Virus record (IMG/VR): IMGVR_UViG_3300036713_000524 | Span: 1-37,471 of that record | From: a virus | Taxonomy: Duplodnaviria > Caudoviricetes | DNA length: 37,471 bases | Direction: 5' to 3' (one strand) | Part shown: positions 1 through 37,471 of the stretch, piece after piece | Numbering within the stretch: position 1 is the first letter of the stretch | How the letters are laid out: every line of letters begins with the position of its first letter | Notes under the pieces: generated by a model | Seen by the model: only the letters and a program-made list of their open reading frames with translations | Told to the model about the DNA's origin: nothing | Databases searched by the model: none | Position numbers and translations under genes: made by a program

Positions 1-2416
1 CCTCCCGGCCGAAGCTTCGGCTGGCTTGCGGGTATTTGTGGCCGGTCTTTTCGCAATGGTGGCGATACAAATCGTAAAGCTTTTGTTTGCTGATCCGGTC
101 CTCTTCGCCCTCTTCGGCTGGCATCAAGTAGTCGAGCAGGAATTCCCGCGTTGGATTCGCTTCGTTCTTGTAATCTTCAACCGCCCCTTCGGACGTCTCC
201 GACCTAGTGAATTCGCCCTGCTCTCGCAGCCGGCGAAGGCCCTCGATTGCCCATAGCAGGATGCCCGGCGCCTGGCCGTTCTCGATCCAGTACTTGTCGC
301 CGTCCATCCCCCGGGTGATCTCCCGTCTTCGCGGTGTGTGGTTGAACGGGACCAACAACAGCCGGCGCCATAGCCCCTGGCTTCGGTCGCGGAATTTTGG
401 CCGGCCGTTCCAGCAAACCATAAGTTTGGCCGTTGGCTTGGCCACGATGGGGCTAATCCCTTTCCGGTCAAACGTCATCTCTTCGCCACCGGTGAAAAGC
501 TTAAGGTCCCCTTCGGCCGGCCGGTCGATCTCGCCCACGTCCCCGCAAATGTTGACCATCTTTCCGAGGGTGCTCGCCAGGTCGAACCGTCCGCCAAACT
601 TTTCGAGGTTCACCCGCGATACGTTTTCGCGACCTAGCATTGCCGCGATCCCTGCACAATAAACCGTTTTCCCGTTGCCTCCTTCCCCTTCCAGGGCGAT
701 GAACCGCTGAAGGCTGCTGTCGACCGTCAAAAGGTAGCCAGCCCATTCCTGCAGGATCGCTATCCGGTCCGCGTCGCCTTCCATCGCTGAATGCAAAAAG
801 TTAAGCCAAATCGGGCAGTCCGCGTCTGGCTCGTATGAATAGCCCAGCTGGAAGGTGGAGAACCAATTCGGGGTGTGTGGCAAAAGAATCTGATCTTCGT
901 TGTCTTCGTTAAACAACGCTTCCAGGTCGATGATCCCGTTCTTGGCTGAAATGTAATTTGGGATCGTTGCTGGCTCGCCTGGTTCTTCCGGTATCAGGCA
1001 AGGCATCGGATAGCTGGACGATCGGATGCAAAGGCTCGCCATTGCGGCGATCGTATTGGCGACCAGGTTCTTGCTCACCGCGTAGGCTGGTTTTTTGAAT
1101 CCGCTGGCATCCGGTTCCCTTGTTTCGTATTCCCTCAAAAACTCTCTTCGGATGATCGGCCAAACTTTCGCAGCTAATTCGTCGTTGTCGATGTCGCGGT
1201 AACGACCATCTTTCCAACGCCACCACTGGCTCTTCCAAAAGACCAGCCGACCTCCGTGCTTCCGCTCGTATTCCTCCAGGTTGAGTTCTGCCAGCCGCGA
1301 TGGGTCCGTCGCTGCTTCGCCTTCCGCCTCGATGATCGTCGGCTCGCATGGTTCGGCGATTTTTATCTGCTGCTCGATCTCTTCAAATGAACGCTCCGCG
1401 TTGAAGTGATCCCGGAGGTCGTGTCCCTCCTCGGTTGGCGCCGCGATTACCACGTCTTTTGTCTCGTTGGCGATTGCTCCGCCCCATCGCTTGGATCCGG
1501 CATAGCCGGCTTCGTCCCGGTCATGCAAAACGACGGCTCGTCGGCCGGTAAACAATTTGACCATCCACGGCTCCGGCTTCTCGCTCGCGCCGTTGGCTGT
1601 CGTCATCGCCGAACTACCGGCCGGCCCTTTCGCGTGAAAAGCCATAAGGTCTGTCGGCCCTTCCAATTTGAACAGCCGCCTGGTCTCGTTGGTGATGTCG
1701 GCCAGGTTGCCGATGATTCCTTTCCGGCTTCCGTTGGTCAGCCGCGTCTTGGCTGGCGGGTTGCCTTCCCCCATCGGGAACGGCTTTCCGTTCAGTTGGT
1801 AAAGAACCCAACCCACGGGATCCGCGGATCCCAGTTCCTTTCCCCAGACCGGTATCGCGATCACCGTGTATCGTTTGCGAAACCTTGCGACTCGCCCTCC
1901 GATAAACTCGATCGACTCTGGCGTGATCGGCTGCTTGGCTTTGCACCATAGCTTGATGAGCAGCCGGCTCCTGTCCCAATCCTTCCATTCTAGTTCGGCT
2001 GCCGGGTCCTTGACCGGCTTCGCGGAACCCTTCCCCTGGTCGCTTTTCTGCTGCCCGTTCATCGGTTGCCCCGTTGATGGTTGCTTTGCCTTGCTGCCCT
2101 TCGGCCGTCCTCGCTTCCGCTTTTCCGGTTCGATCCCCAGGTGATCGGCCACCTTGCCCAGTGCCGTTTTGAAGTCCTCGCCGTTAAGCCAAGCCAGCCC
2201 CAAGATTCCGTTGCCCGTGTTTTCCGTGAAGCATTGGTTGCAACGAAGGACGCCCTCCTCCTGGTTTGTCATCCGAAATCGATCCGTCCCACCGCACTTC
2301 GGGCAGGGGTGATGCTGCCCGTCGAGTGCATCTTGGTTCACCCCACTAATTGTTGAAAAAATATCAATCCACCGGCCGTTGGCCCTTGCCTTGACCTCTT
2401 CAATGTTAAACTTCAT
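1..2416 (-). CDS. P4-alpha/D5-like primase-helicase (Zn ribbon + TOPRIM + SF3 helicase), 3' end runs off the window
   Basis: Absent from the ORF track, presumably because it has no stop in the window. Manual translation from ATG 2416 gives MKFNIEEVKARANGRWIDIF...HHPCPKCGGTDRF...CNQC (P4-type Zn ribbon), then EGPTD and HDRDEAG (TOPRIM-like). Walker A GEGGNGKT at 688-665 is in the same frame. The whole frame was not checked codon by codon. Confidence 0.9.
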   Translation of the reverse strand, partial: MKFNIEEVKARANGRWIDIFSTISGVNQDALDGQHHPCPKCGGTDRFRMTNQEEGVLRCNQCFTENTGNGILGLAWLNGEDFKTALGKVADHLGIEPEKRKRGRPKGSKAKQPSTGQPMNGQQKSDQGKGSAKPVKDPAAELEWKDWDRSRLLIKLWCKAKQPITPESIEFIGGRVARFRKRYTVIAIPVWGKELGSADPVGWVLYQLNGKPFPMGEGNPPAKTRLTNGSRKGIIGNLADITNETRRLFKLEGPTDLMAFHAKGPAGSSAMTTANGASEKPEPWMVKLFTGRRAVVLHDRDEAGYAGSKRWGGAIANETKDVVIAAPTEEGHDLRDHFNAERSFEEIEQQIKIAEPCEPTIIEAEGEAATDPSRLAELNLEEYERKHGGRLVFWKSQWWRWKDGRYRDIDNDELAAKVWPIIRREFLREYETREPDASGFKKPAYAVSKNLVANTIAAMASLCIRSSSYPMPCLIPEEPGEPATIPNYISAKNGIIDLEALFNEDNEDQILLPHTPNWFSTFQLGYSYEPDADCPIWLNFLHSAMEGDADRIAILQEWAGYLLTVDSSLQRFIALEGEGGNGKTVYCAGIAAMLGRENVSRVNLEKFGGRFDLASTLGKMVNICGDVGEIDRPAEGDLKLFTGGEEMTFDRKGISPIVAKPTAKLMVCWNGRPKFRDRSQGLWRRLLLVPFNHTPRRREITRGMDGDKYWIENGQAPGILLWAIEGLRRLREQGEFTRSETSEGAVEDYKNEANPTREFLLDYLMPAEEGEEDRISKQKLYDLYRHHCEKTGHKYPQASRSFGRE

Positions 2417-2461
2417 TTGTTGTTGATTTGGGTTAAAGGTTGTGTGTGCCAGGGTGCCGGT

Positions 2462-3349
2462 TTATTCCGTCGGCCCTTCGGCATGCACAACCTTTAATTC
2501 ATTTCGCTCCCTCTCTTCGATCTGGTCGGCGACCTCTTTACCTTCGGCCGTCTGCTCCGCGTCGACCTGCTCCGCTGCCGTTGGCATGCACTTGGCGATC
2601 GCTTCGAGCATCTTTGCCTCCAGCGAATCGGTCAACGCTTCGCCGAACCCCTTGGGGAGTACTTTTGAAAAGTGAAGGTGTTCTTTGGATGCTTTCGCGC
2701 GGAGGGCTTCCAGGTCGCCTAATGTTGCGACCGATTCGTTCAATGCTTCCCGCTTCTTGGCCCCCATGCCCTTGACCCCATCGAGCAGGCTATCAACTGG
2801 GATTCTCTTCCATGCATCCGGCTCGCGGCTCGCTTCCGGCTCGCTGGCTTCGTTCGCCTCGATGACCTGCTCGCTGTCCTCCTCTGATGCTTGCGGTTCA
2901 TCCGGTAGCGGGTGACCGGCCAGAATGTCTCGCAGTTCTTCCCCCAACCTACGCAGCCGGATTGTCTCGCCGGCTTGCAGGTCTTTTGCGTCTTTGATCT
3001 TTGCTTTGAATCCTGCGATCTCCGCTTCCGAGAGGTTTATGTTTTCGGTGCATTCCGCGATCTTGCCGAGGACGGCTGTCTGCGCCCAGAATCTTCGCTC
3101 TTGCCGAAGTTCCCATTTGGCAAAAGCATTCTTTCCGATTACGGTCGCCGGCATCGCGGCTGGAACCATCTCGTTGGCCGGCTCCGGCTCCGGCTCCGGC
3201 TCGGTTGCTTCCACCTGGTCGTCGGCCGGCTCGGTTGCTTCCGCTTCGACTTGCTTCGTTGGTGTGTTGGTGAATTTGTTTTCCGTTTCATCAAGATAGA
3301 CGGCTTCGCCCGCTTCGATGTTTTCGGCTGCTTGTAGTTTCACGATCAT
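2462..3349 (-). CDS. Acidic hypothetical protein with coiled coil and C-terminal HhH-like motif
   Basis: 295-aa ORF tightly packed in the operon. Contains an EPEPEPEP linker and HhH-like LDGVKGMGAKKREAL. Confidence 0.75.
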   Translation of the reverse strand: MIVKLQAAENIEAGEAVYLDETENKFTNTPTKQVEAEATEPADDQVEATEPEPEPEPANEMVPAAMPATVIGKNAFAKWELRQERRFWAQTAVLGKIAECTENINLSEAEIAGFKAKIKDAKDLQAGETIRLRRLGEELRDILAGHPLPDEPQASEEDSEQVIEANEASEPEASREPDAWKRIPVDSLLDGVKGMGAKKREALNESVATLGDLEALRAKASKEHLHFSKVLPKGFGEALTDSLEAKMLEAIAKCMPTAAEQVDAEQTAEGKEVADQIEERERNELKVVHAEGPTE

Positions 3350-3361
3350 CTCTCGCTCCGT

Positions 3362-4153
3362 TTAAAGTCTCGCTGTCGCAACGTCTACATCGACGCTGCT
3401 CAATTGCTCGCTTTGCTCGTTGGCCTTCCGCCATCCTCGCTTTAATATCCGCTGCGCCTTTTTTTCGGCTAGCCGAGGTGAATCCATAAACCAGAAAGGG
3501 ACGCCGTATCGGTCCGACCAGGACATCACGCTGCCGTCGAATTCCTGTAGCAGTGCCCGCGTCGTTCTCTTGCCTCGCTGGGTGATCGATCCCAGGCAGG
3601 TGCCATAGGTCCCTTCGATCACGATGTGACCATAGGGTATTTCGGCGAGGAATTCCATTGTCCGGATCCACCGTTCGCGTCGCTCGCCGTGGGATAGAAA
3701 AGTGCCCAACGCATCAGCCACGCTCTTCCGTTCGATGTGGACCCAGCCCTCGCAACCGGCCACGGAATAGTCGGCCCGCGTTGGTCCGAGTGTTTGCCAC
3801 TTGACCGGCTGAATGATCGGCCGTTCGTTCGCGTCAAGAAAACCCTGGAATGCCCACGGCTGCTTTTCCTGGCTGTCGATCAGGATTGTAAACGCTTCGG
3901 TGGTCTGGTTATCGACCAGGGATAGCTGTCCCCCGATCTCCGCCGTCTGGAGGTTCTTCATCCAGAATTCCACGGTTGCGTCGTCTCGCAATGTCAGCCC
4001 TCGCATTGCCAGGTAAATCCGGATTGTGTCTAGCGTCTTCGGTCCGACGCCATCAATTGCTTGGATCCATTCTGGCTTTATGTTTCGCCAATCCTCCGGT
4101 GTGTTGATTCCGAAGTGCTCACTTGCTTTTTTGATTCGATGCTGAAATGCCAT
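3362..4153 (-). CDS. ERCC4/XPF-family structure-specific nuclease with N-terminal HhH-like motif
   Basis: ILIDSQEK, ADYSV and IERKSVADAL match ERCC4 (DxRE, GDY, ERKxxxD). IDGVGPKTL is HhH-like. Confidence 0.85.
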   Translation of the reverse strand: MAFQHRIKKASEHFGINTPEDWRNIKPEWIQAIDGVGPKTLDTIRIYLAMRGLTLRDDATVEFWMKNLQTAEIGGQLSLVDNQTTEAFTILIDSQEKQPWAFQGFLDANERPIIQPVKWQTLGPTRADYSVAGCEGWVHIERKSVADALGTFLSHGERRERWIRTMEFLAEIPYGHIVIEGTYGTCLGSITQRGKRTTRALLQEFDGSVMSWSDRYGVPFWFMDSPRLAEKKAQRILKRGWRKANEQSEQLSSVDVDVATARL

Positions 4154-4409
4154 TGCCCGCCTCCTGGCTGTCGCTGCCTTTATTAGCCGCGTCGATAATT
4201 TGTTGAGCTAGCCTGGCTGATTCGCTCCGGCCTAAATTGGTCACCATCTCAGCTGCCCCGTCGCTTCGCAAAAGAACGATCATTGTTCCTGTCGTGTCTT
4301 TTGCCTGGACCTGCTTTACTATCCGCAGCAGTCTTGCCATGTGGCTATCCGCTTGCGCCTTGCTCATTCGTCGCAGTGTGTTGGGGAACGGTTCGGGGTT
4401 GTTGGGCAT
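4119..4409 (-). CDS. Hypothetical protein
   Basis: 96-aa ORF filling the gap between the helicase and nuclease genes on the same strand. Confidence 0.65.
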   Translation of the reverse strand: MPNNPEPFPNTLRRMSKAQADSHMARLLRIVKQVQAKDTTGTMIVLLRSDGAAEMVTNLGRSESARLAQQIIDAANKGSDSQEAGNGISASNQKSK

Positions 4410-4419
4410 CTTTGGTTCT

Positions 4420-6708
4420 CTAAAAAAGGTGGTTGATTTCGTCGATGATGATTAATTCTCGCAGAAACGTTTTTCGCTTGCCGGCGACTACCTTCCGGCA
4501 CATCTCTTCTGCTGTCTTGCTGCTCCCTATCAAAAAGCATTTTTCCTTGGCTCGGCTAATCGCCGTGTAGAGCCACTCCCGGCTGCATACCATCTTCGCT
4601 CCCGGGTAGCTGTCGATCATCACGACCGCGATACGAAACTCGCTGCCCTGCGACTTGTGGACCGAAATTGCATAACCAAGATCCCAGTTTTTTCCCCCGA
4701 CCTTTTCTCCTTGCTTGGCCGGGTAAAGCGGAATAGAAACTAGCCGATGGGGCGCCGGTAATTCCACCTGCATGCTGTTCCCAACGATCGATATCACTTT
4801 TCCGATCTCGCCGTTGCTCACCCGCGTCTTGTCATACTTACTGTTCTTCAGGCAGATGACCTTGTCGTTCAAGCGGAATAGCCGTCCGGGAATCGCCGGC
4901 ATTGGATTCAATGCCACCTGTAGTCGCTGATTGAGATCCTTGCGTGAAAGCTTCGACTTCTCGTTGACGGCCACCATCACCTGGACGTCCCAAACCGGAT
5001 CGAATCCGTTCGCCTTGCATGCTTTCATTAAAAGGTCGAGCGATGCCAGCTGGCCGGCCGGCTGCCTCTCTTCGAGAATCTTAAAGTTGTCGAGTTGTCC
5101 CGGTTGAACCGACGGCCAGGGAAGGGCGTCCCGGATCGCGGCGCAAACGGCAGGGATCCGTCCTTCGTTCCGTTCAATTTTTGTTAGCTTCCCAAATCCG
5201 ACCGCCCCTGAATTGATCATGTCCCGCATCGGTGCTCCGCCGCCGACCGGTGAAAGTTGATTGACGTCGCCTACCAATAGCATATGGGCATTCGGTTTTG
5301 CGGCTGCAAAAACCGCCCCCATCAGCGGCATGTCCACCATCGACGTTTCGTCTCCGATGATGATTTGCTCTGGCCAGTGTTGGTTGTCGTTGAACGCGAA
5401 GTCCGTTTCGTCATTGCCCCAGCCGAGGTGTGAATGCCAAGTTCTCGCCTTCAAATTCACTTCGGCTTCGTGCAGCACTTCCGTTAGCCGAACCGCTGCC
5501 TTGCCGGTTGGGCATCCGGCGATGATCGATTCCGCGTAGCCGAGGCTGCACAATTCCTTGATCAATCTCGCGACAACGTATGTTTTGCCAGTGCCAGGGC
5601 TTCCGCTCAAAATGCCAAGCCGGCCGGACAACGCCTTTTCCAGTTCGCTTACTTGGTGCCCGGTGATTGTCGCATCGATCTGACAGGCTTCCGGCCATTT
5701 CGTTGCAATTGGAAGCCTGGTCGCCTGGCGATCAATCATTCCGCCGACTTTTTTTGCCAGCCTTTTTTCCGCTCTCGCGTTACTGGCAGACGCTAGCCAT
5801 TGGACGTCGCCTTCCGGATCGATCGGTCCTTCGATGCCCTTCGTCCTGGTTGCCTCGATCGATGCGTAGTGTCGCCCGCGCGAGATGCTGTTCAGCCGAA
5901 TTCCCAATTCAATCGCTTTCCTTGGTCTTGCGTCTCGCCCAGCGATCTTTTCCGGTCTGTTCATCAGGACGCTGGCTCGCTGCCAGGTGTGTTCCTTTTG
6001 TCGGCCGTTTTTTAATTCGTCCCAAATGGCTAGTGTCTGCCTTCGAAGTCTCCCGGGGTCATTGCCGAGGGTTAGCCATAGCGCGTCCGCCATTTTAAAT
6101 CCGACGCCCTTAAACTCGATCAGTTTATAGGGGTCGCGTCTGATGGTTCTCGCTGCCTGGTTGCCCCACTTTTTGATGGCTGCTCCTGCCACCGCTTTTG
6201 GGAACCCCTGGCCGTTCAGCAGGCCGGCGACCTCAATGGCTGCTGCTTCGGTCCACTTCTGCTCCCTCAGTATGCTGACGATTGTCTCTTGCTGCCCTTC
6301 GGTGATCCGGCTGTTGTATCGTCGCAGGCAGGTCGGATCCATCCGAATCGTTGCCACCGTTTCGCTGCCGTATGCCTTCCAGAGTTTCTCGACCGTCACG
6401 CTCCCCATCCCGTTGCCGTCGCCGATTTTTGTCAGGTAGGCGATCACCCCTGCTTTGCTGCTTGGCGTTGCCACGGTGAACGATGTGAATTTAAATTGCT
6501 TTTGCACCGTCTTAAATCGCGGATGCACCCACTCGCTTCGCCGGCCAAAAAAACGATACGTGCCACCCTCTTCAATGTCGCTCGGCTCCGCCACTCCGCT
6601 GACCGAAATGCATCCGTCGCTTGTCTTGACTTCTGCCGCAAACCACTCCCCTTTCCGGACCCGCACTTCTAGAAGGACGCCTTCTATCTCTTCCGTTCTC
6701 GCTGCCAT
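4420..6708 (-). CDS. recD2: RecD2-like SF1B DNA helicase
   Basis: GSPGTGKT, IIGDETSMVD, LVGDVNQL and YAISVHKSQGSEF motifs, plus N-terminal DPYKL..FKGVGFKMAD. Start placed at MAARTEE (6708) rather than 6867, which overlaps the upstream gene. Confidence 0.92.
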   Translation of the reverse strand: MAARTEEIEGVLLEVRVRKGEWFAAEVKTSDGCISVSGVAEPSDIEEGGTYRFFGRRSEWVHPRFKTVQKQFKFTSFTVATPSSKAGVIAYLTKIGDGNGMGSVTVEKLWKAYGSETVATIRMDPTCLRRYNSRITEGQQETIVSILREQKWTEAAAIEVAGLLNGQGFPKAVAGAAIKKWGNQAARTIRRDPYKLIEFKGVGFKMADALWLTLGNDPGRLRRQTLAIWDELKNGRQKEHTWQRASVLMNRPEKIAGRDARPRKAIELGIRLNSISRGRHYASIEATRTKGIEGPIDPEGDVQWLASASNARAEKRLAKKVGGMIDRQATRLPIATKWPEACQIDATITGHQVSELEKALSGRLGILSGSPGTGKTYVVARLIKELCSLGYAESIIAGCPTGKAAVRLTEVLHEAEVNLKARTWHSHLGWGNDETDFAFNDNQHWPEQIIIGDETSMVDMPLMGAVFAAAKPNAHMLLVGDVNQLSPVGGGAPMRDMINSGAVGFGKLTKIERNEGRIPAVCAAIRDALPWPSVQPGQLDNFKILEERQPAGQLASLDLLMKACKANGFDPVWDVQVMVAVNEKSKLSRKDLNQRLQVALNPMPAIPGRLFRLNDKVICLKNSKYDKTRVSNGEIGKVISIVGNSMQVELPAPHRLVSIPLYPAKQGEKVGGKNWDLGYAISVHKSQGSEFRIAVVMIDSYPGAKMVCSREWLYTAISRAKEKCFLIGSSKTAEEMCRKVVAGKRKTFLRELIIIDEINHLF

Positions 6709-6811
6709 TGATTGTCTCTTGCTGTTGTTGATTGCGCAAAAAGAAAGGCCGCAGCCGGCCAGCCTCACCACTTCCCGGCCGTTCCGGTGGCAGGTGACGC
6801 CTGGGATTCGG

Positions 6812-7447
6812 CTAGAATGACGAGGCGATATCGTCTGCTCGATTTTGTTTAGCCGGCTTTTTTCCATTGCTGGCTTTGCTGGCTGCCTTGCCTTTCTTCT
6901 TTACAAAATCAAACCATCCCGCGTCGGTGTGCCGGTTGCTTGCGTCGATCTCCTCCAACGCTTCCGCGTACTTCGGCACTTTCGCGGCTCGCGGGTCATC
7001 AACGTGATAGATGTTGCTGTAGGCAATCCGCAGAAACTTCGTTTCGACATCCCACTTGCCCGTCTCTTCGTCTTTCGCCATTTGGCGTTCAAGGTCGACG
7101 ATGATTTGCTGGTCTTCCGCGCTGTCGATGTCGACATCGATCTCTTTGCCAAGTTCGGCCGGCGTGACCAGGTTGCTTGCCAAAAGGAAAGCAGTCACCT
7201 TCCGGTTGGCTCTCGCCTGGCTGTCTTCGCTTTCATCCATACCTGGAAGGAAAACCGTCTCACTGATCGTCTTGCCCTCTTGCCCCTCCACCGTCCCGGC
7301 CAGGACCTGACCTTCAAAGGTGAAGCCATCAATCGCTCCTCCCTTCGGCCCTTCACCGTCCGCCACGTTGGTGATCAGGATGTGATAAGTCCCTGGTTCG
7401 TCCAGGAATGTTCCGCCGCTGAAATCTTCGCTTGTGTTTACTCGCAT
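6812..7447 (-). CDS. Putative phage ssDNA-binding protein (DUF669-like OB fold)
   Basis: Acidic 211 aa with N-terminal EPGTYHILI and a flexible tail ending DDIASSF. Lies between the annealing protein and the helicase. Confidence 0.65.
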   Translation of the reverse strand: MRVNTSEDFSGGTFLDEPGTYHILITNVADGEGPKGGAIDGFTFEGQVLAGTVEGQEGKTISETVFLPGMDESEDSQARANRKVTAFLLASNLVTPAELGKEIDVDIDSAEDQQIIVDLERQMAKDEETGKWDVETKFLRIAYSNIYHVDDPRAAKVPKYAEALEEIDASNRHTDAGWFDFVKKKGKAASKASNGKKPAKQNRADDIASSF

Positions 7448-7611
7448 CGTTCTCTCAATAAGGATTCTAAAGTTAATCGTTCGGGAAGGCTCGATACCAA
7501 TTCCAACGGGTATCCGAGGTGCAAAAGGCTCGCGGCTGCGACCCGCTCTTCGCCATACTTGTCGGCAAGCCGGCGCGTTAAAGGATCCAGGTCCCTCAAC
7601 GCGCTAGTTAG
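7438..7611 (-). CDS. 57-codon -1 frame extension of the RecT-like gene (or a small independent TTG-start ORF)
   Basis: Open frame LTSALRDLDPLTRRLADKYGEERVAAASLLHLGYPLELVSSLPERLTLESLLRERCE* fills the intergenic gap and overlaps the next ATG. It is entered via slippery A AAA AAC at 7617-7611. Confidence 0.65.
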   Translation of the reverse strand, partial: LTSALRDLDPLTRRLADKYGEERVAAASLLHLGYPLELVSSLPERLTLESLLRERCE

Positions 7612-7617
7612 TTTTTT
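7573..7617 (-). other. -1 ribosomal frameshift signal (slippery heptamer + stimulatory hairpin)
   Basis: A AAA AAC, 6-nt spacer TAACTA, then GCGCGUUGAGGGA-CCUGGA-UCCUUUAACGCGC (13-bp stem with 2 G:U pairs). Confidence 0.7.
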
Positions 7618-8633
7618 GCCGGTTCCAAAAACTTCGTCAGGTCGCCGGCTTCCAGCCCCGCGTGAAGTTCGGCCAGGTCGTCTGCCGGTAGTCCGTCCAG
7701 CGTCTCGATCCCGGCTTCGTCTAGATACTTGCGAACGGCCAGGGCGAGGGTTCGGCCCTCCGGGTCCGCTGCAAGTTGGGCAAGCATCAGCCGGGTTGCC
7801 CGCAGCAAATCAGCCGGATCCGGCTCCGGCTCCGGCTCTGGCTCCGGCTCCGCGATCTCCTCCGGGAGTATGGTCACGAGTTCGTCGAGAATCTTGCTCG
7901 CCCCTTCCCTGGTCAAATCGCCCATGTCCCTGGCTCCAGTCGCGGCGATTGCTCGCAGCTGCGATTCCGGTCCGATCGATAGGCGATCGTATTGGACCAT
8001 CAGCGATTTGATCTGCTCGCCTGTCGCCTTCCCTTGGCCGTTTGAAGGAACCCCGGCCGGTGGTTCGCTGTCCCGCTGCGAACCGTCCGACCGAGGCGCC
8101 GTGCTCGGTTCTGGCTTCGTTTCGATCTCGACCGTCGTGTCCGGATCGCCATCGGTGGCAAATCCGGCGAGGACCTCCGGGCAAACCATCAGGATTGCCT
8201 TGCTGGTCACTCTCGCCCTTAGCATGGCGCCGGGATTCTTTTTATAGTTTCCGTCGGCCTTGACCAGTCCCTGGCGTTCCGCGTCCTCCATCGAAAACCG
8301 AACCCTTTCCTTTACTCCCGCAAACTCGACCTCGATCGTTGCCTGGTCGCCGTTGTCGCCGTTTGCTTGCCAACGGTAGGTTCCCCCCAGTCGCCGAAAT
8401 TCGGCGAGCATATACTCCGCCCGCATCAAAAGCTTGCTGCCCTGCTTGCTGTTCATTACATGGAAACGCTTTCGCATCTCCGCCACTGGCACCCCTTCAT
8501 CGTATGCCATCAGGACGAGGGTCGCCCCCTGCTCTGGATTCTTTAATCCGAAAAGTCCGCCGATCGCTAAAATCCGCCCCAATTCGAGGGCGTCTTCTAG
8601 CTGGCTTCTAGTGAAAATCGTTCCTTTGGTCAT
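7608..8633 (-). CDS. RecT/Red-beta-like single-strand annealing protein
   Basis: FSMEDAERQGL..NYKKNPGAMLRARVTSKAILMVCPEVLAG resembles the conserved RecT/Bet core end, followed by an acidic linker and helical C-terminal domains. Adjacent to the SSB-like and helicase genes. Confidence 0.75.
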   Translation of the reverse strand: MTKGTIFTRSQLEDALELGRILAIGGLFGLKNPEQGATLVLMAYDEGVPVAEMRKRFHVMNSKQGSKLLMRAEYMLAEFRRLGGTYRWQANGDNGDQATIEVEFAGVKERVRFSMEDAERQGLVKADGNYKKNPGAMLRARVTSKAILMVCPEVLAGFATDGDPDTTVEIETKPEPSTAPRSDGSQRDSEPPAGVPSNGQGKATGEQIKSLMVQYDRLSIGPESQLRAIAATGARDMGDLTREGASKILDELVTILPEEIAEPEPEPEPEPDPADLLRATRLMLAQLAADPEGRTLALAVRKYLDEAGIETLDGLPADDLAELHAGLEAGDLTKFLEPAKN

Positions 8634-8683
8634 TGCACGGCCGTTGGTTCGAGTGTTGCCGGAAACGCTCCGGCTGGCGTTGG

Positions 8684-9175
8684 TCAGTGTGACCGGTGTC
8701 TCTTGATCTGCATGATCTCTTCCATTGCATCCGGGTATTCGAGGCCGGTTCGGATTACGTTTCTTAACGCGTCTGCTTCCGGTGACTCTTCAGGTTCTGA
8801 ATGCAACTCGACAAATTCATCCGCGATGTTTGCTAGCGTCGCGCGAAGGACTGCCGACTCTTCGATCGCGCGGTTTATCCGCTCGATCTTGCGATGGTCA
8901 TCTTCCCCGTGGCAGTAATAGAAAAGGTCGCCGACTCGTTGAGGTGTCTTGCCGGCCTTCATCATCTCCTGTCGCCGTTTCGCCATTTGCTTCGCCGCGT
9001 CATCCCGCGTGATCCGACAATCGCTCCAGGTGCCAAGCAAATAATCAAAAGGGACGACAACCGATTCGTCTTTTTTCGGTCGCCGCCCCTGGATGTAAAT
9101 ATCGATTGCGGCGATCAGAAGAAGGAGTGCTGCCGCCGTTGCCGCATAGATTGCGGCAGTTATTAGAAGTCCCAT
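8684..9175 (-). CDS. Hypothetical protein with N-terminal transmembrane segment
   Basis: Start MGLLITAAIYAATAAALLLLIAAI follows a GAGG SD-like sequence. The ORF-track start at 9241 coincides with the predicted -35 box. Confidence 0.7.
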   Translation of the reverse strand: MGLLITAAIYAATAAALLLLIAAIDIYIQGRRPKKDESVVVPFDYLLGTWSDCRITRDDAAKQMAKRRQEMMKAGKTPQRVGDLFYYCHGEDDHRKIERINRAIEESAVLRATLANIADEFVELHSEPEESPEADALRNVIRTGLEYPDAMEEIMQIKRHRSH

Positions 9176-9212
9176 CTCTTTTGCCTCGCGATTGGGGTTC
9201 GTTCTGGATCTG

Positions 9213-9241
9213 ACATTATCGACCTCGCTTGCTTGTGTCAA
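9213..9241 (-). promoter_or_regulatory. Putative sigma70 promoter for the replication operon (not of the repeat family)
   Basis: TTGACA (9241-9236), 17 bp, TAATGT (9218-9213), with an A/T-rich tract upstream. Confidence 0.6.
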
Positions 9242-9391
9242 CGAATCCTAGGAAAACAAAAAACCACTTGCTTTTTTTAAATTTTGATCAACAGTGCAAC
9301 GCTTCGCTTCCCGCGTTGCGTTGATCGCTTTCGCGGCAGGCTGCCCCTGCCGCGTCTCTCGCCGGCTGCCGGACCTCGATCGTTGCCCCCG

Positions 9392-9430
9392 ATCGGTTCG
9401 GTGGCCGGCTTCATTACCAGGTCGCCGGCT
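9392..9430. repeat. 39-bp direct repeat, copy 1
   Basis: ATCGGTTCGGTGGCCGGCTTCATTACCAGGTCGCCGGCT, one mismatch to 9730-9768. Confidence 0.9.
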
Positions 9431-9438
9431 TTTGCGAT

Positions 9439-9699
9439 TTAGACCCACGCCCGCGAATCCTTCACCCCGTTTAAGCCGTCGCTGGGTTTCTGGTCGCTGA
9501 GCGGGGTTTCTGGTCGCTGATTTGATCGCCGTTCTCGGAATGCTTCGATTTCGGCTTCTGACACCATCCATCTCGCCCGCTGCTTGCCGAGTCCAATGTT
9601 GACGGCTCGCAATTCGCCGGCCGCGATCAATTTTTTTAGGTGATCGACGCTACATCCCAACCGGGTAGCGGCTGCTCGCACGTTTAGTCCTTTCGTCAT
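9439..9699 (-). CDS. Excisionase-like helix-turn-helix DNA-binding protein (HTH_17/MerR-like)
   Basis: LNVRAAATRLGCSVDHLKKLIAAGELRAVNIG...RWMVSEAEIEAF is a typical Xis-family pattern. Confidence 0.85.
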   Translation of the reverse strand: MTKGLNVRAAATRLGCSVDHLKKLIAAGELRAVNIGLGKQRARWMVSEAEIEAFRERRSNQRPETPLSDQKPSDGLNGVKDSRAWV

Positions 9700-9729
9700 C
9701 TTTCAAAGCCTCGTTTTGAAAACAAAAAA

Positions 9730-9768
9730 ATCGGTTCGGTGGCCGGCTTCATTACCAGGGCGCCGGCT
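9730..9768. repeat. 39-bp direct repeat, copy 2
   Basis: ATCGGTTCGGTGGCCGGCTTCATTACCAGGGCGCCGGCT. Contains the stop codon of the 55-aa ORF. Confidence 0.9.
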
Positions 9769-9919
9769 GGACGTGCCCAGTGTAGTCGACCTTCAGCTTG
9801 CAGATAATTGTCTGGTCCCGGTAGGGAAGGTCGCGTCGCATGAAAACGGTTCCTCCGTCTACGTCGTAAATCCGGAATCCAATCTCAATCAAAAGGGTAA
9901 TCATCTTTTCTTGCGTCAT
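9752..9919 (-). CDS. Small hypothetical protein (55 aa, MTQEKMITLL...)
   Basis: GAGG precedes ATG 9919. Directly downstream of promoter repeat copy 1. Confidence 0.7.
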   Translation of the reverse strand: MTQEKMITLLIEIGFRIYDVDGGTVFMRRDLPYRDQTIICKLKVDYTGHVQPAPW

Positions 9920-9962
9920 CGCTTTGCCTCGTTTTCGCGGTTGTTGTTTCCTGTCTGCCTTT

Positions 9963-10009
9963 ATTATACACACCTTTCGGGATGTGGCAACGCCAAAGGT
10001 GAGCATATT
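9963..10009 (-). promoter_or_regulatory. Palindromic promoter repeat, copy 1
   Basis: TATGCTCAC-N25-GTGTGTATAAT, with TTGCCA-16-TATAAT. Confidence 0.85.
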
Positions 10010-10012
10010 TGC

Positions 10013-10055
10013 AAAAAAAAACCTTCGACCGGCGATTAGGGTCGCCGGCCGAAGG
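10013..10055 (-). terminator. Intrinsic terminator
   Basis: CCTTCGGCCGGCGA/TCGCCGGTCGAAGG 14-bp stem followed by T9 on the minus strand. Confidence 0.85.
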
Positions 10056-10256
10056 GAACGCTGCCGGGGGAGTAGCCCCGGCCACGAGGCATCCGCATTC
10101 TAGCCGGCCGGCTGTCGCGGTCCAGCCCCGCGTCCAACAAATGGACGCATTGATTTGCGTTGCGTCACTCGCGGTTGCCGGCTGCCTCCGGCTCGCTTTC
10201 CTGGTCGATCCCCAGCCCCCGGCCGGCCGGCTGAGGGTTGGTTGGCTGGCTCCGGC

Positions 10257-10418
10257 TCAGTCGTCGGTCTTTACGATCGTCTCCCGGCTTTGTACCGGGT
10301 AGCGGCTGCCGTCGCTTAGCGGAATGTACCAGCCGCTAAATCCGCGTCGAAGGGTGTCGAATACTTCGCGGCCTTCGATCTTGTCGCCTGGCTTTACGGT
10401 GTGGGCTTTGCGTTGCAT
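10257..10418 (-). CDS. Small hypothetical protein (53 aa, MQRKAHTVKPGD...)
   Basis: First ATG downstream of promoter repeat copy 2. Confidence 0.7.
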   Translation of the reverse strand: MQRKAHTVKPGDKIEGREVFDTLRRGFSGWYIPLSDGSRYPVQSRETIVKTDD

Positions 10419-10460
10419 GGTTTCTCTCGCGGGTTGGTCGGTTGTCTCTTGTCTGCCTTT

Positions 10461-10507
10461 ATTATACACACCTTTTGCCCGGTGGCAATGGCAAAGGTGA
10501 GTATATT
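10461..10507 (-). promoter_or_regulatory. Palindromic promoter repeat, copy 2
   Basis: TATACTCAC-N25-GTGTGTATAAT, with TTGCCA-16-TATAAT. Back-to-back with copy 3. Confidence 0.85.
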
Positions 10508-10547
10508 TCGAAAGTTTTCGTCGGCTTGTTTTCTTGTTTTCTTTTCA

Positions 10548-10594
10548 AATATACGCACGATTGACTTGCGTGAAGGCCGAAAGGTGTGTATAAT
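10548..10594 (+). promoter_or_regulatory. Palindromic promoter repeat, copy 3
   Basis: TATACGCAC-N25-GTGTGTATAAT, with TTGCGT-17-TATAAT. Confidence 0.85.
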
Positions 10595-10638
10595 TGGTGT
10601 AGTGAATGAAACACCCGCCAAACCAAAAAGGCACGACG

Positions 10639-10896
10639 ATGAAAAAAACGACCCCCGAGCAAAAAAAAGCTGACCAAGAACTGGCTCTTCGCTTCTCTCG
10701 CATCTCGCCCGAAAAGGCTGAGAACATCCGCCAGGCATATTACGCTGTCGCGGATCAGCTTGAGCCTCTGATGCAAATGCTGGAGGACGCTGATTGCGAC
10801 CTCGATTACGAAGCCGGCCCCTTGATCGAGGAGCACCTCAAAATCTGCGCTGCTGTCGAAGCTTTCAAAAAGTCCCGCATCGGCGCGGTTCTTTAA
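10639..10896 (+). CDS. Small hypothetical protein (85 aa, MKKTTPEQ...)
   Basis: Helical ORF downstream of copy 3 with an AAGG SD-like sequence. Confidence 0.75.
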   Translation: MKKTTPEQKKADQELALRFSRISPEKAENIRQAYYAVADQLEPLMQMLEDADCDLDYEAGPLIEEHLKICAAVEAFKKSRIGAVL

Positions 10897-10908
10897 TCCC
10901 TGTCACCC

Positions 10909-10935
10909 GCCAGCCGGCGATCGTCGCCGGCTGGC
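10909..10935. repeat. Intercistronic GCCGGCGATCGTCGCCGGC hairpin (diverged copy of the 63-bp repeat)
   Basis: GCCAGCCGGCGA-TCG-TCGCCGGCTGGC, 12-bp stem with no T tail. Confidence 0.8.
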
Positions 10936-10960
10936 TCGTTCCCTCTCTTTGGAGTTTTCA

Positions 10961-11164
10961 ATGCGTATTCTCACGATAGTCTTGAAATCTGGCGCCAAGC
11001 TTGAATTCGAAATGCCGGTGTCGTATGACCCGGCCGACTTGATGAATTTTCAGTGCCGGTGGTTCGCAACCATCGAAAGCCCATATTACCGGGTCCAGGG
11101 CTGCACGGGTCCCGTCCAGATCGACGTCCGCACCCTTGCTGTTGTCACTTGCCGAAAGGCATAG
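10961..11164 (+). CDS. Small hypothetical protein (67 aa, MRILTIVLKSG...)
   Basis: GGAG at 10951 before the ATG. Followed by a terminator. Confidence 0.75.
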   Translation: MRILTIVLKSGAKLEFEMPVSYDPADLMNFQCRWFATIESPYYRVQGCTGPVQIDVRTLAVVTCRKA

Positions 11165-11176
11165 GACGCGGCAGCC

Positions 11177-11218
11177 GGCCGGCCAGGCATTCCAGCCTGG
11201 CCGGCCTTTTCTTTTTTT
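11177..11218 (+). terminator. Intrinsic terminator
   Basis: GGCCGGCCAGGC-ATTCCA-GCCTGGCCGGCC perfect 12-bp stem followed by a T tract. Confidence 0.9.
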
Positions 11219-11225
11219 CTTTTCA

Positions 11226-11271
11226 AATATACGCATAATTGACTTGCAGCAATCCGAAAGGTGTGTATAAT
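11226..11271 (+). promoter_or_regulatory. Palindromic promoter repeat, copy 4
   Basis: TATACGCAT-N24-GTGTGTATAAT, with TTGCAG-16-TATAAT. Confidence 0.85.
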
Positions 11272-11317
11272 TGGGGTAGTGAAGCAAACAACCGTCAAAC
11301 ATCGCGAGGCAAAAACG

Positions 11318-12148
11318 ATGACCTGCCCTTCAAACATCCCCTTCGGCGTCGAACTAGAAACCACCATGCCCGTCTCGGATACAACCCCGATCGGTGGTTA
11401 TCACCGAGGGCTGCCCGTCCAGTGGCTTCCCTCCGGCTGGAAGGCTGAACGGGACGGATCCATCCGAACCATCCCGAACCGCAAGGGTTGCGAATTCGTC
11501 AGCCCCATCCTTCGCGGAACCGACGGCCTGGAACAAATCCAAACCGCTTGCGACTCGATCAAAGATCGCGGTGGAAAGGTCAACGCTTCATGCGGTGTCC
11601 ACGTCACGGTCACCTTCGATGGCGACGCGGCTGCACTTGCTCGCCTGGTCTGCCTGGTCGCAAACCATGAAAAAGCTCTTTACGCTTCGACTGGAACGAC
11701 GACCAGGGAAGAGGGCACCTACGCTAAAGGGCTGAAAAGCTACGGCAAGGATGACGCAAAAAGCCGGCTTGATCGGGATCGCTTCCACGTCTTGAATCTG
11801 ACGCACATCGCTCGCGGTCGCAACCGCGTAGAATTCCGCGTTTTTTCCGGCTCGCTGAATCCTGACAAAATCACCGCATGGGTTCAAATCTGCTTGGCAC
11901 TTGTTTCGCTCGCAACCGCGCAGCAACGATCAACGTCTTGGGATTACGAAGCAAAGGCCGGCAAGCCTGGCCCTTGGGATCGCTCAGGGGCTGGCGAGGG
12001 CGAGACGGAGTTGGCTCGCCTATTCTATCGCATCGGCTGGACCAAGGGCCACACATCGAAGACCTACGGGGTTATCGGTGAAGGTGTGAAAGCGATGAAA
12101 AAAACGCTTCGGCTGATGGGTCGCAAATACGACGCGGCTGCCGCGTAG
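11318..12148 (+). CDS. Putative amidoligase (COOH-NH2 ligase, Amidoligase_2-like)
   Basis: FGVELET, WKAERDGSI, CEFVSPIL, NASCGVHVTV, RFHVLNL and VEFRVFSGSLN motifs. GAGG before ATG 11318. Confidence 0.88.
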   Translation: MTCPSNIPFGVELETTMPVSDTTPIGGYHRGLPVQWLPSGWKAERDGSIRTIPNRKGCEFVSPILRGTDGLEQIQTACDSIKDRGGKVNASCGVHVTVTFDGDAAALARLVCLVANHEKALYASTGTTTREEGTYAKGLKSYGKDDAKSRLDRDRFHVLNLTHIARGRNRVEFRVFSGSLNPDKITAWVQICLALVSLATAQQRSTSWDYEAKAGKPGPWDRSGAGEGETELARLFYRIGWTKGHTSKTYGVIGEGVKAMKKTLRLMGRKYDAAAA

Positions 12149-12174
12149 CCGGCTGCCGGCTGCCGGCCATCGCT

Positions 12175-12207
12175 AGAACCCGGGGTTATTTTCCAGGTTC
12201 TTTTTTT
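12175..12207 (+). terminator. Intrinsic terminator
   Basis: AGAACCCGGGG...TTCCAGGTTCT imperfect stem followed by a T tract. Confidence 0.7.
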
Positions 12208-12208
12208 A

Positions 12209-12255
12209 TTTATACGCACCTTTCGCTTGCGTCCTGTCCGAAAGGTGTGTATAAT
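12209..12255 (+). promoter_or_regulatory. Palindromic promoter repeat, copy 5
   Basis: TTATACGCACCTTTCG...CGAAAGGTGTGTATAAT, with TTGCGT-17-TATAAT. Confidence 0.9.
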
Positions 12256-12301
12256 TGGTGTAGTGAATGAAACAAAACCCTTTCCGCTCCGAGGCTTTCC
12301 G

Positions 12302-12616
12302 ATGAATTCCATCCGTCAATTCAACGACAACGATTTTGCTGCTTTTGCTGGCGTCAGTTCTTTCGCTGACGATACTCGCCCCCTGATCTGGTTTGATACA
12401 ACCGGCGACATTGTTGTCGTTGGTTCCAAAATCGGCATCTCGATTTTGTTTTCGCCCGGTGAATCGGAAGATTTCATCGAAGCCCACCTGACGATGAATC
12501 TGCCGTCTCAGCCGATCGCTCGCGCAACGATGGCCGGTGTGATCGCAAGCATCGATTTTGTTGATTTTCACAAAATGTTGGACGGATTGTCAAAGCTTGG
12601 CTTCAAGGCAATCTGA
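12302..12616 (+). CDS. Hypothetical protein (104 aa, MNSIRQFND...)
   Basis: GAGG before the ATG. Sits between copies 5 and 6. Confidence 0.75.
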   Translation: MNSIRQFNDNDFAAFAGVSSFADDTRPLIWFDTTGDIVVVGSKIGISILFSPGESEDFIEAHLTMNLPSQPIARATMAGVIASIDFVDFHKMLDGLSKLGFKAI

Positions 12617-12627
12617 AAAACTTTTCA

Positions 12628-12674
12628 ATTATACGCACCTTTCGCTTGCAAGCCATCCGAAAGGTGTGTATAAT
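12628..12674 (+). promoter_or_regulatory. Palindromic promoter repeat, copy 6
   Basis: ATTATACGCACCTTTCG-N13-CGAAAGGTGTGTATAAT, with TTGCAA-17-TATAAT. 12617-12676 is identical to 12978-13037. Confidence 0.9.
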
Positions 12675-12733
12675 ACGAGCATGGCGAACGGGGTTCGCCG
12701 CCTTCCCTTCCCTCTTGCTTTGGAGTCTTCGCC

Positions 12734-12976
12734 ATGCGTCCTTCGTCCATCACCGTTTCTGGTTCGCTCGCTGACCTCTCGACCGTTGCTGACGTTCGAG
12801 GGCTGTCCCAACGCCACTTCGGTGGGATCCAGTGGGAATCTGCCGCAAAGCGGATCGCGCGTCGTGCCGGTGGCTTCCGTGTCTTGTTGGCCGACGGCCG
12901 ACTTCGAATCTTCACCTTGCTCGCTGACGGCCGGGTTGCTGTCTCGACCTGGAATGCAACCGACTGGTCATTCTAG
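12734..12976 (+). CDS. Small hypothetical protein (80 aa)
   Basis: GGAG before the ATG. Sits between copies 6 and 7. Confidence 0.75.
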   Translation: MRPSSITVSGSLADLSTVADVRGLSQRHFGGIQWESAAKRIARRAGGFRVLLADGRLRIFTLLADGRVAVSTWNATDWSF

Positions 12977-12988
12977 GAAAACTTTTCA

Positions 12989-13035
12989 ATTATACGCACC
13001 TTTCGCTTGCAAGCCATCCGAAAGGTGTGTATAAT
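12989..13035 (+). promoter_or_regulatory. Palindromic promoter repeat, copy 7
   Basis: Core identical to copy 6. Confidence 0.9.
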
Positions 13036-13079
13036 ACAAACATCGAAAGCAACCCCCGCCAATCACGAGGCACCTCGAA

Positions 13080-13625
13080 ATGTCCACTCTTTACACCGTC
13101 ACCGTCGAAAGCTCCGGCCGAACCCGCCACTCATTCGGTCGCCTTGAAGAAACCTTCGACGATGCTCTTCGTTTCGCTCGCCGGCTCTGGAACGGCTGCA
13201 GCCCTGCTGAGCGAGGCAAGTGGGATTCCATCTCGGTTGCGTCCCCCGAGAGCACCACGGTCGTCTGGACCCGCCCCTCGCTGCTCGACATCCCGGCCGG
13301 TCGATACGCTTTCGAAGGCAAGCGATACGTTGTCACCGTCCCGAAGGCCGGCTCCAAATGGTTCGGATTCGTCTTCGTCGCAACGGGTAGCGAATACCAC
13401 GACCGCACAACCATCGCTGTCGTCACCCCACGCGGGACCTTCGGTGTGAAAACGTCGGCCAGGGGAGAGGCTGTCACCAACGCCATCGCGGCTGACCCCA
13501 TCGGCCGCATGGCGGAATTCGGCCAAATCACCGGCCGGTGTGGTCGATGCGGTCGGGTCCTTGAGGACGCGGATTCAATCGCTGCCGGTCTTGGCCCGAT
13601 CTGCCAGCAAAAAATGGCCGGCTGA
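13080..13625 (+). CDS. Protein with C-terminal DUF6011-like zinc-binding motif
   Basis: GRCGRCGRVLEDADSIAAGLGPIC matches CxxCGRxLxDxxSxxxGxGPxC. GAGG upstream. Confidence 0.8.
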   Translation: MSTLYTVTVESSGRTRHSFGRLEETFDDALRFARRLWNGCSPAERGKWDSISVASPESTTVVWTRPSLLDIPAGRYAFEGKRYVVTVPKAGSKWFGFVFVATGSEYHDRTTIAVVTPRGTFGVKTSARGEAVTNAIAADPIGRMAEFGQITGRCGRCGRVLEDADSIAAGLGPICQQKMAG

Positions 13626-13634
13626 TCCCGGCCG

Positions 13635-13663
13635 GGTCCGGAATCAATCCGGACCTTTTTTTT
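13635..13663 (+). terminator. Intrinsic terminator
   Basis: GGTCCGGA-ATCAA-TCCGGACC followed by T8. Confidence 0.88.
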
Positions 13664-13710
13664 ATTATGCCCACCTTTCGCTTGCAACGCATCCGAAAGG
13701 TGTGTATAAT
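13664..13710 (+). promoter_or_regulatory. Palindromic promoter repeat, copy 8
   Basis: TATGCCCAC-N25-GTGTGTATAAT, with TTGCAA-17-TATAAT. Confidence 0.9.
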
Positions 13711-13752
13711 TGGTGTAGTGAATGAAACACCCGCCAACCACGAGCCACAAAA

Positions 13753-13998
13753 ATGTCCGATTCACTTGTTGTCCACGCGAACCGCATGGATTCCGCCATC
13801 CTGGTCGTCATCAACGAAACGGCGAAAGCTTGGGAAGTTCGCAACGTCGATTGTGGACGGTCTTGCTGGCTGCCGAAGAGCGGACTTCGCCTTTACAAGC
13901 CAGGCGTCGAATCCTACGAGGGCGAGTATGTTCTCGCTCCCTGGCTTCGGTCGAAGCTTTCCGACCAGCAAGAAAAGGTCTTGAACCTTTTGATGTGA
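13753..13998 (+). CDS. Small hypothetical protein (81 aa, ETAKAW...WLPKS motif)
   Basis: ORF fills the space between copies 8 and 9. Confidence 0.78.
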   Translation: MSDSLVVHANRMDSAILVVINETAKAWEVRNVDCGRSCWLPKSGLRLYKPGVESYEGEYVLAPWLRSKLSDQQEKVLNLLM

Positions 13999-14009
13999 AA
14001 ATCTTTTCA

Positions 14010-14057
14010 ATTATACGCACCTTTCCCCTTGCAAGGACCCCGAAAGGTGTGTATAAT
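14010..14057 (+). promoter_or_regulatory. Palindromic promoter repeat, copy 9
   Basis: TATACGCAC-N26-GTGTGTATAAT, with TTGCAA-17-TATAAT. Confidence 0.9.
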
Positions 14058-14097
14058 TGGTGTAGTGAATGAAACACCCGCCAACCTGGAACCAGCC

Positions 14098-14244
14098 ATG
14101 AAAACCCGCACCGTCTGCCTGACCCCCATCCGCCCCGAAGTTGTCAGCTATGTCGAGTGGCTGAAAAAAGAAGGCATCGTTGTCGTCTCCGTCGTATGGC
14201 CCACGCTGCCCGGTCGCGACGTCCGCGTCACCTTCGAGGTTTGA
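14098..14244 (+). CDS. Small hypothetical protein (48 aa, MKTRTVCL...)
   Basis: ATG placed about 40 bp after copy 9, as in the other cassettes. Confidence 0.65.
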   Translation: MKTRTVCLTPIRPEVVSYVEWLKKEGIVVVSVVWPTLPGRDVRVTFEV

Positions 14245-14306
14245 ACCGCTCCCTTTCCCCACGGCTGGCACGATCGCCAGCCGGCCCCTTCCCGAGGAAC
14301 CCTGCC

Positions 14307-14486
14307 ATGAAAAAGCTTGACGCCACTCACCGGCTCTTCGCCAAGGCTGACGCAATCAAAATTGCTGCCGAAATGAAGGCCGGCGATCCCGATTGGGATT
14401 ACCGTCCGGTTCATTGCCCGAAAGGGACCGGCTTCAGTTTCATCGAAATTTTCGACGAGGACGGTCAATTCGTCGCCCGCGTTTAA
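14307..14486 (+). CDS. Small hypothetical protein (59 aa, MKKLDATHRL...)
   Basis: Preceded by the RBS block CCCCTTCCCGAGGAACCCTGC (14285-14305). Confidence 0.72.
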   Translation: MKKLDATHRLFAKADAIKIAAEMKAGDPDWDYRPVHCPKGTGFSFIEIFDEDGQFVARV

Positions 14487-14517
14487 TCCTGCTTCCCCTT
14501 CCCGAGGAACCCTGCAA

Positions 14518-14790
14518 ATGCCCGCTTACAATCCCGATCTCCAGATCACCCGCCCGGACAAAACCGGAGCCAGGACCGTCCATCGCGCTGCTCGCGGCCC
14601 TTCGGCCGATCCGGCCTTTACTGGCGACCCCGGCGACCCCGGCTGCAACGGCCGGTGTGTTGTCGCGAGAATCAGCCGGTATCTCGGTGGCCGTGAAGGA
14701 ATCAGCCACGTCGTGACCGGCTGCAATATTCACGCTCGGTTCTATTCCGAAAAGGCCGCGATCGATTGGTGTCGATCGACCTTCGGCTAA
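14518..14790 (+). CDS. Small hypothetical protein (90 aa)
   Basis: Preceded by the same 21-bp RBS block (14495-14515). Confidence 0.72.
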   Translation: MPAYNPDLQITRPDKTGARTVHRAARGPSADPAFTGDPGDPGCNGRCVVARISRYLGGREGISHVVTGCNIHARFYSEKAAIDWCRSTFG

Positions 14791-14800
14791 AATCTTTTCA

Positions 14801-14847
14801 ATTATGCTCACCTTTCCCTTGCGAGGACCCCGAAAGGTGTGTATAAT
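14801..14847 (+). promoter_or_regulatory. Palindromic promoter repeat, copy 10
   Basis: TATGCTCAC-N25-GTGTGTATAAT, with TTGCGA-17-TATAAT. Confidence 0.9.
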
Positions 14848-14890
14848 ACAAACATCGAAAGCAACCCCCGCCAAACCAAAAGGCACCGCA

Positions 14891-15115
14891 ATGTCCAATC
14901 AAAAAGCCCTCACCGCTTACCTTCGGACCGCGTCTGACGTCCGTGCTTTGCTCGCTCGCCTCGAATCAGGGTTGGATGCTTACCAGGACCGTGTTTCTCC
15001 TGACGAGGTCAACTATGGCCACGTGGGCGATATGGGATACCTGATGGCTTCCCTGCAGGACCTGTCCGACCGCGTCAACGAGGAGAACGAATACGCCTCT
15101 GATGAGGCAGCCTAG
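14891..15115 (+). CDS. Small helical phage protein (74 aa, PDEVNYGHVGD motif)
   Basis: Downstream of copy 10. The motif recalls a phage hypothetical family (PDE[IV]xWGHVG), from memory only. Confidence 0.75.
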   Translation: MSNQKALTAYLRTASDVRALLARLESGLDAYQDRVSPDEVNYGHVGDMGYLMASLQDLSDRVNEENEYASDEAA

Positions 15116-15174
15116 TCGCTGCCCTGCTTCCCAACGGCCGGCGATCGTCGCCGGCCGGCTTGCTCCCTCTTGCT
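15112..15174. repeat. 63-bp exact direct repeat with hairpin, copy 1
   Basis: CTAGTCGCTGCCCTGCTTCCCAACGGCCGGCGATCGTCGCCGGCCGGCTTGCTCCCTCTTGCT, identical to 15400-15462. Confidence 0.95.
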
Positions 15175-15187
15175 CCACTCCTGTCCC

Positions 15188-15403
15188 ATGAATTACAGCA
15201 AACCCTATTTTCAAGCCACCCTTCCGTTTGTCTCGCGGAAAGAAGCAATCAGTCAGCGAGAAAAACGCGATGCCATCCGCGCTCGCAACGCCAGGTTGAT
15301 GTCTCGCCGCTACCCCACTGAATTGCAATGCCAAAGGGCCATCGATCGCTCGCCCGATTGGGCTGAGTTGTTGGCCACCGAGACGATGGATCTCTGCTTC
15401 TAG
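15188..15403 (+). CDS. Small hypothetical protein (71 aa, MNYSKPYF...)
   Basis: ORF exactly bracketed by the two 63-bp repeats. Confidence 0.65.
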   Translation: MNYSKPYFQATLPFVSRKEAISQREKRDAIRARNARLMSRRYPTELQCQRAIDRSPDWAELLATETMDLCF

Positions 15404-15462
15404 TCGCTGCCCTGCTTCCCAACGGCCGGCGATCGTCGCCGGCCGGCTTGCTCCCTCTTGCT
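15400..15462. repeat. 63-bp exact direct repeat with hairpin, copy 2
   Basis: Identical to 15112-15174. Includes the TAG stop of the upstream gene. Confidence 0.95.
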
Positions 15463-15475
15463 GGTCCTGTCTCCA

Positions 15476-15784
15476 ATGTCGCAAATGTCGACTCGACTTT
15501 TTGGCCGTCGTTTAATTCTCGATTGCTTGAATTCCATTTTCGTTTCGCTTGCTCACCTTCGGGTTCAAATGGACGCCCGGGCAGTTCCCGAGGAGCAAAA
15601 GAAAATTTCGCGTGAGCACTTCCGGCAGGTCGTTGGCCGTGCTGGAAAACTCGCCGATCTTGCAATGCTTCCCGGCGATCACCTGTCCCCCCGCGTATTT
15701 TACGATGCGTCCGCGCTGCTTGGCGCCGTGAACCGGACGCGGGAACGGCTGGCCAGTGAGGAGGCTTCCCGCAAAAAGGGCTAA
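15476..15784 (+). CDS. Hypothetical protein (~102 aa, MSQMSTRL...)
   Basis: ORF between the 63-bp repeat and promoter copy 11. Confidence 0.65.
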   Translation: MSQMSTRLFGRRLILDCLNSIFVSLAHLRVQMDARAVPEEQKKISREHFRQVVGRAGKLADLAMLPGDHLSPRVFYDASALLGAVNRTRERLASEEASRKKG

Positions 15785-15830
15785 ATATGCCCACGGTTGA
15801 CTTCCCTTGGCCGGATTCGGTGTGTATAAT
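15784..15830 (+). promoter_or_regulatory. Degenerate promoter repeat, copy 11
   Basis: TATGCCCAC-N25-GTGTGTATAAT is retained. The inner CCTTTCG/CGAAAGG arms are lost and the -35 is weak (TTCCCT). Confidence 0.75.
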
Positions 15831-15898
15831 AGGGGCATCGGCAATAGTCGCCGCCCCACTTGAACCTTCCCAAACCTTACCAACCCCCTGCAGATCCG

Positions 15899-16096
15899 AT
15901 GTCCAAGCAATCGCGACAAAATATCACCCAACCCGACGCCTGGCTGGAAGCCTGGAAAGCCCAGGCCAAAAAAGAAAAAAAGAACCTTTCCCAGTGGATC
16001 GGCGAAAAGTGCAACGCCGGCCTTCCCAAAAGAACGGCCGGCCGGCTCGTCGAGCGACGTGGACCCGGACGCGTAAAGACCGAATCCGCGGATTAA
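15899..16096 (+). CDS. Putative ribbon-helix-helix DNA-binding protein (65 aa)
   Basis: RQNITQP (strand), DAWLEAWKAQAKKE (helix), NLSQWIGEKCN (helix), then a basic tail RRGPGR. Confidence 0.65.
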   Translation: MSKQSRQNITQPDAWLEAWKAQAKKEKKNLSQWIGEKCNAGLPKRTAGRLVERRGPGRVKTESAD

Positions 16097-16169
16097 GCTT
16101 GCCCACGGCTGCTCCGCTGCTGTCTAAGGTGGAGCGATTCCATCTCACTCCTATTGTTGGACCGATCTG

Positions 16170-16361
16170 ATGATCACCACACCCGCGCTGCTGCTGCTCC
16201 TGCTTCTTGCTTTCACGTCGGTCGCCTCGCTGGCCGGCGCGGTTTTCAATTTTCGCCGCGATGCAAGTGCAGTTTTCTGGTTCTCCGTTCTGTCGCTGAT
16301 GGCCGGCGTGATCCCGCTCGCCTTGTTCGTTGTCGGTGCGATCAGTCTTTTGTTCCGTTAA
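16170..16361 (+). CDS. Small membrane protein (two hydrophobic segments)
   Basis: 63 aa, almost entirely hydrophobic, with a central RRD loop. Confidence 0.7.
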   Translation: MITTPALLLLLLLAFTSVASLAGAVFNFRRDASAVFWFSVLSLMAGVIPLALFVVGAISLLFR

Positions 16362-16440
16362 CCTGTCCCCCGCCAGGCATTGCTTGTCGCTGCTGCCTGG
16401 CTTCCAACCCCTGCGATGCTCCCTCTTAGGAAAAAACGAA

Positions 16441-17028
16441 ATGCACGAATTACGAATCGCCTTTTTGCTGTCGGCTGCCGTCGGCGCTGCCCTTTTCTGC
16501 AATAGCCCGGTAACGGCTCAATACCAGAACCCCGGCGACCTGCCTGACGCCCCGCTCAATCTGTCGCAGGCTCAGCTGGATGCCAGGGCGCCGATCGTCG
16601 AATCGATCAACGAAGCCCACGAAGCTTTCGACGAGGCTGTCCTTGCTCACGGTGAGCTAGTTTCAATCCTGGAACAACTACAGGATTTGCTTGCGAATAC
16701 GGACCCGGATTGTCCTGTCGTGCCCGCCATCGAAGATGCGATTGACGCCTTGCAAACCGAATCTGCCTCTTATCAGAATAGCGTTTTGCTCACTAGCACC
16801 CACCTGTCTTGGGTGTTTGCTTATAACATCACCGCTCAGGGCGACGCGTCTGCCCAAGGCTGGCAGAACCTTTACGCTTCGGCCCTTGGCGAGGCCAATA
16901 CGATCAAAGGTGTATCTCAAACGCTTCGCGGAAATCTGAACGCTTCCGTTAGCGTTGCTCAGTCGCTGCTTGATGCCTTGACCGCTCTGGTCAACGCTTG
17001 GGATGAGGACCAAGGTGGCGGATTCTAG
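16441..17028 (+). CDS. Secreted/periplasmic acidic helical protein (moron-like)
   Basis: AGGA before ATG 16441. Signal-peptide-like MHELRIAFLLSAAVGAALFCNSPVTA. Has its own terminator. Confidence 0.78.
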   Translation: MHELRIAFLLSAAVGAALFCNSPVTAQYQNPGDLPDAPLNLSQAQLDARAPIVESINEAHEAFDEAVLAHGELVSILEQLQDLLANTDPDCPVVPAIEDAIDALQTESASYQNSVLLTSTHLSWVFAYNITAQGDASAQGWQNLYASALGEANTIKGVSQTLRGNLNASVSVAQSLLDALTALVNAWDEDQGGGF

Positions 17029-17030
17029 TT

Positions 17031-17519
17031 TCAATCGGCCAGGGGAAGGGCAGTCGCTTCGGTGGCTGCCCTTTTTTTGTTTGGCCATCCGCAGTAGCTG
17101 CAGGCTGCCGGCTCGCGGTCCGGTTCGAAAAGGACGCGGCTGCAGTCCGGGCATTCAATCATCCGCCGTCCCCATTGCCCGATTGGGCATGCCGCGTAGG
17201 CAATCTTGATTCCGACGCTGACCTGGCAGTCGCGGTCCGGATGCTGCCGTTTGTATTCCACGCAAACCCCGGCTTCGTTCATCAGGCAAACGCCGCATAG
17301 CCTGGCTCGCTCTTGTTGATAAATCGGTGGCTTCGCTTGCCGGCATAGGTGATGGTAATTCTGCCCTCGGTTCTTCAGTGTCAGTCCGCAATCCTCGCAA
17401 TGGAAATCCTGCGCGATCTCCTGCTCGGTTCTCGCCGGTGGAACCAGGAGGGCTGCCCTTTCCTGGCTGTCGTCTCGCGGCTTCGGTGGTCGCTTTTTTG
17501 CTCCGCTGCAACACCCCAT
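17031..17519 (-). CDS. Cys-rich hypothetical protein, last gene of the tail operon
   Basis: MGCCSG, several CxxC pairs and a CPIGQW motif. Starts 3 bp after the upstream stop. Confidence 0.75.
   Translation of the reverse strand: MGCCSGAKKRPPKPRDDSQERAALLVPPARTEQEIAQDFHCEDCGLTLKNRGQNYHHLCRQAKPPIYQQERARLCGVCLMNEAGVCVEYKRQHPDRDCQVSVGIKIAYAACPIGQWGRRMIECPDCSRVLFEPDREPAACSYCGWPNKKRAATEATALPLAD
17046..17078 (+). terminator. Intrinsic terminator at the convergence of the two transcription directions
   Basis: AAGGGCAGTCGC-TTCG-GTGGCTGCCCTT followed by a T tract. Confidence 0.85.
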
Positions 17520-17521
17520 TC

Positions 17522-19162
17522 TTATACTCCCTGGCAGCAGGCGAGGGTGCTATCGTCGAGGCTTCGGAGGTCGCATAGCTCAATCGAATTGCATTCTCCC
17601 CCTAGCGGTGGATCATTGTAAATTTGATTGCAAATGCTGATCAGGTTTGTTGTGCCGGTGATGTAGCTAGTCTGATTCAAATCAGCCGATGCTACCACTT
17701 CGCCGTAAAGGGCTGCCAGTGCCGCTTCGACGATCCCACGCACTTCGTCATCGTTCGGGGCGCCGTCGAATGTTTCCGGGCAAACCGCCAGGAACCAAGT
17801 CACCAGCCTGGCTCCGTTTGCGTTGGTGCAGTCTTCGATGATCACACCGATCTGCTCCGCCCTGCCTGGTTCCCCCACGTAAAGGGTGCCAACGTCGACC
17901 GGTGGGTTCGGTGCCGTCGACGATTCCCCTGCTCCGTTTGCGAATTCTATCTGGAAAGAAAATATGGTTGAAATGGTGCAATCGCCGCAGCAGTCGATCT
18001 CTTCCGGGTTCGGGCATTCGTTGAATTGAAACGAAATCGAAAGGGTGACGTCCGGTGTCTCGCTCGTTACAACGGCCGTCACTGTTGGTGTCGTGACCTC
18101 CTCCTCTTCGCCGCAAGGGCTGAGGCATGGTGGCGAAGTGATTCCCCAATCAAACTTCAATGCTGCCGATGGCGCCGGGATTCGTGTTATGTCCGGGCAG
18201 GTCACTTGCTCCGCGTAGGCTGTTGGGTGACATGCCGTTGCTCCGGTCGCATCCGGTAGTGTCTGCCGTGGATGGAATTGTGAACCAAAGCCATCGATCC
18301 AGTTGATATGCGTCAGGCAAATGTCGGTGATGCTGGTTGAGTATTGAAGGTAGAAGTTTTTTGGCGGTCGTATATCGGAATCGATTTCGATCGGGTCATT
18401 CCGCTCGATCGTTTTCTTTACGGAATCAACGCCTTCGATATATCCTCGCATCGACCATCCGCTCGGGTCGTCGTCCCAGAAGGTGATTCCTTCCCGCGTC
18501 ACTTCTGGCCCGACCGGATAACCCTGGTCGATCAATTCATACTTGCAAGGCTCGCATTCTGTCTCGTATGGGCAGCAATCCGTTCCGGCCGGGATCGTCA
18601 CCTTTTCGCATAAGATTTCGATGAATTCCTCCGTCGGCTCTCCGACCTCCGTCCCGAATACGATGTCACCGTATTGCAACGGGTAATCCACGTAGCATTC
18701 GGTCCAGGTCAGGTCAGCCGTTGCATCCGGTGTGGTCGATTCCCAAATCCACCAATTCGCCCCGCAATGCAAATCGCCGCCGCTGGCTTCGCCGTGGGCA
18801 TCGTGTAGCCAGTCGCGGTCATGCCAAAGGTGCCAGAAAAAGGTCGATCCCACGTTGAACGGCGACTTTAGCGTTGCTTTCAGTTTCAGTTTGTCATCGT
18901 TGCAAAATAGCCGGCTGAATTTGGTCGGCATGACCAAAACAACGGCGAGGACGGCTGTCTCCATTACCAGGTCGCCGTCGCTGTTGAATTCGCCGGTGAT
19001 TATGTTCTGGCAGCAATCGATGCAGCATTTACATTCTTCGTCGCCGTATTCGAACGCCACCTTCTGGCCGTCTCGCTCCGCGTCCTGCAGAAGTCCAATC
19101 ATCTCGCCATTTACAATTCGGCCGGCCAGCCTTCGGTTGGTCACGGCAGCAAATCCTCGCAA
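17522..19162 (-). CDS. Cys-rich acidic putative distal tail/adhesion protein
   Basis: 546 aa with repeated CC motifs (CKCCIDCC, DCCPYETECEPC, DCCGDC), located at the end of the tail module. Confidence 0.7.
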   Translation of the reverse strand: MRGFAAVTNRRLAGRIVNGEMIGLLQDAERDGQKVAFEYGDEECKCCIDCCQNIITGEFNSDGDLVMETAVLAVVLVMPTKFSRLFCNDDKLKLKATLKSPFNVGSTFFWHLWHDRDWLHDAHGEASGGDLHCGANWWIWESTTPDATADLTWTECYVDYPLQYGDIVFGTEVGEPTEEFIEILCEKVTIPAGTDCCPYETECEPCKYELIDQGYPVGPEVTREGITFWDDDPSGWSMRGYIEGVDSVKKTIERNDPIEIDSDIRPPKNFYLQYSTSITDICLTHINWIDGFGSQFHPRQTLPDATGATACHPTAYAEQVTCPDITRIPAPSAALKFDWGITSPPCLSPCGEEEEVTTPTVTAVVTSETPDVTLSISFQFNECPNPEEIDCCGDCTISTIFSFQIEFANGAGESSTAPNPPVDVGTLYVGEPGRAEQIGVIIEDCTNANGARLVTWFLAVCPETFDGAPNDDEVRGIVEAALAALYGEVVASADLNQTSYITGTTNLISICNQIYNDPPLGGECNSIELCDLRSLDDSTLACCQGV

Positions 19163-20739
19163 TCGCCAAATGGGATGCAGGTCGTCTTGTCTTCATCCAC
19201 TACGCTGCAAACCGTAATCTTCCGCAAGGGCAGGCACTTGTCGACCGTTCCATCCGGGTTGATTACGTCAAAGAATCCGTCAATTGCGACGTCCAATTCA
19301 ATCATCGTTTGCTTGATTTGCACGATCCGGTATTGGTGATCTTCCGGTGAATAATCGGCTTTGAAACAAACCCGCTCATTCGGGTCCACGCATTCAGGTG
19401 TGCAACCCAAAACAAACGGCGGGTTGTTCCCCGCGCGAGGGTCGCCGCCGTCGTAATATTTCGTTGGGCTGACCGTCGCAATGTCCGTGCCCACGATTGT
19501 CCCCTCGCAATGCCTCGCGATCGGCTCTTCGACTTCGACTAGTTGCCATTCGACCGTTGGCGATTCTAGGTTCGCTTTATTCAAAAGGACGTTTTCAGGA
19601 TCGGTGAATCCGTCCCCAGTCACTCGTTGAAGGATGACGCTCCGGTATTCCTGGCCGCCTGTCCCGCTTCCCGCTCCGCCACTGTAGATTGGCCCGATCG
19701 CGTCTTTTAGAAACGGGTTCTTAAATTGAACCAATAGCCGGCTGGATGCCGGCTGCAGCGGATTCCCTTGCTGGCCGATCGCGGTGAATTCGTTGGGCTG
19801 ATCCGAGTTCGGCCAGGTCGATCGCTTCCACGCCACTTCATCGGCTGGCTGGACGGATTCTAATTTGTTGTTCGTCCGGATGTAGGCGACTCCGCCCGCT
19901 GCTGTCTTCAGAATATGCTGACCGATGAACGCCCGCACTCGGTTGACCGGTAACGTGATCTGCTCGATCTGCCAGGCCGGTGGCCGGTTGGCCGGTAGCG
20001 TTGGGTGATTCGCCTTCAATCGGCCAGGAAGGAGGAACGCCATTCCCGTTGCGAACGCGTCTGCTTCCGGCCATTCGTTGTTAATGTCGTCGAGGATTAC
20101 CGTGTCCCCGATCTGCAATTGCTGGCCGGTCTGCAAATTGAACGCCAGCCCCAAAACCTCGACCACTTCTGCCCAGCATTGGCGGTCCGTCATTTTGGTT
20201 ATCGTCTTAAATCGGATCCGGCCGGCCGGTGGTTCTTGGCCGGGGCTGCCGATGAACATCCGGTGCGTATCGACGCGGCTCAAAAGGTCCGGCCCCGCGT
20301 AGACAATAAACCCAATCTGCGATGGTGCCGCGTCCCAAGAACCAATTTGCGGTGCGTATCGGTCCCCAGGCTGCCCGAGTGTGCCTCGAACCCTCACCTC
20401 CGGTCCCGCGAAGCATTGCCCCTCTGCGCCCGGCTCCGTCGCAGTGTGGCCGTTCACAACGTACCAGCCGTTGTCTCCGGTGATGTCCGTTGGTCGCTTG
20501 CATTCCAGGTAGGTTTTGTCGCCGTCGAGCAGATAGGTGTCCGTCACCTGCATCAAAGCATAGGGGGGCGCCTTTTCCGTGTCTCCGTTCCGGAAGAACA
20601 GGCGAGTGTACCCTGGCCCCGCTTGTGTGCGAGGTGCCCAGGGCGTCTTGGTGTGCGATCCCGCTTCCAACGCAGCAAGCCTGGCAAGGATCTGCTGCGC
20701 TGTTGTAACGGTGAACGCTCCGATTTGCTCTCTTGCCAT
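19141..20739 (-). CDS. Putative minor tail protein
   Basis: 532 aa, beta/Gly/Pro-rich, downstream of the tape measure gene. Assignment is by synteny only. Confidence 0.65.
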   Translation of the reverse strand: MAREQIGAFTVTTAQQILARLAALEAGSHTKTPWAPRTQAGPGYTRLFFRNGDTEKAPPYALMQVTDTYLLDGDKTYLECKRPTDITGDNGWYVVNGHTATEPGAEGQCFAGPEVRVRGTLGQPGDRYAPQIGSWDAAPSQIGFIVYAGPDLLSRVDTHRMFIGSPGQEPPAGRIRFKTITKMTDRQCWAEVVEVLGLAFNLQTGQQLQIGDTVILDDINNEWPEADAFATGMAFLLPGRLKANHPTLPANRPPAWQIEQITLPVNRVRAFIGQHILKTAAGGVAYIRTNNKLESVQPADEVAWKRSTWPNSDQPNEFTAIGQQGNPLQPASSRLLVQFKNPFLKDAIGPIYSGGAGSGTGGQEYRSVILQRVTGDGFTDPENVLLNKANLESPTVEWQLVEVEEPIARHCEGTIVGTDIATVSPTKYYDGGDPRAGNNPPFVLGCTPECVDPNERVCFKADYSPEDHQYRIVQIKQTMIELDVAIDGFFDVINPDGTVDKCLPLRKITVCSVVDEDKTTCIPFGDCEDLLP

Positions 20740-20743
20740 CGAA

Positions 20744-21160
20744 TCAAGGAACCTGCGACCCGGTGGCTTTCATCACCAACTCGATCTCGTTTGCGAGCGA
20801 CGCGGTTCCGATATGGGTGACCCAGTCGCCTGTCGCAAGATCGGCAATCGGCGCAATGCCTCCGGCTGTCCCCGATACAACGTAGGACGAACCGACTCCG
20901 AGGGTTGCCCCCAGGTCGATCTTTGCTCCGGCGACCGCCATCGAAAAGTATTCATCCGCCGCTGCTGGCGACATGCAAATTCCAACGGCTGCCGCGTTGA
21001 CCAATCCGGCATCCGCGTCTGCCTTGTAATACTTGCCGGCCGAAAGGTAAACCGGCTGCCCTTGCGTCAGGGCTTCGCCGGCAAGAACCGTCTGAAGAAC
21101 GGTGGCGGATGAATTCGCGGTGAGCCCCACGTTGGCTGCTGTTTGTGTGATATCGACCAT
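20744..21160 (-). CDS. Small virion structural protein (decoration/cement-like fold)
   Basis: AGEALTQGQPVY..YYKADAD..AVGI pattern, Ala/Gly-rich. Confidence 0.6.
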   Translation of the reverse strand: MVDITQTAANVGLTANSSATVLQTVLAGEALTQGQPVYLSAGKYYKADADAGLVNAAAVGICMSPAAADEYFSMAVAGAKIDLGATLGVGSSYVVSGTAGGIAPIADLATGDWVTHIGTASLANEIELVMKATGSQVP

Positions 21161-22047
21161 CAGAATAATCCTAGCGCTGAATAGGGGAGGGCTGTTAGTT
21201 CGGTCTGCTCTACAAAATGAGCATTCCTGTCATTTGGTTCTCTCGTTCCGTCTACCTTTAGCAAAATCGGCGACGTTACCGGATCGCCATTTTCGTCCGG
21301 TGCATTAATAACTCGGCCAAGGTCATTCCGCATTTTGAATCCTTCGTTCCGAAACCTTTTCCACCATGCGTGCAATGGCTGCACCCGATAAGGAAATCTG
21401 AACGTCACTTCCGCCTGGACCTTCCAGTATCCTCCGCCCGGTGCCTCCTGCGCGAAGACCTCCTCTGGATCAAATCGGGTTAGCCTCGCCAAGCCTGGTC
21501 CAAACATGCCGGCCGTCGTGATGATGTTGTCGCTGTTGTAGGCGTGATAATACGCTTGCAACTGTGCCAGGTTAAATGCTCCGAAAGCGTAATTCCTTTC
21601 GATAAACGCGACTCGATCAAAAACTTTAGCAGTCAAGCCGATTACTGGTTCGCCGACCGTATTTGCAAAAGGACGGCCGTTGATGTCTTCGTCGATCGGT
21701 TCATCGCTTGAAATGGTTCCCCACTTCACCGTCGGTGGGATTCCTGTCGGTGAATCGCCCAGGCCATCCGGCCCGATCTCGCCTTCCCACTTGATGATCG
21801 CAATTCCGTAGTTGGGCGAAATCCTTTCCGGCTGCTTGTCGACCACTCTGATCTGGCTTGATCCAGGGTACAGTTCACCGATGTCCGGCAGCCCAGCCGC
21901 TTCCGCGATGTCGGTCACGTCATCGGTTGGATCCATTGTTACCGAATAGCCTTTCGTGATGGTCGCTTTTTTGTTGCGTCCTCCGTCCTGGCTGCTGATC
22001 GATCCCCTGGATCGGCTCCACATCTCTTCGGCTGCGCTTACTGTCAT
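21160..22047 (-). CDS. Putative tail hub/distal tail protein
   Basis: 295 aa immediately after the tape measure gene, with overlapping start/stop. Confidence 0.6.
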   Translation of the reverse strand: MTVSAAEEMWSRSRGSISSQDGGRNKKATITKGYSVTMDPTDDVTDIAEAAGLPDIGELYPGSSQIRVVDKQPERISPNYGIAIIKWEGEIGPDGLGDSPTGIPPTVKWGTISSDEPIDEDINGRPFANTVGEPVIGLTAKVFDRVAFIERNYAFGAFNLAQLQAYYHAYNSDNIITTAGMFGPGLARLTRFDPEEVFAQEAPGGGYWKVQAEVTFRFPYRVQPLHAWWKRFRNEGFKMRNDLGRVINAPDENGDPVTSPILLKVDGTREPNDRNAHFVEQTELTALPYSALGLF

Positions 22048-23528
22048 TTGATTATCTTCACGATCAATTCGTCGGAAAGTATTTGTTCGTTTTTTCTTGC
22101 TTCCGCATCTTCGGCCAGCTTGATCAATCTTAAGCGATGCTTCTCTGCTCGCTCTGCTTTTTTCGCAAGCTTGCGTTGCTGTTCCAGCGATTCGTTTTTT
22201 GCTCCGCCCCTGCCCCCTAGCAGCCGTCCCTCACTTGCGAATAGCTGAAACGATTCAGCCGCGATTTGTTTTCCTTTTTTGTCGGATTCCGCGTCTGTCT
22301 TCGCTTTGCCGTCTTTGGTTGTAACTGAATTCGGATTCATTATCGCAAACAATTGGAGGGCTGCCGCCGTCTTGGCTTGCCTAACCATGTCCTTGCCGAC
22401 CGCTCCGATCGCTTCGCCTTGTTTTTTCAACGGGTCGAAAAAGCTTTTCTTTATTGCTTCCGTGAATTTTCCGGCTTGTCCAGGATCGGCTGCCTGGTCA
22501 TCGATGATCTTCTGCCGTTGGGCTGCAACTAGCTGCTCCCTGGTCTTTTGTTTCCTGGCAGCATCTTCCGCTTTCCCGTTCACGATATTCATGAACGGAT
22601 CCTCCCGGCCGTTCCCGCCGATGACCGGTGCAACGTCTGAAAATAGAAACGGCATTGACGCGAGCATTGCGACAAGGTTTTTTCGGCCCTCTTCGATGTG
22701 GCCCAAAATCGATTTGCCGCCGTCCTCGCTTGTGGCGTTCAGCCAGGCAAAGGCATCGGTTAACGCGTCGATCGCGGGTATCAAAAGAAAAGTGATTTCG
22801 GTTGCAATGCTGCCGAAGGTCGCTTTCAGTTCAAACATCGCATCGTTGGCTGCTTCGACCTTGTTTGCCTCCAAATCGCTAAACGTCAAACCTAGCGACT
22901 CCGCCTTTTGTTGCATCTGGTCGATTGCCTCGCTGCCGCCCGATAGCGTTGTCGCAAGGGCAGCCCCTTCGGTGTCGAATAGCTGGAACGAAAGCAGAAG
23001 TTTGTCCGCTGGATTCTCCAATTCCTTCATTGCATCCGAAATGTCGCGGAATGCCGCAGCTGGCCCTTTCGCGTTCAACTCTTCCGCCGATAGCCCGACT
23101 TTTTTCAATGCCGCTCGGACGCCACTTAGCTTGACAACCTGGCCGTCCATCGAAAGCGAGAAATCTTTTGACTTGCTTGCCGCGTCTGCTAGTCGCCTAG
23201 TCATCCGTTGAAGAGCAACGTCGACCTGGCCTTCCGCCATGCCTGACATCTCCGCCGCCGCAAATCGAATGCCGATCAGGTCTTTTGTTAAAAGTCCAAG
23301 CTTGCGCGATGTCTTGGCGATCTTATCGATTCGCTCCAGTTCGTCTCCGACCTTTCGAAGGCTGGCCGTCACTAAACTAAAGCCTAGAAATGCCTTGACC
23401 GAGTTGGCCGCGGATTTGCTCAACTTGTTCATCCGCTTGTCCATTTTGTCGACGCGTTTATCTAGACGGTCGAGAACGACTCCCGCCTTGTCTTTCGCTC
23501 CGATATCAATTTGGACGTCGTTTGACAT
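22044..23528 (-). CDS. Tail tape measure protein (short, ~494 aa)
   Basis: N-terminal VQIDIGAKDKA, Ala/Leu/Lys-rich helices, IDKIAKTSRKLG...ALQRMTRRLADAA. Follows the chaperone genes. Confidence 0.85.
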   Translation of the reverse strand: MSNDVQIDIGAKDKAGVVLDRLDKRVDKMDKRMNKLSKSAANSVKAFLGFSLVTASLRKVGDELERIDKIAKTSRKLGLLTKDLIGIRFAAAEMSGMAEGQVDVALQRMTRRLADAASKSKDFSLSMDGQVVKLSGVRAALKKVGLSAEELNAKGPAAAFRDISDAMKELENPADKLLLSFQLFDTEGAALATTLSGGSEAIDQMQQKAESLGLTFSDLEANKVEAANDAMFELKATFGSIATEITFLLIPAIDALTDAFAWLNATSEDGGKSILGHIEEGRKNLVAMLASMPFLFSDVAPVIGGNGREDPFMNIVNGKAEDAARKQKTREQLVAAQRQKIIDDQAADPGQAGKFTEAIKKSFFDPLKKQGEAIGAVGKDMVRQAKTAAALQLFAIMNPNSVTTKDGKAKTDAESDKKGKQIAAESFQLFASEGRLLGGRGGAKNESLEQQRKLAKKAERAEKHRLRLIKLAEDAEARKNEQILSDELIVKIIK

Positions 23529-23529
23529 T

Positions 23530-23850
23530 TTATTCCCTGGCAATTCTCATGGATTCGTAGTTAAGCCGATGGGTCAATTTCGTCAACCAGGAGGGCTGAT
23601 CCAAAACGCCCCCCGCCACTAACAAGTTTCCGTCGTTGCACATCGACGCAATCTGTATTTCGTTACCAAGTTCACCCGCGTATTGCATTGGGCAACCTGG
23701 CAATTGAAAACTTCCGGTCCCCCCGCATGCGTTGCATCCCTCCTCTTCGCATGTCGGGCAGGCCACGCTCACGAGCCCTCTCCCTGGCTTGCAATCTTTG
23801 ACGCACCCCTGGCAAAGTTTCCCGGCGCGTATCAGCGAGGCCACCCTTAC
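23530..23850 (-). CDS. Tail assembly chaperone -1 frameshift extension (gpT-like), Cys-rich
   Basis: The -1 frame after A AAA AAG reads KKVRVASLIRAGKLCQGC...CPTC..GCNACGGTG..GGVLDQP and ends just before the tape measure start. Confidence 0.75.
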   Translation of the reverse strand, partial: VRVASLIRAGKLCQGCVKDCKPGRGLVSVACPTCEEEGCNACGGTGSFQLPGCPMQYAGELGNEIQIASMCNDGNLLVAGGVLDQPSWLTKLTHRLNYESMRIARE

Positions 23851-24149
23851 TTTTTTAGCTCGTCCTCCGATAGCTGATTGATTTCGTTCACTTTTTTCAA
23901 GATCTCTTGCGCGAGGTCGACGTTGATCGTATCGATCCACGAATCGAATTCCTCCTCCGTCATCACTGTGACTTCGCGAAGGTTGGTAATCAGCATTTCG
24001 AAAATTTTTGCCGCGTCTCGATCTGCCCTCACTTCTGCCTCAAGTTTTGCAAGCTTGATCTCTTGCCGAATAGATAGGCAGGTCACTTCCAATTCGTGAC
24101 CCTTGCCATATTTGATTGTCTGTCTCTCGCCAGGCTCGATGGTTTTCAT
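23847..24149 (-). CDS. Tail assembly chaperone (gpG-like)
   Basis: 100-aa acidic ORF between tail tube and tape measure, ending CTA AAA AAG TAA. Confidence 0.82.
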   Translation of the reverse strand: MKTIEPGERQTIKYGKGHELEVTCLSIRQEIKLAKLEAEVRADRDAAKIFEMLITNLREVTVMTEEEFDSWIDTINVDLAQEILKKVNEINQLSEDELKK

Positions 24150-24160
24150 GGTCTCGCTTT

Positions 24161-25096
24161 TTAGATGATGTTGTTAAAGGTAATGGACGTGCTTTGGTCC
24201 TGGTTCGCTCCGTTCTTGTTGCATTGCCAGGTCTGGTCGTCGGTCAGGATTCCTTCCCGTTCGCCGGTGTTGACGCTTATCAATTGCGCCTTCGGGATCG
24301 CAATCGTGATGTTGGATACTCCGGGTCCGTTCAGGACGATCGACATCGCTGCTTCCGTGTTGGCGATTAGGTCGCCCCACGGATCGTCGTCGGCGATTAA
24401 TTGCGCTTCGGGATTCCCGGTCACGGTTGAGATTCTGTCGGTGATGATTCCGGAAATGAAACCGGAATCGGTGCTCGCGCACTCCCGCAGCTTGATTACG
24501 TTGCCCGCGTCGTATTCCAGCGATTCCGTGCAAAGGACGAAACCATCAAAGGTCAGGGTAGCCGCTGCAAACCGGATGATCGTGTCGTTCGGATACGTTG
24601 GTGCGAGGATGACCGCGTCGATCGGTGGCTGCCATACTCCCTGGAAGCTCCAATCGATATAGGCTCGCCGGCCGGTAGGCATCATAAGCTTGAAAGTTCC
24701 AACGGCTCCGGCGAGGAATCGCTTTCGCCCGTTTTCGTAGACAGCCATCGTTAGCGTTTTGACGTTGGTCCCCGGCGCCTCGCTTCGCGGTGTGATAACC
24801 CCGGATGAATTAACGTAGCCGCAGCCGGCCAAAAGGACGGTGACCCAATCCGGAAGGGTAACGGTTCCGTCCCATTCGAGATCCGTCTTGAAGGTCATTC
24901 CCCCCTGATACTGACCGGCGACGCCTTGCAAGCGATCAAATCCGCCCTGCCCTTCCCTCGCTTCGACAGGAATGTCGCCGGCCAGGTTGATGTCGTAGGC
25001 GTTGAATTGCGCGTCAGTCGCCGTTGTCGCAATCGGGGTCCCGATCGTCGTTTCCGCTTTCGCTGCGATCGTCTCGATTTTCTTCAGTAGCGTCAT
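24161..25096 (-). CDS. Major tail tube protein
   Basis: 311 aa, Thr/Gly-rich beta protein beginning IAAKAETTIGT. Located before the chaperone and tape measure genes. Confidence 0.8.
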   Translation of the reverse strand: MTLLKKIETIAAKAETTIGTPIATTATDAQFNAYDINLAGDIPVEAREGQGGFDRLQGVAGQYQGGMTFKTDLEWDGTVTLPDWVTVLLAGCGYVNSSGVITPRSEAPGTNVKTLTMAVYENGRKRFLAGAVGTFKLMMPTGRRAYIDWSFQGVWQPPIDAVILAPTYPNDTIIRFAAATLTFDGFVLCTESLEYDAGNVIKLRECASTDSGFISGIITDRISTVTGNPEAQLIADDDPWGDLIANTEAAMSIVLNGPGVSNITIAIPKAQLISVNTGEREGILTDDQTWQCNKNGANQDQSTSITFNNII

Positions 25097-25424
25097 CGGC
25101 CTTTCCCTCTTGTTCGGTGTTAAGTGTTGGTTTGCAAACCGTAATTGGTTCGCCTTCGTTGCCTCGATCGACGCTAAAGCCAGCCGCTAAAATCGCACAA
25201 CTGATAAAAGTCCGGAGGGCCGTTTCTGCAACGCCTGGCGAGAGGTTCAAGTGAATGCATAAACAACCCTCCGGTTCTTCGGTGATCCCCACGCCCCTTA
25301 GCGGCAGGGCATCGATGTCGCTCGCCTTCAGGATTGGTTCGACGCAACGGGGGAAAAATGGGTAGCCATTGCCCGGTGTGATCTCTTCGATGATTGCCGT
25401 GATTTGCTGCTTGAATTCGTCCAT
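25014..25424 (-). CDS. Hypothetical protein, N-terminus similar to the tail terminator
   Basis: EEITPGNGYPF resembles ENITVANGYEF of 26005-26508. Its start overlaps the upstream stop. Confidence 0.55.
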   Translation of the reverse strand: MDEFKQQITAIIEEITPGNGYPFFPRCVEPILKASDIDALPLRGVGITEEPEGCLCIHLNLSPGVAETALRTFISCAILAAGFSVDRGNEGEPITVCKPTLNTEQEGKADDATEENRDDRSESGNDDRDPDCDNGD

Positions 25425-26002
25425 TAGATTTTGCCTGCTCGCTTTAGCGTATTAAAATTAATTCGTCGTTTGATCTGGTTTCGCAATTCCACCAACGTCT
25501 CCAGGTTGGTCGGTCGCTTCATTCGTTTCTTAACAAAAACGCCCCACGGCGATGGTCCGTGTAAAATCGCGATTGGCCACCTGCTCTTCCCCAGCCGCTT
25601 GAATGCATGCCCTCGCAGCTTGACCGCGCTGACGCCTGGCTTCGGTCCCATGAATCCACCGGCTGCCAGTGATCGCGACTTCCGTTTGCTAATTTTGTAC
25701 GTCACGCCCTTCTTGGTTTGTCTGGCCCGAAATGCCTTGACCGCCAACCTCGACGACCTTTTCAGTTTCACCGTCGCCGTTGGAAATGCTCCCGTTGTTG
25801 TCACGCTTTGCTTGATCAGTTCCTTGATTGCTTTCGAGGGTGCGTTCAGTTCCGTTCTGACGTTCTGGTTGATGATGGTCCCTGCCTTTTTTGCTGTTGC
25901 TCTAACCGCGATGGCAAGCTCTCGCCGGATTAGCTTTTTTGATCCCTTGAGCGACTTTTTTAACGCCCTCATGTCTCTCGCGTTGTACTGAATATCAAAC
26001 AT
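25424..26002 (-). CDS. Minor tail/tail completion protein (lambda gpZ-like)
   Basis: Very basic 192 aa with GHAFKRLGKSRWPIAILHGPS, a gpZ-like motif. Confidence 0.8.
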   Translation of the reverse strand: MFDIQYNARDMRALKKSLKGSKKLIRRELAIAVRATAKKAGTIINQNVRTELNAPSKAIKELIKQSVTTTGAFPTATVKLKRSSRLAVKAFRARQTKKGVTYKISKRKSRSLAAGGFMGPKPGVSAVKLRGHAFKRLGKSRWPIAILHGPSPWGVFVKKRMKRPTNLETLVELRNQIKRRINFNTLKRAGKI

Positions 26003-26004
26003 CG

Positions 26005-26508
26005 CTAACTAGCCGAAAAAGGGTTGATCTCCGATACCCGGTAGCCAATCACCAATTCGACAACCGCTCCGTCCCAGCCTGGCTCGTTAAACTGCGAGTA
26101 GTTTCCGAAGCTTGCCATGACCGCCAGCCCTCCGAAGGTGTGCCACTGGCCGGCATCGTTGTTTGCTAATGCCTTGCGAATCGCAGCCGCCATTTGATCT
26201 TCGTCGGTGCTGAATTCTGTCACGCCGACTTCCGTTTCGTCCACGTCGATTTGCTTCGCGAACCCGATCAATCTTAAGGTCAGGTTCATCCATAGCCTTG
26301 GCGGGTTCCCTGGCCAAGAAAGGGTTGGCTCCTCCTTGTCCTCTTCGGCCGAGACCCAGATGTCCTTGGTGTTAACCTCGCCCATGTCCAGGTCGCGGTC
26401 CGCCTGGCCGACGGTCCCAACGTCGAATTCGTAGCCGTTGGCGACCGTGATGTTTTCTAGCCGGCTGATGACCGCCGCAATGATTTGTTTGTTTATTGGG
26501 TCAGCCAT
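26005..26508 (-). CDS. Tail terminator-like protein (gpU-like)
   Basis: Acidic 167 aa beginning QIIAAVISRLENITVANGY, in the head-tail connector region. Confidence 0.7.
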   Translation of the reverse strand: MADPINKQIIAAVISRLENITVANGYEFDVGTVGQADRDLDMGEVNTKDIWVSAEEDKEEPTLSWPGNPPRLWMNLTLRLIGFAKQIDVDETEVGVTEFSTDEDQMAAAIRKALANNDAGQWHTFGGLAVMASFGNYSQFNEPGWDGAVVELVIGYRVSEINPFSAS

Positions 26509-26887
26509 TGATTCGCCTCGTATGGCAACGCCAGTCGTATTCGCCTGGCTCGGCTTCGACCGCTCCGGTTCCTTCGGCCAGGATGGTGACTTCCCACGTC
26601 TCCAGGTCTGTCCCTGTCGCGTCTTGAATGATGATGCGATCGTTCACTTGTGGCTTCGTTGCGATTGAATCAAGGACGGCGGATGCAACCGGGATTAGAA
26701 AGTCCCGCGTCTGCCCCTTAACGTCGATGCCCAACCCATCCAGCCCTTCGATTCTTACTCCGTCCCTTCGGGCGGTGAATTGTTCGCTGACGGTGGTCCC
26801 CCTAGACAAAATCGCAAGAATGCCGAACGATCTCTCGACCGCTGGCATCACTTGCGAATTGAATTCCGACTCGAACCGGTTCGTCAT
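26501..26887 (-). CDS. Head-tail joining protein (gpFII-like)
   Basis: 128 aa with KPQVNDRII..WEV pattern. Supported by synteny. Confidence 0.68.
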   Translation of the reverse strand: MTNRFESEFNSQVMPAVERSFGILAILSRGTTVSEQFTARRDGVRIEGLDGLGIDVKGQTRDFLIPVASAVLDSIATKPQVNDRIIIQDATGTDLETWEVTILAEGTGAVEAEPGEYDWRCHTRRING

Positions 26888-26888
26888 T

Positions 26889-27599
26889 TTAGACCGCTTG
26901 GTTTAACTCGATCGTCGCTTCCAAGATGTCGAGGTAATCCGTGTTGGTGTCGGCCGTCTTTTGCAACTGGAAGAACAGTTGAAGTCCTCCCGCATAGTTG
27001 GTCATGTCAAACCGCGTACCACTTGCGACCCGCCGTTGCGACCCGTTGTCGTTTGACGCATAGAATTCGATGTTGCTCTTGCGACCAAGGGACAAGCTTG
27101 GCGGTCCCTGTAGGTGTCCGCGTGAAGCAAAATCGATGCCAAATCGTTTCCACGAATCGGTCAGCGTCATGCCGGTGGCAACGTCATCGTTGTTGTTGGT
27201 TCCGTCGTCCGTTTCAACAACGACCGCGCTGCTTCCAATGCAACGGAAAAGTGCCGCTTCGGTGATCGAATCGATCGCGTCATTCCTGGCACTCGCCAGC
27301 CCAAAGGCCAGCTGGCTAGTTGCGTCGAGGGCTGCCACGGTCTTGGCCACAATTTCGACGCTGATGATTTCGTCGATATCGAAAGGCAAAACGTCACCCA
27401 TGTAGACGCACAAATTCTCGACTTCCGAGGTGGCTGCCAATTGCAGGCGAATTCCGCCCCCTGCAAGTCCGCCGACCGTCGGTGCTCCTGCTGCCGAGGT
27501 GTCTGCCTTGACAAACGGATTGCCGGCTCCGCTGCCGGCTGCTGCAAGGGCGAGTTCGCCACGGAAATCGTAGCGGATTTTTCTGCTTTGTTTGGACAT
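26889..27599 (-). CDS. Putative capsid decoration/minor head protein
   Basis: 236-aa beta-rich ORF directly after the capsid gene. Confidence 0.6.
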   Translation of the reverse strand: MSKQSRKIRYDFRGELALAAAGSGAGNPFVKADTSAAGAPTVGGLAGGGIRLQLAATSEVENLCVYMGDVLPFDIDEIISVEIVAKTVAALDATSQLAFGLASARNDAIDSITEAALFRCIGSSAVVVETDDGTNNNDDVATGMTLTDSWKRFGIDFASRGHLQGPPSLSLGRKSNIEFYASNDNGSQRRVASGTRFDMTNYAGGLQLFFQLQKTADTNTDYLDILEATIELNQAV

Positions 27600-27670
27600 A
27601 ATTTAGTGTTCCAAGGACTGAAAAAAGAATTGTAACAGGCGTTGAATTGCAACCCCGAAGGGCACCTTTT

Positions 27671-30343
27671 TTAGGTGACGTTCCGGACTGCATACCTCCA
27701 GTTTTTGACCGCCGCCGCTGCCCGGCCTTCCAGGCTGACGTAGGTGGTCTTGGTGCTCGGGTCGTACCAACGCTCCCGACGGCCGGCCGTTCCGAACCCG
27801 TTGAAATAGCCACGGACAACCGTCGCCGTATTCAGCCGCGTTGGGTTCCGCAAACCGTACCAGGTAGTGAGCGATGCAACTCGCAATTCGCTTTCGGGGA
27901 TGACCCCGACCTGGTTCCGATACAAGCCAACGTTGGCGGTTGTTGCTGCGACCTTATCTTCCAGGCCGCCCGCGTTCAGTGGCATAAAGGTCCGTCTCGC
28001 TGATTGAGCAACCGTCCCGGTTGGACAGAAGCAAGTGTTGATTGTTCCGCGTACGCGACGGCCGGTGTTGATGCCGCCGATGTCATTGTACAGCGTCTCC
28101 ATCGCTGCCCATTCCGCGTCGCTGGGAACCCCGCCCCCGGTTCTCGCATTGTTATTCAGCGCGGGATTGGCTCCGGATCCGGTGTCGGCTCGGTTGGCAA
28201 ACAATGCCGATCCGTCTAGCAACGTCTCCGTGCTAGTGAACCGCTCAAGAACCAATCGGTTTTGCGTCAATTGCCACGCTTCGGCCAGGCCGATCATGCC
28301 TTCGGCAAATGCGTTCATGTCGTCGTTGGCGACCATCACCGGTGTCCAACCGAACGCGTTACCAAATCGGCGAAGGTAAATGTAGGAAAGGACCTCCTCT
28401 TCCAGGCCCAGTTCCTTCAATTGCTCCGCGTCTTTCAGTTCATCCAATTCATCGACGACGCCCTTGTTGATCATCAAGCTTGGCTTGAAGTCCTTCAGGC
28501 CGCCTGGCAAGGTGGCCGAAACCAACGGATAGCTGTAGTCTTCATCTAACTCGATCGAGTCCAGGAATTTGTTCGCCATCCCGCTTAGGATGTTGGGGAA
28601 ATCTCCCGGCCGCGATGCTGGGATGCTCGCGCTCAAGTAGCGAGCATCCTCCCTCTCGCTATAGAACCGATGGCGTTGCAGGGGATTGCCCATTTGCATT
28701 GCCATCTCCGCGATCTCTTCTCGCGGTCCGTGAATATCCACTTGCTGCCCGTCCTGCAGAAGGCATTCCGCTGCGATTGCATGCAATGGCCGGTTGAGCA
28801 GGTTCCGTGCCCCTGGCCGCATCTCCATTGCCGCGTTATCGGACGAACGGAAGCAAAGGGCGTCGATTGCATCAAGGGCGAATTCGTCTCGCCCTTCGCG
28901 GATGACGTTTGCCCGCGGCGCCGGAATGGCCGGCTCGGCTGCCGCCGATACTCCGTTCCACGCTTCGACTGCTTGCGTCGAGTTGTGGCCGGCTGCCGCC
29001 GATGCGTTAATCATCGCGGTCGTCACTCGATCTTCGCCGGCCGTCGCGTTGACGATTGCGGCTGCTGCCAGGAGATCGCTCAATCTGGCTTCTGCCATCT
29101 CCGTCGCATGCGCGGTTGCGACATTCGGTGCCGGGGCAGCAGGGGTTCCCGTCGTATTCGCGGCAGGTGCCGGCGCCGCAGCCAAAGGGGCAGCCGTTGG
29201 TGTCACGAGAACGGCCGTAGCCCCCAGGCTGCTGCTTCCGGTCAGGGCATCGAGAATGCCTTGCTCGTTGGCCGGTGTTTCAATTCCTTTTGCTTTCAAA
29301 AAAACGGTAAGTGCCGCTTCGCAGGTTTGGTCGCTTGCGTCTGCCGCCTGGACGTAGCCAAGAGCAAAAAGCATAGCTCGAATTTTAGCTGTAATGGTCA
29401 TCTTCTTTTCCTCTTGGAAAACTGGTGTCGGTTCAGCCACGCTGGCTGTTTCAATGGTTGCGCTGATTGATGCCGGCCCGCTGGAAGCTCTCACTTTCCC
29501 GAGTGCATCTTCAAAGTTGGAAACGATCCCGTCGATCATTCCCCGACCAAGAGCAACGTCCGCGCGGAATGCGTCACCTTGGCCATAGCTGCTCACCACT
29601 TGCTCTGGCGAAATGTTTCTGTATTTGGCAACGTCGGAAATGAACCCGTCGCCATAGCTGTTGATAAATCCTTGCAAGGTCTTTTTGGCTTCGCCCTGCA
29701 ACGGCTCGTATGCATTGCCGTGCCCTTTTTTTGGCGACTTGTCGTTGGTCACGACCGTCACGTTGACGCCGTAGTCGGCCATCATCTTGGATGCGTCTTG
29801 GTGATGGTAGATCGTCCCGATGGATCCGATCAACGAATCGGCTGTCGCATAGGACCTGTCGGCTGCAGCCATCAAATAGAATCCGGCCGAACCGCACATT
29901 CCTTGGCAGTAGGCAACGATTGGCTTGCTTCCCCTGGCTGCAAAGATCGTGTCTGCGACTCGCTTGACCCCGATCGCCGATCCACCGGGTGTGTTTAGGA
30001 GCAGCATCACTCCCTGCACTTGGGGATCGGCGATCGCCTTCTTGATGTCCCGTTCGATCACCTGGTAGGACGCTGCGTAGCCCGCTTTCACGAGATAGCT
30101 GTTCTCCTCCTGCAGTACTCCGTTGACCGAAATGACGGCTGTCCCGTTGATCATCGAAGTTGTCGGCTCTTCGTCTTGCCTTCCAAATTCGAGGGCTGCC
30201 TCAATACCGGCCACGCTTCCGTCTTCGGCTGCAACCAGCAACCGCTCGTATGCCGATGGCATGATCGACCAGGGAAGGCCGTCCCGAATCGCGGACGTTA
30301 GCTTGACTCGCTGCCGCCGTCGCTTTGCTTTTTTTAGCGTCAT
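27671..30343 (-). CDS. S49 (SppA-like) prohead protease fused to scaffold-like linker and major capsid protein
   Basis: LLLNTPGGS, GMCGSAGFYL and IGSIG (S49), an Ala/Pro/Thr linker, then a capsid-like C-half (DFPNILSGMANK, DFKP, NDDMNAF, LDGSALF). Confidence 0.88.
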   Translation of the reverse strand: MTLKKAKRRRQRVKLTSAIRDGLPWSIMPSAYERLLVAAEDGSVAGIEAALEFGRQDEEPTTSMINGTAVISVNGVLQEENSYLVKAGYAASYQVIERDIKKAIADPQVQGVMLLLNTPGGSAIGVKRVADTIFAARGSKPIVAYCQGMCGSAGFYLMAAADRSYATADSLIGSIGTIYHHQDASKMMADYGVNVTVVTNDKSPKKGHGNAYEPLQGEAKKTLQGFINSYGDGFISDVAKYRNISPEQVVSSYGQGDAFRADVALGRGMIDGIVSNFEDALGKVRASSGPASISATIETASVAEPTPVFQEEKKMTITAKIRAMLFALGYVQAADASDQTCEAALTVFLKAKGIETPANEQGILDALTGSSSLGATAVLVTPTAAPLAAAPAPAANTTGTPAAPAPNVATAHATEMAEARLSDLLAAAAIVNATAGEDRVTTAMINASAAAGHNSTQAVEAWNGVSAAAEPAIPAPRANVIREGRDEFALDAIDALCFRSSDNAAMEMRPGARNLLNRPLHAIAAECLLQDGQQVDIHGPREEIAEMAMQMGNPLQRHRFYSEREDARYLSASIPASRPGDFPNILSGMANKFLDSIELDEDYSYPLVSATLPGGLKDFKPSLMINKGVVDELDELKDAEQLKELGLEEEVLSYIYLRRFGNAFGWTPVMVANDDMNAFAEGMIGLAEAWQLTQNRLVLERFTSTETLLDGSALFANRADTGSGANPALNNNARTGGGVPSDAEWAAMETLYNDIGGINTGRRVRGTINTCFCPTGTVAQSARRTFMPLNAGGLEDKVAATTANVGLYRNQVGVIPESELRVASLTTWYGLRNPTRLNTATVVRGYFNGFGTAGRRERWYDPSTKTTYVSLEGRAAAAVKNWRYAVRNVT

Positions 30344-32085
30344 TCTAAGTCCAAAAGTAGGGACAACCGGTCAGCGATCTTTTCTGCCTGGTCGTCGGTT
30401 GAATCTTCCGCCTGGCTGTTATCGGATGCTTGCCCCTGGCTTCCGTTACCTTGCGGTCCGCTTCCCGATTTGGTGAAGTCTGGCGTCGTGCCGAATAACT
30501 CAAACACTCGTTGCTCGACCGCTTTTTGCATCAGGACCCGGATCCAGTGCTTGTTGTTCCTCGCGCACTCCTCTTTGTACGTTGACATCATTGTTCGCAA
30601 TCGACCGGTTCTGGCTTCGCCCTCCTTGAACGGATCCATCAAATCCCGGCCGTTGCCGATGATGTCGAACCGTTGGTAGGTTCGCTCGCTCTTGCGGAAT
30701 TCCGACGGCGAAAGGCTCTTGATTCGTCCGCTTGCAATCGCCAGCTGGTTGAATGTTTGCCTTACCGGAAGGGCGCAGGCAAAACCGAACCATTGCTGGA
30801 GCGGTCCGACTTCCAGGTCTTCGTCCAGCTTGGCTGCCCGCGATGACGAAAAGTTCACCGATTCGTAGTCGCCGGATAGCGAGTGGTAGCTTAGCCCGAC
30901 CGATGATGCGATGTCTCGATCGATTAGTTTCATGAACGGTCCCGCGTCTCGGTTTGGCCGGCTTGGCTTCACTAGTTCGATCGATTCGTCGGTGTCAATA
31001 ACTGATGCAACCGGTGAATGCCCAAGCTTGTATTCTCGATTGTTGTATTCATCGAGATCGCTTTCGCCGTCTTCAAATCCCCATGCACCGTATTTGCTGC
31101 CGTCTTTTAATTTAGCAACCAGGAGGAGGACGGCTTCTGCTGCCGCCGTTCGCAACTCGCTTTCCATGTAGCTGTCGCGGTCCCAGATCGACTGCCCTGC
31201 TGCATCCAACCATGAAACCCCGAGGCTGGATGATGGTCGATCAAAAAGGGCCAGGTCGATTACCCGGTCCGCTGCAACTCGAATGCTCCGCGTCGACGAA
31301 TTGATCGGTGCTCCTGCTCCGGTCAGCATCGATTGGTTCAGTCCAAACGTATCGTAGGGGTGATCGAGAAATAGGTGGTACGCAATGACCTGGTTGATGT
31401 CGTTGATCTCCAGCCCACCAATGATTTTGTTTTGGACCTGTCCGTTGCTGCTCCGGCCGGCTTCCCGGTCTTGCGTCAGGTCCAGTTGTTCCCTTTCGAA
31501 CATTTGCCACGCGATCGGCACCAGGTGTTTATCGGGATTGTAGTCTCGCCGAAAAACGCGAACCATTAATCCGTTGCCTACGATAGCCGCTTCGCCCAAT
31601 GCCATTCGGAACATCTCCGGTCCCGATAGCCGGCCTTCAACGTCAAATTGTTTTCGGTCGCTGCTGTATTGATCGTAGAGGTCGTCGCTTTCCAACGCGT
31701 ATTGCAGCCGTGGCCCGAATGTTCCCTGGCTGATGGTGTCCAGTTCGGTCACAATCTGGAACATCTCGCTAGGCAAAAAAGGCCACGCATATGTTTGCAT
31801 TCCCTTGCCAATCACAAGATTCGTTAGAACCCGTTTCAGTCTCTTGGCTTGCGGTGTGTTCCGAACCAGGTCGCGCGACCGTCGGTTCATGATGTCTTGC
31901 GATCCCATGATCGCTGCATCACCCGAGAACCCGTTCGGCTGGAATGCTTCGCGAGGGCGATCCCTCCGTCCCAGCTTGAATGCCTCCATCGCATCCTGCG
32001 TTGCTTGCCTTAGCATCTCGCCACCGAACGCTTTCGAACCTGGCTTCGGAGTTGGCTTGCTTCCCTTGTTGAACGGCCAGATCAT
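30340..32085 (-). CDS. Portal protein, lambda family
   Basis: RSRDLVRN, GLSYHSLSGDYESVNFSSSRAA and MDPFKE motifs. Confidence 0.93.
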   Translation of the reverse strand: MIWPFNKGSKPTPKPGSKAFGGEMLRQATQDAMEAFKLGRRDRPREAFQPNGFSGDAAIMGSQDIMNRRSRDLVRNTPQAKRLKRVLTNLVIGKGMQTYAWPFLPSEMFQIVTELDTISQGTFGPRLQYALESDDLYDQYSSDRKQFDVEGRLSGPEMFRMALGEAAIVGNGLMVRVFRRDYNPDKHLVPIAWQMFEREQLDLTQDREAGRSSNGQVQNKIIGGLEINDINQVIAYHLFLDHPYDTFGLNQSMLTGAGAPINSSTRSIRVAADRVIDLALFDRPSSSLGVSWLDAAGQSIWDRDSYMESELRTAAAEAVLLLVAKLKDGSKYGAWGFEDGESDLDEYNNREYKLGHSPVASVIDTDESIELVKPSRPNRDAGPFMKLIDRDIASSVGLSYHSLSGDYESVNFSSSRAAKLDEDLEVGPLQQWFGFACALPVRQTFNQLAIASGRIKSLSPSEFRKSERTYQRFDIIGNGRDLMDPFKEGEARTGRLRTMMSTYKEECARNNKHWIRVLMQKAVEQRVFELFGTTPDFTKSGSGPQGNGSQGQASDNSQAEDSTDDQAEKIADRLSLLLDLE

Positions 32086-32297
32086 AAATCAATCCTTTTC
32101 ACCGGATGAAAAATCTGGCGCCGTCCTCCGGCTGCATTCGCTTTCCGTTCGAACCGGTCGATGATGTCGGACAGCCGATCAATCTCAAGCATCGATTGGG
32201 TCCGCTGCGCCTCCGACCAACTGCTGCTGTCGGTCTGCAGAATGCGGTTGAGGGCATCTCTTGCGTTGTCAACGATGGTCTGGTCGGATGCTGCCAT
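32082..32297 (-). CDS. Head completion protein (gpW-like)
   Basis: 71-aa helix-hairpin-helix-shaped protein just upstream of a lambda-type portal. Confidence 0.65.
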   Translation of the reverse strand: MAASDQTIVDNARDALNRILQTDSSSWSEAQRTQSMLEIDRLSDIIDRFERKANAAGGRRQIFHPVKRIDL

Positions 32298-32369
32298 CCT
32301 GTCAGGCTATCCTAAAAGATCGCCGCTCACAAACCGAACCGGTAATTGTTGTTGCCGTTTTCGGCAACC

Positions 32370-32936
32370 CTAGCGGTCCCCGATGCCCGCTTCGACTCGC
32401 CTCCCTGGCCGATTCAAGATCAATTGCGCTGCCATTTGCGGGGTTGGCATCGGATTCGTTTTCCACTTGCAACGTGGGCATTCCAATACCACGGTTGCGT
32501 TATTCGAAAATTTCCGTTCCCGCTCGCATGCGACTGGCGACTTGTCGGTGGAACATCGCGGACAGGTCACCGGCTCTACTGGCACAACCCGTGAAAGTTT
32601 TGTTTTTATGATCTGCGCTGTCTCTTTGCATTTCGCCACGGCGCATTTGTAATAGGTGGTTGGTGAGTCTCGCCGGCCGCCGCTGCTCCGTTTCATTCGG
32701 CAATGGTGATGTTTGCAATAGGGGATTCCGTCGGTGTCCTTCGGTGTCCCCGGTTCATCTCTCACTTCGGTGAACCCCTCCTTGACCTCGATCGCTTCGT
32801 CAAAGTCCACGGGCAATTCTCGGCTGCTCTGATTCTGTCCTGCCATCATCTCGCTCCTAGTTCCAACGGTTTTGACGATGCTCCGATTGTCGGTGCTCGC
32901 CGTGGTTTCGCTTTTATCAAATTCTCTCTTAGCCAT
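32370..32936 (-). CDS. Double zinc-finger protein (Ogr/Delta-like)
   Basis: CKHHHCRM..YYKCAVAKC and CPRC..LECPRC. Confidence 0.65.
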   Translation of the reverse strand: MAKREFDKSETTASTDNRSIVKTVGTRSEMMAGQNQSSRELPVDFDEAIEVKEGFTEVRDEPGTPKDTDGIPYCKHHHCRMKRSSGGRRDSPTTYYKCAVAKCKETAQIIKTKLSRVVPVEPVTCPRCSTDKSPVACERERKFSNNATVVLECPRCKWKTNPMPTPQMAAQLILNRPGRRVEAGIGDR

Positions 32937-35125
32937 TGCTCAACGCTCATTGCGACGAGCCCCTGCGCTAGTGCATCCCACCAGTGATCTTGCCGGTAGC
33001 GTGACTTTCGCGACTTCGTTGTTTTCCTTTTTAGTTCGGCCAAGTCCTCCGAACCCTCTTTGATGTGTTTCGTTAATCTAGCGTGATTTTTATGGACGCC
33101 ATCAGTCGCATAGAACAGGGCGAACCGCTGCCGTTCGTCCTCCGTCATGAATAGCTGCTCCACCAGGGCATGGTAGTGCATTGCTGACCAAATGACTTCC
33201 GTGCATTTTCGGTCCGCGCCGAGTCCACGGTTCATGTGCCAGTTGTCTCCAACGATCACGTTTTCACTTGGCGCCGGACTTCGATAGTTCGGCTGCCCTT
33301 TCGCTGGCAGCCAACGTCGCAACCGCCCGCGTCGCTCGCGGCAGAATCTTTCAACTGGCTGACCTGCCCACGTCTTCGGCTCGCCGTCTTCGGTCCAGTT
33401 CCCCATCCAGCCCTTGTCAACAAGAACCAAGTCCGGCATCCGCGCGGCTCCGTCTTGCAACAAAAGGCCAGCTTCCATTTTGTCGGCCAGGGTGTGGAGG
33501 CCTTTCAAGATCAGTTCTTCCGCTTGTTCGACCGTTGTCTCGCTCGATCCATGCGTCTGGACGTCGTAATCCGGGATCCGATAGAACCGTCCCGCTTCCC
33601 GGCTGATGAACGCATAGTGCAATTCCACTTTCCGGACGTCGATCCCGCCGACAACCGGATCCGTGTCCGATGGCACAATGCCTCGCGGCTGCTCCGTTTC
33701 GCAGTTCGCAACATGCCCGCTTTCAAATCGTGAAATGATTTGATTTTCTAGCCGGATGATCTCGTTATCAAATTCGCAACGGCAGTAATATTCTCCCTTG
33801 TCTGCCCATTCGTCATAATAATTTTGCACGGCATGGACCTGCATTTGGCTGCCGTCTTTTAGCTTCTGCGATTTGAATCGGTGCTCGTTGCTGACCGTTG
33901 CCCCGGCCAGCATCATTTCTTTGTTGACCAAAAAGTACTGATGCGCTCCCCGGCCGTGCTTGTCGCCGGCGATCTTCCCGCGTTGCCGAAGCTTGACGTA
34001 TTCCATCCACATATCGTGCCGGATCGGTCGCTCGACCATGTACTTATATGTCCTAACCACGAATGGGTGCCCGGTCACCGCGTAGTGGTGCGCGACCCCG
34101 ACGCCTTGCTTTGGTAGCGTTGCCAGCATGATCCGTGCTAGTGGTTCCGTTTGCGTACCAAGTCCTCCGATGTCCAGGTCGACTCGATCGATTACTTTCC
34201 TGGCAACCTCCGGGTTATTGACCGTCTCCGGTGTGTCGAGGTCATCGATCCCGATAACCTTCGGCCGTTTGCCAAGGATGTTCAATCCGCGGATTGGCGA
34301 ATCGGCACCTCGCAACCGCAGCATGGCTCCGTTTGATGGTGAACCTGGAACGGCCGGGTAATTCATTTCGACCGCCGTCCAAGTAAAAGCGATGGGGTGC
34401 TCGGTGAATGTGACGCCCGGTGCGTCGTATCGTTCGCCGGTGGCATGCATCCCATTTGCGATCTGCGAAATCGAACCGACCGACCGGCATGGAATCGCGA
34501 TCTCCGGATAGTATTTGAGAAACGGTTCGCTTTTCGCAATCATGTCCTGTATTGCCTCGCCGGAATTCTTAGCGTCTGCCCCTGTCGCCGAAATCAACGC
34601 CGCAAAGTCTACCTGCCCGCTGGATTGCGATTTCCAAATCATCGCCCGGAGATAGGTTGTTTTGCCTTCACCCCGGCTTGCGAGCATAAGGTCGTCCCCG
34701 CCGTACCTGAGCGTGTCCTCATACGCTCCAATCATTTCGCATTGCTGGCTTGTGAAGGTCCGCGTTAGCGGTTGCGTGATCCCCGATTCCGGCCCGCACA
34801 TTTCCCAAATCCACGCTTCGGAATCATTTTCTATGTTCTCCCTAAACTTCCGCTCCGTCTCCGTCAGCGTCGGAATGATAACGGTTGACCCGCGTCGACG
34901 CGTCGCCTGGTTCGCTTGCTTCGACGATTCCCGCCGTTTGTCCAGGACCTCTTTGCTTCGATTGATTGGCTTCGATTTCGATTCCGCCTCGATCGCCAAC
35001 GCCAACGTCTCCAGCTCCTCTTCCGTCAGCGATGCGATCACTGCCTTCTGCTCGATGCTTGGCAATTGCATCAAGGATTCGATTTCGGCTTTGCTCCACT
35101 CTTCGTTCTTCGCGGTCTTCGTCAT
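32846..35125 (-). CDS. terL: Terminase large subunit
   Basis: Walker A SRGEGKTT, Walker B VIGIDD, nuclease GGIDV, LVDKGW and DHWWDAL. Lies upstream of the portal gene. Confidence 0.88.
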   Translation of the reverse strand: MTKTAKNEEWSKAEIESLMQLPSIEQKAVIASLTEEELETLALAIEAESKSKPINRSKEVLDKRRESSKQANQATRRRGSTVIIPTLTETERKFRENIENDSEAWIWEMCGPESGITQPLTRTFTSQQCEMIGAYEDTLRYGGDDLMLASRGEGKTTYLRAMIWKSQSSGQVDFAALISATGADAKNSGEAIQDMIAKSEPFLKYYPEIAIPCRSVGSISQIANGMHATGERYDAPGVTFTEHPIAFTWTAVEMNYPAVPGSPSNGAMLRLRGADSPIRGLNILGKRPKVIGIDDLDTPETVNNPEVARKVIDRVDLDIGGLGTQTEPLARIMLATLPKQGVGVAHHYAVTGHPFVVRTYKYMVERPIRHDMWMEYVKLRQRGKIAGDKHGRGAHQYFLVNKEMMLAGATVSNEHRFKSQKLKDGSQMQVHAVQNYYDEWADKGEYYCRCEFDNEIIRLENQIISRFESGHVANCETEQPRGIVPSDTDPVVGGIDVRKVELHYAFISREAGRFYRIPDYDVQTHGSSETTVEQAEELILKGLHTLADKMEAGLLLQDGAARMPDLVLVDKGWMGNWTEDGEPKTWAGQPVERFCRERRGRLRRWLPAKGQPNYRSPAPSENVIVGDNWHMNRGLGADRKCTEVIWSAMHYHALVEQLFMTEDERQRFALFYATDGVHKNHARLTKHIKEGSEDLAELKRKTTKSRKSRYRQDHWWDALAQGLVAMSVEQWLRENLIKAKPRRAPTIGASSKPLELGAR

Positions 35126-35306
35126 GGATGTTCTGCGCCTCTGCTGCCAATAATGCCCTGCTCGCTGCCGCGATCTCCCTTGGCTTGCTCTCGCGATCTG
35201 TGATCACCTGGACCAGCCGCCGAATGACCGCCTCCCTATACTGAGGCTTCATCGGCCATCTTTGGATGATCGCTTCCGCTTCCATCCGTGTTTCTTGGGT
35301 GCTCAT
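34842..35306 (-). CDS. Putative terminase small subunit
   Basis: Helical protein MSTQETRMEAEAIIQRWP..., with GGGGAG upstream, directly before TerL and overlapping it by 284 bp. Confidence 0.55.
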   Translation of the reverse strand: MSTQETRMEAEAIIQRWPMKPQYREAVIRRLVQVITDRESKPREIAAASRALLAAEAQNIHDEDREERRVEQSRNRILDAIAKHRAEGSDRIADGRGAGDVGVGDRGGIEIEANQSKQRGPGQTAGIVEASEPGDASTRVNRYHSDADGDGAEV

Positions 35307-35372
35307 TGCGACTCCCCCCGCTGCCCTTGCCGAAGCGAAGGGCATTTTGTTGCTGGTTATCCGGGCAGGCTG

Positions 35373-35993
35373 TTACTCTTGCGCTGCTTGCCAGGCATCG
35401 AATGCAGCAACCAACGGATCGATTCCTGCGAGGCAATCGGCTTTGATGTCATCGGCTTTGCTTTTAGCGGTCACGCCTCTCGCTTCGATCGCGGCAAATT
35501 CGGTTTCTGCATCGTCAAGTTCGCCCGACCAATAGGCAACGCCGACCGCGCTCATGCCATCTTCAAAGTGTGTCTGCGGACCTTCCCATGTCGCGCTGGC
35601 ATCGAGGTAATCAAGGTCGTCTTCAAGGGTCGGATTTCCGGTCACATATCGATCTTGCCAAGCCTGGTCCAGAATGTCTTCTGCCGCATCGATTGCATCC
35701 TGGTCATCAAATCCGCTGTTGATGACGTAGTCGTCGAGCAAATCGGCGAGGTCCGTGTAGGCTGAATCCATTTCATCCACGGATTCTTGAACGAACAAAT
35801 ACTGATCAACCGCGTCGACCCACGCATCGGTGGTTGAACCTTCCGCTTTCGTTTGCTGTCCCCAAACCCCATATGGGTAGCTAGTCGGATAAGTTGGTTC
35901 CCACGTCGGGCCGTAAGCAGCTGCCGTGCTTACCATTGCTAGCGCGGCTGCAACCGCAAAAAAACTTTGCCTTCCAATCATCTCATTCTCCAA
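35373..35993 (-). CDS. Secreted/periplasmic very acidic helical protein (moron-like)
   Basis: Signal-peptide-like MIGRQSFFAVAAALAMVSTAAA and an Asp/Glu/Ala-rich mature part. The true start is probably the internal MIGR. Confidence 0.75.
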   Translation of the reverse strand: MENEMIGRQSFFAVAAALAMVSTAAAYGPTWEPTYPTSYPYGVWGQQTKAEGSTTDAWVDAVDQYLFVQESVDEMDSAYTDLADLLDDYVINSGFDDQDAIDAAEDILDQAWQDRYVTGNPTLEDDLDYLDASATWEGPQTHFEDGMSAVGVAYWSGELDDAETEFAAIEARGVTAKSKADDIKADCLAGIDPLVAAFDAWQAAQE

Positions 35994-36045
35994 AAGTGCC
36001 GGGTTAGTGATCCCGCGTTCCGTCCGGCTTCCGGTTCGCGGGTGT

Positions 36046-37362
36046 TTACGCTTCTGATTCGGTTGGCTGATTGTCTTCGTCCAGCACCTCGCCTGGCATC
36101 CGGTCGGCTCTGCCTCCGGTTATCTTTTCCCAACGTGCAACGATCACGTCGCAATAAACCGGATCTAATTCAACGGTGATTGATCGTCGGCCTAGCTTTT
36201 CGCAGCATGCCATCGTTGAACCGCTGCCGCCGAAAACGTCGAGAATCTTATCTCCTCGCTCGGTGCTGTTCCGGACAAAATTTGCCAAGAGCGATAGCGG
36301 CTTCATGGTCGGATGTTCGAGGCTTCGCCCTGGTCGATTCTCGCGGATCGCTGTCGGGAAATCGCCATTCCGATATTGGTTGATGATTGTTATCAATTCG
36401 CCCTTGCTCAGTTTGGCCAGGTCCAGGTCGTCATCGATCACGGTGGTCTTGTCGAAGGCCCCCACCCACTTGTGTGCCGCTCCTGGCTTCCAACCGTATA
36501 GGATCGGCTCATGCTTCCAGTTGTAATCTTGCCGGCCTAGCACCATCGCGTTCTTGATCCAGACCAGGCATTGCTTGAATAGCAGCCCTGCTTCCGTCAT
36601 GGCTAGCCGGAAGTTAACGCCTTCAGTATCGGCATGGCAAATGTAAACCGGTCCGCCTGGCTTCAGGACGGTCGCCGCGTTGCTTAGCGCTGCGACCAGG
36701 AATTCCCGAAATGCTCCGTCGTTCATTTCGTCGTTGTCAATTGTCAACGCGTCTGCTGTCTTGCCAACGTAAGCAACGTTGTAGGGTGGGTCCGTGATCA
36801 CCGCATCGACCTGCTCGCCGTGTAGAAACGGGATCCATCGGTCGCTTGTCGCGTCCCCGCAAATCAAAACGTGATCACCGAGGATCCAAATGTCGCCGGG
36901 TTCGGTGATCGGGATCGCTGGCGGTTCAGGAACTTCATCTTCGTCGATCTCGATCGGGTGTTCGTCTTCAACTTCAGCCAGGAGGGAGGCTAATTCCTCC
37001 GGCGTGAATCCTGCCGCCGTTACCAATTCCAGGTCCGGCAAGTCTTGCAACTGGTTAAGCAGGATCTGCTGATCCCATTCGGCGAGTTCTGCCGTTCGGT
37101 TGTCCGCGATCGCATAGGCTGTCGCGTCAGCCCCGATCAGGTCGGTGATCCGGACGTCGATCGACTGCCAGCCAAGCCGGCTTGCTGCCTCCAATGTTCC
37201 GCTCCCTGCAACCACGGTTCCGTTATCGTGGATGACGATCGGCTTCTGCTGACCGAACCTTTCAAGGCTAGCCATGATCGCTTCAATGTTCCGCTCGCTA
37301 TGCGATCGGGCGTTGGCCGGGTCCTTCGTCAGTTCTGCAACGGCGCGCTGTTGTTCATTCAT
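36046..37362 (-). CDS. ParB-like N-terminal domain fused to beta-class N4-C/N6-A DNA methyltransferase
   Basis: DPANARSH..SLERFGQQKPIV..ADNRTAELAEWD (ParBc-like), TDPPYNV (motif IV), HPTMKP, LDVFGGSGST (motif I). Confidence 0.93.
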   Translation of the reverse strand: MNEQQRAVAELTKDPANARSHSERNIEAIMASLERFGQQKPIVIHDNGTVVAGSGTLEAASRLGWQSIDVRITDLIGADATAYAIADNRTAELAEWDQQILLNQLQDLPDLELVTAAGFTPEELASLLAEVEDEHPIEIDEDEVPEPPAIPITEPGDIWILGDHVLICGDATSDRWIPFLHGEQVDAVITDPPYNVAYVGKTADALTIDNDEMNDGAFREFLVAALSNAATVLKPGGPVYICHADTEGVNFRLAMTEAGLLFKQCLVWIKNAMVLGRQDYNWKHEPILYGWKPGAAHKWVGAFDKTTVIDDDLDLAKLSKGELITIINQYRNGDFPTAIRENRPGRSLEHPTMKPLSLLANFVRNSTERGDKILDVFGGSGSTMACCEKLGRRSITVELDPVYCDVIVARWEKITGGRADRMPGEVLDEDNQPTESEA

Positions 37363-37471
37363 CGGTGTGGTCCTCTCCCCAACCCCTCAGAAAATGTGAG
37401 TATGAATTTGGTCTTGTTTTTTTGCCGCTGCTTTTGCGCTTACTAAGTGTACGAAAGCCAGGCTTGCGTTT

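Follow-up and report, generated by a model that had tools for sequence, protein, structure and literature searches.

The window analysed here, a stretch of 37,471 nucleotides (positions 1 to 37,471 of IMG/VR record IMGVR_UViG_3300036713_000524), is a tailed-phage contig from sediment metagenomes with terminase, portal, head-protease and primase genes. On its minus strand, the stop codon of a gene for a RecT-like single-strand annealing protein (annealase) is separated by 160 nt from the ATG of the next gene, and the question raised by this locus is whether translation always ends at that stop or whether some ribosomes pass into the −1 frame and add the peptide encoded in the gap. Conserved frameshifts in tailed phages have been described mostly for particle-assembly genes. 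The present site is very probably a case of a known mechanism, −1 frameshifting, in a new setting, a phage recombination module, where it would append a domain of no known family. A site in such a module would mean that the annotated annealases of this group lack a domain that part of the molecules carry.

Site architecture

The upstream gene matches PHROG 561 ('RecT-like ssDNA annealing protein'; E 1.6e-14). The window protein gives no match to the Pfam RecT profile, and its relatives carry PF03837 (below the curated cut-off in one profile search). It consists of an annealase domain, a linker and two helical C-terminal repeats and terminates in ...EPAKN, the 3' end of the gene reading CCG GCA AAA AAC TAA on the minus strand. 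Direct reading and a ViennaRNA fold agree in every coordinate with the heptamer, stop, spacer and 13-bp stem claimed in the first-pass annotation (Table 1). The stem is present in the minimum free-energy and centroid structures alike (86 nt folded; −32.6 kcal/mol, z −3.21, with one of 200 shuffled sequences equally good), and the site ranks fourth by downstream folding energy among the 129 any-frame heptamers of the minus strand. Translation likewise bears out an open −1 frame of 57 codons that fills the gap and whose TAA overlaps the start of the next gene (ATG, 7447); joined to the 341 residues of the annealase it would give a long form of 398 residues.

Table 1. Features of the annealase locus and its module, numbered from the first nucleotide of the window
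Feature	Position	Strand	Basis
RecT-like single-strand annealing protein, 341 aa (predicted short isoform)	7608..8633	−	PHROG 561 match and alignment
Candidate slippery heptamer A_AAA_AAC, in register, last two sense codons	7617-7611	−	Direct reading
Spacer of 6 nt containing the 0-frame stop UAA (7610-7608)	7610-7605	−	Direct reading
Hairpin, 13 bp with 6-nt loop, predicted frameshift stimulator; arms 7604-7592 / 7585-7573	7573..7604	−	Folding
TTG, sole candidate independent start ahead of the domain; within the stem, without SD site	7597..7599	−	
−1-frame ORF, 57 sense codons (7611-7441) and TAA (7440-7438); conserved predicted three-helix domain	7438..7611	−	
Gly-Tyr-Pro, window version of the family motif GYPPTW	7507..7515	−	
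SSB-like protein (DUF669/PHROG 378 related), 211 aa; family accompanies the domain	6812..7447	−	
RecD2-like helicase, next gene of the module	4420..6867	−	
ERCC4-type nuclease, same module	3362..4153	−	PHROG 3490, E 1.2e-5

The −1-frame domain

Conservation of the 57 residues, for which the first-pass annotation had suggested a search, is evident among related loci. From 160 loci fetched by the annealase, 14 were picked by eye, nine of which had a window-like peptide in the −1 frame. When each sequence was left out in turn, a profile HMM run against 14,815 six-frame ORFs recovered nine of ten at E ≤ 5.4e-4 (2.7e-6 for the window), with L003 reaching only 0.32. Four further loci added via the annealase and 16 via the domain alone brought the first ten to a set of 30, counted after re-found contigs (L166–168, L252, L254 and ten further rows) had been dropped and with the near-identical pairs L248/L250 and L273/L283 counted apart; 24 of 43 DNA-pattern matches stayed under the 25-bit mark and were discounted as chance matches. 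The annealase cores of domain loci are only 25–54% identical to that of the window, and the annealase tree has long branches and does not order the gains and losses of the domain.

The family shares the motif L..l...fG...Vw..Gl..LGYPPTW, and an AlphaFold model of the domain alone comprises three helices (pLDDT 82, pTM 0.58). Third codon positions of the −1 frame change most in the pairs L001/L081 (17/12/32 at first, second and third positions) and L248/L250 (0/1/12), the latter with ten synonymous and two non-synonymous codon differences; by these substitution patterns, the −1 frame is under coding constraint. No match to the domain was found in Pfam, PHROGs or PDB sequences, in 50,697 GenBank phage records, or by Foldseek at E ≤ 0.001; fold searches gave nothing above noise, and the ESM Atlas no usable match (best score 0.77). 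In a 401-genome phylum sample only the source genome matched, and a single-protein scan of viral contigs returned nothing, alignments being required. Alignment and model thus mark the −1-frame stretch as a conserved domain, with three predicted helices, that belongs to no known family. The possibility that the helical repeat of the annealase recurs in it as a third copy found no support in an hhalign comparison with the annealase alignment (probability 0.3%). An in-frame fusion, which the first-pass annotation had suggested seeking in related phages, was absent from the approximately 160 fetched proteins, from the 30 loci and, in a weak search, from longer proteins.

Frame relationship and slippery heptamers

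Relative to the upstream gene, the domain lies in the −1 frame at 26 of the 30 loci, in the +1 frame at four and in frame at none. Conservation of the heptamer, another check proposed earlier, extends to 22 of the 26 −1-frame loci, each with one strict in-register X_XXY_YYZ in the overlap. Nine kinds are present (A_AAA_AAC six times, G_GGA_AAC four, C_CCU_UUC and C_CCU_UUU three each, A_AAA_AAG twice and four others once each), 16 of the 22 lying within one codon of the stop and the rest between 3 and 18 codons ahead of it. Of the 19 loci that came from the domain search alone, and so were not chosen for the signal, 12 have the heptamer. The background is 16 heptamers per 21,100 control codons, none of which opens an extension, and in a control set of 131 non-redundant annealase ends that lack the domain, a heptamer of this kind falls within the last three codons just once. 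Distant annealase homologues often end in KN, KKD, PF or GN even though their tails do not align. A dipeptide that a heptamer could encode stands at the C-terminus, or one residue short of it, in 28 of the 40 closest homologues (13% expected) and in 31 of the 109 at ranks 41–149 (12% expected), the expected rates being derived from the homologues' own last 60 residues.

At L247, L273 and L283 the heptamer lies within a conserved His-Asp-Pro-Phe stretch 9–18 codons before the stop, so that the short and long forms would differ in their tails. At L253 (2490-2632) a Sak4-like gene ends TCG AAA AGT TAG and the domain, in the +1 frame, has neither its first helix nor a good start; a +1/−2 shift, decay or an assembly error are possible. 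In L131 a hairpin and a −1 frame of 54 codons are present, with neither heptamer nor domain match.

The 57-codon frame could instead be a separate small gene, translated by coupling from the TTG at 7599 or from a near-cognate codon, with the A-run incidental. Eight of the 30 loci lack a strict heptamer, and six of these (L084, L182, L267, L269, L271 and L286) have a plausible start of their own; they include all four −1-frame loci without a heptamer (L084, L267, L269 and L286). L286 ends in the relaxed motif G_GUU_UUU, of the T7 gene 10 type (passages of PMC5009743). Gene callers also list 13 stand-alone domain members of 41–113 aa, and Shine–Dalgarno (SD)-like elements precede some heptamers (median −5.4 versus −3.0 kcal/mol, p 0.013; strong at L248, L250 and L249). 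Several database members, however, begin inside the conserved part, as a gene caller's guess would. In the window, the TTG is buried in the stem with no SD site (duplex +1.7 kcal/mol) and the codon is not conserved among relatives; the first-pass annotation had named initiation there as an observation that would count against frameshifting. At 13 of the 22 heptamer loci there is no ATG, GTG or TTG in the 20–65 codons ahead of the conserved Gly, the codon over the annealase stop varies between loci (CUA, CUG, GUA, UUA), and a separate gene leaves nine different in-register heptamers unexplained.

Heptamer and own start are in fact nearly mutually exclusive: 20 loci have only the heptamer, six only the start, two neither (L253 and L259) and two both (L130 and L171, which count against strict exclusion), with a Fisher p of 0.001 at an author-chosen SD cut-off of −4 kcal/mol and with related loci counted apart. 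The p-values of this analysis overstate independence, since the first ten loci were selected by visual inspection, the loci are related and the SD cut-off was chosen by the authors. Some relatives are thus predicted to produce this domain unfused, as a small protein; at the six heptamer-less loci with a start of their own it looks like a separate gene, so the domain need not be fused. For the window itself, a separate gene is improbable.

A second alternative, slippage of RNA polymerase on the A-run, or an assembly error or a recent mutation in a gene that was formerly fused, would fit the homopolymer runs of six A's in the window and seven in L081, but many sites are not homopolymers (G_GGA_AAC, C_CCU_UUC, C_CCA_AAG). 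That all 22 heptamers are in codon register, and that the frame break is −1 at 26 of the 30 loci, with no in-frame case, also stand against it, as do two contigs (perhaps the window's own source) that span 7300-7807 without a differing letter or gap; this alternative is very unlikely.

Programmed −1 ribosomal frameshifting, yielding a long isoform of about 398 residues beside the 341-residue annealase, is therefore the reading in which considerable confidence can be placed. The two isoforms postulated in the first-pass annotation are supported by the signal, the open frame, its conservation and the start-less loci.

Stimulatory elements

The window's stem follows the heptamer after 6 nt, inside the 5–9 nt range expected for a stimulatory structure in bacterial −1 frameshifting. 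Downstream folding is stronger at domain loci than at control annealase ends (median z −2.7 for 15 loci, the window among them at −3.35, versus −0.14 for 131 controls; p 7e-6). At about a quarter of the loci the hairpin is weak or missing (z 0.25 at L003, 0.52 at L105, 1.15 at L099, −0.3 at L273/L283 and −1.1 at L250), and stem sequences differ between locus groups. In the sole alignable pair, L001/L081, 15 of 15 base pairs are kept, one of them changed on both sides, although two sequences make thin material. Of the proposal that the hairpin is conserved, enrichment of structure as a group tendency stands and conservation of a particular sequence does not. That the hairpin serves as a terminator or processing site, such as one for plus-strand transcription, with the open frame secondary, is also a very remote prospect: the plus strand does have TTTTTT 7 nt after the stem, but the G:U pairs, correctly assigned to the mRNA strand in the earlier annotation, become mismatches there and weaken the fold (−16.0 versus −21.1 on the minus strand), a terminator scan lists the hairpin on neither strand, Rfam has no match for it, and such a role does not account for conservation at the protein level.

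Gene context and distribution

The window's own SSB-like protein has no PHROG 378 or DUF669 match. Among its homologues 7 of 19 match PHROG 378 (SSB) and 2 of 19 DUF669, and the 'SSB' label of the gene is thus an indirect, putative one, assigned via homologues. Its model matches PrgE, an OB-fold ssDNA binder (E 4.5e-4, TM 0.31–0.46). Members of the SSB-like family occur at nine of nine newly found loci, as detected with a profile built without those loci (E 5e-8 to 1e-44). L106 carries an annealase gene followed directly by the SSB-like gene (1172-1199), without domain or heptamer, and is the sister of L099 in the tree. At other annealase loci without the domain (L164, L169, L179–L245), inspection by eye mostly shows, as the next gene, a long exonuclease-like ORF with ATGA or GTGA coupling, the ordinary annealase–exonuclease layout.

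The gene upstream of the domain is not always RecT-like; the domain also stands behind Sak4-like and Erf-like genes, ahead of an SSB-like gene. The upstream genes of L253 and L267 are Sak4-like (AAA_24, E 7e-22; PHROG 124, E 8e-11) and that of L286 is Erf-like (E 1.5e-21). L249 and L251 encode P-loop proteins that end in G_GGA_AAC and have weak AAA_24 matches (E 1e-4 and 2e-3; below the curated cut-off), so that the examples of a heptamer in a non-RecT gene are these two, both weakly classified. In L249 (582-2468) the C-terminal part of the P-loop NTPase matches the helical repeats of RecT-like proteins (E 2e-11), which suggests that a catalytic domain has been swapped in front of a shared C-terminal part. 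Two domain loci lie within genomes titled Planctomyces sp. and Pirellulaceae, and the hosts of this annealase group are probably Planctomycetota. A broader proposal, for which the balance falls just short of even, is that a portable frameshift-and-tail cassette between recombinase and SSB genes outlasts replacement of the recombinase, with evolution switching between a tail fused by −1 frameshifting and a free protein; the domain would then act as a new mediator of recombination, with recoding setting its proportion relative to the recombinase oligomer.

Elsewhere in the window, a second candidate site lies in the tail region (23530-24149, minus strand), between tail-tube-like and tape-measure-like genes, where a tail-chaperone-like ORF ends CTA AAA AAG TAA (23856-23847; heptamer A_AAA_AAG, 23856-23850). 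GGAGG stands about 8 nt upstream, there is no significant 3' hairpin (z +1.3), and the −1 frame is open to 23530 and encodes a Cys-rich CxxC domain; from its sequence, this site looks like a G/GT frameshift. A putative amidoligase gene (PF12224, E 8e-20) occupies 11261-12148 on the plus strand. The region at about 9700-16200 has a non-coding appearance with recurring similar segments, its ORF translations repeating 'VCIIG' and 'YTNYTHLS', and A-runs with GC-rich inverted repeats at about 11217, 13661 and 15980 are possibly repeated promoter or terminator units.

Proposed mechanism and function

In the proposed mechanism, part of the ribosomes would slip back by one base at A_AAA_AAC near the end of the annealase gene, tRNA-Lys and tRNA-Asn re-pairing one base back in what would be a tandem slippage, while the hairpin would hold the ribosome at the heptamer before the UAA is reached. 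The long form would carry the predicted three-helix tail and the short form would stop at the UAA. Annealases of the RecT type work as oligomers, so the oligomers would be mostly plain, with an occasional tailed subunit. The longer product is probably a minor one, at a few percent, since A_AAA_AAC is a low-efficiency motif in E. coli; the same motif is frequent in IS1 and IS3 elements (both as stated in passages of PMC4066793).

The tail may be a protein-binding adaptor that ties the recombinase to a partner from its module, most plausibly the phage's own SSB, a tentative assignment that is somewhat less probable than not. This guess draws on the position, size and fold class of the domain, on its free-standing form in relatives and on analogies with the C-terminal domain of Red-beta and with Sak4 and its SSB. 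Annealase activity depends on partner binding by the C-terminus (PMC6393309, PMC5928155), and Sak4 needs its SSB (PMC5928155, in the part cited).

Gene callers overlook the domain or place its start wrongly. Recombineering runs on annealases, and anyone mining them would have to reckon with a hidden isoform, if it is real. The nine natural slippery motifs in one context also offer a test of frameshift rules outside E. coli.

Comparison with known systems

Full-text searches, which covered main texts and few subscription journals, turned up no description of frameshifting in the gene of a phage annealase or recombinase. The first 300,000 of the 449,034 characters of PMC5009743 contain no 'RecT', 'recombinase' or 'Sak', and the main text of PMC3711429 contains no 'RecT' or 'annealing'. 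The closest recombinase modules are those of HK620 (PMC5928155) and 'Healer' (PMC13687109), in both of which, according to the passages cited, a Sak4 recombinase gene adjoins a gene for a DUF669-like SSB that stimulates it; 'frameshift' does not occur in the two main texts, nor an intervening small domain in those passages.

Like the predicted −1-frame domain, the C-terminal domain of lambda Red-beta is small, has three helices and closes an annealase; it binds Exo and SSB (PMC6393309). It differs in being encoded in frame and has no sequence similarity to the −1-frame domain, which no sequence or profile match links to the lambda Orf three-helix bundle either. Structural comparison with the Red-beta domain (8tfu) gives Z 3.3 and an rmsd of 2.7 over 49 aligned residues at rank 29, where the best Z is 4.4, a result within noise and tied with unrelated bundles.

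Among frameshift systems, that of E. coli dnaX shortens the protein. The window site has only an unclear candidate for an SD-like stimulator 9–14 nt upstream of the heptamer (−3.3 kcal/mol), unlike the sites of dnaX and of the IS1 and IS3 elements. In the IS1 and IS3 families the shift joins the transposase parts OrfA and OrfB (parts of PMC4066793 and PMC5009743). The nearest parallel is lambda gpG/gpGT, in which, according to the cited portion of PMC5009743, a shift close to a phage gene's 3' end makes a low-level long form with an added domain, the arrangement is kept despite low sequence similarity, and the added domain of gpGT links to a partner protein. The lambda case concerns a structural assembly gene, whereas the present one concerns a DNA recombination gene and an unrelated domain, which exists in free-ORF form as well. 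A few tailed annealase subunits among plain ones would parallel gpGT among gpG.

What the first reader, a model, noticed from the sequence alone, without database searches (positions are those of the whole stretch)
9752..16096. Array of small-gene cassettes each headed by a palindromic promoter repeat (11 copies): candidate undescribed co-regulated, shufflable gene-cassette system
Seen: 11 copies of a ~47-bp element at 9963, 10461 (minus), 10548, 11226, 12209, 12628, 12989, 13664, 14010, 14801 and 15784 (plus). The consensus is ATTATACGCACCTTTCG-N13-CGAAAGGTGTGTATAAT. All have a perfect TATAAT, and ten have TTGCNN 16-17 bp upstream. Each precedes 1-3 unrelated short ORFs and begins just after the previous stop codon or terminator. 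I saw no full copy elsewhere in the window. Known: repeated strong promoters in front of small genes mark phage early/host-takeover and anti-defence regions. Inference: each repeat is at once promoter, operator and homology or recombination junction, giving an integron-like expandable array of accessory genes under one switch.
Basis: partly seen in the sequence, partly recalled or inferred. Interest (0 to 1): 0.85.

Follow-up and report, generated by a model that had tools for sequence, protein, structure and literature searches.

The report
Repressor-controlled phage promoter-cassette array
An uncultured phage, likely of planctomycete bacteria, places the same promoter-like repeat in front of eleven groups of tiny, mostly unknown genes; a small predicted DNA-binding protein encoded at the end of the row likely switches them all off after an early burst, and related phages have gained, lost and swapped genes at such repeats, which makes these genes candidate blockers of host defence.

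Summary
The 11 repeats are real: each is a sigma-70-type promoter whose -35 box is flanked by two inverted 9-bp half-sites (22 in the window, none outside the repeats). The best reading joins two known designs. (1) Aca14/Reg576-like control: the 65-aa gene behind the last, most degenerate copy is a predicted ribbon-helix-helix (RHH) dimer. A DNA-only scan with the repeat's geometry returned 13 unrelated promoter sequences; 8 head operons with an RHH-type gene carrying the same R-x-N recognition strand (0 of 24 control promoters; pattern set post hoc). (2) PeSL-like exchange: the copies are mosaics of upstream and downstream halves, and related planctomycete phages carry such arrays with other repeats, share three cargo families, and differ by whole cassettes (45 of 62 large indels equal a repeat-to-repeat length; 5% by chance). 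'Integron-like' is not supported: no integrase is seen and junctions are not fixed. No relative with the same repeat, no circle junction and no RNA data were found; binding and cargo function are untested. The scan has noted similar arrays on other DNA. New variant of known kinds.

The parts
9963..10009 (-). promoter-operator repeat (TTGCCA-16-TATAAT), heads the 55-aa ORF
10461..10507 (-). promoter-operator repeat (TTGCCA-16-TATAAT), back to back with the copy at 10548
10548..10594 (+). promoter-operator repeat, outer half-sites kept, inner left arm degenerate
11226..11271 (+). promoter-operator repeat, half-site spacing 24
12209..12255 (+). promoter-operator repeat
12628..12674 (+). promoter-operator repeat; 60 bp identical to the copy at 12989
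12989..13035 (+). promoter-operator repeat; upstream half as 12628, leader as 14801 (mosaic)
13664..13710 (+). promoter-operator repeat
14010..14057 (+). promoter-operator repeat; upstream half nearest 14801, leader as 13664 (mosaic)
14801..14847 (+). promoter-operator repeat
15784..15830 (+). most degenerate repeat: outer half-sites kept, inner arms lost, poorest -35; heads the RHH gene
15899..16096 (+). 65-aa predicted ribbon-helix-helix protein with strand R6-x-N8-x-T10; candidate repressor of all repeats
   Evidence: no Pfam, PHROG or NCBIfam hit
9752..9919 (-). cargo ORF, 55 aa, unknown
10257..10418 (-). cargo ORF, 53 aa; 51-61% identical relatives in 6 fetched planctomycete array loci
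10639..10896 (+). cargo ORF, 85 aa; relatives in 106 fetched loci, up to three copies per array
10961..11164 (+). cargo ORF, 67 aa, unknown; followed by a terminator-like hairpin at 11177-11206
11318..12148 (+). amidoligase (PF12224, phrog_2443); best relatives 55-67% identical, named ones in Planctomycetota
12302..12616 (+). cargo ORF, 104 aa, unknown
12734..12976 (+). cargo ORF, 80 aa, flanked by the two 60-bp identical repeats
13080..13625 (+). DUF6011 / phrog_636 protein, 181 aa; terminator-like hairpin at 13634-13656
13753..13998 (+). cargo ORF, 81 aa, unknown
14098..14790 (+). three cargo ORFs (48, 59, 90 aa) joined by a repeated 20-bp start-region linker at 14286 and 14496
14891..15784 (+). 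three cargo ORFs (74 aa phrog_14596, 71 aa, 102 aa) joined by a 63-bp identical hairpin linker at 15112-15174 and 15400-15462
10913..10931 (+). third copy of the hairpin linker, between the ORFs at 10639 and 10961
9439..9699 (-). HTH_17 excisionase-like gene next to the array; alternative regulator candidate
7608..8633 (-). RecT-like single-strand annealing protein (phrog_561, E 1.6e-14); possible recombinase for exchange between repeats
   Evidence: role inferred

Best explanation
The repeat is likely a host-type early promoter with a built-in operator, and the predicted ribbon-helix-helix protein encoded behind the last copy likely binds the two half-sites and shuts all eleven promoters off after an initial burst, while the shared sequence likely also lets whole gene cassettes be gained, lost or swapped by homologous recombination. 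Shown: the repeats, their promoter consensus, the fixed half-site geometry, the mosaic copies, and whole-cassette differences among related phages that carry other repeats. Inferred: transcription from the repeats; on entry no repressor is present, so about 16 small proteins are made at once; the RHH protein, made from the weakest and most degenerate copy, builds up last and closes the regulon; crossovers in the shared core (perhaps by the phage's RecT-like protein) move cassettes; the cargo serves host takeover or counter-defence.
For: Half-site present 22 times, two per repeat, none elsewhere, spacing 25 bp in 9 of 11, and one position free to mismatch in the hairpin in 5 of 11 copies, as expected of a protein site. 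Homodimer model of the 65-aa protein: score 0.63 against best control 0.03 (mark reached by 21 of 30 solved pairs, 0 of 23 single chains; runs agree in at least 96% of contacts, pLDDT at least 81), with residues 5-11 of the two copies in contact and helix 33-41 packed across; a pass may reflect likeness to solved RHH dimers. A DNA-only scan of IMG/VR with the operator geometry gave 25 non-self loci with 13 distinct promoter sequences; 8 head operons with a small ORF bearing an R-x-N strand (HicB antitoxins in L322, L325, L332, L348; stand-alone RHH-type genes behind variable small genes in L321, L327, L331, L350), against 0 of 24 control promoters, and the window's only such ORF is the one behind the last repeat. 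The window protein aligns with the C-terminal domain of the L322 HicB (RQNITQP / RKNITIP; score 50, 0 of 2000 shuffles) and with an L331 domain (59, 0 of 2000). A different RHH-like family in related phages goes with a different inverted repeat around the -35: 6 of 8 loci with the family's C-terminal motif, 15 of 59 in all, against 11 of 614 and 1 of 400 control windows; L064 has five such repeats on an amidoligase-led array and a degenerate copy before its RHH-like gene. Exchange: nearest upstream and nearest downstream neighbour differ for 7 of 8 plus-strand copies tested, and the two identity sets do not correlate (rho -0.31, p 0.11); 45 of 62 large indels among 8 sister arrays match a repeat-to-repeat length within 1 bp, 5% expected; in four distinct core-related phages identity stops at the start codon behind the promoter and three different genes follow each of two promoter copies. 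[quoted passage not shown]
Against: No transcript, binding or reporter data. The 65-aa protein has no homolog in 5.8 billion proteins, no family hit, BLASTP saw no match to the L331 protein, five of seven pairwise comparisons were not significant, and the single-chain AlphaFold2 model shows two helices and no strand. The R-x-N pattern was written after seeing the hits, the 8 promoters are about 5 lineages, and 5 of 13 promoter sequences have no such gene. The operator pattern of the second RHH family found 0 of 62 new loci in its strict form and was relaxed after inspection. No other phage with the window's own repeat array was found, so exchange at this repeat rests on mosaics and analogy; three runs showed no true deletion or circle joint. 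The 62 indels are pairwise and reflect perhaps eight events. No cargo gene matches a known anti-defence protein in Pfam, PHROGs or NCBIfam. About a third of the genome is missing.
Confidence: 0.65

Rival explanations
1. The inverted repeat works as a nucleic-acid structure, as in PeSLs: a stem-loop in read-through RNA that attenuates or processes the upstream message, or a cruciform that makes the promoters respond to supercoiling; no repressor is needed.
For: Five copies fold at -21 to -24 kcal/mol as RNA; several left-arm changes give G-U pairs on the sense strand (variant at 14811-14812 in run X2); five copies follow a stop codon with no separate terminator; PeSL stem-loops can overlap the -10 and act as terminators (PMC2839356 section 13).
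Against: No U-tract follows the stem; three copies have lost the inner stem yet keep the outer half-sites and their spacing; one half-site position mismatches in 5 of 11 copies; no Rfam match; stem strength does not track the absence of a terminator.
Confidence: 0.13
2. The repeat is an operator, but for another protein: the HTH_17 gene at 9439-9699 or an immunity repressor in the missing third of the genome that keeps the array silent in a lysogen.
For: HTH_17 lies next to the array; the record is 63% complete; the closest core relative has an integrase at the matching position (L147); sister arrays sit in prophages and carry a HARE-HTH gene instead of a visible RHH.
Against: Unrelated promoters with the same half-sites go with R-x-N RHH genes; the RHH gene is itself behind a copy of the repeat; excisionase-like genes also occur in L147, which has no array.
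Confidence: 0.13
3. The copies are unregulated strong early promoters spread by duplication and gene conversion; the palindrome is an inherited by-product.
For: Long identical stretches between copies (37-60 bp) show recent copying, which can carry a neutral palindrome along.
Against: Both half-sites and their spacing survive in copies that share little else, including the minus-strand and terminal ones; other phage groups have different palindromes in the same position.
Confidence: 0.06
4. An integron-like, site-specific system inserts and excises cassettes at the palindrome.
For: Unrelated genes between imperfect palindromes; whole-cassette indels in sister arrays.
Against: No integrase in the window; every cassette brings its own promoter; junctions in relatives lie anywhere from about 200 bp before to 65 bp into the repeat; order is collinear among close relatives.
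Confidence: 0.03

Closest known systems
PeSL (promoter-early stem-loop) cassettes of T4-type phages (PMC2839356: abstract, sections 13 and 16 read; PMC4122927: first third read)
   Same: Repeated sigma-70 promoter with AT-rich upstream part and an inverted repeat that can overlap the -10, placed after the upstream stop codon and before orphan genes; chimeric copies; whole-gene indels between copies.
   Different: PeSL stems are G/C-rich terminators of variable position and no repressor is described in the sections read; here the inverted repeat is a fixed pair of half-sites around the -35, in a small lambda-like-head phage; mini-circles not seen here.
Reg576 / EGeRS2 establishment regulon of plasmid p576 (PMC8708921: passages read)
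   Same: Several strong promoters with the same operator head operons of early genes; an RHH repressor gene sits behind one of them and is repressed less strictly; transient expression on entry.
   Different: Conjugative Bacillus plasmid; direct heptamer repeats upstream of the -35; four promoters; ArdC as known cargo; no sequence link tested.
Aca14 and other Aca regulators of phage anti-defence operons (PMC13551039: abstract, passages and section 24 read)
   Same: RHH dimer, inverted repeat over the -10, control of its own and neighbouring operons of small genes.
   Different: Aca status needs a known acr gene in the operon, which is not found here; eleven promoters rather than two; homology to Aca14 not tested.
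RHH-type HicB antitoxins (PF15919; PDB 6G1N, 4P78, 9SVK; PMC10865869: passages read)
   Same: Same R-x-N-x-T/S strand; hicAB promoters with the same half-site geometry were returned by the DNA scan.
   Different: The window protein is a stand-alone domain with no HicA partner or RNase H-like domain.
Integrons (recalled, no call)
   Same: Row of unrelated cassettes separated by imperfect palindromes.
   Different: No IntI, no single upstream promoter, no fixed crossover point.

Membership tests
PeSL cassettes | Repeated sigma-70 consensus promoter with AT-rich upstream region before orphan genes | tested here: met
PeSL cassettes | Stem-loop that acts as terminator or attenuator | tested here: inconclusive
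   stems fold at -9 to -24 kcal/mol but lack a U-tract; the terminator scan does not call them
PeSL cassettes | Gene gain or loss by recombination between copies | tested here: inconclusive
   met in relatives with other repeats; for this repeat only mosaic copies
PeSL cassettes | Mini-circles from exchange between neighbouring copies | tested here: inconclusive
   no true joint in contigs of three runs, which break at the repeats and drop rare forms
PeSL cassettes | T4-type myovirus hyperplastic region | tested here: not met
   lambda-family portal, S49 protease-capsid fusion, tape measure
Aca / Reg576-type autoregulated entry regulon | Small DNA-binding gene co-transcribed from an operator-bearing promoter | tested here: met
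   predicted RHH behind the copy at 15784
Aca / Reg576-type autoregulated entry regulon | Repressor binds the repeat and represses the promoters | not testable with these tools
   only co-occurrence of strand and half-site
Aca / Reg576-type autoregulated entry regulon | Known anti-CRISPR or anti-restriction gene among the cargo | tested here: not met
   no such hit in Pfam, PHROGs or NCBIfam; no dedicated anti-defence library was available
Integron | Integron integrase beside the array | tested here: not met
   none among 47 window proteins; record 63% complete
Integron | Promoterless cassettes with a fixed crossover point | tested here: not met
   each cassette has a promoter; junctions vary in sister arrays

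The most novel reading that the evidence does not exclude
Planctomycete phages share one pool of small counter-defence genes that moves between genomes as promoter-bearing cassettes, while each lineage plugs in its own repressor-operator pair (at least three seen: this one, the TGATT-type with an AT-hook RHH, and the CATG-type of the prophages). A readable link between the RHH strand (R-x-N) and the GTGT half-site would then let such terminal repressors be used, like aca genes, to mine new anti-defence proteins in a phylum where few are known.
Probability: 0.3. Interest if true: 0.75.

Novelty: new variant of a known kind. Interest (0 to 1): 0.52.

Why it matters
It gives a named, testable repressor-operator pair for an 11-promoter phage regulon and shows that shuffling promoter cassettes (PeSL-type) and entry-burst autoregulation (Aca/Reg576-type) can be one and the same element. 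It also points to about 15 unknown small proteins here, and more in 48 of 80 planctomycete genome loci with a sister array, as candidates for host-takeover or anti-defence functions. The principles are known; the combination, the host group and the swappable repressor-operator pairs over a shared cargo pool were not found in my searches.

Tried and rejected
Same-repeat relatives: scans of IMG/VR, JGI metagenomes and GenBank phages returned only another assembly of the same phage (L013, L141) and single-copy matches. Reads: no RNA holder listed; contigs of three DNA runs break at the repeats; the four 'joints' come from a neighbouring contig laid on repeat copies; the holes in run X2 coincide with cassettes but its contig ends imply those cassettes exist, and only about 75% of the run was read, so they were not counted as deletions; depth 15.7 and 16.9 on the two cassettes flanked by 60- and 63-bp identical repeats in X2 (others 8-13) is a weak hint only. 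I first thought the two minus-strand repeats drive the replication operon; a separate non-repeat promoter at 9241 (minus) heads it, so I dropped that. A divergent antisense promoter from the left-arm TATAAT has no usable -35 (one search does not call one). The window RHH is not detectably related to the AT-hook RHH family and has no PDB sequence match. Rfam: nothing. Atlas search for the 85-aa cargo protein: best score 0.80, no lead. The link of the 74-aa cargo ORF to sister family F4 is weak (direct hits in 2 loci), and the DUF6011 link to core-related phages covers only the 15% zinc-finger end. The first indel test at 25-bp tolerance was uninformative (55 of 82, 45% by chance) and was redone at 1 bp on gaps of 300 bp or more. 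My recollection that Aca10 is an RHH protein is not borne out by PMC13551039, which lists Aca1-12 as HTH. PMC6159526 passages gave no comparable operator. A likeness between the upstream parts of the window repeat and the prophage repeat was seen by eye; the prophage profile does not score in the window, so homology is not claimed.


Full report
Context. The window is a whole 37,471-base linear virus record, estimated 63% complete. Its minus strand carries a DNA methylase, terminase, lambda-family portal, fused S49 protease-capsid, tail genes and, at the other end, an HTH_17 gene, RecT-like protein, RecD-like helicase, ERCC4 nuclease and primase. The array sits between tail and replication genes. 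The host is likely a planctomycete: named amidoligase relatives are Planctomycetota and all 80 genome loci kept of 137 found have titles from that phylum (placement of Kuenenia and Phycisphaera recalled). No integrase or CI-like gene was found among 47 proteins; the closest core relative, L147, has an integrase at the matching position and no array.

Observation. GGTGTGTATAAT occurs 11 times against 0 in 200 shuffles, and every TATAAT of the window lies in a repeat. Ten copies have TTGCNN at 16-17 bp; the copy at 15784 does not. The long palindrome is near-perfect in five copies only; all 11 keep a 9-bp outer half-site on both arms, 25 bp apart in 9 of 11, and that half-site occurs 22 times, none outside the repeats. 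Start codons follow 41-47 bp after the -10 in nine copies, 60 and 69 bp in two. Two more linker repeats join genes inside cassettes. Another assembly reproduces the order.

Who reads the operator. The gene behind the last, most degenerate copy encodes 65 residues with no family hit and no homolog. The Atlas gave RHH families as leads. A single-chain model showed two helices only, but the two-copy model passed with 0.63 against a best control of 0.03, with residues 5-11 of both copies in contact and helix 33-41 packed across, the layout of an RHH dimer; such a pass can come from likeness to solved dimers. I then scanned IMG/VR with the operator geometry alone. Of 30 loci, 5 were the same phage; the other 25 held 13 distinct promoter sequences. 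Eight head operons with a small ORF that has an R-x-N strand: HicB antitoxins (Pfam; PDB 4P78 and 6G1N) and stand-alone RHH-type genes that close short operons of different small genes (L321, L327, L331, L350). Control promoters scored 0 of 24, and the window's only such ORF is the candidate. The candidate aligns with the L322 HicB tail and an L331 domain beyond 2000 shuffles, but not with five other proteins, and BLASTP missed the L331 match. That the strand residues set RHH specificity is established knowledge (recalled); that HicB RHH domains bind palindromic operators is stated in PMC10865869 (passages). The protein pattern was written after seeing the hits and the eight promoters are about five lineages, so this is strong support for a hypothesis, not proof.

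A second repressor-operator pair in relatives. Core-related phages (L152-L156, L168-L178) have two promoter copies with another inverted repeat around the -35 and an AT-hook plus RHH-like gene at the end of the region. L064 has an amidoligase-led array with five copies of a related repeat and a degenerate copy before a homologous RHH-like gene; L161 has the same pair. In 62 new loci fetched with this protein family (16 of 64 parts of the collection scanned) a strict pattern found nothing; after relaxing it on inspection, 6 of 8 loci with the family's C-terminal motif and 15 of 59 usable loci had the operator-promoter within 1.5 kb, against 11 of 614 and 1 of 400 control windows. This family is not detectably related to the window's protein.

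Exchange. In the window, 12628 and 12989 share their upstream 40 bp exactly but not their leaders; 12989 and 14801 share leaders; 14010 is nearest 14801 upstream and 13664 downstream: the copies are mosaics with crossovers in the core. The amidoligase fetched 79 other viral loci (best 80 of 106); most are planctomycete prophages with an array between terminase and methylase, headed by a third repeat, GCTTGA-N13-CATGGCTCATGTG. Of these, 43 have three or more copies, as do 48 of 80 genome loci. They share the amidoligase, the 85-aa ORF (106 loci) and the 53-aa ORF (6 loci) with the window. Among 8 closely related arrays chosen from them, 45 of 62 pairwise gaps of 300 bp or more equal a repeat-to-repeat length within 1 bp (5% expected; not independent, perhaps eight events). 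Junctions vary in position, order is collinear among close relatives and differs between subgroups, and one family occurs up to three times. In four distinct core-related phages identity ends at the start codon behind the promoter, and three different genes follow each promoter copy (one record is cut). No relative with the window's own repeat array was found and contigs of three runs showed no true joint.

Mechanism. Most likely: host polymerase fires all copies on entry; the RHH protein, made from the weakest copy, accumulates and binds the half-sites on either side of the -35, the right one overlapping the -10; the burst ends. The shared core and the linker repeats give 37-63 bp of identity for homologous exchange, perhaps by the phage's RecT-like protein. 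Promoter activity, binding, timing, recombinase and cargo function are inferred. The amidoligase class has been proposed to modify the host wall against superinfection (PMC5498523, one passage); nothing else has a functional lead. The replication operon has its own promoter at 9241, so the regulon is accessory.

Comparison and novelty. It works like a PeSL array (PMC2839356, abstract and sections 13 and 16; PMC4122927, first third) under Reg576- or Aca14-type control (PMC8708921, passages; PMC13551039, abstract, passages and section 24). It is not a member of either by strict test (not T4-type; no known acr or ard cargo) and not an integron. Searches found no description of these planctomycete arrays; the library lacks most subscription papers and I opened no supplements, where motif lists of the Aca paper could bear on novelty. 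Earlier notes of this scan describe promoter-cassette arrays and RHH regulons in other genomes, so the design is recurrent; none was for this genome or look-alike DNA. Verdict: new variant of known kinds, interest 0.52.

Noticed in passing
window 9392-9430 and 9730-9768: A 39-bp direct repeat (97% identical) flanks the HTH_17 gene, so that gene is itself built like an excisable cassette.
   Followed up: no
window about 9200-9270, minus strand: A separate sigma-70-like promoter with an AT-rich upstream tract and short AAGCAAG repeats heads the RecT-to-primase operon; possible site for the HTH_17 protein.
   Followed up: partly
window 10913-10931, 15112-15174, 15400-15462; 14286 and 14496: Two further linker repeats inside cassettes: a G/C hairpin with a pyrimidine tract and no U-run, and a 20-bp start-region linker.
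   Followed up: partly
window 14811-14812: Run X2 has two C>T changes in the left arm of the 14801 repeat; the cassettes between the 60- and 63-bp identical repeats have higher contig depth in that run.
   Followed up: partly
window 16441-17028 (+) and 35373-35993 (-): Two acidic, about 200-aa proteins with signal-peptide-like starts and no family above cut-off; the first lies on the plus strand just behind the array.
   Followed up: no
L030:9900-16400 and 48 of 80 genome loci L179-L258: Widespread planctomycete prophage arrays between terminase and methylase use a repeat with a good -35 but a non-canonical -10 inside the palindrome ACACATG-N3-CATGTGT, and carry HARE-HTH and DUF4314 genes; reader of this repeat unknown.
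   Followed up: partly
L327:5001-5578, L331:1-1018, L350:5001-6260, L321:4361-5044: One-promoter versions of the same design in other phages: the same promoter and nearly the same terminal RHH-type gene with one, two or three different small genes between.
   Followed up: partly
L164:3490-3540, 5380-5435, 6240-6570: A core-related phage has another inverted repeat around a -35 before small genes, a tRNA-like fragment next to an integrase-like gene (read by eye), and a duplicated palindromic promoter.
   Followed up: no
window 27671-30343: S49 protease and major capsid protein are fused in one 890-aa ORF with no full-length match in GenBank phages.
   Followed up: no
window 3173-3207, 7809-7855: Pro-Glu repeats in two replication-region proteins give a shared DNA microrepeat.
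   Followed up: no
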